DNA of 64,000 nt from Candidatus Margulisiibacteriota bacterium (GTDB lineage Bacteria; Margulisbacteria; WOR-1; O2-12-FULL-45-9), in contig JAYEOW010000029.1 in assembly GCA_034723395.1 (NCBI GenBank), positions 1 through 64,000 on the forward strand, written 5' to 3'. Below, one piece after another: positions 1 to 64,000 of the stretch. The position numbers and the translations under genes were made by a program. The notes beneath the pieces were generated by a model that had not been told where the DNA came from, made no database searches, and was given only the letters and a program-made list of their open reading frames with translations. Within the stretch, counting starts at the first letter, position 1. Each line of letters begins with the position of its first letter.

Positions 1-597
1 GGGAAGGCGGATATGTCCCCCTTCCCCCAGGATCGGTTCGGTAATTAATGCGGCAACTTTTTTGCTTTTAAATATCTTTTCGACCGCTTTTAGGTCAGGC
101 TGAGCGATATAAACATTGGGCACTAACGGTTCATAGCCATCCCGGTATTTCATTTTTGAGGTAGTAATCGAGAGAGCTCCCAACGTTCGTCCATGGAAAC
201 AGCCTTTAATTGCGACAATCCCCGGCTTTTTTGTTGCATACTTAGCAAGTTTAATGGCCGCTTCAGTAGCTTCCGATCCACTCTGGCAGAGAAAGAACTG
301 AGGATTCTTAATTGGAACGATCTTGGCTAGTTTTTCAGCTAATCCGACATAAGTTTCGTATTGAGCGATGCCGACGCAGATATGGATCAGCTTATTTAGC
401 TGTTTGGTCGCCGCTTTTACAACATTCGGGTGAGCGTGTCCGACGTTACATACCGCAATCCCCGAAGAAAAATCTAGATACTTTTTCCCGTCGGTGCCGA
501 ACAAGTAGCAGCCTTTCCCTTTTTCGATCTCAAAGTCAGGAAAATACTTTCCTAATACCGGCGATAAATACTTCTTTCCACGACTAATAATACTCAT
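1..597 (-). CDS. Class-III PLP aminotransferase (GabT/ArgD-like), 5' part; runs off the window edge
   Basis: Not in the ORF track. Hand translation from ATG 597: MSIISRGKKYLSPVLG...GKKYLDFSSGIAVCNVGHAHP...QSGSEATEAAIKLA...FHGRTLGALS...EPILGEGG, which are hallmark class-III motifs. Confidence 0.9.
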   Translation of the reverse strand, partial: MSIISRGKKYLSPVLGKYFPDFEIEKGKGCYLFGTDGKKYLDFSSGIAVCNVGHAHPNVVKAATKQLNKLIHICVGIAQYETYVGLAEKLAKIVPIKNPQFFLCQSGSEATEAAIKLAKYATKKPGIVAIKGCFHGRTLGALSITTSKMKYRDGYEPLVPNVYIAQPDLKAVEKIFKSKKVAALITEPILGEGGHIRLP

Positions 598-640
598 ATC
601 TGATTTATTATACTCATATTTCATGATATACTTCAACCGT

Positions 641-2833
641 ATGAAAAGGTTTATCGCAATATTTGGCTGCCTCACCTTATTCCTCACCGCCGCTGTTTAT
701 GCTGATTTTTCCCCGGGGATCATCATGGTAAAGTTTAAACCGGGAGCAGTTGAGGTTCCCTCAGGGGTTGCGGCGGCGAAAGTTAGGGCGGTATCGGTCC
801 AAGCGTTGAATGCTAGATATAAGGTAAGCAGGGTTGAACAACTTTATGCAAAAGCGCTGGAGAATCGGCCCGACTGGACCCACCTTAAAGATTATTACGT
901 AGTGAAATTCCCTAAAGGGGAAAATGTGGCAGGAGTTGCCAGGGCTTTTGCTAAAGATCCAAACGTTGTTTCCGCTGCCCCCTCGAAAATATTTAAAGCA
1001 TTCGACACAACCCCGAACGATCCCCGGTTTACCGACCAGTATGGTTTAACGAACCTTCAATGCCCTCAGGCGTGGGACAGGACAACCGGCTCTTCCGGTA
1101 TAGTTATTGCCGTTTTAGATACGGGGATCGATACAGACCATGAAGATTTTGTGGGACGGATAGACTCACGCGGCTATGACTTTGTGAACGAGGATGCTGA
1201 TCCCGAAGATGACTATGGCCATGGAACCAGCGTAGCGGGTGTTGTCGGCGCAACCACCGATAACAGCAAGGGGGTCGCAGGGGTGGATTGGAGCGCGAAG
1301 CTCCTAATTATAAAGGTGCTGGATAATAGCGGAAACGGCTCGATGACCGATATTCTTCAGGGAATCGTTTACGCGAATTCATTGACGGTTGAAGTTATGA
1401 ATATGAGTTTTGGCCAGTATGTGCCGGATTCCAACCTTCAAACAAGATGCACCGAAGCGTACAATAATGGAGTTGCCTTAGTCGCCGCGGCGGGGAATGG
1501 GGATGTCGAAACGTGGAACGGAAACCCATCATATCCGGCGGGGTATTCCAACGTTTTAGCAATAGCCGCGGTAGACCAAAATGATGTCCGATCAGTATGG
1601 TCAGGAATAGATCCGATAACCGGAAGGACCCAGGCATCAAACTACGGAACCTGGGTGGATATCTCGGCTCCGGGGAGCGATATCTGGTCAACGGAGATGG
1701 GTGGGGGGTATGATTGGAGAAATAACGGAACCTCCTTGTCCGCCCCTTTTGTCGCGGGAGTAGCGGGATTAGTAAAAGCAGCTAACCCGGGATTGACCAA
1801 TCAGGAGATTTACGATCGGATAAAGGAGACTGCCGATGACATAGATTCGCTGCAGCAGCCTCAATACCAGGGGAAGCTGGGGAGCGGCAGAGTAAATGCG
1901 GCAAACGCAGTCGCCGGGGTCAATGCTGAAATAACCTCCCCACAAGACAGGGGTTATATTACTGGAACAGCGAGCATTTTAGGGACCGCGACTGGATGGA
2001 ATTTTAGCACTTATGAAGTTGATGTGTTAAAGAGCGGCACAGTCGAATCAAATTTAATTACCTCAAACATTTCAGTAGAATCCGGAGCGTTGACCAACTG
2101 GAATACCACCGGAAAAGACGGGGAATATAGGGTAAGGTTAAAAGTTTTTTCAAGTAACGGCAGCAGCGATGAAGCGAGCGTTAATGTTTTTGTCGATAAT
2201 ATACCTCCGGTCGCAAATATAACCGTGCCAACCAGCGGGGCTTCTGTTTCGGATAACATAACGATTACCGGAACTGCGAGCGACCAATATATTGACTATT
2301 ATTTATTGCAGTACGGAGAAGGCGCTTCGCCGACCAGTTACCAAAATATAACCCGATCTTATATCTCGGTTAGTGGCGGGGTGTTGGGGACTTGGGAAAC
2401 CGCGGGGTTAAGCGGGACCTATACTATAAAGTTGACCGCCTATGATAAGGTAGGAGCAACTTCTACCGAAAGTGTCCAGGTTGATATCCAAAGCAGCTCG
2501 ACCTCTGACAAGCGGGTGATTGCTCAAGCAGGGCTGCCTTTGACTTATGGGTTGCCGAATCCTTTTGACCGTTCGACCACTTCACAAATCACGCTGAACT
2601 ATACTTTAAATGGAAATTACGACGTGCGGATATTTATCTTCGACTTATCAGGAAATCTTATCTGGCAAAACAATTATACAGCGGGAGAAGATGGCGGTAA
2701 GTCTGGAGAGAACAATCCGAGCTGGAACGGGCAGGACATGTTTGCCGGCAACGTCCCGAACGGATTATATGTTTATCAGGTGACCTCCGGCAGTCAGGTA
2801 TTAGCCCGCGGCAAGATCATTGTCCTTAACTAA
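641..2833 (+). CDS. Secreted S8 subtilase with propeptide, Ig-like repeats and a C-terminal FlgD-Ig / T9SS type-A-CTD-like domain
   Basis: Signal peptide MKRFIAIF...AVYA; triad motifs VLDTG, GHGT, GTSLS; C-terminus PNPF...IFDLSGNLIW...WNGQD...NGLYVYQV...GKIIVLN. ATG 641 preferred over 623 because an extended -10 lies at 624-632. Confidence 0.9.
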   Translation: MKRFIAIFGCLTLFLTAAVYADFSPGIIMVKFKPGAVEVPSGVAAAKVRAVSVQALNARYKVSRVEQLYAKALENRPDWTHLKDYYVVKFPKGENVAGVARAFAKDPNVVSAAPSKIFKAFDTTPNDPRFTDQYGLTNLQCPQAWDRTTGSSGIVIAVLDTGIDTDHEDFVGRIDSRGYDFVNEDADPEDDYGHGTSVAGVVGATTDNSKGVAGVDWSAKLLIIKVLDNSGNGSMTDILQGIVYANSLTVEVMNMSFGQYVPDSNLQTRCTEAYNNGVALVAAAGNGDVETWNGNPSYPAGYSNVLAIAAVDQNDVRSVWSGIDPITGRTQASNYGTWVDISAPGSDIWSTEMGGGYDWRNNGTSLSAPFVAGVAGLVKAANPGLTNQEIYDRIKETADDIDSLQQPQYQGKLGSGRVNAANAVAGVNAEITSPQDRGYITGTASILGTATGWNFSTYEVDVLKSGTVESNLITSNISVESGALTNWNTTGKDGEYRVRLKVFSSNGSSDEASVNVFVDNIPPVANITVPTSGASVSDNITITGTASDQYIDYYLLQYGEGASPTSYQNITRSYISVSGGVLGTWETAGLSGTYTIKLTAYDKVGATSTESVQVDIQSSSTSDKRVIAQAGLPLTYGLPNPFDRSTTSQITLNYTLNGNYDVRIFIFDLSGNLIWQNNYTAGEDGGKSGENNPSWNGQDMFAGNVPNGLYVYQVTSGSQVLARGKIIVLN

Positions 2834-5800
2834 AAGTTCAGCGAGCCTTCAAAGGTCATCAGTGTGGCGACAAAATTATTATCAGAATTAGCCAGGTCCC
2901 GATAATCGACCGATTTTAGTGAAGCGATAAAAACAAAACTGGTCATGACCGGATTATCCACCGGGACATTGATGTTTAGGCTGTAGGTTTTGGTGGTCTT
3001 TTCTATATCTAGATTCGCGACCGAACCCGATTGCACCTCGCCGCCATTCTTTTCATCCTGCTGGTTGTAGATCAGGGTCCCCCACTCGTAGACTTTGTAG
3101 GAGACCTTGCTATCAATGATCGTTTTGATCCGTTCGGAAGGAGAGACGTTAAGGTCTTTGATAACCTTGGTTATTTTCTCATTGTAATCGGAGCTGAGCG
3201 TTAGGCCCGGATTGGGGGTAAAAGTTACGCCGAGATTTTTTGTCAGATTTTCTGTTTTGGTATCGATCTGGCTGCTGGTGTTAGGGTGGTCATTTTTATT
3301 TTGGTAGTTCTCAAGGGCCAGTCCTACATTTACCGGCACATTCTGGTGGGGGACCAGGCTGACCCGATAGTTTTGAGAAAAAGTATTAGTATCGGTTTGG
3401 ATCCCCTCGATGGTTCCCGATGGCCCGGTTTGGATATTTTCGGACTTGTTAAAAGTCGAGGTCAGCTTTATCCGGTCATGGGCGATAGGGTTCCAGTTCA
3501 GGCTGTAAGTATCTGCATCGCCGGTAGTCTTAAATTTCTCTCCGGTCTCAGGGATAGATTCGCTGTTCGAGCCGCTCCATTTAATATTTGTCCAGGAGTA
3601 AGGGGTGAGCGTGGCGTTAGCAGAGGTCCTTTCTGTCTTTGGATTAACCCCCCCGATAACTAATGTCGATTGTTCCTGCCGGTTATGGTCAAAGGAGGTG
3701 TTTAACTGGCTAAACGGGGTGAGGTCGCTATGGTAGGTTTCGTTCCTGGTTGTAATAACTTCACTGGTAGATACAAAGTTCTTGTAGTCGGTCTGTCCTT
3801 CGTGATTGATCAGGTTTACCCTGGCAGTCCATTTATCTAACGGCCCAAAGGTGAGGTCGGTATTAAAATTATAGGCGGTATCGATCGAACGGGAAAGATC
3901 TCTGGTCGCCTCCACCGAACTGGAATTTTCGGCGATCGTTTTTGGTTCGCTCTTTTGAAAATCATATCCGGCGGAGAACCGGTCGGTAAATTTCAGCTCG
4001 CCGTTAGCATGGATAAAATCGCTGGTGCTTTCAGAAAAACTGCCGCTGTCTTTCTCGCTGTCGGACTGTGAGAAAGACTTTTTACCGTCGTATTTCTGGT
4101 TATACTTCAAGGCCCCTCGCTCCCATTGGGAAGGGATGATATTTATTGAGTAAGTATCCTGCCGTGTGTCGCTGCTGTGGCTTTCTGAAGTAGTTGCAAC
4201 ATCATCTTTGGCCCAGTATTTCCGAAGGCCGACATCGATTTGTACGTTGCCATTTGGGTTTATGCCGGTTGAAACCGAATGGTCGTAGGTCCTTAAGAAC
4301 TTGTCCCTTCGGTTGGCCAACGGGCTGTTGTTCTCTTTAAAGGAATAGCTGGTAAAGAAAGAATGGAAATCTTCCGGCTGGTAGCGTAAATTATAATCGA
4401 GATACCTTGATCCCCGGCCGATCGAAGTCCCCCCCATGGGGGTAAAATCATAATCTATTTTTTTAGTGCTTCCGCCGATAACCAGGGAATCATTAAGAAG
4501 TTTTGTTTCGGCCCCTAATTTATAGGCATAGCCGACCTTGGTGGTAACCGAGGCAATTTGGCTTGAATCCTGGTAGTCGTAATCAATCCTGATCGCATCT
4601 TGCGAGCTGGGGGTAACATAATAAAAGGTTATCTGCCCGGGTTTTGCATAGCTTATGTAGTAATCCTGGTCTTTATTGATAAGGACATCATTGAGATAGA
4701 GTTTTTCGCTGTTTTCTATTATTTCAGTAGGAGAGTGTAAAGTGTAATTTTTGGCATCATTGCCGGAAAAGATCTCAGTGGTGGCTAGTTTGGCAATTAC
4801 CTGGTCGATATCGCTTCTGGCAAAGGCGGTATCGACTTTAAAAAGCTCGCCGATCTTAAAGCTGCCATCCAGTCCTACTACCGACTGGGAAATATCCTGG
4901 CTGGTAAACCCGGATGGGGGGACGTATTGATAGATGATCTGGAAGTTCTTGTTTGTATCAAGCGGATTATTGAATTCGATGTAGGGATTGTCCTGATGAT
5001 AGTTGATAGAGTAGCCAGTATCCCCCGCATCACCCTCGAAACTGGAATTGCGGGTGTAAGTTGTTATTTGGGACGACCCCTGGTCCCAGACCTGGACCGT
5101 TTCTGATCCGGGGACAAGGTTGCGGACATTTTTTAAAAAGTAAGGTCCCTGAGTTCCGTCACCCATGCCCGAATATCTGCCGACAATACTTTTATAGTAC
5201 GCATAGGTAACGACTATTTCGCTGGTGGCGCTGATCGACGCGGGGTTAATAAATTTAATCGTGCCGGTATCAAACCCGTCGCTCGGATCACTGCGATCAT
5301 TGCGGTAGGCGAGCTTTGCTTCGGGGGTTACGATGTAATCGCCGGCATTATTCGGATCGGATTCGGTTTTTGGGAATACGTAATCTACTTCACGAGAAAG
5401 AGCCGCCCCGTCTAATTTTACAATCACATTATAATTGGCTTCGCTGGTCGGGATAATTGGCTTGTTGGTAAGATACATTGTATAGTTATCATCAATAATA
5501 TCTTGTCCGACAGCGCCATCGATTGCGGTGGCGCTGTCGGCAACCGATCCGGCCTTGGCAGATTCTCGAAGATAAGTTACCCCTACCTTAAGTTCTTTTG
5601 GGTGTTTTGATTGGGGAATGGCTGGAAGGGCGGTCTCCATATATTGGTACTTGGCTTTGATCAAAGATGTTGTACTGATGAAAATACCGAAGACAATTTC
5701 GCTGGTCTGGTAATTTATCGTATAATCAAGATCACGCACAAACAGTTTGCCGTCTACTTCGATCCGTTCGCTTTCCGGCACGATATGTTGGTGTTTAAAT

Positions 5801-6927
5801 TGATATGGCCCGCGGCTTCCGATCCCCGGGATAGCTTCAGTTTCTGCCGAAGTTGTATGGTATTGATACTCAACAATTAATGGTTCTTCAGGCGAAGGGA
5901 GAAAGCGGGTAAGGAGCTTAATGTATCCCTCATTGTAGCGGATAAGATAATCTTCGTTTTTTCTGAGTTCCGTCCCCATAAAGGTGAGTTTTTCTCCGAA
6001 TTGGACGACCGGAATATGGTTTAACTGATATTCCCCCGAGGCTTCAGCCTCTGATCGTTCTGATTCAACGGTCCCTGAGATGGGGAAGGTCTGGCGGTCG
6101 GACTTGATAATTGGCTGGGGCCTGGGAAGGGGCCTTCCAAACTCTTCGGGATCGATCGTAAAGCGGGATTGGAATCCGAAAAAATCCCTTTTCGAAAGGG
6201 CCGGGAAAAAGAGATCTAATATATTTGTGTATTCATAACTGTATTTGAACTCATCCGCCGAGGTTAGAATTTCGTTGAATGTGACCTTTCCCTCAAAATA
6301 ATCGATCGTATAATCAACATTGCGGGTAAGGGGATTGCCATTCAATTCTACTGTTTCTGACCCTTCAACGATAGATCCGTGCCCTAAATTATATGGTCCC
6401 TTGGTGTTGTTCCCCTTTTGCGAAGTTAAATTTTGGGTTTGGCTTTTAAGTTTTGCGGAAGGGACGGTGGTAATATCATACCAACTGTCTTTAGCTGTCA
6501 GCATAACACCATTTAAATACTTTGAAGTTGAGGCAAATTCGTTCCCCGAAAAGTTCGCGGTAATATCGCCGAAGGTCAGCTCATTATTATAATATTTTAC
6601 CCTGACATCAAAACGGTCCGGCACTTCGGGCTGCTGCTCAAGATCGTAACTAACCGATAAGTTTTCCGAAAGCTGGCCCAAGATCCTAAGCTGTAATCTC
6701 TCCTGCCATGGGCCGCCGGTAAAGGTTGGATAGTATCCGCCCAGTTGAGTTAGCCCGCTGAAGTAGTTTTTGAGGGGAGAGACATCGGCTTTTTTATATT
6801 CCCACTTTTTGAAGCCGGAAATATCTAATTGAGGATAGGTTCCCTGCTGAGCGAAGACCATTCCGCTCGACAGCAGCCATAACGAGGCTGCCAAAGCGAT
6901 AAGCTTGGCGATGAATAACTTTTTCAT
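2830..6927 (-). CDS. Large outer-membrane beta-barrel protein, SprA/Sov-like
   Basis: Signal peptide; about six repeats of the type GPY.L.H..IV.GSE.V..NG..L.R..DY.I.Y..G.I.F; C-terminal half rich in amphipathic strands; ends in Phe (TFEGSLNF). Start overlaps the fabF stop (TAATG). Confidence 0.65.
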   Translation of the reverse strand: MKKLFIAKLIALAASLWLLSSGMVFAQQGTYPQLDISGFKKWEYKKADVSPLKNYFSGLTQLGGYYPTFTGGPWQERLQLRILGQLSENLSVSYDLEQQPEVPDRFDVRVKYYNNELTFGDITANFSGNEFASTSKYLNGVMLTAKDSWYDITTVPSAKLKSQTQNLTSQKGNNTKGPYNLGHGSIVEGSETVELNGNPLTRNVDYTIDYFEGKVTFNEILTSADEFKYSYEYTNILDLFFPALSKRDFFGFQSRFTIDPEEFGRPLPRPQPIIKSDRQTFPISGTVESERSEAEASGEYQLNHIPVVQFGEKLTFMGTELRKNEDYLIRYNEGYIKLLTRFLPSPEEPLIVEYQYHTTSAETEAIPGIGSRGPYQFKHQHIVPESERIEVDGKLFVRDLDYTINYQTSEIVFGIFISTTSLIKAKYQYMETALPAIPQSKHPKELKVGVTYLRESAKAGSVADSATAIDGAVGQDIIDDNYTMYLTNKPIIPTSEANYNVIVKLDGAALSREVDYVFPKTESDPNNAGDYIVTPEAKLAYRNDRSDPSDGFDTGTIKFINPASISATSEIVVTYAYYKSIVGRYSGMGDGTQGPYFLKNVRNLVPGSETVQVWDQGSSQITTYTRNSSFEGDAGDTGYSINYHQDNPYIEFNNPLDTNKNFQIIYQYVPPSGFTSQDISQSVVGLDGSFKIGELFKVDTAFARSDIDQVIAKLATTEIFSGNDAKNYTLHSPTEIIENSEKLYLNDVLINKDQDYYISYAKPGQITFYYVTPSSQDAIRIDYDYQDSSQIASVTTKVGYAYKLGAETKLLNDSLVIGGSTKKIDYDFTPMGGTSIGRGSRYLDYNLRYQPEDFHSFFTSYSFKENNSPLANRRDKFLRTYDHSVSTGINPNGNVQIDVGLRKYWAKDDVATTSESHSSDTRQDTYSINIIPSQWERGALKYNQKYDGKKSFSQSDSEKDSGSFSESTSDFIHANGELKFTDRFSAGYDFQKSEPKTIAENSSSVEATRDLSRSIDTAYNFNTDLTFGPLDKWTARVNLINHEGQTDYKNFVSTSEVITTRNETYHSDLTPFSQLNTSFDHNRQEQSTLVIGGVNPKTERTSANATLTPYSWTNIKWSGSNSESIPETGEKFKTTGDADTYSLNWNPIAHDRIKLTSTFNKSENIQTGPSGTIEGIQTDTNTFSQNYRVSLVPHQNVPVNVGLALENYQNKNDHPNTSSQIDTKTENLTKNLGVTFTPNPGLTLSSDYNEKITKVIKDLNVSPSERIKTIIDSKVSYKVYEWGTLIYNQQDEKNGGEVQSGSVANLDIEKTTKTYSLNINVPVDNPVMTSFVFIASLKSVDYRDLANSDNNFVATLMTFEGSLNF

Positions 6928-8168
6928 TAAGCGTTATATTTTTTAACGACCAATACCGCGTTGTGTCCGCCGAACCCGAAAGATTCCGATATGGCGGTAT
7001 TTACCGGCGCTTTTCGCGCCTGGTTAGGCACATAATCAAGGTCGCATTCCGGGTCCGGAACCTCATAATTGATGGTTGGTGGAATTATACCATTGTTTAT
7101 GGTGAGGACGGTAGCGATCATTTCTACCGCTCCGGCGGCGCCTAAGAGATGGCCGACCATCGATTTGTTCGAGCTGACCGGTATTTTTTTAGCGCGTTCG
7201 CCAAAAACAGATTTTATGGCCACTGTTTCATATTTATCATTAAGGACAGTAGATGTCCCATGCGCGTTGATGTAATCAACCTGTTCGGAAGTGGCCTTTG
7301 CGTCCCTAAGCGCGGCTTTAATAGCGCGTGCGGCTCCCTCGCCTCCGGGGGCGGGGGCGGTGATGTGATTTGCGTCTCCGCTCATCCCATAGCCCGCGAG
7401 TTCAGCATAGATCTTCGCTCCGCGGGATTTGGCGAATTCGAGATCTTCAAGGACAACTATTCCGCTACCTTCCCCTATAACAAATCCGTTTCTCTCTTTT
7501 TCGAATGGGCGGCTGGCATGTGCAGGATCATCATTTCTTGTTGAGAGGGCGCGGGCAGCGCAAAAGCTCCCCACCCCGATAGGGGAGATCGAAGCCTCTG
7601 TGCCTCCAGCAACCATCGCTTTGGCGTCCCCCCGCTGAATTATCTTAAACGCGTTACCGATAGAATTTGTTCCGGTAGCGCACGCGGTTACCACGCATGA
7701 ATTAGGCCCTTTTGCTCCGAGTTTAATAGATGTATAACCAGCAGCCATGTCGGTGATCATGTAGGGGACAGTGAAGGGGCTAAGTTTTTCCACCCCTTTT
7801 TCCAGCAGGATTTTTATTTGTTTTTCGAGGAAGTTGATCCCGCCTATTCCCGAACCGATAATAACGCCAACATCTGCGGCATTATCCGTAGTGATAGGCA
7901 GGTCGGAATCTTTTACCGCCATCATTGATGCGGCGATGGCGAACTGGATAAAACGGACCAAACGGCGTGCTTCTTTTTTGTCCAGGAAATCCGCCGGGTT
8001 GAAATCTTTGACCTCGGCGGCGATCTGGGATGGATAAGTGCTGGCGTCAAAATGAGTTATCTTTCCGACCCCATTTTTTCCGGAAATTAGATTGTTCCAA
8101 AAAGCCTCTTTCCCAATGCCAATTGGGGAGACGAGCCCCATGCCTGTAACAACGACGCGATTCGTCAA
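6927..8168 (-). CDS. fabF: Beta-ketoacyl-ACP synthase II
   Basis: [37 protein letters not shown] motifs. Confidence 0.96.
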
Positions 8169-9124
8169 CCCTCTACCTCCTCGACTTCTTTTACCAACTC
8201 ATTGATAATTTTAGCCGCGGGCCGGATACTCCGGTCCTTTATCTTCCAGACATTCTCTCCAGAAAAAACGACCCCGTTATCGATGTCCCCCTTCTGGGAG
8301 TTGATCAATGCCTGGATAATACAGTATTCAAGGGAGCAATTTTTAAGACAAAAATCGCAGCCAACCGGCTTGGGGGCTGTTTTGGTCAACAGCTTTTCGA
8401 TGAAAGCAGTTTTTATCGCCCGGCCGGGCAGGCCGACGGGTGACGGAATGATTACCACATCTTCTTTCCGGGCTGTTTGGTACCGTTGTTTATAGGAAAG
8501 GGCGGCATTACATTCTTCAGAAAGGACAAATTTGGTAGCGATCTGGACTCCACTCGCTCCAAGTTTGAGCATTTCTACAATGTCTTTACCATCAGTAATT
8601 CCTCCGGCGGCAATTACTGGCAGTTTGACCGCCTTTAATACTTCCGGAAGAATCTCTTTGATGGAACGATCGGTCCCCAAATGTCCGCCAGCTTCTTTTC
8701 CTTCGACCACGATTGCGGCGGCCCCACATCGCTCGGATGTTTTGGCCAGCCGGGCCGAAGAGACGATTGGAACAACGGAGGTCTTGTTGTCCTGACCGAA
8801 CTTAAATATATCTCGGGAAAAACCAGCCCCAACAAATATGAGGTCGATTTTTTCCTGGACGGCGGTCTTAACAATTCCCCAGAATTCCCGCGCGGCGAAC
8901 ATAATGTTGATCCCAATAATACCGCCCATAGATTTGGATCGGGCGAGCCGGATTTCATTGGCCAGCTCGTCAAAAGACATGCCCGAAGCGCCAATTACCC
9001 CGACCCCCCCCGCAGCGGCAACCGCTCCGGCAAGCGAACCAGTGGAAATCCTTATTGCCATCCCCCCCTGGATTATGGGGATCCTGGCGACAAAATCAGC
9101 AATTTTCAATTCAGGCAACTTCAT
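8165..9124 (-). CDS. FMN-dependent nitronate-monooxygenase-family enzyme (FabK/FabX-like) with a C-terminal 4-Cys cluster
   Basis: [32 protein letters not shown] and [13 protein letters not shown]; lies in the fab operon. Confidence 0.8.
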
Positions 9125-9128
9125 TTTA

Positions 9129-9374
9129 TTACTTCTTTGCGTGAGACATGATATAGGTTACCGTGTCCCCGATGGTTTTTATCTTTTCCGCGTCTTCATC
9201 CGGGATCTCGGTGCTAAAAGCCTCTTCCAGCGCCATTACTAACTCAACTGTATCCAGCGAGTCAGCTCCCAGGTCGTCGACAAAAGAGGCTTCTCTCTTG
9301 GCCTCGGCCTCTGAAACTCCAAGCTGTTCAACTACAACCTTTTTAACCTGTTCATAAACTTGATTCTCATCCAT
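9129..9374 (-). CDS. acpP: Acyl carrier protein
   Basis: [21 protein letters not shown] 9374 preceded by a GGGGGTG SD. Confidence 0.96.
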
Positions 9375-9390
9375 TAAATTCACCCCCTTT

Positions 9391-9430
9391 TTTAATTATT
9401 AATTGATTAATTTGATTAATTGTTAATTGT
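9391..9430. repeat. Degenerate ~7-nt-period repeat (ACAATTA on the minus strand) between fabG and acpP
   Basis: Minus strand reads ACAATTA ACAATTA ATCAAATTA ATCAATTA ATAATTA. Confidence 0.7.
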
Positions 9431-9431
9431 C

Positions 9432-10163
9432 TCATGTGTTCATCAACATCCCGCCGTTAACATTTATTACCTGGCCGGTAATATAGTCAGCAGCGCTGCT
9501 AGCTAGAAACAGGGCGGAAGCGGCAATGTCTTCCGGCAGTCCGAGCTTTCCAAGCGGAATATGTGCCAGCATATTTTGCTTAACATCTTCAGGAATCTTA
9601 TCAGTCATGGCGGTTTTAATAAAGCCGGGGGCAATCGCGTTTACGGTTATTCCGCGGGCGGCAAACTCCCGGGCCAATGTCTTGGTTAGGCCGATAACTC
9701 CCGCTTTTGATGCGGAATAATTCGCCTGTCCCACGTTTCCCATTTCCCCAACGATCGAAGCAATGTTAATGATCTTTCCCGAACGCTGCCTCATCATCAA
9801 TATGGCGGCTGCTTTAGAAACATTAAAAACGCCAGTCAGGTTAACATTGATCACCGTGTCCCAATCCTCTTTTTTCATTCTGATGAACAAAGTATCTTTA
9901 GTGATGCCGGCGTTATTAATCAGAATGTCGATCTTGCCCAGCTTCGCCTTGGCCTCTTTTATTCCGGCATCTACGTCTGCCGGGTCCACGACATTCATCT
10001 TTAGCGGAAGAGCATTCAATTCATTTGCTGTCCGGGTTGCCAACTCTAAATTAATGTCGGTTATAATTACTTTTGCTCCTGCCCTTGCAAAGGCGACGGC
10101 GATCTCCTTACCTATTCCCTGCGCGGCGCCAGTGATCAGGACAACACTATCTTTTAGATGCAT
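9432..10163 (-). CDS. fabG: 3-oxoacyl-ACP reductase
   Basis: TGAAQGIG, NNAGIT, YSASK SDR motifs; fab context. Confidence 0.95.
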   Translation of the reverse strand: MHLKDSVVLITGAAQGIGKEIAVAFARAGAKVIITDINLELATRTANELNALPLKMNVVDPADVDAGIKEAKAKLGKIDILINNAGITKDTLFIRMKKEDWDTVINVNLTGVFNVSKAAAILMMRQRSGKIINIASIVGEMGNVGQANYSASKAGVIGLTKTLAREFAARGITVNAIAPGFIKTAMTDKIPEDVKQNMLAHIPLGKLGLPEDIAASALFLASSAADYITGQVINVNGGMLMNT

Positions 10164-10165
10164 GT

Positions 10166-11047
10166 TTATACCTCCTGGAAACTTTTTACTTCAACGCTCC
10201 GGTCACATTTTTTGATCAAGCCGGCAAGGATATTTCCTGAACCGACTTCAATAAAACTTTTGGTACCGTCCGCGACCATTTTCTTTACCGAATCTTCCCA
10301 CTTGACCGGATTGGTAACCTGTTTGTATAAAAGGTCCCTTATCTCGGGCCCATTAGTGGCATAATCGGCGGTGACATTTGCCACCACCGGGATCTGAGCG
10401 TCTTTAACCTCGATCTTATCGAGCTCAGCTTTAAGTTTATCGGCCGCCGGCTGCATTAGAGCGCAATGAAAGGGGGCGCTAACCTGTAAAGGGACTGTTC
10501 GCTTTGCTCCAGCCTCTTTACAAAGGGCCGAAGCCTTTTCTACCGCCTCTTTTTTCCCTGAGATCACGACCTGTCCGGGAGAGTTTAAGTTTGCAGCAGA
10601 AACAACTCCAAGCTCAGATGCCTTGATACAGCAATTATCAACCTGATCTTTTGCTAGTCCTATAATTGCCGCCATGCTTCCCTCACCTAAGGGGACCGCT
10701 TCCTGCATAAATTTTCCACGCAAATTTACGATCCTGACCGCATCCTCAAAGGTGATCGAACCGGCTGCCACTAAAGCTGAGTATTCACCAAGGCTGTGTC
10801 CGGCAACGGCTGAAGGGGAGGGGATCCCTTTATTTTTTAAGAACTCGTACGCGGCAACGCTAACGGTTAAGATCGCGGGTTGGGTAATCTCGGTCTTTTT
10901 TAATTTATCTCCCGGGCCTTCAAAGCAGAGCTGCTTAAGATCAAAGCCAAGTATCTGGTTAGCTCTGTCCAAATAGGCTTCAGCCAAGTTTTTGCCCATA
11001 CCTATAACTTGTGACCCTTGTCCAGGGAACACAAAGGCGGTCTTCAT
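10166..11047 (-). CDS. fabD: Malonyl-CoA:ACP transacylase
   Basis: FPGQGSQ, GHSLGEY, SAPFH. Confidence 0.96.
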   Translation of the reverse strand: MKTAFVFPGQGSQVIGMGKNLAEAYLDRANQILGFDLKQLCFEGPGDKLKKTEITQPAILTVSVAAYEFLKNKGIPSPSAVAGHSLGEYSALVAAGSITFEDAVRIVNLRGKFMQEAVPLGEGSMAAIIGLAKDQVDNCCIKASELGVVSAANLNSPGQVVISGKKEAVEKASALCKEAGAKRTVPLQVSAPFHCALMQPAADKLKAELDKIEVKDAQIPVVANVTADYATNGPEIRDLLYKQVTNPVKWEDSVKKMVADGTKSFIEVGSGNILAGLIKKCDRSVEVKSFQEV

Positions 11048-11051
11048 GGTA

Positions 11052-12266
11052 CTATCCTCGTATTTCTTTTAATTTGTTGGTCAACATAGGGACAAACTGG
11101 AACAAGTCCCCAACAATACCGTAGGTAGCGACCTTAAAGATCGGGGCATCCGGATCTTTGTTGATCGCTATAATAATATCTGATGATTGCATTCCAACTA
11201 AGTGTTGGATCTTTCCCGAGATCCCGCAGGCGATATAAAGTTTCGGGGCAACTGTTTTACCCGTTTGTCCAACTTGGTGGTGCGCAGAAATCCAGCCGGC
11301 GTCAACCGTGGCGCGGGATGCGCCTACCGCCCCGCCAAGCTCCTTTGCCAAGTCTTCGATCAGCTTAAAGTTTTTCGCTTCGCCGATCCCGCGGCCGCCG
11401 GAGACGATAATTTCAGCCTCAGTTAAATTTACCTTAATTGATTCATCTTTAATGATCTCAATAAGTTTTACGATCAGGTCTTCCGGGCTAACCACTGGAT
11501 TAAATTTGATAAGCTCACCTTTTCTCCCCTCTTCTTTGTCCAGTTTTCTGAAAACTTTTGGCCTAACGGTGGCCATTTGCGGACGGTTGTCGGGGGAAAT
11601 AATAGTGGCCATAATATTGCCGCCAAAAGCGGGGCGGGTTTGTTGCAGTATTTTCTTTTCCGGGTCGATTGACAGCCCGGTACAATCGGCGGTCAATCCT
11701 GCGCCGATGCGGATCGCTAAACGAGCGGCCAGGTCTCTCCCCATGGTGGTTGCGCCAAGGAGAAAAACTTCTGGTTTATACTTGGTTAGTAGTTCAGCGA
11801 TCGCGCGGGTATAAGGGAGTGTTTTATAATCTTTTAATTCATCGTGGTGGAGGAGATATACTTTATCTGCTCCGTAAGCAAAAAGGTGGGAGACCTCTTC
11901 TTCTATATCTTCTCCCCCGCAAAGGACGGCTGAAAGATCGGTCTTAAGATCGGTAGCCAGTTTTCTGCCTTCGCCCAAAAGTTCATATGCGACCGGTTGG
12001 ATCTTTCCCTCCCTCTGTTCGGCAAATACCCAAACCCCTTTGTGGTGGCTAAGGTCGGTAGAACTCTCTTTTTCGATCTTGATCTCGATCGCACCGAACT
12101 TACAAGCATCTACGCAAGCGCCGCAAAGAGTACATTTATCAAGGTCGATAATCGCCAGTTTTCTGGGATCCCCTTCTCTCGACTGCATTTCGATCGCGCC
12201 GAAAGGGCAAGCCTTAACGCATAAAGTACAGCCGCTACATTTATCAGCGAAAACCTGGATGCTCAT
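11052..12266 (-). CDS. etfA: Electron transfer flavoprotein alpha subunit with an N-terminal 2x[4Fe-4S] ferredoxin domain
   Basis: CSGCTLCVKACP and CTLCGACVDAC; GLTADCT, TRPAFGG, VSGGRG, QVGQTGK, GISGKIQH. Confidence 0.93.
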   Translation of the reverse strand: MSIQVFADKCSGCTLCVKACPFGAIEMQSREGDPRKLAIIDLDKCTLCGACVDACKFGAIEIKIEKESSTDLSHHKGVWVFAEQREGKIQPVAYELLGEGRKLATDLKTDLSAVLCGGEDIEEEVSHLFAYGADKVYLLHHDELKDYKTLPYTRAIAELLTKYKPEVFLLGATTMGRDLAARLAIRIGAGLTADCTGLSIDPEKKILQQTRPAFGGNIMATIISPDNRPQMATVRPKVFRKLDKEEGRKGELIKFNPVVSPEDLIVKLIEIIKDESIKVNLTEAEIIVSGGRGIGEAKNFKLIEDLAKELGGAVGASRATVDAGWISAHHQVGQTGKTVAPKLYIACGISGKIQHLVGMQSSDIIIAINKDPDAPIFKVATYGIVGDLFQFVPMLTNKLKEIRG

Positions 12267-13048
12267 CAGATTATCTTCCTCTCTTTGATCTTAGAAACTA
12301 AGCTGGAGACAACGTCCGCTGGTTCTCCCTGCAGGACCTCTCCTCCGCCTTTGGGAGGAGGGGTAAAGATCTTAACTACCTGGGTTGGAGAACCTTTTAA
12401 TCCCAGGTTTTTTTCATCAGCGTTGAGTTCCGCAGCCTTTAACGTTTTAATTTCGGCCTTTTTAGCGCGCATCATTCCCTTGAGCGATGGCATGCGCGGT
12501 TCGTTGATCTGCTTTACTACGGTGATTACCGCAGGAAATGGGGTTTCTACGACTTCATTAGCCTCCTCAAGAAGGCGTTCAACTTTTGCATTGTCACCTT
12601 CAGCTTCGATCTTAACCGCAAAAGTAACCGATGGAATATTTAACCATTCGGCGATCCCCGGTCCGACTTGAGCGGTATCCCCATCGATCGCTTGCTTACC
12701 ACAAAGGATCAAGTTGTAGTCGCCGATCTTTTTTATCGCCTGGGCGAGGGTGTAAGAGGTTGCCCAAGTGTCGGACCCGGCAAAAGCGCGGTCAGATATA
12801 AGATAAACTTCGTCCGCACCCATAGCAATGGTAGTTTTAAGGGCTTCTGCCGCCTGTGGGGGGCCCATAGTGATCACGGTAACTTTCCCTCCATGCTTTT
12901 CCTTTAGCTTTAGGGCGGCTTCCAGGGCATTTTCATCAAAAGGGTTAATGATGGACGGGACGCCCTCCCGGATCAGGGTATTGGTTTCAGGATCGATCCT
13001 GACCTCTGTTGTTTCCGGGACTTGTTTTATGCAAACTAGGATCTTCAT
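12266..13048 (-). CDS. etfB: Electron transfer flavoprotein beta subunit
   Basis: VCIKQVP, INPFD, DRAFAGSDT, CGKQAIDGDTAQVG. Confidence 0.95.
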   Translation of the reverse strand: MKILVCIKQVPETTEVRIDPETNTLIREGVPSIINPFDENALEAALKLKEKHGGKVTVITMGPPQAAEALKTTIAMGADEVYLISDRAFAGSDTWATSYTLAQAIKKIGDYNLILCGKQAIDGDTAQVGPGIAEWLNIPSVTFAVKIEAEGDNAKVERLLEEANEVVETPFPAVITVVKQINEPRMPSLKGMMRAKKAEIKTLKAAELNADEKNLGLKGSPTQVVKIFTPPPKGGGEVLQGEPADVVSSLVSKIKERKII

Positions 13049-14208
13049 TTCTTTTTCTTAATGTTTTCCTTGATAAGTTTTAGGGCGATTTCGTTTCTTT
13101 GTATTTGGTTGGTCCCTTCGTAGATCTGGGTGATCTTGGCGTCCCGCATCATTTTCTCAACCGGGTATTCGCGCATATATCCGTAACCGCCAAGGATTTG
13201 AACAGCATCGGTGGTGACCTTCATAGCTGTGTCTGATGCAAAAAGCTTTGACATGGAGGAATATAAAGTATAATCCTTCGATTTGGCATCGATCATTCTT
13301 GCTGTGGCATAGACCAGGGATCGAGCTGCTTCCAACCGGGTCGCCATGTCCGCTAAAATATGCTGGACGGCCTGAAAAGAAATGATCGGTTTTCCAAATT
13401 GTACGCGCTGGCGGGCATAACTGACTGCCTCATCAATCGCTCCCTGGGCAATTCCGAGCGCTTGTGCCCCGATTCCCGGACGGGTTATATCGAGGGTTTT
13501 CATGGCGACGATAAATCCCATCCCTTCGCGGGCGAGCAACTGGCTTTTATGTACCTTACAATCCTGGAAAACAAGTTCGCGGGTCGCGGAACAGCGGATC
13601 CCCATCTTTTTCTCTTTTTTGGCGAAGGTAAAGCCAGGGGTCCCTTTTTCGATGATAAAGGCCGACGCCCCGCGGCTCCCCTTGTTTTTATTGGTCATGG
13701 CGATCAATGTGTAAACCTCGGCCTCTCCGCCGTTGGTGATCCATTGCTTGGTCCCGTTTATGACATAGTAATCGCCGTCCTTAACCGCGGTAGTTTCTAC
13801 CCCGGCGGCGTCTGATCCGGCATTTGCTTCGGTAAGTCCGAAAGCTGCCAGTTTCTTGCCGGCGGCAATATCGGGCATATATTTTAATTTCTGTTCGTGA
13901 GAGCCGAAAAGCAGGATTGGGGCGGATCCGAGGGCGGAGGCGGCAAAGGTGACGCCTACTCCTCCGCAGGCGCGGCTGATTTCTTCGGTAGCCAGGCAGA
14001 AATTAAATATTTTCTGGCCCATTCCGCCGTACTCTTCCGGGATGTAGAGGCCGCAGAGATCGGCGTCGGCTAAAGCTTTAATTATATCCCAAGGGAACTC
14101 TTCTTTTTCGTCCAGTTCCGCGCGTACCGGAACAATCTTTTCAACCGCGACCTTACGTGCCAGCTCCCTGATCATCTGTTCTTCTTCAGTTAGCATGTAA
14201 TCGAGCAT
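13045..14208 (-). CDS. Acyl-CoA dehydrogenase (Bcd-like)
   Basis: FGLTEANAGSD, NGTKQWITNG, KMGIR, RVQFGKPI, QILGGYGY, IYEGTNQIQR. Confidence 0.93.
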   Translation of the reverse strand: MLDYMLTEEEQMIRELARKVAVEKIVPVRAELDEKEEFPWDIIKALADADLCGLYIPEEYGGMGQKIFNFCLATEEISRACGGVGVTFAASALGSAPILLFGSHEQKLKYMPDIAAGKKLAAFGLTEANAGSDAAGVETTAVKDGDYYVINGTKQWITNGGEAEVYTLIAMTNKNKGSRGASAFIIEKGTPGFTFAKKEKKMGIRCSATRELVFQDCKVHKSQLLAREGMGFIVAMKTLDITRPGIGAQALGIAQGAIDEAVSYARQRVQFGKPIISFQAVQHILADMATRLEAARSLVYATARMIDAKSKDYTLYSSMSKLFASDTAMKVTTDAVQILGGYGYMREYPVEKMMRDAKITQIYEGTNQIQRNEIALKLIKENIKKKK

Positions 14209-14211
14209 TTT

Positions 14212-15180
14212 TTATCCTTCCCACCTAATAATATTGGCTCCGCAGGTCAGGCCGGCGCCAAACCCGGAAAGGGCCACAACATTGCCCTTTTTTATCTTAC
14301 CATCAGACAATGCTTCATCCAGTGCCAGGGGGATCGAAGCGGCCGAGGTATTACCGTATCTGTGAAGATTAACATAAACTTTTTCTTTTGGCAATCCCAT
14401 TTTCTTGCTAACATGGTCAATAATCCGCGAGTTTGCCTGGTGGGGGATTAGCAGGTCGATATCGCTTACTTTTAAGTTTGCTTTCTCAAGCGCTCCGTAC
14501 AGGGACTCCTCTAATACCCTTACCGCAAACTTAAAAACTTCTTTACCGTCCATGGTTATAAAACGGCCATTCTGGTTTTCCGGATCGCGCGAGCCTCCTC
14601 CCGGCATGACCAAATGATGTCCGAGATGTCCCTCTGCTTTTAGCCAGCTGGCCAGAACCCCGGATCCGTCATCTTTTGCTGTTAATACTGTCGCTCCCGC
14701 GCCATCTCCAAACAGGATGCAGGTCCCACGATCTTTCCAGTTAAGGTACTTTGTTAGCGTATCTGCGCCGACCACCAGTATGTTTTTATAATTGCCGTTT
14801 TCAATAAAGGTTGATCCGACAGTTAGGGCGTAATTAAATCCCGAACAAGCGGCAGACACATCGAATGCCGCCGCTTTGGTTGCTTTTAAGCGGTTTTGAA
14901 GGATACAACCAACGGAGGGAAAGAGATAGTCAGGAGAAGTTGTTCCGACAATAATCAGGTCGAGCTCTTCGGCCGGGAAATTCGCCTTTTGCAGCGCTCT
15001 TTCAGCGGCGATAAAGGCAAGATCCGAAGTTGATGTCCCGTAGTCCGAAATCCTTCTTTCCTGGATCCCGGTACGGGTCCGTATCCAATCATCGGACGTT
15101 TCGACTATTTTACCGAGATCATCATTGTTTATAACCTTTGGCGGGGCACAGGAGCCGACGCCGATTATTGAAGCCCTCAT
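14212..15180 (-). CDS. fabH: Beta-ketoacyl-ACP synthase III
   Basis: AACSG, PHQAN, YGNTS catalytic triad motifs. Confidence 0.96.
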   Translation of the reverse strand: MRASIIGVGSCAPPKVINNDDLGKIVETSDDWIRTRTGIQERRISDYGTSTSDLAFIAAERALQKANFPAEELDLIIVGTTSPDYLFPSVGCILQNRLKATKAAAFDVSAACSGFNYALTVGSTFIENGNYKNILVVGADTLTKYLNWKDRGTCILFGDGAGATVLTAKDDGSGVLASWLKAEGHLGHHLVMPGGGSRDPENQNGRFITMDGKEVFKFAVRVLEESLYGALEKANLKVSDIDLLIPHQANSRIIDHVSKKMGLPKEKVYVNLHRYGNTSAASIPLALDEALSDGKIKKGNVVALSGFGAGLTCGANIIRWEG

Positions 15181-16169
15181 AAACTTTCGCCTACTTTCGA
15201 TATCGCGCCAACCATGTTGTTTTCGACCGCTTCAAAAGATTCGCGGATCGCGTTCTTGATCGCCCGCGCTTTGGAGCGGCCATGAGCCTTGTAAACTACA
15301 GCCGATATGCCGAGCAGTGGAGCGCCGCCGTATTCATCGTAGGTGATTTTCTTTCGAAGCCTAAGGAGCGCCGGTAAAAGGAGGGCTAACCCGACCTTAT
15401 TTAGAATTCCCCTGGAAAGCTCTCCCTTAAGAAGGTTAAATATCACCCCGGCAATACTTTCGCCAAATTTTAAGATCAAGTTGCCGACAAATCCGTCGCA
15501 GACGATGACATCCGCTTTGCCGTTAAATATTTCTTTGGACTCGACGTTACCGATAAAATTAAGAGGCAATTTTTCGAGCAGCAGCCAGGTTTCGCGGGTA
15601 AGCTCGTTCCCTTTTTCTTTTTCCTCGCCGATATTCAAAAGCCCGACCTCCGGGCTTTTGATATGCAGAACATGCTGGGCGTACAGACTTCCCATCATGG
15701 CAAACTGTTCCAGGTGTTTTGGCTTGCAATCGACATTTGCCCCCATGTCCAGGAGGAGGACCTTTCCGGAGGGGAGAGGGAATTCGGTAGCAATGGCGGG
15801 ACGTTCGATCCCTTTTATTCTTCCGAGCTTAAAAAGGGAGGCGGCCATCAGGGCGCCTGTGCTTCCCGCAGAAACGACCGCGTCCGCCTTTCCTTCTTTT
15901 ACCAGCGATACGGCCACATTTACCGATGCCCCCTTCTTTTGTTTGACTGCCTGGGCGGGAGCCTCGTCCATATCGATCACTTCGGTGGAGTTTACAATGC
16001 CAAGCTTTTCCTTGTCTTTGTAGCAAGAAAGCTCTTTTTCAACGCGGGATTGGTTTCCGACTAAAATAATTTCGGCGTCCGGGAGCTCACGGCTGGCAAG
16101 GACGGCGCCTTTAATAATCTCGGAAGGAGCGTGGTCCCCCCCCATTGCATCGAGGGCGATCCTAGTCAT
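15177..16169 (-). CDS. plsX: Phosphate acyltransferase
   Basis: IALDAMGGDHAP, DMGANVD, VCDGFVGN, YGGAPLLG. Confidence 0.96.
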   Translation of the reverse strand: MTRIALDAMGGDHAPSEIIKGAVLASRELPDAEIILVGNQSRVEKELSCYKDKEKLGIVNSTEVIDMDEAPAQAVKQKKGASVNVAVSLVKEGKADAVVSAGSTGALMAASLFKLGRIKGIERPAIATEFPLPSGKVLLLDMGANVDCKPKHLEQFAMMGSLYAQHVLHIKSPEVGLLNIGEEKEKGNELTRETWLLLEKLPLNFIGNVESKEIFNGKADVIVCDGFVGNLILKFGESIAGVIFNLLKGELSRGILNKVGLALLLPALLRLRKKITYDEYGGAPLLGISAVVYKAHGRSKARAIKNAIRESFEAVENNMVGAISKVGESL

Positions 16170-16376
16170 TTATTCTTTTCCCTTCTTGCCTTTTTTCTCT
16201 TTTTTATTTTTTATGGTACGGCCTTTGTAGGTGCCGCAGGAGGGGCAGGCGTGGTGGGGGAGAGAGGGCGCGCCGCATTGCGGGCACTTCCCGTGAAGGG
16301 TTGCGGAAAGGCGATAATTACTGGACCGTCGCTTCCCCTGTCTAACATTTGAATGTCTTTTTTTGGGCATTGGCAT
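16170..16376 (-). CDS. rpmF: 50S ribosomal protein L32 (Zn-binding type)
   Basis: MPMPKKRHS...CPQC...HHACPSCGTYKGR; yceD-rpmF-plsX synteny. Confidence 0.95.
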   Translation of the reverse strand: MPMPKKRHSNVRQGKRRSSNYRLSATLHGKCPQCGAPSLPHHACPSCGTYKGRTIKNKKEKKGKKGKE

Positions 16377-16379
16377 GGT

Positions 16380-16814
16380 TTATTTTTCTCCTTTAATTCC
16401 TTTGCAGTCCGGGCTGCACAAAGTTTTTATTGGTATCGATAATAAAAGGTCCTGCCGGATCATTTCACTAAGATCGATCGTATTGTCTTCTTCGATCGGG
16501 TAGACAAAATCCTCCGGACGGAGCTCCGTGCTCCCGCTGCTTTTCGAGATGAAAGGCTCTTTGGAAAATTCCTCTTCCAGATCGATCGCAAGCGGGACCT
16601 TATATTTTTTCAGGCATCTTGAGCATTCAAGCTCGGCTTCGGTTTCGGCAGTGCCGGTTAGATAGACCGAATCCCCGACATTTACCAGATGAAGCTGGAC
16701 CTTGACCGGTTTTGAAAGGTTGAGATCGTCATCGGGGAAACTGATTTTGTCAGTTTCTTCGATATCCACCTCGTTCCCAGCCTTTTGCAAGACTTCCGTA
16801 AGGTCAATTTTCAT
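16380..16814 (-). CDS. yceD: DUF177/YceD family protein
   Basis: ECSRCL and LCSPDCKG motifs; upstream of rpmF; start taken at MKIDL. Confidence 0.9.
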   Translation of the reverse strand: MKIDLTEVLQKAGNEVDIEETDKISFPDDDLNLSKPVKVQLHLVNVGDSVYLTGTAETEAELECSRCLKKYKVPLAIDLEEEFSKEPFISKSSGSTELRPEDFVYPIEEDNTIDLSEMIRQDLLLSIPIKTLCSPDCKGIKGEK

Positions 16815-16870
16815 CCTTAAAGCCTTTCGGGACAACAAGGGTTAATTATACTGAAGTTTGGGGGGGGTTG

Positions 16871-17749
16871 TCAATGTGTCGCCCGGGGATGGGCCGAATC
16901 GTAGACCTCCTTAAGCCGCTCTTTAGTAATATGCGTGTAAACCTGAGTGGTCGAAAGTGAAACGTGGCCGAGAAGCTCTTGAACTACCCGAAGGTCGGCT
17001 CCGCCTGACAAAAGATGGGTTGCAAATGAATGTCGAAGAGTATGTGGAGTGACTTTCTTAGAGATCCCCGCTTTTTTTGTGTAGTAAACGATCATTCTCT
17101 CGACGGAACGGGTGGTCAATCTCCCTCCACGGTGGTTTATAAAAAGGGCTGGGTTTTTATTGCCGGAAAGAAGCCCTGTTCTTCCTTCTTTAATATAATT
17201 CGATAGGGCTTTTTTTGCGTGAGAGCCGAAAAGGACGATCCGCTCTTTTGACCCTTTCCCTAAAACCTTGATTTCCCCCTCATCAAAGTCGATATCATTG
17301 AGGTTTATGCGAATGATCTCGGTAACGCGCAGGCCGGTCCCGTAGATTAATTCTAAAATTGTTTTATCGCGCAAGCCTTTTGCCTTTCTTAGGTCGGGAG
17401 CCGTAAACAGCGAATTAATCTCTTCCGGATAGAGGAAGTTTGGAAGTTTTTTTGGGAGCTTAGGAGTTAACAGATTTTCAAACGGGTTCTGTTTGATGAT
17501 TTTTTCCCGGGAGAGGAAGCGAAAGAAAGATCTGGCGGATGAAAGTTTCCGCGCAATTGATCGGCGGGAAAACTTTCTTTTCTCGAGCGCCGAGAGATAT
17601 TCTCTGGCAGATGCCCGGTTAACCTTTTTGATGTCGACAAGTTTAGCCAATGATCTTAAGTCGCGCTGATAGTTGCTTAATGTGTGAGGGGAGTAGTTTC
17701 GTTCGGTTTTTAAGTATTTAATGAATTGATCGATCAGATCAGAGGCCAT
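16871..17749 (-). CDS. xerC: Tyrosine recombinase XerC/XerD family
   Basis: ERNYSPHT, GLRVTE, GKGSKER, PHTLRHSFATH, LLGH, TTQVYTH, HPRA. Confidence 0.88.
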   Translation of the reverse strand: MASDLIDQFIKYLKTERNYSPHTLSNYQRDLRSLAKLVDIKKVNRASAREYLSALEKRKFSRRSIARKLSSARSFFRFLSREKIIKQNPFENLLTPKLPKKLPNFLYPEEINSLFTAPDLRKAKGLRDKTILELIYGTGLRVTEIIRINLNDIDFDEGEIKVLGKGSKERIVLFGSHAKKALSNYIKEGRTGLLSGNKNPALFINHRGGRLTTRSVERMIVYYTKKAGISKKVTPHTLRHSFATHLLSGGADLRVVQELLGHVSLSTTQVYTHITKERLKEVYDSAHPRATH

Positions 17750-18164
17750 ACTTGGTTCTTTTTTCAGCGGTCAGCGGGAGATAATCGTTCCCTTCTTTAA
17801 CTAGCCTTACCGGTTCTTCTGCGGGGCGGGTATCAATGTGGATGTAGTCTGCTTTAGGGTAGAAAACCATTCCTCTAAGCTCGGGGATCGTTTCGCAATA
17901 TTTAAAAAGGTCTTGTGTCGAAATACCGTCAATCATAATATGGGCTGCTTTACCCATGGTATGGAAACTTCTTTTCGGCTTGTTCAGTTTTTCATAATAA
18001 TCGTCGCACCAGTAAGCAGTTGCGATTTTTACCCGTTTTCGAAAATGACCGCCGATCTGTTCGAGCGCGCCGACTAATCCGAGATGAACTCGATATGCCC
18101 CTTTACACTGCGGACAGCGGCAGGCAAAATCTTTGTTGCTAAAATGTTCGCTTAGATTACCCAT
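17739..18164 (-). CDS. Peptidase M15A / YcbK-like Zn metallopeptidase, atypical active site
   Basis: LSEHFSNKDFACRC, SFHTMGKAAH, YIHIDTR. Confidence 0.75.
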   Translation of the reverse strand: MGNLSEHFSNKDFACRCPQCKGAYRVHLGLVGALEQIGGHFRKRVKIATAYWCDDYYEKLNKPKRSFHTMGKAAHIMIDGISTQDLFKYCETIPELRGMVFYPKADYIHIDTRPAEEPVRLVKEGNDYLPLTAEKRTKYGL

Positions 18165-18190
18165 GCTATAAACATTATATATACTTTATA

Positions 18191-18219
18191 TTGACAAAGC
18201 AAATATAGGACTTTATAAT
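18191..18219 (+). promoter_or_regulatory. Consensus sigma70 promoter of metK
   Basis: TTGACA(18191-18196)-17 bp-TATAAT(18214-18219); GGAGG SD before ATG 18271. Confidence 0.85.
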
Positions 18220-18270
18220 GAAAACACTACATTAAAAGTTCCGGTCCGCTCATATGAGGGAGGAAATAAA

Positions 18271-19461
18271 ATGGAGAAACGACATCTTTTTACATCAGAA
18301 TCGGTTACCGAAGGGCATCCCGATAAAGTTTGCGACCAGGTTTCGGACGCCATCTTAGACGCGATCGTCGAGAAGGACCCCCCCGGACGCGTTGCGGTTG
18401 AAACGTTAGTTACCAATGGATTAGCAATTGTGGCAGGGGAAGTTACTACCGGTTGTTATGTTGATATCCCCAAAATAGTTAGAAAAACGATCAAAGATAT
18501 CGGATATACCCGCGCTAAGTACGGGTTCGATTATGAAACCTGCGGAGTGATGGTGGCAATTAAGGAACAGTCCAAAGATATTGCCCGCGGGGTGGATAAG
18601 GCGCTGGAGATCAGGGGTGGAGAAGTAATAAAAGAAGACCTGGAGGGACTAGGCGCTGGAGACCAGGGACTAATGTTTGGTTATGCCTGTGATGAGACAG
18701 AAGAGTTGATGCCGCTTCCGATCGTTCTGTCGCATAAGCTTTCACAGAAATTAGCCGATGTACGAAAGACCGGCGAATTAGATTACTTAAGGCCGGACGG
18801 AAAATCCCAGGTAACAATTGAATACGATAAAGACAAACCGATCAGGGTCCACACTGCGCTAATCGCCGCACAGCATTCACCCGAAGTAAAAATGGACAGG
18901 ATAAGGGAAGATATTTTGGAAAGAGTGATCCTGCCGATCCTTCCTGAAGAAATGGTCGATGATAAGATCAAGCATTATGTAAATCCTACCGGCCGGTTTG
19001 TGATCGGCGGACCGCAGGGGGATAGCGGGGTGACCGGCAGAAAAATTATTGTCGATACTTATGGCGGATACTCCCGTCACGGCGGCGGAGCTTTTTCCGG
19101 CAAGGACCCGACAAAAGTTGACCGTTCCGGGACTTATGCGGCGCGCTGGGTCGCTAAAAATATTGTTGCATCCGGATTAGCTAAACGCTGTGAAGTTCAG
19201 CTTGCTTATGCGATCGGGATTGCCCGGCCGCTATCGATCATGGTCGATACTTTTGGGTCGGGAAAGATCGCGGACGGCAAGATCGCAAAATTGGTAGATG
19301 AAATATTTGATCTCCGTCCGGGAATGATCATCAAAGAGCTTGACCTTAGGCGTCCGCTCTATTTGCAGGTTGCTGCTTATGGGCATTTTGGCAGGCTCGA
19401 CCTGGACCTTCCTTGGGAGAATACCGATAAGGCTAAAGAGCTAAAGAAAAAAGCTAGTTAA
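18271..19461 (+). CDS. metK: S-adenosylmethionine synthetase
   Basis: [35 protein letters not shown]. Confidence 0.98.
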
Positions 19462-22135
19462 GCAGGTATCTTTGTCCGTAGATCGCGCGGCCACCGCTGG
19501 CGTAGTCTTCCCAAAAAACATAAAAGCTGCCGCCCGATTCGCTGGCGATAATTTTGGGGTTTCTGCCGCCATTAACAGTATTTATTTTTATCCCATTTTC
19601 ATCCCAGATCGACTGTCCGACACTGTCTAGTTTTTGAACATAAAGCTCGTAATTTTTTCCGCTTCGATAGTCTTCCCAGATAATTAATACGTTTTCATCG
19701 TTTAATTTAACCACCTGCGGAGAATATTGTGTATGCGGGATAAGGGCGACCGGTATTCCTTTCGGGTTCCAGGATAACTTCCCGGACAGATCGATCGCGC
19801 CGGCAAAAATATCCCAATTCCCATATCGATAATCTTCCCAGACCAACACATTCGAATTTCCAAATTTAGCGTTCTGTTGGGTTCGGCCCGACTGGTTTAT
19901 CGGGATCCCATCCTTCATCCAGACCGGCTGGCCCCCTTTATTTACCCTTTGCGCGTAAATATCGTAGCTCCCACCGCCGCGATCGGTCCAGGCGATCATG
20001 GCTCCACCATTGCCGTCCGATATTATTTTCGGCCGCCGCTGTACGTCCGGAGCGCCGCAGACGATTGCTCCATCTTCCTGCCAGAGAGGGGCCCCTTTAC
20101 TGTTTACCCTTTGCGCGTAAATGTCCGGATTCCGGTCGCCGCGCCGATAATCGGTCCAGGCGAGAATTGCTCCGCCGGACCCGTCAGAGATCATATCTGC
20201 GTCAATTTGGTTTCCATTGGCTGAAATGATGGCTTTTCCCTGGCTGCCCCATAAAAGTTTTCCTTTGGGACTTACTCTTTGAGCGTAGACATCCTGCAGA
20301 CTTAAAACATTCCGGTTGTCCTGCCAGGCGATGATCGTTCCGCCGGCATCGTCGGAGACCATTAGCGGATTTGTCTGGTGGACCGGAACCTTGGATAACG
20401 GCAGGCTGCTCGCCCAAACTTTTTTCCCGCTTCGGTTGATCCTTTGGGCGCGGATCATCGGGAACTGTTTGATGCGGTAGTCTTCCCAGGAGATAATCGC
20501 TCCCCCTTTCCCGTCCGACACTATCCGGGGGGACAATTGATTGGCCGCGACTTTGGCGATCGCGGTCCCGTGCTGTCCCCAGGCTAGCTTCCCGGCGGGA
20601 GTGATCTTTTGTGCATAAATATTAAAAAATCCTGACCGGGCGTCTTCGAAAACCAGAATGATCTCGCCGTATTCGGTAAAGATGAGGCTCAGGTTTTGCT
20701 GGATGACCGATCCAATGGCCGACCCGATTATGTTCCCGTTTTTACCCCAGAGCAGTTCCCCGGCGGGAGTAAGTTTTTGGGCGTGAATGTCATAGTTTCC
20801 ACTCCTTTTATCTTCCCAGGCGATAATTACGTTTCCCGATGGGGAGGCGACCAGGGAGGGGGATTCCTGCGATTGGGTCGTGGAGGCCAGGGGGATGCCG
20901 TTGGTGTGCCAGATGGGGATTCCCGAACTGTTGATTTTTTGGGCGAAGAGATCGGACCTTCCTTTTCTTGAATCTTCCCAAATCACAACCCAGTCTTGGC
21001 TGTTTAGTTTTACGATTTCTGGATTTTTTTGGGTGCCGTTCGCTATGGTGACCGGCCGGCCGTTTTCCTGCCAAGCGGTCTTTCCGTCGTGGTAGATCCG
21101 CTGGGCATAGATATCGCTTTTTTCCGCGCGGTGGTCGGTCCAGATAACGATCGCTCCCCCGGCGCCATCCTTTGACAATCTCGGGTTCTCCTGCGCGAAG
21201 GGGAGTTTGCAGGCGGCTATACCATCTTTATTCCAGAGCAATTTTCCTTTGAGATCGATCTTTTGAAGGTAGATATCAAAGTTCCCGGAGCGGGCGTCAT
21301 TCCAGGCGAGAATAGCCCCATTTTCTGCCGACATAATAACCGGACGCTCTTGGTTCCCGGGAGAAAGGGAGACCGCTTTTCCCTCTTTTTCCCAAAGCAG
21401 GTTGCCCAAGGCGTCGATCCTCTGCGCGTAAATATTATTGTCCGAAGCGCTGGTCCTTCCGTCGGTCCAGACGATGATCGCGCCGCCGGACCCATCACCG
21501 GTTATCTTGGGATACCACTGAGTTCCGCTGCTGATCGATACCGCGACCCCGTCTTTTTGCCACAACGGGTTTCCCTTGCTATCAATCCTCTGCGCGAAGA
21601 TGTCTTCACCTTTCCTTCCGCGGTAATCGTGCCAAGTAATGATCGCACCGCCGTGCCCGTCGGAGGTGATCTCCGGAGCGAACTGTCCAGCCGCCGCCTG
21701 GCAGATCGGGATCCCGTCCCTTCCCCAAAGCGGGGAGCCGTTGCTGCTTATTTTCTGGGCAAAGATGTCGGAATTCCCATTGCGGTAGTCTTGCCACACG
21801 ACGACCACCCCGTTTAACCCATCGGTAATCAATTGCGGGAAGTTTTGATTGCCCGCAGATTTTCCGGCGGCAATTCCGTGTTTAGCCCAAAGCGGAACAC
21901 CAGCCCGGTCGATCTTCTGAAGGTAAACGTTATAGTAACCGGACCGTCCATCTTCCCAGGCGAGAAAGTAGCCGTTACTCCCGTTACTGATTATTTTTGG
22001 GTTTTGCTGCGGGCTATTCCCCGGGGTATCGTTAACGATGAGCCCATAAGTTGACCAGGCCGCTTTGGGGGTTTCCTGTGCGTAGGTTGGCGGGACCAAA
22101 AGGAGGCAGCATATTAAAATTGATAAAAATCTCAT
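19454..22135 (-). CDS. Secreted tandem-repeat (probable beta-propeller) protein
   Basis: Signal peptide; about 16 repeats of DG.GG.I..W.D.R.G..DI.AQ.I...G..LW...G. Confidence 0.8.
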
Positions 22136-24372
22136 TAAGCAGCCTCGGCGAGCTTCATTGAAATCACTTTCGATACTCCTGGTTCCTCCATGGTAATTCC
22201 ATAGATGTTATTTGCAACCGCCATGGTGCGTTTGTTATGGGTGATCATAATGATCTGGCTCTGTGCGGAAAAATCTCTGACGATATCGGCAAAGCGCCCG
22301 ATATTCGCGTCATCCAGTGCCGCATCGACTTCATCTAAAAAGCAGAAAGGACTGGGACGGATCTTAAGCAGCGAGAAAAGTACCGCGATTGCCGATAAAG
22401 CCCTTTCTCCTCCGGACAAAATATGCAGCGGGAGCCATTTTCGGCCAGAAGGCTTGACCGAGATCTCGATATCAGACTCAAGCGCGGATGTTCCCGGCGA
22501 CAGCGTGATTTTTGCTTCTCCTCCGACAAAAAGTTTGGCAAAGGTTTCTGAAAATACTCCGGAAAGTTTTTCCATTGTTTCCAGGAAGGTCTGTTCGGCT
22601 TTGATGTCAAGCTCAATGATCAAGCTGCGCAGGTTATCGCGCGCTGAGTTCAGGTCGGTAAGCTGAGTTTCGATGAAATTTAGCCGTTCTCTTTCTTTTT
22701 CAAATTCTTCAATGGCTAAAAGGTTGACTGGTTCAAGCGCGCGCAGTTTCTGTTTTCCCGATTCGACCTCACTTTTGGTTTTAGATATGTTTGTCGCTTT
22801 TTGGGGGAGGGTGGCGGCTTCTTCCAGGCTAAGGTTATATTCGAGGGATAGCTTTTCCCGGATGCCATTTAGTTCGCCCTCAAGTTTCGCTAGAGAGATC
22901 GCGAGTGCGTTCTCTTCGTCTATGCTCTTTCTCTCGGATTGGCTGTCTTCCCGGATCTTTTCTTCTAGAACAGCGATCTTTTGCGAAAGACCTTCCTTTA
23001 CCTGTTTTTTCTGGACCAGCATCGATGGGGTGGTTTGGACGGCCTTTGCGTCGCCAATCTTTGAATTTAAGTTTTCCAGTTGTGTCCGGTGGGCCTGAAG
23101 GGCAAAACAGACCCGTTCTTTTTCTTTTTCGTTCCTTTTTTTCTCTTCCTCGAACATTTCGAGCCGCATTTTATAAGCCTCTTCTTTTTCGGCGTTATCT
23201 CCAAGATCGAGGGAGAAAGGTTTTGCTTTGCCGAAAAAGGAGAAGATAGAAGAGAGTTTGCTTACCAGGTTCGAGGCCTGATCTAAAACGGTTTCCAAAG
23301 ACGATGATAGGGGGGTTGAAGAAAGATCGAGCTTTTTCATCCCCTCTTTCAGCTTTACCCGGGCAAGTTCGACCTTCTCTTTTATCTCCCTGGATTTTTC
23401 TTCAAGTTCGGACAGTATTCGCTCCTCGCGTTTTACTTCACCATCGGTAAAGCGGCAATCGAGCTCAATATCGCGTACTTTATCCTTATCTTCTTCGAGT
23501 TTGATCAGGATATCGTCGATCTCGATTTCTAATTTGCGGTGTTCATCTTTTAAAACCTTTAGTTCTTCAAAATCTTTTTCTTCGGCCTGTTTCTTTGTCT
23601 GTGACTGCTGTTTTACCCGGTCGAGCTCGGACATTAGCCGGTCTTTCTTCTCATTTATATTTTCGATCATCCGATTGCACAGTCCGATGTCCAGATCTTT
23701 GATCTGGGATTGGATCTCAAGATATTCGCGCGCTTTGCGGGCCTGCTCTTCCAGGGTGATGATGTGTTCACCGACTTCTATCTTTAGGTCATTAATGCGC
23801 AGGATATTCTGTTCGGCGGCGATCAGCTTTTTCTCCGCCGAATATTTTCTGAACTTATACTTGTTGATCCCTGCCGCCTCTTCGAAGACTGCCCGGCGTT
23901 CCCCCCCCTTGCTGGAGAGGATCGCGTCTACCTGGCCCTGGGTGATGATCGAATAGGTCCCTTCCCCTAATCCGGTATCAAGCAGCAGGTCGCGGATATC
24001 TTTTAAACGGCACTGGTTTTTATTAATAAAAAATTCGCTCTCGCCCTCACGGAAAGTGCGGCGCTTGATGGCGACCTCTTCAAAAGCGAGAGGCAGTTTT
24101 CCGGAGGAGTTATCAAAAACTAAGGTGACTTCGGCCAGGGAGAGGGCTCTTTTAGCGGTGGTTCCGGTAAAGATAATATCGGCTAAGCTGGCGACCCTTA
24201 GATCGCGCGGATTATTTTCTCCCAATACCCAGCGGGTAGCGTCCAAAAGATTGCTTTTCCCGCATCCATTAGGCCCGACGATCGCGGTAATGCGCGCATT
24301 TTCGGTAAATTCGACCTCGACTGGATCGGCAAAGGTCTTAAAACCCCGCAAGATAAGAGATTTTAAAAACAT
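22135..24372 (-). CDS. smc: Short SMC-family ATPase (about 745 aa), no recognisable hinge
   Basis: MFLKSL..RGFKTF, GPNGCGKSN, ITQGQV, FEEAAGI, PVNLLAIEE, LSGGE, FCFLDEVDAALD, ITH; start at ATG 24372. Confidence 0.85.
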   Translation of the reverse strand: MFLKSLILRGFKTFADPVEVEFTENARITAIVGPNGCGKSNLLDATRWVLGENNPRDLRVASLADIIFTGTTAKRALSLAEVTLVFDNSSGKLPLAFEEVAIKRRTFREGESEFFINKNQCRLKDIRDLLLDTGLGEGTYSIITQGQVDAILSSKGGERRAVFEEAAGINKYKFRKYSAEKKLIAAEQNILRINDLKIEVGEHIITLEEQARKAREYLEIQSQIKDLDIGLCNRMIENINEKKDRLMSELDRVKQQSQTKKQAEEKDFEELKVLKDEHRKLEIEIDDILIKLEEDKDKVRDIELDCRFTDGEVKREERILSELEEKSREIKEKVELARVKLKEGMKKLDLSSTPLSSSLETVLDQASNLVSKLSSIFSFFGKAKPFSLDLGDNAEKEEAYKMRLEMFEEEKKRNEKEKERVCFALQAHRTQLENLNSKIGDAKAVQTTPSMLVQKKQVKEGLSQKIAVLEEKIREDSQSERKSIDEENALAISLAKLEGELNGIREKLSLEYNLSLEEAATLPQKATNISKTKSEVESGKQKLRALEPVNLLAIEEFEKERERLNFIETQLTDLNSARDNLRSLIIELDIKAEQTFLETMEKLSGVFSETFAKLFVGGEAKITLSPGTSALESDIEISVKPSGRKWLPLHILSGGERALSAIAVLFSLLKIRPSPFCFLDEVDAALDDANIGRFADIVRDFSAQSQIIMITHNKRTMAVANNIYGITMEEPGVSKVISMKLAEAA

Positions 24373-24457
24373 CTTATAATGTAATATAGCAAAAAAAAGC
24401 CTATTCATCAACTAAGCTATTTGCAACTTGAAGCCGGTGTGTTAAAATGATCGAAAA

Positions 24458-25705
24458 ATGAGAAGAAATTTTACTCTTTTACTCCTAATTCTTTTATTTG
24501 CCTCAACAGTTGTTGCAGGGATATTTATTTATGAACCAAAGGACAAGCTTATTACTTTTAATGAAGTAGAAATGCTTAAAGGCGTCGGTAAAAACCTGGA
24601 TATACTAAAAATTAACGATCAGAAGATAGGATTTAGTGCCAACGGTAATTTTAGCTGCGGACTGATCCTTTCGCGCGGAAAGAATCTGGTTGAGATAAGA
24701 GCGCTGGATAAAAATGGAGAGCATTTCACAAAAGAGGTGCGTATCCTAAGCTTAAAAAATTATCCGGACATCGAAACCCTTTACGACGGGAAAAAACATT
24801 GGGCCAGGACACAGATCATTTACCTTTCGACCATCGGCGTGATCGAAGGGTATCCCGATGGTGGTTTTTACCCGGGGAATCCGATCACCCGCGGAGAGTT
24901 GGCGACCTGGATCGCGCGGGCGAAGAAGTTGAGCGTAGCAAAGCTTGGCGGAGATCCGTTTTTTGATGTTCCAAAAGAGCGTTGGCGAGCACCATATATC
25001 AAGGCGGTGGTGGATGCCGGCTTTATGCGCGGCTATGATAATGACACATTTGGGATTGATGAGCCAATATCCAGGCGTCAGGTGGCCGAAGTCGCCGTTT
25101 TAACCGAGGGGTATGAGGCGGTTGAGCGGATAAAACCGATCTTTGTCGACGTTCCCAAAGAAGAACAGGGCGCATTCCCAATCTATGTTGCGCGGGAAAA
25201 AGGTTTGGTATTGGGAGTATCAAAAGATATCGACGTTTTTGAGCCGGACCGGGCGTTGACCCGGGCGGAAGCGGCCGCGCTGATTTCGAGATTTAAGATC
25301 TCTGCTGAACGGATAAAATATCTATTTAGCTTTGAAAAAGGTTTTGATAATGGCCGGCGCTGCAAAGTAAATCTTCCGCCAAAAATATTATCATTTTCGG
25401 TCGGGCCGGGTGAACTTAAAGCAAATAAACAAAACGTTGTAAAAGTCAGGGTTAAGATTGCCGATCGCGAAAATTTCTTCCCGATATCCAAGGTAAAGGT
25501 CGATCTTTCCGAAATTGGCGGGGCGCCGGACGCAGAGATGTTCGATAATGCTTCGCATGGGGACGAGAAGAAGGGGGATATGGTCTACTCCCTAAATCTT
25601 TCCCTCGAGCCGATAGAGAGCGGCAGTAAAAGCCTAATGGTTACAGCAATCGATCGGTTGGGATGGGAGAGCAGAAAAGAGGCATTCCTGCTCGTAATAG
25701 AATAA
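24458..25705 (+). CDS. Secreted S-layer-homology (SLH) protein with Ig-like and choice-of-anchor-X-like domains
   Basis: Signal peptide; SLH motifs GYPDGGFYPGNPITRGE, FDVPKERW, FEPDRALTRAEAA; DLSEIGG...MFDNASHGDEKKGDMVYS. Confidence 0.8.
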   Translation: MRRNFTLLLLILLFASTVVAGIFIYEPKDKLITFNEVEMLKGVGKNLDILKINDQKIGFSANGNFSCGLILSRGKNLVEIRALDKNGEHFTKEVRILSLKNYPDIETLYDGKKHWARTQIIYLSTIGVIEGYPDGGFYPGNPITRGELATWIARAKKLSVAKLGGDPFFDVPKERWRAPYIKAVVDAGFMRGYDNDTFGIDEPISRRQVAEVAVLTEGYEAVERIKPIFVDVPKEEQGAFPIYVAREKGLVLGVSKDIDVFEPDRALTRAEAAALISRFKISAERIKYLFSFEKGFDNGRRCKVNLPPKILSFSVGPGELKANKQNVVKVRVKIADRENFFPISKVKVDLSEIGGAPDAEMFDNASHGDEKKGDMVYSLNLSLEPIESGSKSLMVTAIDRLGWESRKEAFLLVIE

Positions 25706-25709
25706 TTTA

Positions 25710-27371
25710 ATGAAAAAGTTTTTAATATTATTAATAGGCTTATCGGTTATCGTATCTCCGTCTTTTGCGGAATTAAAAGAGCTTGGAATTAATCCGCTGC
25801 GCTTAGAATTGGGGAGCAGACCGTTGGGGATGGGTGGGGCATTTACCGCGATCAGCGACGTGAACTCGGTGCTTTATAACCCGGGCGGCCTGGCTTGGGC
25901 AAAGGGAGTTTCGCTAACTTATCAGGACCCGCAGAATCTCTCATTTTTACAGGCTTACCCCAATGGGGAGGGATCGTCTGCCGGCTTGGCTATCCTAAAG
26001 AAAACTTACTCCGGGATCCCTTTCCAAATAGGGGAGGCAAATTCAGGGAGCACGATCGTCTTACTATCTTATGGGACAAAACTAAACGCAATCCCGCGGC
26101 TCTACAAAAATCCTTTCTTTAAAAGATTCGGCATTGGCATAACGTTAAAAGGGCTGGTAGGGCAGACCCTAAGGCGGACGGGGTATTTTGACCGTTCGGC
26201 GACTGGATGGGATATCGATCTTGGCGTGATCTGGAAGGGTGGAGAGTGGTGGTCGGCCGGGGCAGCTCTGCATAATATATTACCGATAAATACTTTGGGC
26301 GGCGGAGCGGTGATCTGGGATGTGGGAGGGGAAGAGGGGATCCCGGCCTCTTTTAGATTTGGCAGTTCAGCAAAAATTATCGGTGACCTTGATGCTCCGA
26401 TCTTTATGGAGGATCGAGAACTTATACTAAGCGGAGAGATCGATTTTTCGCGCATTAGAACGAGTCAGCTTAAATTAGGGGGAGAATGGTATTTCCAAAA
26501 ACGGTTCTATCTCCGCAGCGGGATTGTAGCCGGGGATGAAACCGATATTAACCTGGGAGCCGGTTTTAGGCGGGAAGATTGGGGGATTGACCTGGCATAT
26601 TATCGGGAGCCGATTAAGAACGAAAGATACATCTCGGCCTCGCTCTCCTATTATCCAAAGGAGTGGGTGGTCCTTAAAAAATTAGATATCGCAAAACCAA
26701 CCGTCATGCTTGAAAGGCCGATCGAAGAGCTTTCTTTAGAAGACAACATTGTAACTTATGATGACCGGATCGAAATTAACGGCCGCGTAAAACCGGGGGT
26801 AAAAGTTTACATCAATGGGCTCCCCGCATCACTAGACAAGAATAACGCGTTTAAAGTCGTGGTTCCCCTCCGATTAAAGAAAAATTTAATTATTGTTGAG
26901 GCGCGCTACGAAGGGGAGAGGAAGGTCTGGAAATATAAAGTTTTTAGAAAAGCTAAGATAAAGGTGTTGGAAGAAGAGCAATTAAAGAAAAAATTAAAAG
27001 AAGCAAAGAGCGCAAAAGAAAAGGCGGCGCTAGAGGCTAAAGAAAAAGAGATAGCAAGGAAGAAAAATAGGGTTGAATCATTTGTTACCATGGGAGTGAT
27101 AGAAATTACCCCCGAGTCCGAATTTGTAATGGAGGCTCAAATTACAAGGGGAGAACTTGCCACCTGGTTAGTGAGGGCGGCGGGGATGAGAATTCCCGAA
27201 GTAAAAAGGGATCTCTATAAAGATGTGCCCAAAGACCATCCGCTTGCCCCATATATTAAAGCGGTTACCGATATGAAGTTGCTGCAGCCGTTCCCGGATG
27301 GGACCTTCCGGCCGGGAGCATTTGTCTCCAAACAAGAGGGCGAAGAGATATTTAAGCGTTTTGGCAGATAA
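25710..27371 (+). CDS. PorV/PorQ (FadL-like) beta-barrel fused to Ig-like, coiled-coil and C-terminal SLH domains
   Basis: GSRPLGMGGAFTAISDVNSVLYNPGGLAW; barrel strands ending FYLRSG...GAGF...IDLAY; ITRGELA...YKDVPKDHP...PFPDGTFRPG. Confidence 0.75.
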   Translation: MKKFLILLIGLSVIVSPSFAELKELGINPLRLELGSRPLGMGGAFTAISDVNSVLYNPGGLAWAKGVSLTYQDPQNLSFLQAYPNGEGSSAGLAILKKTYSGIPFQIGEANSGSTIVLLSYGTKLNAIPRLYKNPFFKRFGIGITLKGLVGQTLRRTGYFDRSATGWDIDLGVIWKGGEWWSAGAALHNILPINTLGGGAVIWDVGGEEGIPASFRFGSSAKIIGDLDAPIFMEDRELILSGEIDFSRIRTSQLKLGGEWYFQKRFYLRSGIVAGDETDINLGAGFRREDWGIDLAYYREPIKNERYISASLSYYPKEWVVLKKLDIAKPTVMLERPIEELSLEDNIVTYDDRIEINGRVKPGVKVYINGLPASLDKNNAFKVVVPLRLKKNLIIVEARYEGERKVWKYKVFRKAKIKVLEEEQLKKKLKEAKSAKEKAALEAKEKEIARKKNRVESFVTMGVIEITPESEFVMEAQITRGELATWLVRAAGMRIPEVKRDLYKDVPKDHPLAPYIKAVTDMKLLQPFPDGTFRPGAFVSKQEGEEIFKRFGR

Positions 27372-27372
27372 G

Positions 27373-28248
27373 ATGAAAATAGGACTATTAATACTATTAA
27401 TGATAATGAATATATTGCCGGCGGCGGTTTCTGCGCAAAAAACCGTGGAGGCAGAGGGAGAAGCTTTGACCAAGGGGGAAGCGGTGATGCTCCTTTCGGC
27501 AACCGATTTTATGCGTAAAAAGATCGCTGACCTATTCTCGTGGACGATCGGTTATGATATTTCAAAACTTAGCCGGGTTAAACTTACTCCGAGCATAAAT
27601 TATGTTAGAGTGGTCCCGCGTAAAATTCCTCCAGACGGTAGAACTGTATTTGAAATCGTTGCCTCGGTTGATGATCCCGGCGGGCTTGGGAATGTTGCCG
27701 GAGTAAGGGCGGATCTAAGCTCGATCGGTCGGCTGCCGAACATGATGCTGGTAGATAACGGGCTTTTTGGCGATGAAAAAGCAGAAGATGGGATCTATAC
27801 ACTGCAGTCAAGTATCCCGATCGATATCGAGATTGGGAAAAAAGAGGTGCAGGTTGCGGTTGCCAATAAAAAGGGATGGCTTGCTTTGGCGAAAACAAGC
27901 ATAGACATCAAGAAGAACCCGACTATAGCTGTGGCCAGGTTTACTCCAGACCGTGTAAAAGCAGATGGGTGGGATAACGTAATTTTAACCGTCAAGATCG
28001 ATAATCCGGGTAGAAGCGAGGATCTTAGGGGGGTAACCGCGGACCTGCGCGCGTTCGGGTATGGTAAACTTCTTTTGTTAAGGGACGACGGAAAAGGGGG
28101 AGATCTGGTGGCGAGGGACGATGTATACAGCTTAAAGTTCATCGTCCCGAGAGGGATCAAGCCGGGAGAGTATCCAATAAGGATCGGCGCCTCGAATCTG
28201 GCGTCGGGGTACGTTGCGGCCGATATTTTGTTGAAGGTATATAATTAA
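27373..28248 (+). CDS. Secreted protein with two choice-of-anchor-X-like domains
   Basis: Signal peptide from ATG 27373 (MKIGLL...); ADLSSIG..LVDNGLFGDEKAEDGIYT and ADLRAFG..LRDDGKGGDLVARDDVYS. Confidence 0.7.
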   Translation: MKIGLLILLMIMNILPAAVSAQKTVEAEGEALTKGEAVMLLSATDFMRKKIADLFSWTIGYDISKLSRVKLTPSINYVRVVPRKIPPDGRTVFEIVASVDDPGGLGNVAGVRADLSSIGRLPNMMLVDNGLFGDEKAEDGIYTLQSSIPIDIEIGKKEVQVAVANKKGWLALAKTSIDIKKNPTIAVARFTPDRVKADGWDNVILTVKIDNPGRSEDLRGVTADLRAFGYGKLLLLRDDGKGGDLVARDDVYSLKFIVPRGIKPGEYPIRIGASNLASGYVAADILLKVYN

Positions 28249-30452
28249 TGTTAACGACCTTGACCATTATAAGTGTTTTTATGGAGATCTTTGCCGCCGG
28301 CATATTAGCGGCTGGCGCGGTCACTTTCCTGAAAGATTTTATATCCTTAAAAAAATTAAAGGACCTGGCTTTTAGCCTGGTCTTCCTCTCGCTTTTTGTC
28401 TACGTTGCCAGCACGATCGCTTCGCAAATGATGTTTAACTTCGGACGTCCGTTGTCCGAACTGATCCTGGTGCACAAAACAATCTCGACCAGCATCTTGC
28501 TTTCGGTCCTTTTTGTCTGGGGATTTATTGTCGAACGCTTTGAGCTGAAAAAAGTCCGGTTAAGTTATCCGCTGGTCTTGCTGATGGTCGCTTTTTTTAT
28601 TTACCAGGTTTACGGGGCCAACCTTAACCTGGTTTATCGCGCGGGGGTCATTGAGCCGATCGTAAGTTTTTCGCTCTGGGTCCCGGTAACTCGCCTTTTT
28701 AGCCTGTCATGGATAATCCTGGCGACCTTTTCGTTCATTAATGCGTTTAGGAATAGTGGGGGGAAGAGGGTGTTGGCGATTTTCCTGGGCGCCTCCTCGG
28801 TGATTATGCTTGCGGCTCTTTTTTGTTCTTTCTTGTATCTCCAGTTAGGTGCGGCGGAGTACTTATTGATCTCGTGGATATTGATATTGATATCCAGCCT
28901 TGGTTTTCTTCTATCCGAGGTCATTCCCGTGGATTCGGAGGACGCTAAACGCCCGCTCCACTTTTTCAGGACGAGAGTGCTTTTTAAGTTGATTTTGATC
29001 TTTGTTCTTTTAATCGTGATCCTTTTTGAGACCACAACTCTGGCGACCATTAACATTAGTAAGAGCGCGCTCTCCAAAGCGATCATTAATAGCTATCAAA
29101 GAGTGGCGCAAGAGCTCGCTCTGGAGGTAGAGTCTTTTCCGGAAACGCCGGATATTGAGCAGCTCCAACAGTTTGTTTCCCAGGTGAAAATCGATGGAAA
29201 AGGGATGGCTTTTATCATTGATAGCAGCGGGAAATTAGTCGCGCACCCCGACAAAAAAAGGGCGATCCAGAGGGAGCGTATGGTCGAGAATGGGGCGGTT
29301 AAAAGGTTGCTGGCGAACCGGAGTGGCGGGGGAGAATATAAGGACGAGTTTGGGGATATGATGGTTGGCGCTTACGAGCCGATCCGGAAATTTGGGTGGG
29401 GAGTTGTCGTCCAGGAACCGATCGGATCAGCATATTATGATCTTCGCCACCTCGAGACAAATTCGCTTCTTTTTGTGATCATTGGGATAATCATGACCTC
29501 GCTTGTGGGAATCTTTTTTGCCCGTTCAATTGAACGGCCGATCAAGGGCCTAACCGAGGGGACTGATGCGGTCGCCAAGGGGGACCTCAAGAGGCAGGTG
29601 ACGGTCGATTCGGTGGATGAGATTGGGCGGCTCTCGGTTGCTTTTAACAAGATGACGCAGGATTTGCGTGACAGCCAGGAACGGTTAATCCTTTCGGAAA
29701 AGCTTGCCTCGCTAGGAACGATGGCGGCCGGGATGGCACATGAAATAAAGAATCCTCTGGTGTCGGTGCGCACCTTTACCCAGCTGCTTCAACTAAAATG
29801 GGAAGATAAAGCGTTCCGCGAAAAATTTTCCAGGATTGTTCCTCAAGAGATCGAGCGGATAAACCGGATTGCCGAAAGCTTGCTGAAATTTGGCCGGCCA
29901 AGCAAGCCGGAGCTGACCAAGGCAGACATAAATGCGCTGTTGGATGAGGTCTTACTTTTATTTGAGAGTGAGTGCAAAAAAAATAATGTTAGAGTGACAA
30001 AAAAACTGGCTGAGCTCCCAACGGTTCCCGGCGACCCGGGGCAGCTGCAGCAGGTCTTTGTGAATTTGATAAAAAATGCAATTGAGGCAATGTCGGAAAA
30101 GGGCGGCGAATTGACCATAAAAACAGATATCGGCGAAGTAATGAAGTTGGGAAAGATGAACCGTCAAGGAAAGATCAAGGATGGGCAGGTTGTTTGGGGG
30201 GAGGAAGAAGACCTGGGAAAACCGCTGCCGGTAGTCTTTGTTGAAATAACTGATACGGGTGAAGGGATCCCTGAAGAAAATATCAAGAGCTTGTTTGATC
30301 CGTTCTTTACTACAAAAATGACGGGGACAGGCATGGGACTGCCGATCACGCTACGGATTATTGAAGAGCATAAAGGTTCTTTAAAAGTTAGAAGTCAACC
30401 GGAGAAGGGGACCACATTTTTACTTACTTTACCTCAGAAGCTTAGTTCTTAA
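28248..30452 (+). CDS. Multi-TM sensor histidine kinase (TM bundle, Cache, HAMP, HisKA, HATPase; NtrB/AtoS-like)
   Basis: DEIGRLSVAFNKM (HAMP), AHEIKNPL, QVFVNLIKNA, DTGEGI, FDPFFTTK, GTGMGL. Confidence 0.92.
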   Translation: MLTTLTIISVFMEIFAAGILAAGAVTFLKDFISLKKLKDLAFSLVFLSLFVYVASTIASQMMFNFGRPLSELILVHKTISTSILLSVLFVWGFIVERFELKKVRLSYPLVLLMVAFFIYQVYGANLNLVYRAGVIEPIVSFSLWVPVTRLFSLSWIILATFSFINAFRNSGGKRVLAIFLGASSVIMLAALFCSFLYLQLGAAEYLLISWILILISSLGFLLSEVIPVDSEDAKRPLHFFRTRVLFKLILIFVLLIVILFETTTLATINISKSALSKAIINSYQRVAQELALEVESFPETPDIEQLQQFVSQVKIDGKGMAFIIDSSGKLVAHPDKKRAIQRERMVENGAVKRLLANRSGGGEYKDEFGDMMVGAYEPIRKFGWGVVVQEPIGSAYYDLRHLETNSLLFVIIGIIMTSLVGIFFARSIERPIKGLTEGTDAVAKGDLKRQVTVDSVDEIGRLSVAFNKMTQDLRDSQERLILSEKLASLGTMAAGMAHEIKNPLVSVRTFTQLLQLKWEDKAFREKFSRIVPQEIERINRIAESLLKFGRPSKPELTKADINALLDEVLLLFESECKKNNVRVTKKLAELPTVPGDPGQLQQVFVNLIKNAIEAMSEKGGELTIKTDIGEVMKLGKMNRQGKIKDGQVVWGEEEDLGKPLPVVFVEITDTGEGIPEENIKSLFDPFFTTKMTGTGMGLPITLRIIEEHKGSLKVRSQPEKGTTFLLTLPQKLSS

Positions 30453-30649
30453 GCGAGCGGCATCGATTGAAATTTTTCCGAAAGCTTAGCAAAGAAACTT
30501 TGCGTAGTTTTCTGACTTGGAGAAACTCGATTTTGAGACCCCACAACTTTAAGAGAGTGGAATTTATCATCTAGTTTTATGTTTCCACCGGTTGTGATTT
30601 TCTTTCCGTTGATTATAACTGAATGATTATTTACCGGCCCTACATTCAT
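30449..30649 (-). CDS. Small hypothetical protein (66 aa)
   Basis: Fills the HK-clpC gap; GAGG SD upstream of ATG; stop overlaps the HK stop. Confidence 0.6.
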   Translation of the reverse strand: MNVGPVNNHSVIINGKKITTGGNIKLDDKFHSLKVVGSQNRVSPSQKTTQSFFAKLSEKFQSMPLA

Positions 30650-30730
30650 AGCATTTCCTCTATATTATTTATCGTGATAAGAAGCCAAAAACTTGCGTCA
30701 AGTTGCCGCGATTGCTATAATCATTCAATC

Positions 30731-33214
30731 ATGGCAATGTTTGAACGATTTACCGAGCGCGCGGTACGAATTATTATGGCGGCCCAAGAGGAGGCCAAGC
30801 GCCTCGGTTCTCCATTTGTAGGGGCAGAACATCTTCTTTTGGGGATGATCCGTGAGGGAGAGCCGATTGTTATCAAGACCTTTGAGGCTTTTCGGATAGG
30901 TCCGGAAGAGATCAAGGAGCGGATCGAAGAAGAGCTTTCGATCGAGCCAGCCCCTAAAAAAGTTGGACCGGAGATACCGTTTAATGCCCAGGTGAAAAAG
31001 GTGATCGAGCTTGCCTGGGACGAGGCGCGCGGATTAGGCCACAGCTATGTCGGGGTAGAGCATCTATTTCTCGGAATATTGCGCGAAGGGAGCGGCGCTG
31101 TCGGGGAGATATTAAATGAAGTTGGTATTAATATTACGACCGCGAAAAACAGGATCGTCGGAGTGATTGGGGAGAGCTCGGTCGCCCACAAAAAGATCCC
31201 GCGAGCATCCCGTACCCCGATTTTAGACAGTTTTAGCCGCGATCTAACTGTGATGGCGCGGGAGAAAAAACTCGATCCGGTGATCGGTCGTATGAAAGAG
31301 ATCGAACGCGTTATCCAGATCCTTTCCCGGCGTAAAAAGAATAATCCGGTATTGATCGGTGAGGCGGGGGTTGGTAAGACCGCGATCGTCGAAGGTTTGG
31401 CCCAGCGAATAAAAAACGGGAATGTCCCTCCTCCGCTTTTGGGTAAACGATTGGTCACGCTGGATATGGGGCTATTAATCGCCGGAACCCGTTACCGGGG
31501 AGAGTTTGAAGAGCGGATGAAAAAGGTTATCAGCGAGGTAACCAAAGACGGGAAGGTAATCCTTTTTATCGATGAATTACATACATTAATTGGCGCAGGA
31601 GCGGCCGAAGGGGCGATGGACGCGGCCAATATTTTAAAACCCGCCCTGGCGCGCGGAGAGCTGCAGGTGATCGGGGCGACCACGATCGATGAGTTCAGAA
31701 AAAAGATCGAGTCTGATCCTGCGCTAGAGCGCAGATTTCAATCGGTGATGGTCGAAGAGCCGAGCGTCCATGAAACGATCGAGATCTTGAGGGGATTGCG
31801 CGGCCGCTATGAGGATTTTCATAAAGTAAAGATAACGAATGATGCGCTCGTATCTGCCGGGAGGCTGTCTGCCCGCTACATTTCAGATAGATTCCTGCCG
31901 GATAAAGCGATCGACCTGATAGATGAAGCGGCTTCAAAGGTGATGCTTAGCTCTTCAATTGCTCCGCCCGAGCTGGTTGAAATAACCAAAGAGATAGAAA
32001 AGGCTAAGGGGGAGAAAGAGAACGCAGTAGAGAACCAAGAATTTGAGGTAGCGGCCAAACTTAGAGATAAAGAAGAGGCACTTCGACTGCAGTACGAAGC
32101 AGTTTCTAAAAAAATGACCGGGATCAGCCGTGAAGGCTACCCGGAAGTGAATTCTGAAATCATCGCTCAGGTTGTCTCTGCCTGGACCAGGGTTCCGGTC
32201 ACTCAATTAACCCAGGAAGAGACCGAAAGACTGCTTAAGATGGAAGACGAGATTAAAAAACGGGTGATCGGGCAGGAAGAAGCGGTAAAGGTCATCTCTA
32301 AGTCTATCCGAAGAGCCCGTGCCGGATTAAAAGATGCCAAAAGGCCGATTGGCTCTTTTATCTTTTTGGGTCCTTCTGGGGTGGGAAAAACTGAACTGGG
32401 AAAAAGATTGGCCGAGTTTTTATTTGGAGATGTTGACGCTATGATCCGGATCGATATGTCAGAATATCTAGAGCAGCATACGGTTTCAAGATTAATCGGT
32501 TCTCCTCCCGGATATGTCGGATTTGGCGAAGGGGGACAACTGACCGAGCCGGTAAGAAGGCGGCCTCATTCGGTCGTCCTTTTTGACGAGATCGAAAAGG
32601 CGCACCCCAATGTTATGAACATTCTGCTGCAGATCCTTGATGAAGGAAAAGTGACCGACGCGCAAGGGCGCGCGATCGATTTTAAAAATACGGTTATTAT
32701 CATGACCAGCAATGTAGGTGCCGACTTGATTCGAAAACAAACCGCGATCGGTTTTGTTACCCGCGATGACGCGCAGGCCTCCTATGAAAAGATGAAAGAG
32801 ACAGTAGTCGAACAGATGAACAAGGAATTCCGCCCGGAATTCTTGAACCGGGTAGATGAAAAGGTCGTCTTTCGCCCGTTATCAAAAGAAGATCTGGTTT
32901 CGATCGTCGATATTATGATCGGAGATATTAATAAACGATTGGAAGAGAAGGGATTATCAATTAAAGTTACCAAAAAAGTTAAGGAATTTCTGGTCGATAA
33001 AGGATACGATCCAAAGCTGGGCGCACGGCCGCTCCGCCGTTCGATCCAGGAACATATTGAAGATCCGCTATCAGAAGAGGTCCTAAAAGGCCGCTTTGGC
33101 TACGGAAGCAAAATTTCTTTAAAAGTTGAAAAAGATAAGATTGTTTTTACGGGGACAAAGGGGAAGAGATCGATAAGATCCAAGACCAAAAAAGATGAGC
33201 CCGCAATTAGCTAA
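30731..33214 (+). CDS. clpC: ATP-dependent Clp protease ATPase subunit
   Basis: [10 protein letters not shown]-domain repeats, [11 protein letters not shown]-like coiled coil, [11 protein letters not shown]-like loop; start at ATG 30731. Confidence 0.96.
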
Positions 33215-34556
33215 GTACGTTTGCCAATCGTGCGGCCAGGATTACCCCAAGTGGGAAGGGCAGTGTAGGAGTTGTGGGGAGTGGAATAGCCTTGAAGAGG
33301 AAGTCCGAAATCCTAAATCCGAAGGCCAAAACAAATTCGAAATTCCAAATATCAAACCTCAAAAGCCGGTTGCGATTACGGAAGTTGAAATTGAAGTAGA
33401 GGAGAGAGATAAGACCGGGATTGCGGAGGTTGATCGGGTTTTGGGTGGGGGAGTAGTAGCAGGCTCAGTTGTTCTAGTTTCTGGAGAGCCAGGGATTGGA
33501 AAATCGACAATGATGCTGCAGGCAGCGGAGGCTTTAAGTAAAATCGAGAAGGTTCTATATGTAAGTGGGGAAGAATCGGCTAAGCAGATCAAACTTCGCG
33601 CACAAAGACTGGGAACCCTTTCGAAAAATCTAATCCTTCTGCCCGAAACCAATATCTTTGCTATTCAAAAAGCGATCGATGAAGTAAAGCCGAAGTTTTT
33701 GGTAATCGATTCGATCCAAACCATGTATCGGGAGGATATTACATCGGCTCCGGGATCGGTTTCGCAGGTTAGAGAGAGCGCAAACTATCTGGTTAAGATC
33801 GCAAAATCGACCGGGATCCCTGTTTTTATCGTCGGACATGTGACCAAAGATGGAAATATTGCCGGTCCAAGAGTTTTGGAACATGTGGTCGATACTGTTC
33901 TTTACTTTGAGGGGGAGAGACATAAACAGTATCGCATTCTCCGGGTAACCAAGAATCGTTTCGGCTCGACCAATGAAGTCGGAATATTTGAAATGCGGGA
34001 TAAGGGATTGATCGAAGTTGCCAATCCTTCGCAGGTTTTCCTTTCCGAGCGGCCTAAGGAGTCTTCTGGTTCAGTTGTGACTGCAGCTATTGAGGGGACG
34101 CGTCCGCTACTGGTCGAAATTCAAGCATTAGTCCATCCGAGCAAGATGGCCTATCCGATCAGAAAGTCTACCGGGGTGGATTATAACCGTGTTTCGATCA
34201 TTCTTGCTGTTCTAGAAAAGCAGCTGGGGTTAAAACTATCAAATTCTGATGTTTATGTTAATGCGGCAGGTGGAGTTAGAATTTCAGAACCAGCGATCGA
34301 CCTGCCGATTGCGATTGCAGTTGCTTCTTGTTATAAAAATAAACCATTTAACTTCGAAACTGCGGTAGTTGGGGAGATTGGTCTTGCTGGAGAGATCCGT
34401 TCGGTTAATCAAATAGAACAACGAGTAAAAGAAGCAGAGAAATTAGGATTTAAAAAGATCATTATTCCCAAAGCAAACTTGAAAGAGGTTAAAAAATCAA
34501 AAATAGCTGTGATCAACTTTTCTTCTATCCGTGAAGCTTTTACAGGTATTTCCTAG
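33195..34556 (+). CDS. radA: DNA repair protein RadA/Sms
   Basis: CQSC..CRSC Zn finger, GEPGIGKST, KNRFG, Lon-like C-terminus. Confidence 0.97.
   Translation: MSPQLAKYVCQSCGQDYPKWEGQCRSCGEWNSLEEEVRNPKSEGQNKFEIPNIKPQKPVAITEVEIEVEERDKTGIAEVDRVLGGGVVAGSVVLVSGEPGIGKSTMMLQAAEALSKIEKVLYVSGEESAKQIKLRAQRLGTLSKNLILLPETNIFAIQKAIDEVKPKFLVIDSIQTMYREDITSAPGSVSQVRESANYLVKIAKSTGIPVFIVGHVTKDGNIAGPRVLEHVVDTVLYFEGERHKQYRILRVTKNRFGSTNEVGIFEMRDKGLIEVANPSQVFLSERPKESSGSVVTAAIEGTRPLLVEIQALVHPSKMAYPIRKSTGVDYNRVSIILAVLEKQLGLKLSNSDVYVNAAGGVRISEPAIDLPIAIAVASCYKNKPFNFETAVVGEIGLAGEIRSVNQIEQRVKEAEKLGFKKIIIPKANLKEVKKSKIAVINFSSIREAFTGIS
33304..33363 (+). repeat. 7-nt-period degenerate repeat inside radA
   Basis: TCCGAAA TCCTAAA TCCGAAG ... 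TTCGAAA TTCCAAA TATCAAA CCTCAAA (encodes RNPKSEGQNKFEIPNIKPQ). Confidence 0.75.
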
Positions 34557-35793
34557 GATCCGCGATTTTTCCTTCGATCAGTGAAGCAGCGACCGTTGCT
34601 GGAGAGCCGAGATAGATAAAGGCGTTTACGTTACCCATTCTTCCCTTAAAATTTCGGTTAGCTGTTGAGATTACATTTTCTCCATCAGATGGAACTCCGT
34701 TATGAGTGCCGACACAGGGGCCGCAGCCAGGGGTAACAAAGATCGCTCCGGCATCCATTAAAATATCAACAATTCCTGCATGCATTGCGTCTTTAAAAAT
34801 CTGTGCGGAAGCTGGAGCGATGATCAGTCGGGTCCCTTCCTTTATTTTTTTACCTTTAAGAATAGAGGCGGCGATCTTAAGATCTTCTAACCGTCCATTA
34901 GTACAAGTTCCGATATATCCTTGCTGGATAGGGGTGCCTAAAACTTCTGAAATAGGGCAAACATTATCGACGGTGTGCGGTTTGGCGATCTGTGGTTCAA
35001 GTTTGGAGACATTGTATTCTTTGGTCACTTTATAAACCGCGTCTTTATCGGCTTTTGTAGGATTCGGCTCCTTCTTAGAGTGCCCCTTTACCCAATCGAG
35101 AACTTTCTTATCCGCATTCATTAGGCCAACTTTAGCGCCGCATTCAATTGCCATGTTGGAGATCGTAAAGCGGGCTTCAACCGAAAGTTTGTCGATGACT
35201 TCACCATAAAATTCTAGTGCCATATAAGTAGCACCGTCTGCGCCGATATCACCGATAAAATTTAATATCAGATCTTTTGAGTAAATACCTTTAGGGAGAT
35301 TTCCTTTGAAAGTTACTTTCATAGTCTCTGGGACTTTAAACCATAGTTTACCGGAAGAAATTCCTGCCGCCAGATCGGTTGATCCTACTCCGGTCGAAAA
35401 GACATTGATCGCGCCGTAAGTGCAGGTGTGTGAATCTGCGCCAATAACCAAATCGCCGGGGACTACATGTCCTTGTTCTGGGACTATTTGATGACAAACA
35501 CCACAACCGACATCATAAAGGAGCGATCCTTGTCCTTCCGCAAAATCTCTGATCTTTTTATGGATCGCTGAAACGCCAGCGTTCGGCGATGGGGAACTGT
35601 GGTCGATAATGATCGCAAACTTTTTAGGGTCAGCGATCTTCTTCGTCCCCATCTTTTGGAAGGAGTCGACTATAATACCGGAAGTGCCGTCTTGCCCCAT
35701 CATAAAATCCAGATCGGCAATTACAATATCTCCAGCCTTAGCATCTTTTCCAGAGTGGTTAGAGAGGATTTTCTCAGCGATGGTTCTTCCCAT
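34540..35793 (-). CDS. leuC: 3-isopropylmalate dehydratase / homoaconitase-type large subunit
   Basis: DHSSP, GADSHTCTYGA, GTCTNGR, GCGPCVG, NRNFKGRMG. Confidence 0.9.
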   Translation of the reverse strand: MGRTIAEKILSNHSGKDAKAGDIVIADLDFMMGQDGTSGIIVDSFQKMGTKKIADPKKFAIIIDHSSPSPNAGVSAIHKKIRDFAEGQGSLLYDVGCGVCHQIVPEQGHVVPGDLVIGADSHTCTYGAINVFSTGVGSTDLAAGISSGKLWFKVPETMKVTFKGNLPKGIYSKDLILNFIGDIGADGATYMALEFYGEVIDKLSVEARFTISNMAIECGAKVGLMNADKKVLDWVKGHSKKEPNPTKADKDAVYKVTKEYNVSKLEPQIAKPHTVDNVCPISEVLGTPIQQGYIGTCTNGRLEDLKIAASILKGKKIKEGTRLIIAPASAQIFKDAMHAGIVDILMDAGAIFVTPGCGPCVGTHNGVPSDGENVISTANRNFKGRMGNVNAFIYLGSPATVAASLIEGKIADPRKYL

Positions 35794-36777
35794 TTATCTT
35801 TTCTTCCGTGCCCTCCGAAGCTTTAGCGAAGGAGGGTTCTTGGCAGGTTTTACATGATTAACCCTTCGAGTTTTTTCCTTAACCGCTTTTTCGATCAAAC
35901 GAGTTTTCTCAATCAGGTAGGGGTCCAATCCTTCCATCTGGACAACCTCCTGGATCAATTTGATCGCCTTTGGGTGATGGGCGATGTCGGCCAGATCGAG
36001 CTTTGCGCGGGCGATCAGGTCTTTATAAGCAAAAGGCATTTTTAAAACTTCGGTAAGTAGCTTCTGAGCTTTTTTAAAATCTCCTCTTTTAGCCCGGTGG
36101 ATCAAGATCTCTGATTTTAAAACTTTCCCTTTATTTACAAAATAGTCGTCTGGCCTTGATTTCATCTCCTTCAAGGCGAGATCGACCAGTTTGAGGGATT
36201 GCGCGACGTAATCCGGATTGCGATAAAGGATGATCTCGGCTTTAGAAAGGAGGGCTCGTCCTCTGAAATACCAGTGTGCCTCTTTTTCTTTCACAACCCG
36301 GTTAATAAGCTCCAGCGCTTTGGCCCAATCCCCTTTGTTGCGGCGCGCTAAAAGAAGCTCAGCTTCTACCAAATATGTTTTTGCGACAAAAAATTCGGCC
36401 ATGTTTGATCCCAGGGTCTTTCTCGCTTTCTCGGAAAGGGAGATCGCGTTATCAAATTCGTCACGGACGCCGATCATCAGCTCCGCTTTTCCGATCAGCG
36501 CGCGGGCCCTAAGTGATTCCGGGATCGGGCGGAGGAGGATTTGGTCATAAAGGCTCATCGCTTTCCGGTGGTCGCCCGCGTCGCCGCGGCCTACCATAAG
36601 ATCGGCGATCCCGAACATGAGTTCCGGAGTGTCCGAGCGTTTCGGATTTTGGACCAGGATCCGGTTGTAGCGCTTTAGGACCTTATTTATTTTTTCTTTT
36701 TCGGACGGGACCGGAAACCCAACTTCCTTATCAACGATATAGCTCATAATCGGGGATAGAATTGCCATTTTTTTCAC
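35794..36777 (-). CDS. TPR-like alpha-solenoid hypothetical protein (start uncertain)
   Basis: About 40-aa helical repeats: RARALIGKAELM, VAKTYLVEAELL, RGRALLSKAEII, VNKGKVLKSEIL. Confidence 0.65.
   Translation of the reverse strand: MKKMAILSPIMSYIVDKEVGFPVPSEKEKINKVLKRYNRILVQNPKRSDTPELMFGIADLMVGRGDAGDHRKAMSLYDQILLRPIPESLRARALIGKAELMIGVRDEFDNAISLSEKARKTLGSNMAEFFVAKTYLVEAELLLARRNKGDWAKALELINRVVKEKEAHWYFRGRALLSKAEIILYRNPDYVAQSLKLVDLALKEMKSRPDDYFVNKGKVLKSEILIHRAKRGDFKKAQKLLTEVLKMPFAYKDLIARAKLDLADIAHHPKAIKLIQEVVQMEGLDPYLIEKTRLIEKAVKEKTRRVNHVKPAKNPPSLKLRRARKKR
35811..35836. repeat. REP-like small palindrome in the 3' end of the TPR gene
   Basis: CCCTCC-GAAGCTTTAGCGAA-GGAGGG. Confidence 0.55.
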
Positions 36778-36841
36778 CTACTTGAAATTAAATTTTTTAG
36801 ATATTGACCCCTAATTGTATATAATGTAAAATATAATGTCA

Positions 36842-37624
36842 ATGATACAGATTTCCCCACAGCGCGAAAAAGAATTGAACGAGATCGAAAAAAAGATTGG
36901 AACCTCCTTTTTGAATAAGGCCTTGTTGAACCAGGCATTTGTCCATAGCTCCTACGGCCACGAAAAAAGTACCCCCGACAACGAACGCTTGGAGTTTTTG
37001 GGCGACGCGGTACTAAAACTGGTGATCAGCGAATATATTTACCATAAATTCCCCGATCGTGCCGAAGGCGACCTGACCAAGATCCGGGCAGCGGTCATTT
37101 CCGATGAAACACTCTCAAGGATCGGGAAGGCCCTCTCCCTGGGAAATTATCTTTTACTAAGTCCGAACGAGAGGCGTACCGGGGGGACCAGGAAAAAATC
37201 GAATATGGCCAATACCTTTGAAGCGCTGATCGGAGCGGTTTTCCTGGACTCAGGGATCGGGAAATCCAGGGATTTAATTATCGAGTCTCTGCGAGCAGAG
37301 ATCGAAAAAACCTCCCGAAAAGGGTATATCGTCGATTTTAAATCGGCCCTGCAGGAATATGCCCAGAAGAGAAGATGGCAGCTCCCGTACTATCGGGTAA
37401 TTAAGGAGAGCGGACCAAAGCATCGCCGGGTTTTTTGGATGGAGGTAAAAATCAAAGGGAAACAATATGGGGTGGGGAGAGGCCGCAGCAAAAAAGAGTC
37501 TGAGCAGCGGGCAGCCACGCAGGCCTTGCGCAAACTAAAGCTTGAAGAAAAACAGGGCGAAAAGAAGGTTAATAAGGGGATCAGAAATCTTATTACCACT
37601 GTTAGAAAAAGGATGAAGATGTAA
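36842..37624 (+). CDS. rnc: Ribonuclease III
   Basis: NERLEFLGDAVL, FEALIGA, C-terminal dsRBD; start is 36836 or 36842 (promoter spacing favours 36842). Confidence 0.96.
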   Translation: MIQISPQREKELNEIEKKIGTSFLNKALLNQAFVHSSYGHEKSTPDNERLEFLGDAVLKLVISEYIYHKFPDRAEGDLTKIRAAVISDETLSRIGKALSLGNYLLLSPNERRTGGTRKKSNMANTFEALIGAVFLDSGIGKSRDLIIESLRAEIEKTSRKGYIVDFKSALQEYAQKRRWQLPYYRVIKESGPKHRRVFWMEVKIKGKQYGVGRGRSKKESEQRAATQALRKLKLEEKQGEKKVNKGIRNLITTVRKRMKM

Positions 37625-38913
37625 TGGTGGGGATACTGATTAAAAATGGAAGGGTAGTTGATCCCGCATCTAAAATAGACGGGAAAAGGGATGTCTTAAT
37701 CGAAGGCGGGAAGGTAAAAAAAATAGGGACGAGATTGGCGGGACGGGGGGCGAAGATTGTAGATGCCAAAGGGATGCTGGTTTTACCGGGTTTGATTGAT
37801 CTGCATGCTCACTTAAGAGATCCGGGAAGGCCGGATAAAGAGACAATTGCGTCGGGGACCAGGGCGGCGGCGATGGGAGGGTTTACCTCTATATGTTGTA
37901 TGGCAAATACCGAACCGCCGGTCGATAATCCCGCGGTCGTAAAATATATTGTAAACAAAGCTGAAACCGATGGAGTAGTGAATGTTTTTCCGATCGGGGC
38001 GGTTACTAAAGGGATAAAGGGAGAATTTCTTGCCGAACTCGGTTTGATGCTCAATGAGGGGGCAGTTGCTTTTTCCGATGATGGAAACCCATTAATGAGC
38101 GCAAAGATGATGCGCCGGGCGCTTGAGTACTCAAAGCAATTCGATGTTCCGATTATTTCCCATTGCGAAGATAGGACCTTGTCAAAAGAGGGGGTGATGA
38201 ACGAGAGCGCTCTTTCGACCGAGCTTGGCCTTCCCGGCATTCCCGCATTGTCTGAAGAGGTTATGGTAGAGCGCGATGTTAGGTTGGCCGAAGAGTTTGG
38301 AAAGGTCCATATTGCCCATGTTTCGTCGGCCAAATCGGTTGATATTATCCGTAAGGCTAAGAGAAGGGGCGCCCCGGTAACAGGCGAGACCTGTCCGCAC
38401 TATTTTTCATTAACGGAGGAAGCGATAAGAGGTTATAATACAAACGCGAAAGTTAACCCCCCGCTTAAAAGCAAAAAAGATCAAAAAGCAGTTATCAAAG
38501 GATTAAAGGATGGGACGATTGATGCGATCTCGACCGACCATGCCCCGCATAATATTGAAGAAAAGAATGTAGAATTTAATCAGGCTGCTTTTGGGATGGT
38601 CGGGCTTGAGACCGCGCTCGCTTTAACTCTGACCAGCCTGGTAAATAGCAAAGCGTTAACCTTAAAACAGGCAATCAGTAAATTAACCGCTGAACCGGCC
38701 CGGATCCTCGGATTGAACAAAGGGAACTTGAAAGTTGGAGCAGACGCTGATCTTATTATCGTTGATCCAAAGGCTGAGTGGGTAGTTGATCCTTCAAGAT
38801 TTGCCTCAAAAAGTAAAAATTCGCCATTTGCGGGACACAAGCTAAAAGGGAGAGTGCTCTTTACGATTGTCCGCGGTAAGGTTGTGGTGCGAAATGGCAA
38901 ACTGGCCGTCTAA
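37624..38913 (+). CDS. pyrC: Dihydroorotase (type I)
   Basis: DLHAHLRDPG, HCED, HIAHVS, KVNPPL, TDHAPH. Confidence 0.95.
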   Translation: MVGILIKNGRVVDPASKIDGKRDVLIEGGKVKKIGTRLAGRGAKIVDAKGMLVLPGLIDLHAHLRDPGRPDKETIASGTRAAAMGGFTSICCMANTEPPVDNPAVVKYIVNKAETDGVVNVFPIGAVTKGIKGEFLAELGLMLNEGAVAFSDDGNPLMSAKMMRRALEYSKQFDVPIISHCEDRTLSKEGVMNESALSTELGLPGIPALSEEVMVERDVRLAEEFGKVHIAHVSSAKSVDIIRKAKRRGAPVTGETCPHYFSLTEEAIRGYNTNAKVNPPLKSKKDQKAVIKGLKDGTIDAISTDHAPHNIEEKNVEFNQAAFGMVGLETALALTLTSLVNSKALTLKQAISKLTAEPARILGLNKGNLKVGADADLIIVDPKAEWVVDPSRFASKSKNSPFAGHKLKGRVLFTIVRGKVVVRNGKLAV

Positions 38914-39523
38914 ATTAATCCTTCTGGGTTTTTCGTTTTTTGTCCTGTTGGCTGGTTGTGGGGATATTGAGGGGGATGTTGCCACATTAACGCTCTCTCC
39001 TTCGAGCGCGACCATCGGGATCAATCAATCTCAAGTATTTACCTCGATCGCAAAGGACAGCTACGGGCTGATCGTCGATTCTTCGCCGACCTGGAGTACT
39101 ACGGGCGGGATCGGGGCGATCAGCACGACCGGGTTGTTCGTTGCCGGAGATAGCACGGGAGAGGGATATGTGGCCGCTACTTTAGACAACAAGATTGCGA
39201 CCGCTACGGTAACAATTACTGATGCCGGCTGGCTTACCGGAAGGGTCCAAAGTTCACTGAGCAATCTTGGCTATATCGCAAACATTAAAGTTTACCTTAG
39301 TGAAGATCCGACCCTTTATGACCGTTCAGATAGTGATGGGAGATACGAAATTTCGGGAATTCCAGCGGGGACCTATGAAGCCTTGACTGAAGCTACGGTT
39401 ACCTTCCAGTCCGCTTCCCGTGAAGTTGCGGTTACCCGCGGTCAAACAACGACTTGGGATATCATGCTTGAGGCTCAGCCGGGGGTAAATCCGGTCCCAA
39501 CTACTACGGTCCCTTCTTTTTAA
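38894..39523 (+). CDS. Lipoprotein with Ig-like and carboxypeptidase-regulatory-like domains
   Basis: Lipobox LAGC; LTLSPSSATI...WSTTGGIG; SDSDGRYEISGIPAGTY. Confidence 0.7.
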   Translation: MANWPSKLILLGFSFFVLLAGCGDIEGDVATLTLSPSSATIGINQSQVFTSIAKDSYGLIVDSSPTWSTTGGIGAISTTGLFVAGDSTGEGYVAATLDNKIATATVTITDAGWLTGRVQSSLSNLGYIANIKVYLSEDPTLYDRSDSDGRYEISGIPAGTYEALTEATVTFQSASREVAVTRGQTTTWDIMLEAQPGVNPVPTTTVPSF

Positions 39524-39867
39524 TGATGGCAGAGACGTTTGATCCAAAAGAGGAGGGGCGACGGATCGCTAGCGAGTATTTAAGCAAGCGGGGGTGGGCG
39601 AGGGAGCGGAGGAGGTCGTTGGACCGGCAGGTCAATCCCGGATTCCAGAGGGAAGAGTTTGAAGAGAAGGAGAGGCAGTGTGACCGGACCGAAGAAGATG
39701 CGGAGACGCTTTTTTCCGGTAAGGTTGAGCTGTACCGGAAGGATGGTTCATCTCAGGCCAAAGCGGTATTATGGTCGATTGTTGATATTCTGGGAAGAAG
39801 AACTGATCTCGGTTTTTTTGCAAAACGTATTATTGATCGATTAAAAAGGGAGTTGGAACTGTTCTAA
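39523..39867 (+). CDS. Hypothetical protein
   Basis: Overlapping TAATG junctions with both neighbours; no recognised motif. Confidence 0.7.
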   Translation: MMAETFDPKEEGRRIASEYLSKRGWARERRRSLDRQVNPGFQREEFEEKERQCDRTEEDAETLFSGKVELYRKDGSSQAKAVLWSIVDILGRRTDLGFFAKRIIDRLKRELELF

Positions 39868-40838
39868 TGGTTTGGCTAAAATTATTAATTTGTGCGGGGA
39901 TCATATTTTTTGCGGGGATGAAGATTACCCGCTATGCGGATGTGATCGCCGAAAAAACCGGTTTAGGAAAAGCTTGGATCGGGCTGGTCCTTTTAGCAAC
40001 GGTCACTTCACTCCCGGAGCTGGCGAACGGCATTTCCGCGGTAACTTTTACCGATATCCCTGATCTGGCGGTCGGCGACCTGTTAGGGGCCTGCATGATC
40101 AATATGCTTACCCTGGCCTTGCTTGACATTATTCAATGGGTTAGAGGAAAGCCAACAATATTCGTTAAGCCGGCAAAAAGGAATGTTTTCGCGTGTTTTG
40201 TGAGTTTGTCGCTGCTGTTGTTCACCGCGTTCTCGATATTAATGAGTATTTATGTTTTTGATCTAGCAATATTTTCGGTTTCATTATATACCCTGATTAT
40301 TTTCGCGGTATATTTTGTTTCGCAGAAAGTTATGTTCCATCGCGAACATGAAAATGTTGAAATTTGTCATGAAAATGCAAATTATAAACTTTATCTAAAG
40401 TTCTTATTGTTAGGCTTGTTAATAATTGTCGCAGGCAGTTGGCTCCCTTTTATTGGCGGGGAGATAATATCAGTAATGGGATGGGGAAAAACATTTGTCG
40501 GGGTCCTTTTCTTGGGTTTAGCGACTACGCTGCCGGAACTAGTAGTTTCAATTTCGGCTTTAAGGATGGGAAATATCTCGATGAGCAAAGGAAATCTGTT
40601 TGGAAGCAATATTTTTAATATTGGGATCCTATTTGTCGTTGACGTTTTTTACCGAAAGGGACCTCTATTGGCAAGTGTTTCTAATAATATGATCTATGCC
40701 GCTCTGTTTGGCGCCCTCCTGACCGGGGTTGCGTTCAGGGCGATTAAGGCCAAGACAAAATTCCGTTTTGCCGCGGCGGCGATCATAGTTATCTATATCA
40801 TTTCTATCTATATTTTATATGGATTGGGCATGTCATAA
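39867..40838 (+). CDS. Ca2+/cation antiporter (CaCA, YrbG-like)
   Basis: Two alpha-repeats TSLPEL and TTLPEL...GNLFGSNIFN; about 10 TM segments. Confidence 0.9.
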   Translation: MVWLKLLICAGIIFFAGMKITRYADVIAEKTGLGKAWIGLVLLATVTSLPELANGISAVTFTDIPDLAVGDLLGACMINMLTLALLDIIQWVRGKPTIFVKPAKRNVFACFVSLSLLLFTAFSILMSIYVFDLAIFSVSLYTLIIFAVYFVSQKVMFHREHENVEICHENANYKLYLKFLLLGLLIIVAGSWLPFIGGEIISVMGWGKTFVGVLFLGLATTLPELVVSISALRMGNISMSKGNLFGSNIFNIGILFVVDVFYRKGPLLASVSNNMIYAALFGALLTGVAFRAIKAKTKFRFAAAAIIVIYIISIYILYGLGMS

Positions 40839-40886
40839 GTTTACAGGTTTTATTGCTGCCTTTTTCTGTAAAGTACCGCAAAGTCC

Positions 40887-40915
40887 TTGACATTTTTTTA
40901 ATATTTCCTTACAAT
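40887..40915 (+). promoter_or_regulatory. Sigma70 promoter of the lipoprotein-ruvC-ruvA unit
   Basis: TTGACA-17 bp-TACAAT, ATG 10 nt downstream. Confidence 0.75.
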
Positions 40916-40925
40916 TATCAGGTAG

Positions 40926-41327
40926 ATGAGGGTGAAATCTTTAATACTTCTGTTTGTCTTGGGGATAGTTATTGTTGGTTGTGCTCCGAAGCCTGCCAGA
41001 GAAGTTGTACTCCTAAAAGATAGCATCGAAGTTGAATTTGCGAAATCACCATCCTTTGTCGGTCAGGTCAAGAATATCGGTGAAAAAGATGTCCAATTGA
41101 GATCGATTGCTTTCACGATCTGGAAGAGCGGTAAACGTGACTGGATAAAGGATGCCGGAGTGGCGTGGTTTGCGAAAAACCTTAAGCCGGAGGAAGCAGC
41201 CGTCTTTGAAGTTAATTTTCCTGAGCTAGGAACTACCGAAGGTCTCTCTGTCTACTCTTATGAACTCCGATGGTACGACAAGGCAGCCAGCCGGCTATTT
41301 TCTAAAACCGAAAACGCCACCCTTTAA
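40926..41327 (+). CDS. Small lipoprotein (FxLYD-like Ig fold possible)
   Basis: Lipobox IVGC; GQVKNIGEKD...NLKPEEAAVFEV. Confidence 0.6.
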   Translation: MRVKSLILLFVLGIVIVGCAPKPAREVVLLKDSIEVEFAKSPSFVGQVKNIGEKDVQLRSIAFTIWKSGKRDWIKDAGVAWFAKNLKPEEAAVFEVNFPELGTTEGLSVYSYELRWYDKAASRLFSKTENATL

Positions 41328-41809
41328 TGTTAACCCTGGGAATCGATCCAGGCACAGCAACCACCGGTTTTGGTCTGATCAAAGAAAAAAAAGATAGGCT
41401 CGCTTTTGTGGACCACGGTATTATTTCTACTTCAAAAAAAGATAGTCCTCAGGATAGGCTGCGGAAGATATATATTGAGCTAAAGAACCTCCTGATCGAA
41501 TTCAAGCCGGGCTCAGTGGCAATTGAGCGGCTTTTTTTCGGTAAGAACAGCAAAACCGCGATCGCGGTGGGGCAGGCGAGAGGGTTGGCGCTACTAGCTG
41601 CAGCTGAGCTTAAGATCCCGATTGCAGAATATACGCCTTTGCAGGTTAAAATGGCGATAACCGGGTACGGGAAAGCAGATAAAAAACAGGTGCAGCAGAT
41701 GGTCAAGGCTTTATTACGGCTGGACTTTATCCCTAAGCCGGACGACGCGGCGGACGCCCTGGCGATCGCGATTACCCATCTGCATTCCTATAAGCTGGAG
41801 AATTTATGA
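41327..41809 (+). CDS. ruvC: Holliday junction resolvase
   Basis: LGIDPG, AIERLFF, VGQARG, DDAADALA. Confidence 0.97.
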   Translation: MLTLGIDPGTATTGFGLIKEKKDRLAFVDHGIISTSKKDSPQDRLRKIYIELKNLLIEFKPGSVAIERLFFGKNSKTAIAVGQARGLALLAAAELKIPIAEYTPLQVKMAITGYGKADKKQVQQMVKALLRLDFIPKPDDAADALAIAITHLHSYKLENL

Positions 41810-42405
41810 TCTCGCATTTGAAAGGGATACTGGAGCACACTGACAAGAACCATATTATAATTGATGTTGGAGGTGTTGGTTATCACGTAAATGTCCCTTC
41901 CGCGATCCTGGCGAAGCTTCCAAAGACCGGAGAAGAGGTAAAGCTCTTTACCTATCAAGTAGTGAGAGAAGATGATGTTTCGTTGTATGGATTCCTTTCT
42001 AAAGAAGAGCGGAGCTTGTTTTCTTTGTTGCTTTCAGTGAGCGGGATCGGGCCCAAAGCTTCGCTTAAAATTATCTCCAGTTTCCCGATCGATAAGTTGG
42101 TCTCTGCAATCGCTTCAGGCGATGCCGATATGATCACTTCGGTCCCGGGCGTTGGGGCAAAAACTGCGCAAAAACTGGTAATTGAGCTTAAAGAAAAAAT
42201 TGCAAAAGCGTATGCGATCAAACCTTCGGAGATGGCAATTGGTATTAAAGGCGACACGCCTATAGTTTCGGATGCGATCTCAGCCCTAATTGCACTTGGC
42301 TATTCTCCTCGCGAAGCGCGCGACACAATTTTAAAGTCCGGACTCGATTTATCTGCTCAGAGTGTTGAAGGCATAGTAAGACAGGCGTTAAAGAACTTTG
42401 TCTAG
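41806..42405 (+). CDS. ruvA: Holliday junction branch migration protein
   Basis: GGVGY, VRED..LYGF, VSGIGPK, PGVGAKTA. Confidence 0.97.
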   Translation: MISHLKGILEHTDKNHIIIDVGGVGYHVNVPSAILAKLPKTGEEVKLFTYQVVREDDVSLYGFLSKEERSLFSLLLSVSGIGPKASLKIISSFPIDKLVSAIASGDADMITSVPGVGAKTAQKLVIELKEKIAKAYAIKPSEMAIGIKGDTPIVSDAISALIALGYSPREARDTILKSGLDLSAQSVEGIVRQALKNFV

Positions 42406-42888
42406 GGTCCATCTTTCCGCCCGCCGCATCCATTTCCGCAGCCAAAATGTCTCTTCGGTCAGGTATTTTACAAAAATGGTATGGATTTTCAAAAACTTTG
42501 CTCCCAGGATATCCATAAAAATCTGATCCCCGATCATTGCGCATTCCTCCGGTTTTGAATTGAGCAGCTTGAATGATTTTAAGAATACAAAAGGGAGCGG
42601 TTTCAGGCTAAACGGGATAGCCGGAATATCCAGGGTCTCTCCAATAAATTTAACCCTTATCGGATGGCGGCTGTTTGAGATGATGCAAAGTTTAAATCCT
42701 TCTTCCTTGCGCATGGCTACCCATTCAAAGACCCGCGGGGAGACATCGTTTACATTCCGGGGGATAAGGGTATCATCGATATCCAGGAGCAGGGAGTTAA
42801 TCCCCATTTTCTTTAATTTTTCAAAATCTATCTCATGGATATTATTTAGGATCTGGTCGGGCTTAAATATTTTTTGAAGCCAGTTCAA
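42388..42888 (-). CDS. YqeG-family HAD IIIA phosphatase
   Basis: LDIDDTL, ISNS, KP, IGDQIFMDILGA. Confidence 0.88.
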   Translation of the reverse strand: MNWLQKIFKPDQILNNIHEIDFEKLKKMGINSLLLDIDDTLIPRNVNDVSPRVFEWVAMRKEEGFKLCIISNSRHPIRVKFIGETLDIPAIPFSLKPLPFVFLKSFKLLNSKPEECAMIGDQIFMDILGAKFLKIHTIFVKYLTEETFWLRKWMRRAERWTLDKVL

Positions 42889-43096
42889 AGTTTATCCTCC
42901 TTTTGAGCCCCTCTATCAATTTATCAAAGTCTTCTTTGAAATCGGGCGCAACCATCAGTTTAATGGTCGCCTTCGGGCCGGGCTCAGGTTTTGGGGTGCG
43001 AATAGAGACCATCCCCTCAAAGGCCTCAAAATAGGGGCAGATTAGATAAATATCCTCCTTGTTTACTCTAAGAAATACATCGATCGAGTCCATCAT
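42863..43096 (-). CDS. Small conserved protein (DUF4911-like)
   Basis: EDIYLI..YFEAFEGMVSIRT pattern. Confidence 0.6.
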   Translation of the reverse strand: MMDSIDVFLRVNKEDIYLICPYFEAFEGMVSIRTPKPEPGPKATIKLMVAPDFKEDFDKLIEGLKRRINFELASKNI

Positions 43097-43875
43097 AGTT
43101 TTTCGATGTAGAAGATCAAAACCGCTGGAACATCTTCATATAAGATATCGTTGACCTCCTTTAATTTTTCATTACGGTCGCCTTTTAAGGCGGGATTGAT
43201 ATTTTCAAGTTGGCCCAAAAGTTTATCTACCCGTGGGTTGTCATATCTGGAAAAGTTCGCATTGCCGTCCGACTTAAAGAGCGGTTCGATAAGGGTATAA
43301 CTGTCATAGTTTGCGGCCGCCTCTTCGGTAAAAAGCTGTTTGATATTTGCTTTATAACCGAGCAGATATAAATCGTGTTTGCCCGAAGAAAGCCCATCAA
43401 TCCATTTATCTTCATCAGAATAGGGGATCTCTACCAGTTTTACCTTCATTCCGATATTGCGCAGGTCCTTTTGGATCTGATTGGCAATAGCGACGGTCAT
43501 TAGTCCGTCGGTATGGAGGAGGGTTAGCGTTTTTAAGCGTTTGTCATTCATCGGATAATTGGAGCCTTTCATTAAAAGTTTGGCGTAAGAGACATCCATT
43601 TCGCGCGGGGCAAGGTCGGGATCATAGCCGATCATCTTAGGCGGGATATAGCTTCCCGGGACTACCTCTTCGCTGATGATTTCGGTAAGAATATATTTTT
43701 TATTGATCGTTTGATCGACCGCTTCCCGGACACGGAGATCTTTAAGCACGGGATTTTTCTGGTTGAATGCCATGAACCAGAGGCCATCGTACTCTTTTGC
43801 TAGAGCGAAAGAACAATTAACAATTAACAATGACACAATTAACAATGAATGAAATATTATCTTATTTAGACGCAT
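43093..43875 (-). CDS. Half-length ABC substrate-binding protein (family 5, C-terminal part) with its own signal peptide
   Basis: FNQKNPVLKDLRVREAV, IQKDLRNIGMKV, NFSRYDNPRVDKLL, ILYEDVPAV; start at MRLNK. Confidence 0.7.
   Translation of the reverse strand: MRLNKIIFHSLLIVSLLIVNCSFALAKEYDGLWFMAFNQKNPVLKDLRVREAVDQTINKKYILTEIISEEVVPGSYIPPKMIGYDPDLAPREMDVSYAKLLMKGSNYPMNDKRLKTLTLLHTDGLMTVAIANQIQKDLRNIGMKVKLVEIPYSDEDKWIDGLSSGKHDLYLLGYKANIKQLFTEEAAANYDSYTLIEPLFKSDGNANFSRYDNPRVDKLLGQLENINPALKGDRNEKLKEVNDILYEDVPAVLIFYIEKL
43813..43853. repeat. 7-nt-period repeat encoding the signal-peptide core of the SBP gene
   Basis: ACAATTA ACAATTA ACAATGA CACAATTA ACAATGA; minus strand reads FHSLLIVSLLIVNCS. 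Confidence 0.75.
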
Positions 43876-44413
43876 ATTTTTTTCTCCCTTGTTCAAAAAG
43901 ATCTTTCCCCTTGGAATCGATCGCCACGATCGCCGGAAAGTCGACTACGTCCAGCGCTAAAATTGCTTCTGACCCGAGATCAGGATAAGCGATCACGGTC
44001 GACTTCTTAATATGGCGCGACATTAAAGCGGCAGTCCCTCCCGGAACGACCATGTAGGCCGCTTTGTATTTTTTCATCGCGGTAATAACCTCTTTTCCGC
44101 GGCGCCCTTTGCCGATCGTTATCTTTACGCCCTGCTTTAGGAGCGCGGGAGTAAAAGGATCCATTCTGGTCGACGTCGTGGGGCCGATCGACCCGATAAT
44201 TTTTCCCTTTGGGGTTGGGGTGGGCGACGCGTAGTAAAGGATCGCCCCTTCGGTTTTAAATGGGGGTTTGTTTTGAAATATCCGATGCGCCGCGTCGCGG
44301 GCAGTATAGATTATTCCAGAGATTAAAACTTTATCGCCAGCTTTTAGGCTTTTGACATCTTTATCGGTTAGCGGTGCTTTTAATTTTATTAGTTTTGATT
44401 TAGATTTCGGCAT
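43862..44413 (-). CDS. Class I fumarate hydratase / tartrate dehydratase beta subunit
   Basis: TARDAAH, GPTTSTRM, IGKG. Confidence 0.92.
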   Translation of the reverse strand: MPKSKSKLIKLKAPLTDKDVKSLKAGDKVLISGIIYTARDAAHRIFQNKPPFKTEGAILYYASPTPTPKGKIIGSIGPTTSTRMDPFTPALLKQGVKITIGKGRRGKEVITAMKKYKAAYMVVPGGTAALMSRHIKKSTVIAYPDLGSEAILALDVVDFPAIVAIDSKGKDLFEQGRKKYASK

Positions 44414-45236
44414 GTTTTACCCTATGCGCGTGACATTCGATATTTATCGCTACCGGCAAACTTGAAATGTGGCACGGCCGCTTTTCAATGTTAACCGCTA
44501 ATGCGGTGATTTTTCCGCCCATCCCCATCGGCCCGATCCCGGTCTTATTGGTTTTATCAAGCAGCTCTTTTTCCCAATCGGCCATATTCTTTTCACTATT
44601 ATGCATTCCAATTTCCCTAAAGAGCGCTTTTTTTGCGATTATCGGTGCGTAATCAAAACTTCCGCCAATACCGACACCGACGATCATTGGCGGGCAGGCG
44701 TTTGGCCCCGCGTTTTTGACGGTGTCCAGAATGAATTCGGAGATTTCCCCTTTTCGGCTGTTTGGATTGAACATTTTAACTGCACTGCAGTTTTCTGCTC
44801 CGCCCCCTTTAGCCATCAAACTGAGTTTTATGTTTTCTCCGGGGACGATCTTAGTGTGGATGATAGCAGGCGTATTATCTCCGCTATTTTTTCGCCTTAA
44901 AGGATCCTTTGCTACCGATTTTCTTAGTTGAGCGTATCCGCGGCTGACCCCTTCATTGATTGCCTCTTCGAGGACGCCATTTATGATTGCAACATCTTGT
45001 CCGACTTCAAGGAAGATTATTGCGAGTCCGGTATCCTGGCAAATGGGGAGTTTTTCTCTCCAGGCAGTTTTGGAATTGTTTATTAGCTGCCTGATGATTT
45101 CTCTTCCGGTGGGGGAGGTCTCTTTGGCCAGCGCTTTGTTCAATGCTCCGGTAACGTCTTCTGGTAAGGAAGTGGTCGCTTCAACGCAGAGTTTTTTTAC
45201 CGTATCGGTGATCTTTTTTGCTACGACTTCTCTCAT
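44400..45236 (-). CDS. Class I fumarate hydratase / tartrate dehydratase alpha subunit
   Basis: PICQDTG, KGGGAEN, NACPP, CHISSLPVA, ECHAHR. Confidence 0.92.
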   Translation of the reverse strand: MREVVAKKITDTVKKLCVEATTSLPEDVTGALNKALAKETSPTGREIIRQLINNSKTAWREKLPICQDTGLAIIFLEVGQDVAIINGVLEEAINEGVSRGYAQLRKSVAKDPLRRKNSGDNTPAIIHTKIVPGENIKLSLMAKGGGAENCSAVKMFNPNSRKGEISEFILDTVKNAGPNACPPMIVGVGIGGSFDYAPIIAKKALFREIGMHNSEKNMADWEKELLDKTNKTGIGPMGMGGKITALAVNIEKRPCHISSLPVAINIECHAHRVKHAEI

Positions 45237-45239
45237 ATC

Positions 45240-45274
45240 AATGACCAATGCCTAATGACGAATGACTAATTATG
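45240..45274. repeat. 7-nt-period repeat (AATGACN) between mdh and the fumarase alpha gene
   Basis: AATGACC AATGCCT AATGACG AATGACT AATTATG. Confidence 0.75.
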
Positions 45275-45275
45275 G

Positions 45276-46199
45276 TCATGTTATTTTATTATTATTTTCC
45301 CGGATAACTTCAGCTGACTTATGGAGGGCGGCTTTCTCTTTTTCGGTTAGTTCTATTTCAATTACCTCTTTTACCCCGTTTCTTCCAAGTTTTGCCGGGA
45401 GACCGATATAAAGACCCTTTAATCCGTATTCACCATCCGTGTAGACCGAAGAGGGGATAACCTCTTCTTTATCTCGCAGGATAGATTCTATCATATGGGC
45501 GGCGGCAGCTGAAGGGGCATAATAGGCGGAGCCGGTTTTTAAGTGGGCAACTATTTCAGCTCCCCCCTTGCGGGTCCTTTCCACGATTTGGTCGATATTC
45601 TTTTGAGGGAGGAGTTTTTCGATCGATTTGCCAGAAACGGTGGTTTGGCTGGGAACCGGGACCATGAGGTCGCCGTGAGTGCCCAAAACCATCGCTTTTA
45701 CTTCGGTTACCGGGACATTCAGCTCCATCGCGATAAAAGTTGCCATCCTTGCCAGATCGAGCAGGGGAGCCATTCCTAATACTTTCTTAGGATCGAAACC
45801 CAAGGTTTTCCAGGCGACATAGGTCATTGTATCTAAAGGATTGGTGACCAGCAGAACGATCGAATTAGGGGCAAATTCTTTTATCTTTTCGGATACCGAA
45901 GTAATGATCGCAGTGTTCTTTGCTAAAAGATCATCCCTGCTCATCCCCGGTTTGCGGGCGAGTCCGGCGGTTACGACTACGATCTCTGAATCTTTGATCA
46001 GAGAAAAATCATTGGTGCCGGTTATTTTCGAGTCATAGCCGACAACCGGTCCGGCCTGCATCATATCGAGTGCTTTTCCTTGAGGGATTCCTTCGATAAT
46101 ATCGACTAAGACGATATCGCCCAGCTTTTTTTCGGCTAGTCGGCGGGCGACTTCGGCTCCCACATTACCAGCGCCAATCACACTAATTTTAGACGTCAT
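45276..46199 (-). CDS. mdh: Malate dehydrogenase (LDH-like)
   Basis: IGAGNVG, TAGLARKPGMSRDDL, VTNPLD, GTHGD, GSAYYAP. Confidence 0.95.
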   Translation of the reverse strand: MTSKISVIGAGNVGAEVARRLAEKKLGDIVLVDIIEGIPQGKALDMMQAGPVVGYDSKITGTNDFSLIKDSEIVVVTAGLARKPGMSRDDLLAKNTAIITSVSEKIKEFAPNSIVLLVTNPLDTMTYVAWKTLGFDPKKVLGMAPLLDLARMATFIAMELNVPVTEVKAMVLGTHGDLMVPVPSQTTVSGKSIEKLLPQKNIDQIVERTRKGGAEIVAHLKTGSAYYAPSAAAAHMIESILRDKEEVIPSSVYTDGEYGLKGLYIGLPAKLGRNGVKEVIEIELTEKEKAALHKSAEVIRENNNKIT

Positions 46200-46236
46200 G
46201 GGGATAGTTTATCAGAATTTTAAGGGGAGATCAATT

Positions 46237-47046
46237 TTAGACGGGCAGGTGATCAGCCAATATAACTAATTCTTCGATCGACAGCGTTTCCGGCCTTCGA
46301 TTTAGATCGATCCCGGCATCTTCTAGGTTAAACTCCTTCAGCGAATTCCTAATCATCTTTCTCCGCTGCTGGAAAGCTGCGTGGACGACATCGAAGAACC
46401 GTTTCTCATCCTTAACTTTATATTTCGGAGTCTGGCGTGGTTTTAGAACAACCACTGCTGACCCAACTTCCGGCCATGGGTAGAAAGATGATTTGCTGAC
46501 AAATGAATTAAGCGAAACCTCGGCGTGATACTGGACAAAAACCGAAAACGAACCGTATTTTTTCGTTCCCGGGGATGCTGCCATCCGTTCGGAGACCTCT
46601 TTCTGGACCATGATTACCGCAAGCTCCGGTTTATCTTCGATCGTTAATATTTTTTCGACGATAGGGGCGGTAATATAATAGGGGAGATTACCGATAATCT
46701 TATATCTTCTTCCCATGATCAGTTTCTGCAGGTCGGTCTTTAATATGTCTTTAGAGATAAAACTGATATTGTCGAAAGGCTTTAAAACCTCTTTGCTGAT
46801 ACTGAGAAGCTCTTTGTCGATTTCGATCGCGATCAGGTGATAGACATGTTTGGCTAGTTCGGAAGTAACAACTCCGAGCCCGGAACCGATCTCGATTACC
46901 AGGTCGTCCTTGGAAAGTTCTCCTGCATTAATGATCCGTTTGAGGACCTGGGGATCCACCAAAAAATGCTGGCCCAAACGTTTGCGTGGAAATCTGCCGT
47001 GGACTAATAGTAGTTCTTTGGTGATCTGTGCCAGGGTCGGGGTCAT
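46237..47046 (-). CDS. rsmA: 16S rRNA dimethyladenosine transferase
   Basis: LGQHFL, EIGSGLG, GNLPYYIT, QQRRK. Confidence 0.96.
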   Translation of the reverse strand: MTPTLAQITKELLLVHGRFPRKRLGQHFLVDPQVLKRIINAGELSKDDLVIEIGSGLGVVTSELAKHVYHLIAIEIDKELLSISKEVLKPFDNISFISKDILKTDLQKLIMGRRYKIIGNLPYYITAPIVEKILTIEDKPELAVIMVQKEVSERMAASPGTKKYGSFSVFVQYHAEVSLNSFVSKSSFYPWPEVGSAVVVLKPRQTPKYKVKDEKRFFDVVHAAFQQRRKMIRNSLKEFNLEDAGIDLNRRPETLSIEELVILADHLPV

Positions 47047-48035
47047 CTAATTTTGGCAAAATGTGTGGCGACTTTGATCGCCTCGATCAAGCTCTGCGGC
47101 TTGGCCCACCCTTTACCGGCAATATCAAAGCCAGTCCCGTGATCGACCGAAGTGCGGATGATCGGCAGGCCGACCGTAACATTGACCGAATGGTTGAAGG
47201 AGAGAAGTTTTAACGGGATCAATCCCTGGTCATGATACATTGCGATCACAATATCGAACATCCCGATGTTTGCTAGATAGAAAATCGCATCGGGCGAGAT
47301 CGGGCCTTTGACATTGATCCCAAGCTTTTTCGCTGCGTCAACGGCCGGTTTGATAATCTTTATCTCTTCATCGCCAAAGATACCTGCTTCACCAGCGTGA
47401 GGATTAAGACCCGCCACCCCGATCTTCGGTTTTTTCCCGCGGAGCTTTAGAAGGGTTTCGTGGGCGAGTTTTATCCTTTTGACGATCTTTTGTTTATCAA
47501 TATGTTTACTAACTTCTTTTAATGGCAGGTGGGTAGTGACCAGCATAATCCAAAGTGAATCGGAGATAAACATCATTGCGTAATCCTTGGCGCCGGTCCG
47601 CGTGGCCAGGATCTCGGTATGTCCCTGGAATTTATAGCCCGCTTTATGGATCGACTCTTTATTGATTGGCCCGGTAGTGATCGCGTCGATCTTTCCGTCT
47701 TTGGCCAGGCGGATCGCTTTTTCGATATATTCTACCGAGGCTTTGCCGGCCGCTTTTGAGACCTGGCCCAACTTTAGGCTCGCGCCGACGTTTTTTAGAT
47801 TGAGGACATCGATGATGCCGCGCTGGAATTTTGCTTCGGATATTTTTTTGATCGGATTGATCTCGATGTTGGGGATCTTAGAGACCTTGATTCCCTGGCG
47901 CATCGCCTTTTTATCGCCGATTACAACACAGTTAGCGATGACTTGAATTTCGTTGTCAGTTAAAGCCTTAGCGCAGATTTCGGGGCCGATCCCGGCGGGA
48001 TCGCCCATGGTGACGCCGACTACCGGCTTATACAT
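47043..48035 (-). CDS. pdxA: 4-hydroxythreonine-4-phosphate dehydrogenase
   Basis: MGDPAGIGPE, GHTE, NPHAGE, MYHDQG, RTSVDHGT. Confidence 0.95.
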   Translation of the reverse strand: MYKPVVGVTMGDPAGIGPEICAKALTDNEIQVIANCVVIGDKKAMRQGIKVSKIPNIEINPIKKISEAKFQRGIIDVLNLKNVGASLKLGQVSKAAGKASVEYIEKAIRLAKDGKIDAITTGPINKESIHKAGYKFQGHTEILATRTGAKDYAMMFISDSLWIMLVTTHLPLKEVSKHIDKQKIVKRIKLAHETLLKLRGKKPKIGVAGLNPHAGEAGIFGDEEIKIIKPAVDAAKKLGINVKGPISPDAIFYLANIGMFDIVIAMYHDQGLIPLKLLSFNHSVNVTVGLPIIRTSVDHGTGFDIAGKGWAKPQSLIEAIKVATHFAKIR

Positions 48036-49197
48036 TGTACTTTATCCCCGCCTTTTTCATGCGGGAGAGAGCCTCTTTGAGCCTTTCTTCCGTATCAACC
48101 AGAGAGATTCGCACATATCCTTCCCCCAGCTCACCAAACCCTATCCCTGGAGATACTACCACCCCGGTTTCATGGATCAAGTGGTTTGTAAAAGAGCTGG
48201 CATTAAAACCCGACGGGACCGGGATCCAAAGGTACATAGCGGCCATCGGCTTTTTAATGTTCCAGCCGAGGCTGTTTAATCCATCAACCATGATATCTCT
48301 TCTTTTCTGGTAAGTGGCCCGCATATTGTCTAAATAACTTTTTTTAACCTTTAACGCGGAGATCGAAGCTTTTACTACTGCGCAAAAGGGACCATAATCT
48401 AGATTAGTTTTCATTGAACGGAGAGATTCGATCAGTTTCGCGTTGCCGATAGCAAATCCCATCCTCCAGCCGGCCATCCCGAATGTTTTAGACAGGGTAT
48501 GAAATTCGATGCAAACATCTTTTGCGTCCGGGATCGAAAGGCAGGAGATCGGTTTTTTCCCTTCAAAATAGAGTTCGGCATAAGCAAAATCGTGTACTAA
48601 GATAAGGTCGTACTTTTTAGCAAAGGCGACCGCTTTTTCAAAAAATGACCTGGGGGCAACCGCCGCGGTCGGATTAGTCGGATAAGAGAGAAAAAGGATC
48701 TTTGCCCGCTTGGCAATGGAAGCATCAATGATGTCCAGGTCAGGGATGAACCCATTATTTTCAACGGTTGGCAGGATAAATGGTTCTGCTCCAGCAAGGA
48801 TTGGCCCTCTGAAGTGAGCGGGATAGGCGGGGGAGGGGGTTAAAACCGTATCTCCCGGGTTTAAAAAGGCAAAACAAAAATGGACGATCCCCTCTTTGCT
48901 TCCTAAAAGTTCGATCACTTCATTCTTCTTAATGTCAATGTTGTACTGTTTTTTACACCAGGCAATAACCGCAGACTTGAATTCTGGATCGCCTTCAAAA
49001 GATGAGTAGCGATGGCTCTGCGGATCTTTTACCGCTTTTACTAAAGCTTCGACCACTTCTTTGGGAGGGGGAACGTTAGGGGAGCCGATGCTAAGATCTA
49101 TCAGGTCTTTCCCGTTGGCCCGCTCCTTGGCTTTTTGTTTATCCAGCTGGGCAAATAGATAAATCGGTAATTTTTGTAATCTGTCTGATTCTTTCAT
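48028..49197 (-). CDS. Class I/II PLP aminotransferase (LL-diaminopimelate aminotransferase-like)
   Basis: GSKEG, YPTNPT, DFAY, EFHTLSKTFGMAGWRMG. Confidence 0.85.
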   Translation of the reverse strand: MKESDRLQKLPIYLFAQLDKQKAKERANGKDLIDLSIGSPNVPPPKEVVEALVKAVKDPQSHRYSSFEGDPEFKSAVIAWCKKQYNIDIKKNEVIELLGSKEGIVHFCFAFLNPGDTVLTPSPAYPAHFRGPILAGAEPFILPTVENNGFIPDLDIIDASIAKRAKILFLSYPTNPTAAVAPRSFFEKAVAFAKKYDLILVHDFAYAELYFEGKKPISCLSIPDAKDVCIEFHTLSKTFGMAGWRMGFAIGNAKLIESLRSMKTNLDYGPFCAVVKASISALKVKKSYLDNMRATYQKRRDIMVDGLNSLGWNIKKPMAAMYLWIPVPSGFNASSFTNHLIHETGVVVSPGIGFGELGEGYVRISLVDTEERLKEALSRMKKAGIKYNV

Positions 49198-50054
49198 TTT
49201 ATTAGATCCTTAGCGTGATAAGAGCTTCTTACAAACGGACCAGCAAAAACCTTTAATCCAAATTTTTCTCCAGCCGCTTTGTACTCTTCAAATTCACTGG
49301 GTTCTACGTATCTTACTACCTTTTGGTGTGATTTTGAAGGGGGAAGATACTGCCCGATGGTTACGATATCGCAGGCAATGTTTTTCAGGTCGTTTAAAAC
49401 TGAAAAAACCTCTTCTTTTTTCTCTCCCAATCCTACCATAATCCCGCTCTTAGTGTAAATCTTTTCCTTCAGACGTTTTGTCATTTTCAAGACAGATAAG
49501 GAGCGTTTATAGCCGGCTTCCGGCCGTATTTGGGAATAGAGCCTGGGAACCGTTTCCAGATTATGGTTCAAGACAAAAGGATTGGAGTTAAGAGCGGTCG
49601 CTAACGATGTTTCATTCCCTTTAAAGTCGGGGATTAATACCTCTACTTTGATATTTGTTGTGTGAGCCGTGATATGTGAGTTGTGATATGTGAGTTGCCT
49701 GACAACTTTTGCAAATTGGGCTGCGCCGCCATCTGGAAGATCGTCTCTTGTTACCGAAGTAATAACGACATATTGTAAACCTAATTTTGTTGCGGTCCGA
49801 GCGATTCTTTCCGGTTCTTTCGGATCAAGGGGGATGGGTGTTCCTTTTCTTACTCCGCAGAAACGGCAGCTGCGGGTACAACGGTCACCCAGGATCATAA
49901 AGGTCAAAGTGTTATTTTTAAAACATTCGCCGATATTCGGGCATTTAGCCAATTCGCAGACGGTATGGATGTTATCGTCGTTAATGATTGCGCGGATTCG
50001 GCGGATATGCTTTTGCTTCGGCGTTTTTTTTATAAGGAAGTCAGGCAAGCTCAC
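49194..50054 (-). CDS. lipA: Lipoyl synthase
   Basis: CELAKCPNIGEC, CTRSCRFC, NHNLETV, RSSY; start GTG 50054 or TTG 50048, overlapping the pilT end. Confidence 0.94.
   Translation of the reverse strand: MSLPDFLIKKTPKQKHIRRIRAIINDDNIHTVCELAKCPNIGECFKNNTLTFMILGDRCTRSCRFCGVRKGTPIPLDPKEPERIARTATKLGLQYVVITSVTRDDLPDGGAAQFAKVVRQLTYHNSHITAHTTNIKVEVLIPDFKGNETSLATALNSNPFVLNHNLETVPRLYSQIRPEAGYKRSLSVLKMTKRLKEKIYTKSGIMVGLGEKKEEVFSVLNDLKNIACDIVTIGQYLPPSKSHQKVVRYVEPSEFEEYKAAGEKFGLKVFAGPFVRSSYHAKDLIK
49661..49697. repeat. 7-nt-period repeat inside lipA
   Basis: TGTGAGC CGTGATA TGTGAGT TGTGATA TGTGAGT (encodes QLTYHNSHITAH). Confidence 0.75.
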
Positions 50055-51099
50055 GGAGCATCTTTTCCAGTCTTTCGTAATTGGCCGCGTAGACCATGGC
50101 GGTGTCTTTGGTAACCCGTTTCTTTTTAACCAGATCGCGCAGCGAAACATCCATGCTGATCATTCCGTATTGGGTGCCGAGATCGACCATCGAATAGATA
50201 TCTTGGGTAGAACCCTTTCGAATAATATTTCTAATTGCCGTGGTGGCGATCATTATCTCTAGGGCCATTGCCAGGCCGCTGTTATCAGCTTTAGGGATAA
50301 GTTGCTGCGAGATAATTCCCTCTAAGCAGAGAGAGAGCATGCTGCGGATTTGTAATTGCTGGTAGGGTGGGAATACGTCGATCATCCGGTCGACCGATTG
50401 TACTGCGTCCTGGGTATGCAGGGTAGAAATTACCAGATGTCCGGTCTCGGCGGCAGTCACCGCCATTTGGATAGATTCGAGGTCCCTCATTTCTCCGACC
50501 AAAATTACATCGGGGATCTGGCGCAGGACACGTTTTAGCGCTTCGCCAAAAGATTTTGTGTCGATCCCTACTTCTCTCTGCTCGACCACCGAAAGTTTAG
50601 GGGTATGCATATATTCGATCGGATCTTCGATCGTGATAATATGGCAAGAACGGGTTGCATTAATATGGTCGATCATCGCCGCCTGGGTAGTAGATTTTCC
50701 GCAGCCGGTGGGGCCGGTTACCAGGACCAATCCTCTTTCGAGTTGAGTGAGATCTTTTATCTTTTGCGGTAAATTCAGCTCGTTGAAAGATGGGGGGGGG
50801 TTAGGTACCCGGCGGATAGTTGCCGCGATCGTCCCTTTTTGATAATGAAGGTTCACCCGGTAACGGCTGTGCATGTCCTCATAGGAGGTGTCTAATTCTT
50901 TTTCTTTCTTAAAAACAACTAAATCCTCTTTGCTAATGATTTCTTTGATCAATTCTGAGATCTCTTCCTCGGTTAGAGGCTCTTCCCTCTGTTTTTGTAA
51001 AAAAGTATTGATCCTAAGCGCTGGGGGGTTGCCGACTGCAAGAAGAAGATCGGAGGCTCTAGATTTATTCAGATCGGAGAGTAGGGTTTTTAAATACAT
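50041..51099 (-). CDS. pilT: Type IV pilus retraction ATPase PilT/PilU
   Basis: GPTGCGKST, TIEDPIE, LVGEMRD, AETGHLV.STLHT, AIRNIIR. Confidence 0.9.
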   Translation of the reverse strand: MYLKTLLSDLNKSRASDLLLAVGNPPALRINTFLQKQREEPLTEEEISELIKEIISKEDLVVFKKEKELDTSYEDMHSRYRVNLHYQKGTIAATIRRVPNPPPSFNELNLPQKIKDLTQLERGLVLVTGPTGCGKSTTQAAMIDHINATRSCHIITIEDPIEYMHTPKLSVVEQREVGIDTKSFGEALKRVLRQIPDVILVGEMRDLESIQMAVTAAETGHLVISTLHTQDAVQSVDRMIDVFPPYQQLQIRSMLSLCLEGIISQQLIPKADNSGLAMALEIMIATTAIRNIIRKGSTQDIYSMVDLGTQYGMISMDVSLRDLVKKKRVTKDTAMVYAANYERLEKMLRELA

Positions 51100-51114
51100 G
51101 CTAACGACCTCATT

Positions 51115-51162
51115 TTGACTTTAACTGTTGATTACTATATAATCTCCTCATCCCTATGTCAA
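51115..51162. promoter_or_regulatory. Overlapping divergent sigma70 promoters for pilT and pilD
   Basis: Plus: TTGACT(51115)-17-TATAAT(51138). Minus: TTGACA(51162)-17-TATAGT(51139). Confidence 0.7.
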
Positions 51163-51166
51163 GGTT

Positions 51167-51919
51167 ATGCTTTATTTCATAATTGGAACAGTTGTCGGAA
51201 GTTTTTTAAATGTGTGTATCCATCGGCTGCCCCGAGAAGAATCGATAGTTTTCCCACCTTCTCATTGCCCCCGATGCAAACATAAGCTCTCTTTTTTTGA
51301 TCTGGTCCCGATCGTTAGTTATTTTATTTTACGCGGAAAGTGCCGATATTGCGGTGAAAAGATATCTTTTCGATACCCTCTAGTTGAATTAGTTACCGGC
51401 CTGTTATTTGCCCTGATTGGCTATCTTTTTCCGATAATGATCCAGCCGGTCGATTTCTTTTTTTCTGTAGTTTTTATTATGCTGCTCATGGTGGTATTTT
51501 TTGTTGACCATGAGCAGTTGGTCATTCCGGACAGTATCAATATTATAGGGGTGATACTCGGGCTTTTATATAACTTTCTGAAAGGGAATATCTTATCTGC
51601 TTTATCAGGGATGCTGCTCGCCTATTCAGCCATGTTTCTGATCGCAAAGATCGGAAAACTTTCCCTCAAAAGAGATGCTATGGGGGAGGGGGACTTGTAT
51701 TTATCCGCTTTTTTGGGGGCGGTGTTGGGATGGAAGGTAGTTTTGCTTTCGCTTTTCATCGCTTATCTTATCGCGGGAGCGACCGCAGTCTTGTTGCTGT
51801 TGATGAATAAGGTCGAGTTTGGCCAGGAGGTCCCTTTTGGAGGGGCGTTAGCGGCTAGCGGGATCATATCATTTTTTTACGGCCAGCAGATCCTGGCCTG
51901 GTATTTTGGGATAATGTAG
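51167..51919 (+). CDS. pilD: Prepilin peptidase
   Basis: GSFLNVCIHRLP, CPRC, CRYC, RYPLVE, MGEGD, PFG. Confidence 0.93.
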   Translation: MLYFIIGTVVGSFLNVCIHRLPREESIVFPPSHCPRCKHKLSFFDLVPIVSYFILRGKCRYCGEKISFRYPLVELVTGLLFALIGYLFPIMIQPVDFFFSVVFIMLLMVVFFVDHEQLVIPDSINIIGVILGLLYNFLKGNILSALSGMLLAYSAMFLIAKIGKLSLKRDAMGEGDLYLSAFLGAVLGWKVVLLSLFIAYLIAGATAVLLLLMNKVEFGQEVPFGGALAASGIISFFYGQQILAWYFGIM

Positions 51920-51922
51920 CAG

Positions 51923-52192
51923 ATGAAAAGATTTGGCTTTATATTATTTATTCTAATCATCATCTACTTTATTTTTCTCATCCGTCAGGATATAATTGGT
52001 AACCTGGAGCTAAAGCAGCAGGCCAAGAATATTGCGGTAGAACTTAAACGAGAGAAGATCCGGGCTAAAAATCTGCAAGACAAATTAAAAGCTCTCAACC
52101 GCAATAGTTATATCGAAAGCCTCGCGCGTACACGTTTAGGAATGATCAAAAAGGGGGAGACCCCTTATAAGGTGATAGAAAAAAATGACTAA
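51923..52192 (+). CDS. Septum formation initiator FtsB/DivIC family
   Basis: N-terminal TM, coiled coil, YIESLARTRLGMIKKGE. Confidence 0.85.
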   Translation: MKRFGFILFILIIIYFIFLIRQDIIGNLELKQQAKNIAVELKREKIRAKNLQDKLKALNRNSYIESLARTRLGMIKKGETPYKVIEKND

Positions 52193-52280
52193 TGCCGAAT
52201 GACTTAATGACTAATGGATGTAAAATTATTATAATAATAAGCTCATTCATTCGTCATTAATTAATTAGTCATTAGTAATT
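52184..52280. repeat. Inverted pair of AATGACT heptamer arrays
   Basis: 52184-52219: AATGACT AATGCCG AATGACT T AATGACT AATGGAT. 52244-52280 on minus: AATTACT AATGACT AATTAATT AATGACG AATGAATG. Confidence 0.75.
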
Positions 52281-52303
52281 ATCCAGTAGGGGGTGAAGTA
52301 GAA

Positions 52304-52708
52304 TTGCCCATTGATATTGGGTCCGAGATTGAAGGTAAAGTGACCGGGATAGCGAATTTTGGCGCGTTTATAGAATTGCCGGAGAGGAATGCCGGACTGG
52401 TCCATATTTCGCAAGTTGCCGATAATTATGTGACTGATATTAGCAAACATATAAATGTTGGAGATATGGTAAAAGTTAAGGTCTTGGGAATTAACAAGAC
52501 TGGTAAATATGATCTTTCGATCAAGCAGGTCGGTAAACCTGCCTGGCAGCAGAAAAGACGAAGGATCGAAGCGCCCAAGGGGAAGCCGGTTCCGGGTACA
52601 TTTGAGGATAAGATTACCGCTTTTCTTAAGCAAAGCGATGAAAAACTGCAGGATTGGAAAAAGAATTTAGAGCAGAAGCAGGGTGGACGAAAGAAGAAAT
52701 TCACCTAG
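52304..52708 (+). CDS. S1-domain RNA-binding protein (YabR/YugI-like)
   Basis: GKVTGIANFGAFIEL, GLVHISQV, LSIK, FEDK...FLKQS; TTG start with GGGGGTG SD. Confidence 0.88.
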   Translation: MPIDIGSEIEGKVTGIANFGAFIELPERNAGLVHISQVADNYVTDISKHINVGDMVKVKVLGINKTGKYDLSIKQVGKPAWQQKRRRIEAPKGKPVPGTFEDKITAFLKQSDEKLQDWKKNLEQKQGGRKKKFT

Positions 52709-52716
52709 GTCTATAT

Positions 52717-52802
52717 GCCGGGGTGGCGGAATTGGCAGACGCTGCGGACTTAAAATCCGTTTGGACTTAACTCCAGTGCCGGTTCAAATCCGGCCCTCGG
52801 CA
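52717..52802 (+). tRNA. tRNA-Leu(UAA), CCA not encoded, no intron
   Basis: GCCGGGG/CCTCGGC acceptor stem, GCGGA-CT-TAA-AA-TCCGT anticodon arm, long variable arm, GGTTCAAATCC T-loop. Confidence 0.95.
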
Positions 52803-52812
52803 TTTTCCTTTG

Positions 52813-52840
52813 TCTCTCGCTTCGCTCGAGGCTTCGGAGA
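52813..52840. repeat. Small palindrome between the convergent tRNA-Leu and bEBP gene (REP-like or terminator)
   Basis: TCTCTCGCTTCGCTCGAGGCTTCGGAGA: CTCG/CGAG and TCTC/GAGA stems with TTCG motifs. Confidence 0.45.
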
Positions 52841-52848
52841 ATAAAGAG

Positions 52849-54096
52849 CTAAAGCTTAACTTCGAGCACAGTTGGAGTAATCCCCAGAAAAGAAGCGGTC
52901 TTTGCTTTGTCTTTCCCTTTTTCCTCATAGACTTTTTGGATATATTCTTTTTCAAACTTCAAAATAAATTCGCTCCCTGTCCCTTGGGTTGTCCTTAATA
53001 GAACGTCGAGCGGGAGATCTTCTATTTCAACAATCCTTTTGTTCAAGGAAAGGACATAGCGTTCCACCAAGCAGCCAAGTTCTTGTGTGTTTCCCGGCCA
53101 TTGGTATGAAGCTAGCGCTTTAATCGTATCTGGAGAAAATGAGATCTCTTTATCATATTTGTCATTACATTTATTACAGAAATATTTTATTAAAAGCGGG
53201 ATATCTCTATTCCTTTCTCTTAGCGGCGGGATATTAATAACTCTTTCAGAGAAGAGGTCAAAGAGGGGCCGGTTTTTTTCGGCAAGACCAGGCATGGCGC
53301 CTGCGATCAGGCGGGTCTCGATCTCGATCTTGGTCTGGCTCCCATCCCGCGAAAATTCTCCATCCACAATTGCTTGAGAGACGCTGCCCGGTAAGGCTTC
53401 GAGATTGTCAATAAAAAGGGTCCCCGACCTTAATTGTTCAAATAGTCCAGTCTTGCCGGTTAATTCGGCGGTGGTCGATCCTTTCCCCCGGCCAAGAAAA
53501 AGGGCGGTGAGCTCTTTTGAATGAATTAACGATGAGAGGTGGGTTGTCATGAATTGAGCTTTGGAACGGCCCGACATTTCATGGATAATTGAGGCGACGA
53601 TCTCTTTTTCGGTCCCTGGTTCCCCTAAGATCAGAACTTTTTTGTCATCCCTGATCTTGCTGACCGCTTTTTGGATATTATCTAGGCCGACGAGGTCGGC
53701 CCCCTTTTTTTTGATGACAACTTTTTCTTTTTGGATCGACTTTTTACTTAAGATTTGTTCGGTAAGCTTTAAAATATGGTCAACATCAAATGGTTTTACC
53801 ACATAATCACGCGCGCCGATCTTGATCGCTTTACTGGCGTTCTGTACGTCGTTAACCGCGGTTACCATAATCACTTCGAGGTCGGGATCGATCTCGCGGA
53901 CCCGAGTTAAGGTTTCGATCCCGTCCATGCCGGGCATGCGGATATCAAGATAGGCCATGTCCAGTTTTTGGTCAGAGACCGCTTTTAGGGCAGCTTCTCC
54001 GGAAGCGGCTAAAATAACCCTGTACTTTCCTTCGAGGATAAGGGAGAAGGATTCGCGAATTGACAATTCGTCGTCAACGACTAATATACTATGCAT
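52849..54096 (-). CDS. NtrC-family response regulator with a degenerate AAA+ domain
   Basis: Intact REC (VVDDE, LDIRMP, KP); Walker A GEPGTEKE, no GAFTGA, Walker B LFIDNL, WPGNTQEL; Fis-type HTH. Confidence 0.85.
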   Translation of the reverse strand: MHSILVVDDELSIRESFSLILEGKYRVILAASGEAALKAVSDQKLDMAYLDIRMPGMDGIETLTRVREIDPDLEVIMVTAVNDVQNASKAIKIGARDYVVKPFDVDHILKLTEQILSKKSIQKEKVVIKKKGADLVGLDNIQKAVSKIRDDKKVLILGEPGTEKEIVASIIHEMSGRSKAQFMTTHLSSLIHSKELTALFLGRGKGSTTAELTGKTGLFEQLRSGTLFIDNLEALPGSVSQAIVDGEFSRDGSQTKIEIETRLIAGAMPGLAEKNRPLFDLFSERVINIPPLRERNRDIPLLIKYFCNKCNDKYDKEISFSPDTIKALASYQWPGNTQELGCLVERYVLSLNKRIVEIEDLPLDVLLRTTQGTGSEFILKFEKEYIQKVYEEKGKDKAKTASFLGITPTVLEVKL

Positions 54097-54424
54097 GTGA
54101 AAAACGATCGATAATAATTAGTGCTTGTTTCCTTAGTTCGGCATCATCCAAGACGCCGCGGGTGATCGTGCTGATCATCTGTTTTGCTCCCTGTGCTGCG
54201 ACCAGGGATGCGCCAAATTCAGCGGCTACCGCCATCCTTACGATCTTCCCGACCGCTTGTTCAATGGTGTCTTCTTTGTGGAGCTCTTTCTCGAGCCCTT
54301 TTTCAAAAAGCTCTAACTTTTCAAGGTCTTTTTGCTCCAGCTCTTCACTGGCATTTTTTCCTAAAATTAAAGGGAGCAGCTTTCTGCTTGGGGTCCATTC
54401 ACCTTTTCTAATTTGTGTTTTCAT
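54089..54424 (-). CDS. Hypothetical helical protein (111 aa)
   Basis: GGAGGT SD before ATG 54424; overlaps the start of the downstream regulator. Confidence 0.8.
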   Translation of the reverse strand: MKTQIRKGEWTPSRKLLPLILGKNASEELEQKDLEKLELFEKGLEKELHKEDTIEQAVGKIVRMAVAAEFGASLVAAQGAKQMISTITRGVLDDAELRKQALIIIDRFSHA

Positions 54425-54466
54425 TTTAATTACCTCCAATCTATTTGTTAATGCTATCTTATAAGG

Positions 54467-54483
54467 AGCAATTATATTACCAA
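54467..54483 (-). promoter_or_regulatory. Putative sigma54 -24/-12 promoter
   Basis: Minus strand TTGGTAATAATATTGCT: GG-N10-GC with TTGC; next to rpoN and a bEBP. Confidence 0.65.
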
Positions 54484-54510
54484 GATTTTAGCCTGCTTTT
54501 GGCTACTTTA

Positions 54511-54560
54511 GCACAAAAAGTGGGGCAAATCAATCGGAAGACGCACTTGTTAGTGTGCGT
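54511..54560. promoter_or_regulatory. Putative tandem bEBP enhancer sites
   Basis: ACGCAC-N8-GTGCGT (54541-54560) and GCAC-N8-GGGC (54511-54526), 32 bp centre to centre. Confidence 0.55.
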
Positions 54561-55938
54561 TTTTACGTGCTTTTCTTTCGAGGTTGATCAAGGTATTACG
54601 GTGAACGCCGAGGAGTTTGGCTGCTTCCCCTTTTCTTCCTCCCGTTTTATTAAGGACTTTCTTAATAAAATCGGCCTCAAATTTCATGACCGCTTCTGAT
54701 AGGGTCGCTTCGCCAGAAGCTGTTTCACCGATCAATTCACCGGTTATTTCGGGCGGTATATGTTCGGTGCCGATCTGATCATCTTTGCTCAAAACAGCAA
54801 AGCGCTCGATCAAGTTCTCAAGCTCCCGGACATTTCCCGGCCAATCATAATCGATCAGCATCTGCATTGCCTCTTTCTTTATCATTTTAATCTTTTTTCC
54901 AAATTTATGGTTACATTTGTTAAGGAAATGGTTGGCTAGGAGAGGGATGTCTTCTTTCCTGTCGGTTAATGCCGGCAGATGGATAGGGATGACGTTTAAC
55001 CGGTAATAAAGGTCTTTTCTGAACTTATAATTTTTGATCGCCTTGTGGAGGTCAGAATTCGTAGCAGAGATGATCCGCACATCGACCGGGGTTGGATAAC
55101 CGGCGCCAATCCTTTCGATCTCTTTTTCCTGGATCGCGCGCAAAATTTTAGCCTGCATGGGAAGCGGCAGCGAGCCAATCTCGTCCAGAAAAAGGGTCCC
55201 GCCATTGGCGATCTCGAATTTTCCGATCTGCCTTTCGGTCGCGCCGGTAAAGGAACCGCGTTCGTGGCCGAAGAGTTCTGATTCTAGCAGGTTTTCAGGG
55301 ATTGCCGCACAATTAACAGCGACAAAAAGTTTTTCAACACGCGGGCTTCGGTTATGGATGGCATGGGCGACTAGCTCTTTGCCGGTCCCCGATTCGCCAG
55401 TGATCAATATAGTGGCATTGCTCTTAGCGACATCATCGATGACCTTGAAAACTTCACGGATCTCCTTACTTTTGCCGACGATCTTTTCGAATTGGTAATC
55501 CTGCTCGATCAGTTTTCGGAGGGTGATATTTTCTTGGAGCAGCGACTTTTTCTCCAGCGCTTTCTCAACCTGTTCCTGTAGCGCGTCGATATCGAACGGT
55601 TTAGTTACGTAATCGTAGGCGCCGAGGCGGATTGCCTGCACCGCTTTTTTAACCATTACCACTGCAGTGACCATAATAACTTCAATCGACTTATCGATCC
55701 CCTTAATGATCTTTAAAATCTCAATGCCGTCAATCTCGGGCATGCGGATATCTAAGAGAACTAGATCGATCGGGTGGTTCTTTACCGTTTCAACCGCGTC
55801 TTTGCCTGATTTGGCAATATGCACATTGTAGCTGTTTTTTAAAAGCATCTGCATCGAATCGCGCATGCTTTTTTCGTCATCGACGATTAAAAGATTTGCT
55901 CTCTTACCCTTTTTCTTGCTTTTTCTTTTCTTCTTCAT
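54550..55938 (-). CDS. Sigma54-dependent response regulator (NtrC/AtoC family)
   Basis: REC; GESGTGKE, ESELFGHERGSFTGA, LFLDEIG, DLYYRLNV, WPGNVREL; HTH. Confidence 0.95.
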   Translation of the reverse strand: MKKKRKSKKKGKRANLLIVDDEKSMRDSMQMLLKNSYNVHIAKSGKDAVETVKNHPIDLVLLDIRMPEIDGIEILKIIKGIDKSIEVIMVTAVVMVKKAVQAIRLGAYDYVTKPFDIDALQEQVEKALEKKSLLQENITLRKLIEQDYQFEKIVGKSKEIREVFKVIDDVAKSNATILITGESGTGKELVAHAIHNRSPRVEKLFVAVNCAAIPENLLESELFGHERGSFTGATERQIGKFEIANGGTLFLDEIGSLPLPMQAKILRAIQEKEIERIGAGYPTPVDVRIISATNSDLHKAIKNYKFRKDLYYRLNVIPIHLPALTDRKEDIPLLANHFLNKCNHKFGKKIKMIKKEAMQMLIDYDWPGNVRELENLIERFAVLSKDDQIGTEHIPPEITGELIGETASGEATLSEAVMKFEADFIKKVLNKTGGRKGEAAKLLGVHRNTLINLERKARKNAH

Positions 55939-57278
55939 ATTTTTTTTCGCTCACTATAAGGAAGGATCTTCAGCTCTTTCCTGTAGTAGGCGACAGTGCG
56001 CCGATCGATCCCTGCTCCTTTTTTCTTGAGCTCCTCGGTTAGTTGGCTGTCCGATAACGGATCCTCCGGTGCTTCATTTTTTACACACTCAACCAGGAGT
56101 GACTTCATTCTTGCCACAGTCATCCCTCTTGGTCCCCGCGGGCAGAGGAACTTTAATTGATAAAGCCCCTGTGGGGTCTGGATATACTTCTGGGCAATAC
56201 TACGGGATATAGTCGAAGGATGCAATCCGAATCCATCGGCCAGGTCCTTCTGTGCCAAAGGGTTCAGCCAGGTAATCCCCCGGCTTAAAAAGTCCTCTTG
56301 GGTCTCAACTATTTTTCGGACAATTTTCCCCATAGTTTCACTTCTTTTACCAAAATCCTCGATCAGATTTTTGGCTTTTTTAAGCTTTTCCCTGAGGAAT
56401 GTTTTGGTTTCTTCATCGGTTTTGGGATCTTCGAGCATCTTGATATATTGGGGGGATAAATTGATCTTTGGCCCATAACGGGTTTCAAGCGCAATTATCT
56501 TATATCCTTTTTTATCCTTTTCAACCGCGAATGAGGGGATAACATGTTTGGTCTCTCCGCCAAAAGCTGCCGCAGGATTAGGGTGCAGGTTAGTTTTGAT
56601 AAACTCGGCGATCTCTTTTACTCCGGTTTCGGGGATCCCTAAAGCTTTTGAAACCTTGTTGAACTTTTCTTCGCTAATGTCTTCGAGATGTTTGTCGATT
56701 GCCCGGGTGAGCAGGTTTTCTAGCGCTTCATTCTCAAAATTGAATTCGCTAATCTGTATTAGCAGGCATTCCCTGAGGTTGCGGGCCCCGACCCCTTCAG
56801 GCTCAAAACTTTGCACGATCTTTAATATTTTATCGACGGTAGGGCGGGATATGTCATGTTTTTTCATGATCCGATCGCGTAGTTTTGGGTAATTGACCAC
56901 ATAGCCAAAATCATCGATGTTCTCGATGATCTCTTTAGCGATCTCTTTTTGCGGCGATTCGAGATCTTCGAGTTCGAGTTGGTCCAGCAAATGTTCTTCC
57001 AGTGTTTTTTCGACGTTTCCCACATTTTCGAGTCCGGGCAAATCTTTAAAGTCGGCCCCTTTTTTGATTTCTTTATCAGAGGTGAGATAGCGGATGTATT
57101 CAAGATATTCATCCTGGCACTCCACTTCTAAAACCGGATTTTCTTCGGCCTCTTTAACGATATGTTCGACCAGCTCCATATAGGGGACGCTCAAAACCTT
57201 GAGCATCTGGAGCATTCTGGGGGATAAAAGCAGCTCCAGGCTCTGTTTGAGACCCTGTTGAAGGTGAAGGTCAATCAT
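55935..57278 (-). CDS. rpoN: RNA polymerase sigma-54 factor
   Basis: Gln/Leu-rich region I, ENPVLE, EPEGVGARNLRECLLIQ, LHPSTISR, RpoN box RRTVAYYR; start at ATG 57278. Confidence 0.95.
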   Translation of the reverse strand: MIDLHLQQGLKQSLELLLSPRMLQMLKVLSVPYMELVEHIVKEAEENPVLEVECQDEYLEYIRYLTSDKEIKKGADFKDLPGLENVGNVEKTLEEHLLDQLELEDLESPQKEIAKEIIENIDDFGYVVNYPKLRDRIMKKHDISRPTVDKILKIVQSFEPEGVGARNLRECLLIQISEFNFENEALENLLTRAIDKHLEDISEEKFNKVSKALGIPETGVKEIAEFIKTNLHPNPAAAFGGETKHVIPSFAVEKDKKGYKIIALETRYGPKINLSPQYIKMLEDPKTDEETKTFLREKLKKAKNLIEDFGKRSETMGKIVRKIVETQEDFLSRGITWLNPLAQKDLADGFGLHPSTISRSIAQKYIQTPQGLYQLKFLCPRGPRGMTVARMKSLLVECVKNEAPEDPLSDSQLTEELKKKGAGIDRRTVAYYRKELKILPYSERKKI

Positions 57279-57293
57279 GCTACAATTATAGCA
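57278..57293. promoter_or_regulatory. Near-palindromic bidirectional -10 element shared by rpoN and tRNA-fMet
   Basis: TGCTACAATTATAGCA: TGn-TACAAT on plus (with TTGAAG 17 bp upstream) and TGn-TATAAT on minus. Confidence 0.7.
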
Positions 57294-57299
57294 CAACAT

Positions 57300-57373
57300 C
57301 GCGGGGTGGAGCAGTCTGGTAGCTCGTCAGGCTCATAACCTGAAGGCCGTGGGTTCAAATCCCACCCCCGCTA
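57300..57373 (+). tRNA. Initiator tRNA-fMet(CAU), CCA not encoded
   Basis: CGCGGGGTGGAGCAG start, C1:T72 mismatch, TCAGG-CT-CAT-AA-CCTGA anticodon arm, GGTTCAAATCC. Confidence 0.93.
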
Positions 57374-57647
57374 AGTTTCTTTTTCCTACGTTTATCTATC
57401 AGTTTTCATTTGGGTTCTCCCGTCGCACATTATTATAATATTTTAATCTTTGTATTTAAGCTGCGGCTTACTGGTCTGCAATTGACGGGTAATTTTTACT
57501 AAATTTGTGCTTTGACTATTTAAAAGATTGATGTATAATGATTAGTGTACAGGGATATATAATACTAAATATACAACAATGTACAGTGCCAATATACAAA
57601 TAAATTACGGAGGGAGAATAAATTATTCTGTGAGTCTTGTAGAGCGA

Positions 57648-57983
57648 ATGGCGGAGTCTATGATCGAACAGATGAGCAAAAAAGAGAGAGAAGAGCTTTT
57701 TTGTGATATGACGAAGAAGTTCTGTTCGGAAATGGGAGAAGAGGGGCTGCAGAAGATCATGGAAAAGGTGCTTTTCGATATGGGGCCGAAGGACAAGCAT
57801 AGTTTGGTGGAAAAGTTTTTCATGGATATGCCGATGGAGGAAAAAGAGCTTGTTATTGATAGTTTTTTTTCCAACATGTCAAAAGAAGATAAAGAAAAAA
57901 TAATAAATACTATTTTAAAAGATGTGCAGGATGTAGTGGCCAGGAAAAATAGAGAAAAGTCTGGAAAGGGACCCGGGCGGTAA
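57648..57983 (+). CDS. Hypothetical protein made of 16-aa amphipathic repeats (start uncertain, 57630 or 57648)
   Basis: MGEEGLQKIMEKVLFD / MGPKDKHSLVEKFFMD / MPMEEKELVIDSFFSN / MSKEDKEKIINTILKD; TTGACT-16-TATAAT at 57512-57539. Confidence 0.7.
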   Translation: MAESMIEQMSKKEREELFCDMTKKFCSEMGEEGLQKIMEKVLFDMGPKDKHSLVEKFFMDMPMEEKELVIDSFFSNMSKEDKEKIINTILKDVQDVVARKNREKSGKGPGR

Positions 57984-58056
57984 GGCTATTCAAGCAGGAC
58001 GGCTGACACACAGGAAATAGGCAGCCGGGAACAGGCGGCTGAAAGGAAATGGTTGA

Positions 58057-58566
58057 GTGAAAAAACTGATAGTTTTTCTTATACTTCTGATTGCCGTTAT
58101 ATTTTTAGTGAAATACCAGCCTGTAAAAAATAAGCCCTCGGATGAACAGATAAGATCAGACGTGAGATTTGATAGAAAATACGAACAACTGCTCGATGTT
58201 AAAGTAAAAGGGGTCCGCATCAAGGATAATCTGGCACAGGCTTTTGTTGAAGTTAAAACCGGTTTAATCAAAAGCATCGGTTTATTTGGTGTGATGAGCA
58301 AAGAAGAAAATCCACGCGTATGGCGCCTAGCAAAGAAATATTTTTACTTCCTGGATAGCAGGTCGCATTCCCGGCCAGTATCAGTAGAGGCAGATAATAA
58401 ATCGAACGTTAATGACGCCGTCAAGGTGGAAACTAATGAAGATTTTGTTTTTTATTATGTCAAGACCGATAGGGGTTGGGCAAAGATCAGGACCATGGGA
58501 ATTAATAATTTCCTGCAAAAAACATTTGGAACACAAGCAATTTTAAATGAAAAGGAGGTGAAATGA
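58057..58566 (+). CDS. Hypothetical membrane-anchored or secreted protein
   Basis: GTG start, N-terminal hydrophobic helix. Confidence 0.7.
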   Translation: MKKLIVFLILLIAVIFLVKYQPVKNKPSDEQIRSDVRFDRKYEQLLDVKVKGVRIKDNLAQAFVEVKTGLIKSIGLFGVMSKEENPRVWRLAKKYFYFLDSRSHSRPVSVEADNKSNVNDAVKVETNEDFVFYYVKTDRGWAKIRTMGINNFLQKTFGTQAILNEKEVK

Positions 58567-58567
58567 G

Positions 58568-58876
58568 ATGGTAGTTGATTATCTAAAGAAGGGCGTCTTG
58601 GTTGGTCTTGGAGTGAGCTCGATGATAAAGGAAAGAGCGGAAAAAGAATTCGAGAAGATGCAGAAAGACGGCGAATCAGATATCGAAGAGGGGAAAAAGC
58701 TTGTTACGGAATGGATAGAGAGCGCAGAGAAGCAGAATGAGGAATTCCAGAAAAGAGCAGAAGCGGAAGTACAGAAAGTTTTAGAGAGTTTTCCTCTTGC
58801 CACAAAAAAAGATATTGATTCGATTAAAGATGAGCTTAAAGGGTCCCAGGGCAAGCGATCCAAAAAGGACGCGTAG
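58568..58876 (+). CDS. Phasin/PhaF-like helical protein
   Basis: LKKGVLVGLG...KDGE...EEGKKLV...ATKKDI pattern; AGGAGG SD; upstream of an ABC1 kinase. Confidence 0.75.
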   Translation: MVVDYLKKGVLVGLGVSSMIKERAEKEFEKMQKDGESDIEEGKKLVTEWIESAEKQNEEFQKRAEAEVQKVLESFPLATKKDIDSIKDELKGSQGKRSKKDA

Positions 58877-58904
58877 GTTTTACTGATCAGTAAAAAAATC
58901 TTTA

Positions 58905-58942
58905 ATGGCTGGCTGCCTAAACAAGCAGTCAGCCATGTTTTC
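58905..58942 (+). terminator. Stem-loop between the phasin-like and ABC1 kinase genes (possible partial terminator)
   Basis: ATGGCTGGCTGC-CTAAACAA-GCAGTCAGCCAT followed by GTTTTC. Confidence 0.5.
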
Positions 58943-58954
58943 TGAAGGGTAAAA

Positions 58955-60646
58955 ATGAGATTAAGCAGGTTTAAATCTAGAAAAGAGCATTTTGAAAGAA
59001 TAGCGGAAATAACCCGGGTTTTGGCGAAGTACGGGTTTGGCTATTTTTTTGACCGCATTCAGGCCAGAAAAGAATCCATCTTTTCGAAAAACAAAGAGAG
59101 AATTTCTCGTTCGCGGGAAGAATTCAATGCCTCTGTTCCTCGAAGGATAAGAATGGCCCTGGAAGAATTAGGGTCTACTGCCATTAAGTTTGGCCAGATC
59201 ATGAGCACTAGAGAAGACCTGGTCGGCGAAGAATTTGCTAAAGAGTTGTCTTTGCTCCACGATAACGCGGACCCTCTCCCCTACAAAATGGTAAAGTTGG
59301 TGATCGAAGCGGAATTTTCCTGTCCGCTAGATTTACTCTTTGCAAAATTCGACGAGGAACCTTTAGCAAGCGCTTCTTTAGCCCAGGTCCACAAAGCGGT
59401 CTTGGAGAATGGGGACACAGTTGCGGTAAAAGTTCAGAGGCCGGGGGTCATCCAGCAGGTCAAGGGGGATGTGGCCATTTTGCGTTACTTTGCAAAATTG
59501 GTTGACAAATATTCCCTAAGCTCAAAATATTTCCGGACAAATATGAGGAAGATTGTCCTGGAATACGAGCGGACAGTCTTAAAAGAGCTGGATTTTATCC
59601 ACGAAAAAATGAATATCAGGAAGTTCGCGGATAATTTTTCCTCGGACGAAGGGATCTGTGTGCCTGATGTCTACGACGATTATTCGACCAAGCGGGTTTT
59701 GACCATGAAATTTATGGAGGGGGTTAAGATCAGCGAGCTGGAGAAGTCGGGGATTGAATATAATCGGCAGGTTTTAGCCCAAAGGTCCACCGATAGTTAT
59801 TTAAAGCAGATCTTGATCCATGGTTTTTATCACGCCGATCCCCATCCCGGGAATATCCTTGTTATGGAGAACAATGTAATTGGGTATATTGATTTTGGGA
59901 TGATGGGGCACACCGATAAGGATTTTGTCGACGACCTTGTGCAGGCGATTTTCTTTATGCTGGATTTTGATGTCAGCAGCCTGCTTGGCCATTTTACAAA
60001 TATGGGCTTGCTTAACGACAAAGTTAATTTAGAAGTTTTTAAGTACGATTGCATGGACCTTATGAGCCGTTATAACGGCTGCAAGATGAGCGACATAGAT
60101 TTTGCCGAGGTAACGAATAAATATGTAATACTTTTTTCCAGGCACCACGTTAATTTGCCGCGGGAAATGGTCCTTTTATCCAGGAGCTTAATGCTGATGC
60201 AGAATATCGCAGGGACGCTTGATCCGGAGTTCGACGCTCAGCAGGTTTTTAAGCCTTACGTCGGGGAGATCTTGCAGAGAAGAAGAGGTTTTAAAAAGTT
60301 TATTAAATTGATTGAGGGGAATGTTTTTGAGTTCGAGCATTTTCTAAAGACTTTACCGCAAAGTATAAAGAAGGTTTTAAAAAACCTGGAAGATGGAAAA
60401 GTTAACGTGGCGCTCTCTTCCGATAGCCTCGACAGGTTGTCTGATAAATCTGCCGCTTCGAGTAATAAAATTGCCGTAGCAATGGTCGTTTCTTCCCTGG
60501 TAATTGGCTCTTCAGTTGCTTTATTAAGCAATAAGGGGCCATACCTTTTTGGCCTCCCCCTTGTTGGAGTTGCAGGATTGGCGGTTAGCGGACTGGTTGG
60601 CATGGGTTTATATGTTCTGATAATGAAACCAAAAGATAGATCCTGA
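58955..60646 (+). CDS. ABC1/UbiB/AarF atypical kinase
   Basis: IKFGQ..STR, ASASLAQVH, VAVKVQRP, ELDF, YHADPHPGN, IDFGMMG; C-terminal TMs. Confidence 0.93.
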   Translation: MRLSRFKSRKEHFERIAEITRVLAKYGFGYFFDRIQARKESIFSKNKERISRSREEFNASVPRRIRMALEELGSTAIKFGQIMSTREDLVGEEFAKELSLLHDNADPLPYKMVKLVIEAEFSCPLDLLFAKFDEEPLASASLAQVHKAVLENGDTVAVKVQRPGVIQQVKGDVAILRYFAKLVDKYSLSSKYFRTNMRKIVLEYERTVLKELDFIHEKMNIRKFADNFSSDEGICVPDVYDDYSTKRVLTMKFMEGVKISELEKSGIEYNRQVLAQRSTDSYLKQILIHGFYHADPHPGNILVMENNVIGYIDFGMMGHTDKDFVDDLVQAIFFMLDFDVSSLLGHFTNMGLLNDKVNLEVFKYDCMDLMSRYNGCKMSDIDFAEVTNKYVILFSRHHVNLPREMVLLSRSLMLMQNIAGTLDPEFDAQQVFKPYVGEILQRRRGFKKFIKLIEGNVFEFEHFLKTLPQSIKKVLKNLEDGKVNVALSSDSLDRLSDKSAASSNKIAVAMVVSSLVIGSSVALLSNKGPYLFGLPLVGVAGLAVSGLVGMGLYVLIMKPKDRS

Positions 60647-60659
60647 TTATCCTAGCTGT

Positions 60660-61916
60660 TTACCTAACCGGTGTCTCCGCGGCTTGCTTTCCTGCTAAGT
60701 ACCCGGTGCTCCAGCACATTTGCAGGTTAAACCCGCCGGTTGGGCCGTTCAGATCGATAATTTCCCCTGCAAAATAGAGGTTTTTGATCAGTTTTGACCG
60801 CATCGTCTTAGGTTCGATCTCTTTAAGGTTGATGCCACCCGCAGTTGCAATGGCCCGTTCAAAACCCAGCAGGGATCTAACTTTTAAGGTCATTTCCTTT
60901 AGCAGATGAAGCAGCTTATTTCTTTCCTCTTTTGTGATTGCGTTGACCTTTTTATCCGGATCGATCCCGGACAATTTAATGGCTACCGGGATCAATTTCT
61001 GTGGCAGCAATTTGTCTAAGCTGTTTTTAAACATCTTGTTGCTTATGGCGAGCCAGTCGCGCTGGATCCGGCTGTCTAATTTGGGGAATTCCAAAGCTGG
61101 TTTAAAGTCGAGACTTAATTCAACTTCGCCATGTTCCAGGAGTTCACCGATCTTCTGGCTCATGTCTAAAATGATCGGACCGCTTAAACCATCATGCGTG
61201 AATATCGCTTCACCAAAGCGCTCATCTCTTTTTTTACCATGCTGGTAAACGCTTATCCGGGCGTTTTTTAGGCTTAAACCTTCAAGGTCTTTGGCCCAGG
61301 ATTCTTTGGTGCGAACTGGAACTAACGAAGGCTGGGGATCGATGATCTTATGGCCAAGCGTCCCGGCCCAGGCATAACCATCACCGCTTGAGCCGGTCGA
61401 GGGCGCCGCTTTGCCGCCGGTGGTGACGACAAATTTGTTCGCGCTAAAATCTCCCTGGGAAGTTTTTACTTTTTCGATCGCCTTGCCCTTGGTCACCAGC
61501 TTGTGCACAGCGCAATTAGTGATTATTTTTACTTTTTTTTCTTTTAACCAATCAACTAAGGCTTGGAGCACATCGCTCGCCCGGTCGCTGACCGGGAAGA
61601 TCCGTTGACCGCGCTCAACCTTGGTGGCTACGCCGCGCTGATTAAAGAAGTCGATCGTATCCTGAACACTAAATTTGTGGAAAGCCGAGTAAAGGAACTT
61701 ACCGTTTTTGCCAAAGGATTCGATAATCGTCGCTGGATCCGTTTCTGCCGTAGTAATATTGCAACGGCCTTTGCCGGAAATCAGCAGTTTTTTACCCGGA
61801 CGCTCGTTTTTTTCCAGCAAAACAACCTTTGCGCCGCACTCGGCAGCTACGCCCGCGGCCATCAATCCGGCCGGCCCGCCGCCGATTATTACTAGATCAA
61901 AGTGTTGATTGGTCAT
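60660..61916 (-). CDS. HI0933/YhiN/BaiN-family flavoprotein
   Basis: GGGPAG, GKKLLISGKGRCNIT, TGSSGDGY, FTHDGLSGP, GEIID.NGPTGGFNLQ. Confidence 0.92.
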   Translation of the reverse strand: MTNQHFDLVIIGGGPAGLMAAGVAAECGAKVVLLEKNERPGKKLLISGKGRCNITTAETDPATIIESFGKNGKFLYSAFHKFSVQDTIDFFNQRGVATKVERGQRIFPVSDRASDVLQALVDWLKEKKVKIITNCAVHKLVTKGKAIEKVKTSQGDFSANKFVVTTGGKAAPSTGSSGDGYAWAGTLGHKIIDPQPSLVPVRTKESWAKDLEGLSLKNARISVYQHGKKRDERFGEAIFTHDGLSGPIILDMSQKIGELLEHGEVELSLDFKPALEFPKLDSRIQRDWLAISNKMFKNSLDKLLPQKLIPVAIKLSGIDPDKKVNAITKEERNKLLHLLKEMTLKVRSLLGFERAIATAGGINLKEIEPKTMRSKLIKNLYFAGEIIDLNGPTGGFNLQMCWSTGYLAGKQAAETPVR

Positions 61917-61920
61917 GAGG

Positions 61921-62850
61921 TTACTTCTTATGTTTTCTAACTAACTGATATCCCTTTTGAATGCATTCGATGATAAATTCGATTAAGTGAGTTTCAGATT
62001 TTTTCTGGGCATATTCCAAATCTTCATAGTATTCGGTTTTCTGGTTATTTTCGATCAGGCATGGTGCATAGCCCGCATTCAGGAGTTGAATGATCATAAT
62101 TAATCTTCCAGCCCGGCCGTTACCGTCGCCAAAAGGATGGATCGCTTCGAATGCTGCGTGCATTTTGGCAATATGCTTTACTATATGTTCTTTGGTGCGA
62201 TTAATTTTTCTCAATAACCTGGCTATCTCTTCCTGAATATCTTCCGGATGTGGCAGGATTAGGTCTACTCCGCGGATAGCCCGATGATGTTTTGAGTATT
62301 TTCCGGCATCTGGGTTTATTCCTTGTAAAATAATGCCGTGAAGCTTTTTTATGATTTTTTCGGTGATCGGCCCTTTGAATTTGCCGTCGAAGATCATGTT
62401 TAGGGCCACGGCATGATTGGTAGCTTCCAAATGTTCGACATAAGACTTATCTGGAATGTGAGCTTTGTCAAAAATAATTGTTTCGGTCTGTTTTTTGGTA
62501 AGCGTGCTTCCTTCAATGGCGTTGGAATTATAGGTAAGTTCCAAAAGGAGGTCTTCCCTTAAGTGTTTATTTTCTTTTATTATCTTTTTTATGTTTTTAT
62601 GTTTTTTCTTTTCCCGGTCGAGCGAATGAAGCGCTTGCCGGATGTTTTTGTCAGGAAGAGGGAGGATGCCGACCTCCTCTTTATAGACCCTATAGATCTC
62701 TTTTTGGGTTGAAGGGCGCGGTTTTGCCCGTTGGTTAAGCCAGCGATTAAGGGCAGCAAAGGTAACGCCGATTTCTTGGGCCAGCTTTACCTGGCTCCAG
62801 CCGGTTGCGTTGAGAATGGCCTTTATTTGCGCTATATAGTTATTAGGCAT
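61921..62850 (-). CDS. XRE-HTH fused Fic-domain protein
   Basis: WSQVKLAQEIGVTFAALNRW; SNAIEGS inhibitory motif; HPFGDGNGRAGR Fic motif. Confidence 0.93.
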   Translation of the reverse strand: MPNNYIAQIKAILNATGWSQVKLAQEIGVTFAALNRWLNQRAKPRPSTQKEIYRVYKEEVGILPLPDKNIRQALHSLDREKKKHKNIKKIIKENKHLREDLLLELTYNSNAIEGSTLTKKQTETIIFDKAHIPDKSYVEHLEATNHAVALNMIFDGKFKGPITEKIIKKLHGIILQGINPDAGKYSKHHRAIRGVDLILPHPEDIQEEIARLLRKINRTKEHIVKHIAKMHAAFEAIHPFGDGNGRAGRLIMIIQLLNAGYAPCLIENNQKTEYYEDLEYAQKKSETHLIEFIIECIQKGYQLVRKHKK

Positions 62851-62916
62851 ATATGGGCATAGTATATACGAAACTATATAGAGGTGTCAAGGGCAAATTG
62901 GCTTTTTGCCGTCGCG

Positions 62917-62942
62917 GCGCAATTAGTGATTATTTTAACTTT
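62917..62942. repeat. 26-bp copy of an internal segment of the BaiN-like gene (61510-61535)
   Basis: GCGCAATTAGTGATTATTTT(T/A)ACTTT, 25/26 identical, same orientation. Confidence 0.8.
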
Positions 62943-63080
62943 AAAGAGGATAGAGAAGAATTCCAATGAAGATATCGGCGTAATTTTGCGAAATAGTGAA
63001 ATTTTTGAGGGGGGACGACGATGATAATGTGATGTGGGAAGTAGTGCTGGCCGGGAAATTAAGTTGAATGGGGATAAATT

Positions 63081-64000
63081 TATGACAAAAATTAGAATCA
63101 TCCAGCCCTATGACCAGGTCTCGTTTGGCCGATTTGTAGTTAATAAGCGTGACATGCAAAGACGCAGCCTGCTTGTCGAAAACCTTAATCCTGTATTTTC
63201 TTATTTTCGCAAGAACACGCCTAAAATTTTTGAGAAAGATTACTTCACTGGTTATTTCTTGGAAAATCTGAATAAAACAGGAAAAAAACATTTCGAAACT
63301 GGTGAGCCCCTTAGCCGAGCACTTTGACCAGCGCTGGGGTTGGGGAAAAATGGACAAACTGCTCAGCGTTCTTAATTAAGCTTGCTGCGAGGAAGAAGAG
63401 AAGATTGAGCTTGTCTTAGTGGGTTCACCGGGATTACCCAACTCCAAAATCAAGATACTGCCTCGGCAATGTTCAGTAGATAAGGATGATAATTTTGACT
63501 TTATAGGTCTTGCACAAAATCCTGCGTGGCTTAGGATAGCGCTTGATAGTTCCAGAATAGAACTGAATACGGTTTATACTGAAAGCGAGCTCTATCAAAT
63601 CGCGGTTGAGGAATTCGGTGAAGTCAGCCGCGAGGCGGTGGCGAGCCTTTTTATTCAGCAATATCCCTCCTTTGTCCAGCTCATGCGCCCTCGTTGCCGT
63701 GAGCACGAAGAACGCCTTTTTGTTCGCAGAGGGCGCCAACCATACTCCAATATACGGTTCGTGAACCCTCGTTGCCATGAGCACGAAGAACGTCCTGTTG
63801 TTCGCAGAGGGGGCCAGCCAAAAACTGTGCCGGTGTTTTTGCTGGAAGGCCCCGAATTTTTTTATTTCGGAAGTGAACCCGAAAGTGAACTATATACCCT
63901 GGCTTTAAAAAAAGAGATAAAAGAGATCGTAAAAGAAGGGCGGGCAGTTCCGGTTTATTTTCAAAAAAATCGAGCGGCCTATTTTACTCCTGACGCTCTG
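63081..64000 (+). pseudogene. Disrupted or split orphan gene; distal frame open to the window end
   Basis: MTKIRII... stops at 63327. A second frame opens at 63272, has TAA at 63377-63379, then stays open from 63380 to 64000 (...GSPGLPNSK...FTPDAL). Confidence 0.45.
63688..63820 (+). repeat. 55-bp direct repeat, 78-bp period, in frame
   Basis: 63688-63742 vs 63766-63820, 49/55 identical; PRCREHEERLFVRRGRQP / PRCHEHEERPVVRRGGQP. Confidence 0.85.

Follow-up and report, generated by a model that had tools for sequence, protein, structure and literature searches.

We propose that an acyl-CoA dehydrogenase (ACAD)-family flavoprotein and a CarDE-type electron-transfer flavoprotein (EtfAB), encoded by the gene cassette acd-etfB-etfA of a Candidatus Margulisiibacteriota bacterium, together catalyse the enoyl-ACP reductase step of FAS II and may also reduce ferredoxin, a reading to which we assign a probability of about 0.55. 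The cassette lies in the fab operon of a 64,000-nucleotide stretch of contig JAYEOW010000029.1 (the window) and is found in relatives that lack FabI, and therefore it probably carries out the FabI step. The evidence comprises conservation across phyla, mutual exclusion with FabI in two phyla, sister operons that lack the cassette in genomes with FabI, and some genomes in which no other enoyl-reductase candidate is found. This support differs from, and is stronger than, that of the original prediction, whose reading remains the best-supported explanation but whose argument that the operon contains no enoyl reductase does not stand.

Four classes of bacterial enoyl-ACP reductase, FabI, FabL, FabK and FabV, are known. 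More tentatively, and with the odds somewhat against it, bifurcating ACAD/ferredoxin-EtfAB complexes may constitute a fifth class that would yield reduced ferredoxin in each elongation cycle and would be standard in strict anaerobes of many phyla, with FabI in their aerobic relatives. No description of an ACAD/Etf enoyl-ACP reductase was found among CC-licensed PMC papers and bioRxiv preprints, including the available portions of PMC6349859 and PMC12630350.

Gene organization of the cassette

All genes of the operon are on the minus strand. A promoter-like site, TTGACA-18-TATAAT (16845..16874), matches at 12 of 12 positions, is the sole such match in a scan of positions 6500-17500 and is likely to be the operon promoter. 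It lies just upstream of yceD (DUF177; 16380..16838; PF02620, E 1.8e-19), which is followed by rpmF for the 68-aa ribosomal protein L32 (16170..16376; PF01783, E 2e-17), plsX for phosphate acyltransferase (15177..16169; TIGR00182, 392 bits, above the cut-off) and fabH for ketoacyl-ACP synthase III (14212..15180; TIGR00747, 408.5 bits, above the cut-off), which overlaps plsX by 4 nt. The cassette consists of acd (14208-13045, 387 aa), etfB (13048-12266, 260 aa) and a ferredoxin-fused etfA (12266-11052, 404 aa). Downstream are fabD (10166..11047; TIGR00128, 380 bits), fabG (9432..10163; TIGR01830, 322.9 bits), acpP (9129..9383; TIGR00517, 110 bits), an FMN protein gene of the FabK/FabX family (the NMO gene) and fabF (6927..8168; TIGR03150, 639 bits).

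The ORF coordinates bear out the claim that the cassette is inserted between fabH and fabD and that no junction exceeds 4 nt: fabH and acd are 3 nt apart, acd and etfB overlap by 4 nt, etfB and etfA have 1 nt in common, and etfA and fabD are separated by 4 nt. The cassette is translationally coupled within yceD-rpmF-plsX-fabH-[acd-etfB-etfA]-fabD-fabG-acpP-NMO-fabF. The scan also listed five terminator-like sites on the minus strand from 15467 to 8827, each weak (3 G-C pairs) and within coding sequence, and none is a convincing terminator inside the operon. The gene spacing and the promoter and terminator scan point to co-transcription of the cassette with the fab genes.

Sequence features of ACAD and EtfAB

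The acd product, the candidate catalytic subunit of an enoyl-thioester reductase, matches the Pfam ACAD N, M and C domains (PF02771, PF02770 and PF00441), all above their cut-offs. Its best relative of solved structure is Bcd of Clostridioides difficile (5OL2_C; E 3.3e-129, 434 bits), with which it aligns without large indels. All 61 orthologues have the YEG-motif Glu, E364, which we take to be the catalytic base, as in MCAD and SCAD. No NCBIfam equivalog cut-off is reached by ACAD, and the AcrC, AcrA and AcrB equivalogs of acryloyl-CoA reductase all score below their curated cut-offs (452.7 vs. 640, 387.8 vs. 600 and 270.2 vs. 475, respectively). To the best of our knowledge, the characterized close relatives of this ACAD (Bcd, CarC and AcrC) all use CoA esters.

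The best solved relatives of EtfB are CarD (6FAH_B, E 2.3e-83), 5OL2_B, 4KPU_B, 7QH2_B and 7KOE_A, while its match to canonical human ETF beta reaches only 1e-33. The motifs quoted in the original prediction, NPFD, DRAFAGSDT and CGKQAIDGDT in EtfB and TRPAFGG in EtfA, were all found in the alignments. Bifurcating (group 2) ETFs carry a second FAD in EtfB in the place of AMP. G123 of EtfB, within AIDGDTAQVG, is aligned with the Gly of CarD and of C. difficile EtfB. A 2025 JBC paper, in the text available, calls a small residue at this position (Gly123, Acidaminococcus fermentans numbering) invariant in bifurcating ETFs (PMC12630350), and G123 presumably corresponds to that residue. EtfA aligns over its full length with CarE (6FAH_A, E 5e-134); the 2x[4Fe-4S] domain predicted at its N-terminus is visible as two CxxCxxCxxxC groups in two Fer4 stretches (residues 3-61), which are followed by ETF and ETF_alpha domains. 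All 44 EtfA orthologues extracted are 393-415 aa long. EtfAB, the only such pair in the source genome, thus appears closest to established bifurcating complexes and of the CarDE type.

Like the cassette, CarCDE, the caffeyl-CoA reductase-Etf complex of Acetobacterium woodii (PDB 6FAH), combines an ACAD with EtfB and an EtfA that has an N-terminal 2x[4Fe-4S] ferredoxin domain. The cassette ACAD nevertheless matches Bcd better (3.3e-129) than CarC (4.8e-94), the cassette operon has FAS II neighbours and no genes for caffeate or phenylacrylate activation, and its substrate is presumed to be ACP-bound. With the Bcd-EtfAB systems of C. difficile and A. fermentans (PDB 5OL2, 4L1F and 4KPU) the cassette shares the order acd-etfB-etfA and an Etf whose sequence is of the bifurcating type; unlike theirs, its EtfA is ferredoxin-fused.

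Conservation and distribution of the cassette

ACAD is present in 40 of 41 relatives (72-84% identity). The order plsX-fabH-acd is kept in 20/20 of the larger loci from class relatives, with etfB downstream in 19; in the other locus (L067) the contig ends just after acd, and several further loci are also cut by contig ends. Inserts of 1.1-4.3 kb separate acd from etfB or etfA from fabD in 8 of 20 relatives, and they consist of unrelated accessory genes with no extra pathway genes (18 ORFs scanned, 6 without a family). The synteny is therefore conserved and not unique to the source genome.

Judged by record titles, orthologues of 63-81% identity occur in Actinomycetota, Nitrospirota/Thermodesulfovibrionia, Thermodesulfobacteriota, Elusimicrobiota, Bacillota, Verrucomicrobiota, Edwardsbacteria and UBP2, so that ACAD is found in at least eight phyla. 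Pairwise identity among the 61 members of the orthologue group ranges from 59 to 97%, and the ACAD orthologues are more conserved across phyla than the adjoining fab-operon proteins. In terms of bit scores only, the members are closer to each other (~575-618 bits across phyla) than to the solved Bcds (434 bits for 5OL2_C). Among the best 80 loci, 38 are fab-linked, defined by the presence of two or more same-strand fab/pls genes. In other phyla acd also occurs in fab operons where fabH is not its neighbour, for instance as plsX-acd-fabD. The placement of the cassette in the fab operon is no chance arrangement.

Mutual exclusion of ACAD and FabI

Among 109 genomes of the same phylum as the source genome, 68 have ACAD, 32 have FabI, none has both and nine have neither; among 81 Nitrospirota genomes, the corresponding numbers are 36, 40, one (a weak match of 33% identity) and six. 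This exclusion is confounded by phylogeny and lifestyle, since the clades divide into anaerobes and aerobes along the same line and genomes that are related do not count as independent observations. The ferredoxin-fused EtfA accompanies ACAD in 35/36 Nitrospirota, unlinked genes included, and in 0/39 FabI-only genomes. One FabI-bearing relative (G188) has plsX-fabH-(3 nt)-fabD-fabG-acpP-NMO-fabF, matching the operon described here except that the cassette is absent. Neither any ACAD was found in the four FabI-bearing genomes of family f39 with this arrangement, nor any ETF in these four and G162. Such a phyletic pattern is typical of non-orthologous displacement of FabI.

In the source genome, which is 97% complete, no FabI-like protein was matched at E<=1e-12 and no MDR reductase was found, and the one SDR besides FabG is in a sugar-synthesis context. 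FabV (PF12241) matched in 0/21 genomes, and the control search for it likewise matched in none. A gene of the FabK/FabX family, which the original prediction had missed, was found in the operon itself.

The FabK/FabX-family gene of the operon

The NMO gene (9124-8165; PF03060, E 4.6e-50) sits between acpP and fabF and encodes a protein of 319 aa with a four-cysteine motif. Although it is literally true that the operon has no fabI, fabV or fabZ, the argument that it has no enoyl reductase fails because this gene is present. Its product scores 198.8 bits against the FabK model TIGR03151, below the cut-off of 453.1, and among proteins of solved structure it matches FabK of Thermotoga maritima best in sequence (153.5 bits). 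The predicted structure (pLDDT 91.7) has Helicobacter pylori FabX as its top three fold matches with FabKs close behind, and neither fold nor sequence scores separate FabX from FabK by much; a protein atlas look-up returned generic NMO clusters only.

Like H. pylori FabX (PDB 7E1Q), the NMO protein is an FMN TIM barrel with four Cys at the [4Fe-4S] ligand position. In the portions available of the paper on FabX, C300, C304, C308 and C320 are the [4Fe-4S] ligands, and the Fe-S subdomain takes the place of the NAD(P)H motif (PMC8626469). The four-cysteine insert of the NMO protein is located where that subdomain is placed; two of its Cys align exactly with the FabX ligands, one is off by one and the fourth follows a shorter loop, and the His of its GGH motif is aligned with the catalytic His of FabX. 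All 16 sequences compared have C259, C263 and C268, and at least 90% of them have C256. The protein differs from H. pylori FabX in length (319 vs. 363-372 aa) and in Cys spacing (C-x2-C-x3-C-x4-C vs. C-x3-C-x3-C-x11-C).

One alternative, which we consider unlikely, is that this four-cysteine protein is itself the enoyl-ACP reductase, as a FabK variant fed by ferredoxin or by the ferredoxin domain of EtfA instead of NAD(P)H, while ACAD-EtfAB would have another lipid-linked redox role such as the supply of low-potential electrons. Its FabK-family membership, its position between acpP and fabF and the match to T. maritima FabK are consistent with this assignment, as is the Cys motif, which implies an Fe-S partner such as ferredoxin. 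The gene also occurs in 28/36 Nitrospirota and 61/68 own-phylum genomes with ACAD, and in a few genomes in which neither ACAD nor FabI was found (G186, G153, G024 and G199, whose locus stops at a contig end, in the source phylum; G061, G071 and G080 in Nitrospirota). However, it is missing from other ACAD-bearing genomes: 8/36 Nitrospirota, in which FabI is absent as well, 7/68 in the source phylum, which lack an NMO of the window's type, and 8/20 of those picked. In the eight picked genomes without NMO, where 29 of 42 SDR matches were scanned, a FabL-like SDR was noted in one (G042), below its cut-off. Moreover, NMO coexists with FabI in 5/32 and 9/40 FabI-bearing genomes of the source phylum and Nitrospirota, respectively, with the four-cysteine motif kept, which parallels FabX and FabI in H. 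pylori; it persists in family f39 without any Etf in the genome, and the tight exclusion between ACAD and FabI would be left unexplained. It is more likely that the NMO protein is a FabX-like enzyme of the unsaturated-fatty-acid branch rather than the main reductase.

Search for enoyl-CoA pathways

The cassette could also encode an ordinary enoyl-CoA reductase of the Bcd-EtfAB or acryloyl type that serves fermentation, redox balance or the supply of short acyl-CoA primers to FabH, with its place in the fab operon incidental. The closest solved relatives, Bcd-EtfAB and CarCDE, fit such a role, and so do the annotation of these genes as putative Bcd/EtfAB in these lineages, as given in the portions available of PMC6349859, and the 42 of the best 80 loci that are not fab-linked. 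The original prediction had found no thiolase or crotonase nearby, and none was found in the whole genome either: PF00108 gave one sub-threshold match, FabH itself, PF00378 (ECH_1) gave none, and PF02737 (3HCDH_N) gave only weak matches to N-terminal Rossmann regions, none a credible 3-hydroxyacyl-CoA dehydrogenase. The source genome, unlike the Bcd-EtfAB systems, therefore has no recognizable set of thiolase, 3-hydroxybutyryl-CoA dehydrogenase and crotonase to supply crotonyl-CoA, and a role in butyrate formation or primer supply is unlikely. Among 166 ORFs that flank acd in 20 scanned loci none is a crotonase, thiolase or 3-hydroxyacyl-CoA dehydrogenase. Butyrate fermentation was rejected because its pathway genes are missing; the suggestion that the complex provides primers for FabH was dropped because the genome offers no enoyl-CoA source and some acd operons have no adjacent fabH. 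An incidental placement also fits poorly with the recurrence of fab linkage in several phyla, fabH-less operons included, and with the loss of acd exactly where FabI is present. Taken together, we regard the ordinary enoyl-CoA reductase as improbable.

Least probable of all is an ACAD-EtfAB that works oxidatively, as an acyl-ACP dehydrogenase with Etf as acceptor that makes trans-2-enoyl-ACP for anaerobic unsaturated-fatty-acid synthesis: dehydrogenation is the usual ACAD reaction, such backtracking is established for FabX (PMC8626469, in part) and NCBIfam includes ACADs that act on substrates bound to carrier proteins (MbtN and prolyl-PCP dehydrogenases, with weak matches here), but the exclusion of FabI would be unexplained, genomes without FabI, NMO and FabV would lack any reductase, the operon already has a FabX-like gene, and by sequence the Etf belongs to the NADH-linked, bifurcating type.

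Proposed electron transfer and significance

In the proposed FAS II enoyl-ACP reductase, ACAD would associate with the ferredoxin-fused EtfAB in a complex like CarCDE or Bcd-EtfAB that acts on enoyl-ACP. NADH, the presumed donor, would reduce the FAD of EtfB, from which one electron path would lead via the FAD of EtfA to that of ACAD, where the trans-2-enoyl-thioester would be reduced to the acyl-thioester, and the other probably to ferredoxin by way of the two [4Fe-4S] clusters in EtfA. The coupling of ferredoxin reduction to enoyl reduction is suggested by the CarDE-type Etf sequence. The proposed reaction and the place in a FAS II operon would be shared with FabI, FabL, FabK and FabV. The cassette differs from them in fold (ACAD plus ETF vs. 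an SDR or a TIM-barrel flavoprotein), in its three subunits with a predicted two or three FADs and two Fe-S clusters, and in the proposed delivery of electrons via Etf instead of directly from NAD(P)H.

Of the steps of bacterial fatty-acid synthesis that vary, the one catalysed by enoyl-ACP reductase has been studied best, and it is a target for drugs. If the assignment is correct, an ACAD-Etf class would explain lipid synthesis in many cultured and uncultured anaerobes without FabI, FabK, FabL or FabV, and an anabolic pathway could recover energy as reduced ferredoxin. The reading of lipid hydrogen-isotope signals from anaerobes would also be affected, and "Bcd/EtfAB" genes in metagenome-based reconstructions, which are now routine markers of butyrate fermentation, would need another interpretation. 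The candidate is directly testable because the cassette has only three genes.

For the Bcd/Etf of these lineages, bifurcation was judged unlikely by Matheus Carnevali et al. (2019; PMC6349859, in the portions available). A fallback mechanism for the cassette may be found in Fusobacterium nucleatum, whose Bcd is run reductively by a canonical ETF without bifurcation (PMC12630350, in part). According to the same source, the F. nucleatum ETF lacks a ferredoxin domain and contains a bulky residue where the bifurcation-type Gly would be, whereas EtfB of the source genome keeps the Gly.

Operon Organization and Relatives of the Cassette Proteins

ORF calls and profile searches delineate a single tightly packed operon on the minus strand, between 16874 and 6927, that includes a promoter-like site matching TTGACA-18-TATAAT perfectly (16874-16845, minus strand) and has the gene order yceD, rpmF, plsX, fabH, acd, etfB, etfA, fabD, fabG, acpP, an NMO-family gene and fabF. 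The acd gene (14208-13045, minus strand) encodes a member of the acyl-CoA-dehydrogenase family (ACAD) and is followed by etfB (13048-12266, minus strand) and etfA (12266-11052, minus strand), the latter encoding two Fer4 motifs ahead of the ETF domains. Only 3 nt separate fabH from acd, acd and etfB overlap by 4 nt, etfB and etfA share 1 nt, and 4 nt lie between etfA and fabD. The close spacing of acd-etfB-etfA between fabH and fabD, from which the original prediction proposed a possible enoyl-ACP reductase, is borne out by the ORF coordinates and domain matches, and every motif that it quoted is found in the EtfA and EtfB alignments; with gene order, junctions, Fer4 motifs and quoted motifs all as claimed, the observation is confirmed. 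The accompanying operon inventory was right about the cassette but overlooked the NMO gene (9124-8165, minus strand), a member of the FabK/FabX family of enoyl-ACP-acting flavoproteins. A 1365-aa ORF (2830-6927, minus strand), which shares 1 nt with the fabF stop, belongs to no Pfam family; its sole match, weak and local, is to the T9SS translocon SprA.

Among solved structures, ACAD is most similar to the Bcd subunit of Bcd-EtfAB from C. difficile (5OL2_C, E 3.3e-129), to which it aligns without large indels, and next to the Bcd of A. fermentans; CarC is more distant than the Bcds (4.8e-94). The top five solved matches of EtfB are CarD, the C. difficile and A. fermentans proteins, LctB and T. 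maritima EtfB, all members of complexes established as bifurcating or confurcating, whereas canonical ETFs match about 50 orders of magnitude more poorly. EtfA aligns with CarE over its full length, including the ferredoxin domain (E 5e-134). None of the three cassette proteins reaches an NCBIfam equivalog cut-off. Position 123 of EtfB is a Gly within AIDGDTAQVG. A 2025 study reports a Gly that never varies among bifurcating ETFs, bulky residues taking its place in canonical ETFs (PMC12630350); judged by its numbering, G123 of EtfB probably corresponds to that Gly. This residue is at odds with the remark of Matheus Carnevali et al. (2019) that Bcd/Etf of Margulisbacteria and Saganbacteria are unlikely to bifurcate (PMC6349859).

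Conservation of the Cassette

ACAD is present in 40 of 41 relatives, the window genome counted, at 72-84% identity. Among 20 larger loci from ten families of the class, plsX-fabH-acd is kept in all 20, and etfB also lies downstream in 19, the contig of locus L067 stopping just past acd; several other loci stop before fabF. Eight of the 20 carry inserts of 1.1-4.3 kb with unrelated accessory genes at the cassette borders, which suggests that these borders are recurrent insertion hot spots. The inserts (L057, L062-L066, L068 and L069) lie exactly at the acd/etfB or etfA/fabD border and encode, among others, ATPases of the DUF4143 type, a nuclease related to YhcG, FGE-sulfatase-like proteins, a protein kinase, an AAA ATPase and a sigma-70-like protein.

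When a single genome of each species was scanned, 583 of 600 candidate stretches were confirmed as ACAD relatives. The best 80 of the 583 share 63-81% identity with ACAD and, according to their sequence records, come from Actinomycetota, Nitrospirota/Thermodesulfovibrionia, Thermodesulfobacteriota, Elusimicrobiota, Bacillota, Verrucomicrobiota, Edwardsbacteria, UBP2 and other groups. At least two same-strand fab/pls genes accompany acd in 38 of these 80 loci, 23 of which also have etfBA; etfBA occurs without fab/pls linkage in 13, and neither is found in 29. The arrangement is fabH-acd-etfBA-fabD in some lineages and plsX-acd-fabD-fabG-acpP-fabF, without etf and fabH, in others; fabF-rnc-acd-etfBA is also found. 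Pfam searches covering 12 loci (129 ORFs) and the flanks of 8 further loci (37 ORFs) detected no crotonase, thiolase or 3-hydroxyacyl-CoA dehydrogenase. Pairwise identity among 61 ACAD orthologues is 59-97% (median 69%), and between loci of other phyla and the window it is 63-75% for ACAD and 41-59% for PlsX, FabH, FabD, FabG and FabF.

Candidate Enoyl Reductases in the Genome

The assembly (1.68 Mb, 97% complete) encodes one EtfB, one EtfA and two ACADs. It gives a Bcd no conventional job: no thiolase scores above the cut-off, the sole weak match being FabH itself, no ECH_1 crotonase is found, and a search for 3HCDH_N returns only weak N-terminal Rossmann matches. Nor does it contain an MDR-type reductase or, with E. 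coli FabI as the query, any FabI-like sequence at E<=1e-12; FabV has no match either, and the control search for it likewise matched in no genome. The SDRs are FabG and one other, which is flanked by KdsC-like and NeuB-like genes. Since no other enoyl reductase is found in the genome, the NMO protein and the second ACAD are the only candidates for enoyl reduction besides the cassette.

FabZ is encoded outside the operon, as part of a 426-aa FabZ-LpxA fusion protein (contig C17, locus L007, 910-2190, plus strand) within lpxC-fabZ/lpxA-lpxB. A second lipid cluster (contig C28, locus L006, 9135-15769, plus strand) encodes the other ACAD (381 aa, 35% identity to the operon ACAD), a 218-aa FabA-like protein (NF003509, 123.6 against a cut-off of 124), KASIII-like, FabZ-like and KS I/II-like proteins, two PlsC-type acyltransferases and AcpS. 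Because this cluster lacks an Etf of its own, both ACADs may be served by the single EtfAB. A comparable second ACAD is present in one of 40 relatives.

Distribution of ACAD and FabI

Among 81 Nitrospirota genomes, each at least 85% complete, 36 carry an ACAD orthologue (E<=1e-150), 40 carry FabI (E<=1e-25) and six carry neither; the two meet in one genome, where the FabI-like match is weak (33% identity). The ferredoxin-fused EtfA accompanies ACAD in 35 of its 36 carriers, in many cases unlinked or on a separate contig, and is absent from all 39 genomes that have FabI only. Of 109 genomes from the phylum to which the window belongs, 68 have ACAD, 32 have FabI, none has both and nine have neither, one of these nine having an ACAD split across two contigs. 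This exclusion is confounded by phylogeny and oxygen lifestyle. In 20 genomes of other phyla picked for carrying ACAD, a FabI-like match occurs in one. A scan of 29 of the 42 SDR matches in the eight of these genomes without NMO named no FabI, with one FabL-like match below the cut-off, and FabG is the sole SDR of a small Endomicrobiellum genome.

The operon of G188, a FabI carrier, is plsX-fabH-(3 nt)-fabD-fabG-acpP-NMO-fabF, which is the window's operon minus the cassette only. No ACAD was found in four genomes tested of f39, a family of the same phylum, and no ETF in these four and G162. In a FastTree phylogeny of FabD, FabG and NMO (20 taxa, 910 columns, root assumed), a cassette-less clade of f39 and a second family, f38, has a support of 1.0 and is placed among ACAD-bearing lineages, a pattern consistent with the cassette having been lost as FabI was gained; its sister relationship to an ACAD-bearing genome has a support of only 0.66.

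The most economical interpretation is non-orthologous displacement: in strict anaerobes of many phyla a candidate ACAD with a ferredoxin-fused, bifurcating-type EtfAB would fill the role that FabI has in their relatives. The acyl-pantetheine thioester is common to CoA and ACP, and Bcd-EtfAB and CarCDE are enoyl-CoA reductases of the same architecture, the chemistry of which would match that proposed for the cassette. As described in PMC6349859, anaerobic Saganbacteria have Rnf and membrane hydrogenases as sinks for reduced ferredoxin; this is the one paper found to mention the cassette genes in this lineage, and it treats them as putative Bcd/EtfAB. Full-text literature searches turned up no account of an enoyl-ACP reductase built from ACAD and Etf, and PMC12630350 and PMC6349859 describe none. 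We rate the cassette as a candidate for a complex of the Bcd/CarCDE type that has taken on a new, anabolic role.

The Neighboring NMO Protein

The main rival explanation is that the NMO protein, with its four cysteines, is the enoyl-ACP reductase. Its sequence score is 153.5 bits with T. maritima FabK and nearly the same, 149 bits, with H. pylori FabX, and a 14-residue motif aligns with the four [4Fe-4S]-cluster cysteines of FabX, the Fe-S subdomain of which occupies the place that an NAD(P)H motif has in FabK (PMC8626469). In 16 aligned relatives C256 is at least 90% conserved and the other three cysteines never vary; all four are retained in the f39 genomes, and related loci examined likewise retain the motif. 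The top three fold matches of the predicted model (pLDDT 91.7) are FabX (TMq 0.87-0.89), with FabKs just behind (0.82-0.85), and we read the protein as a putative FabX-like Fe-S flavoprotein. H. pylori has both FabX and FabI, and NMO similarly coexists with FabI in some relatives: the window-type NMO is present in 71 of the 109 genomes of the phylum, including five FabI carriers of f39. NMO occurs in 39 of the 81 Nitrospirota genomes (28 of 36 ACAD carriers and 9 of 40 FabI carriers), eight ACAD carriers having neither NMO nor FabI, and in 12 of the 20 ACAD-picked genomes of other phyla. The exclusion data favor ACAD over NMO as the probable reductase.

A Cys-less NMO/FabK-like gene (about 32% identity to the window NMO) lies divergently beside etfA-etfB-acd in two loci, L225 (genome G148) and L137, where the cassette is outside any fab operon. 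Longer NMO proteins (ORFs of 341-440 aa) in the Nitrospirota loci L157, L159 and L160 show a different cysteine arrangement, C...C...CxC, in the same region and may represent a further Fe-S type within the FabK/FabX family.
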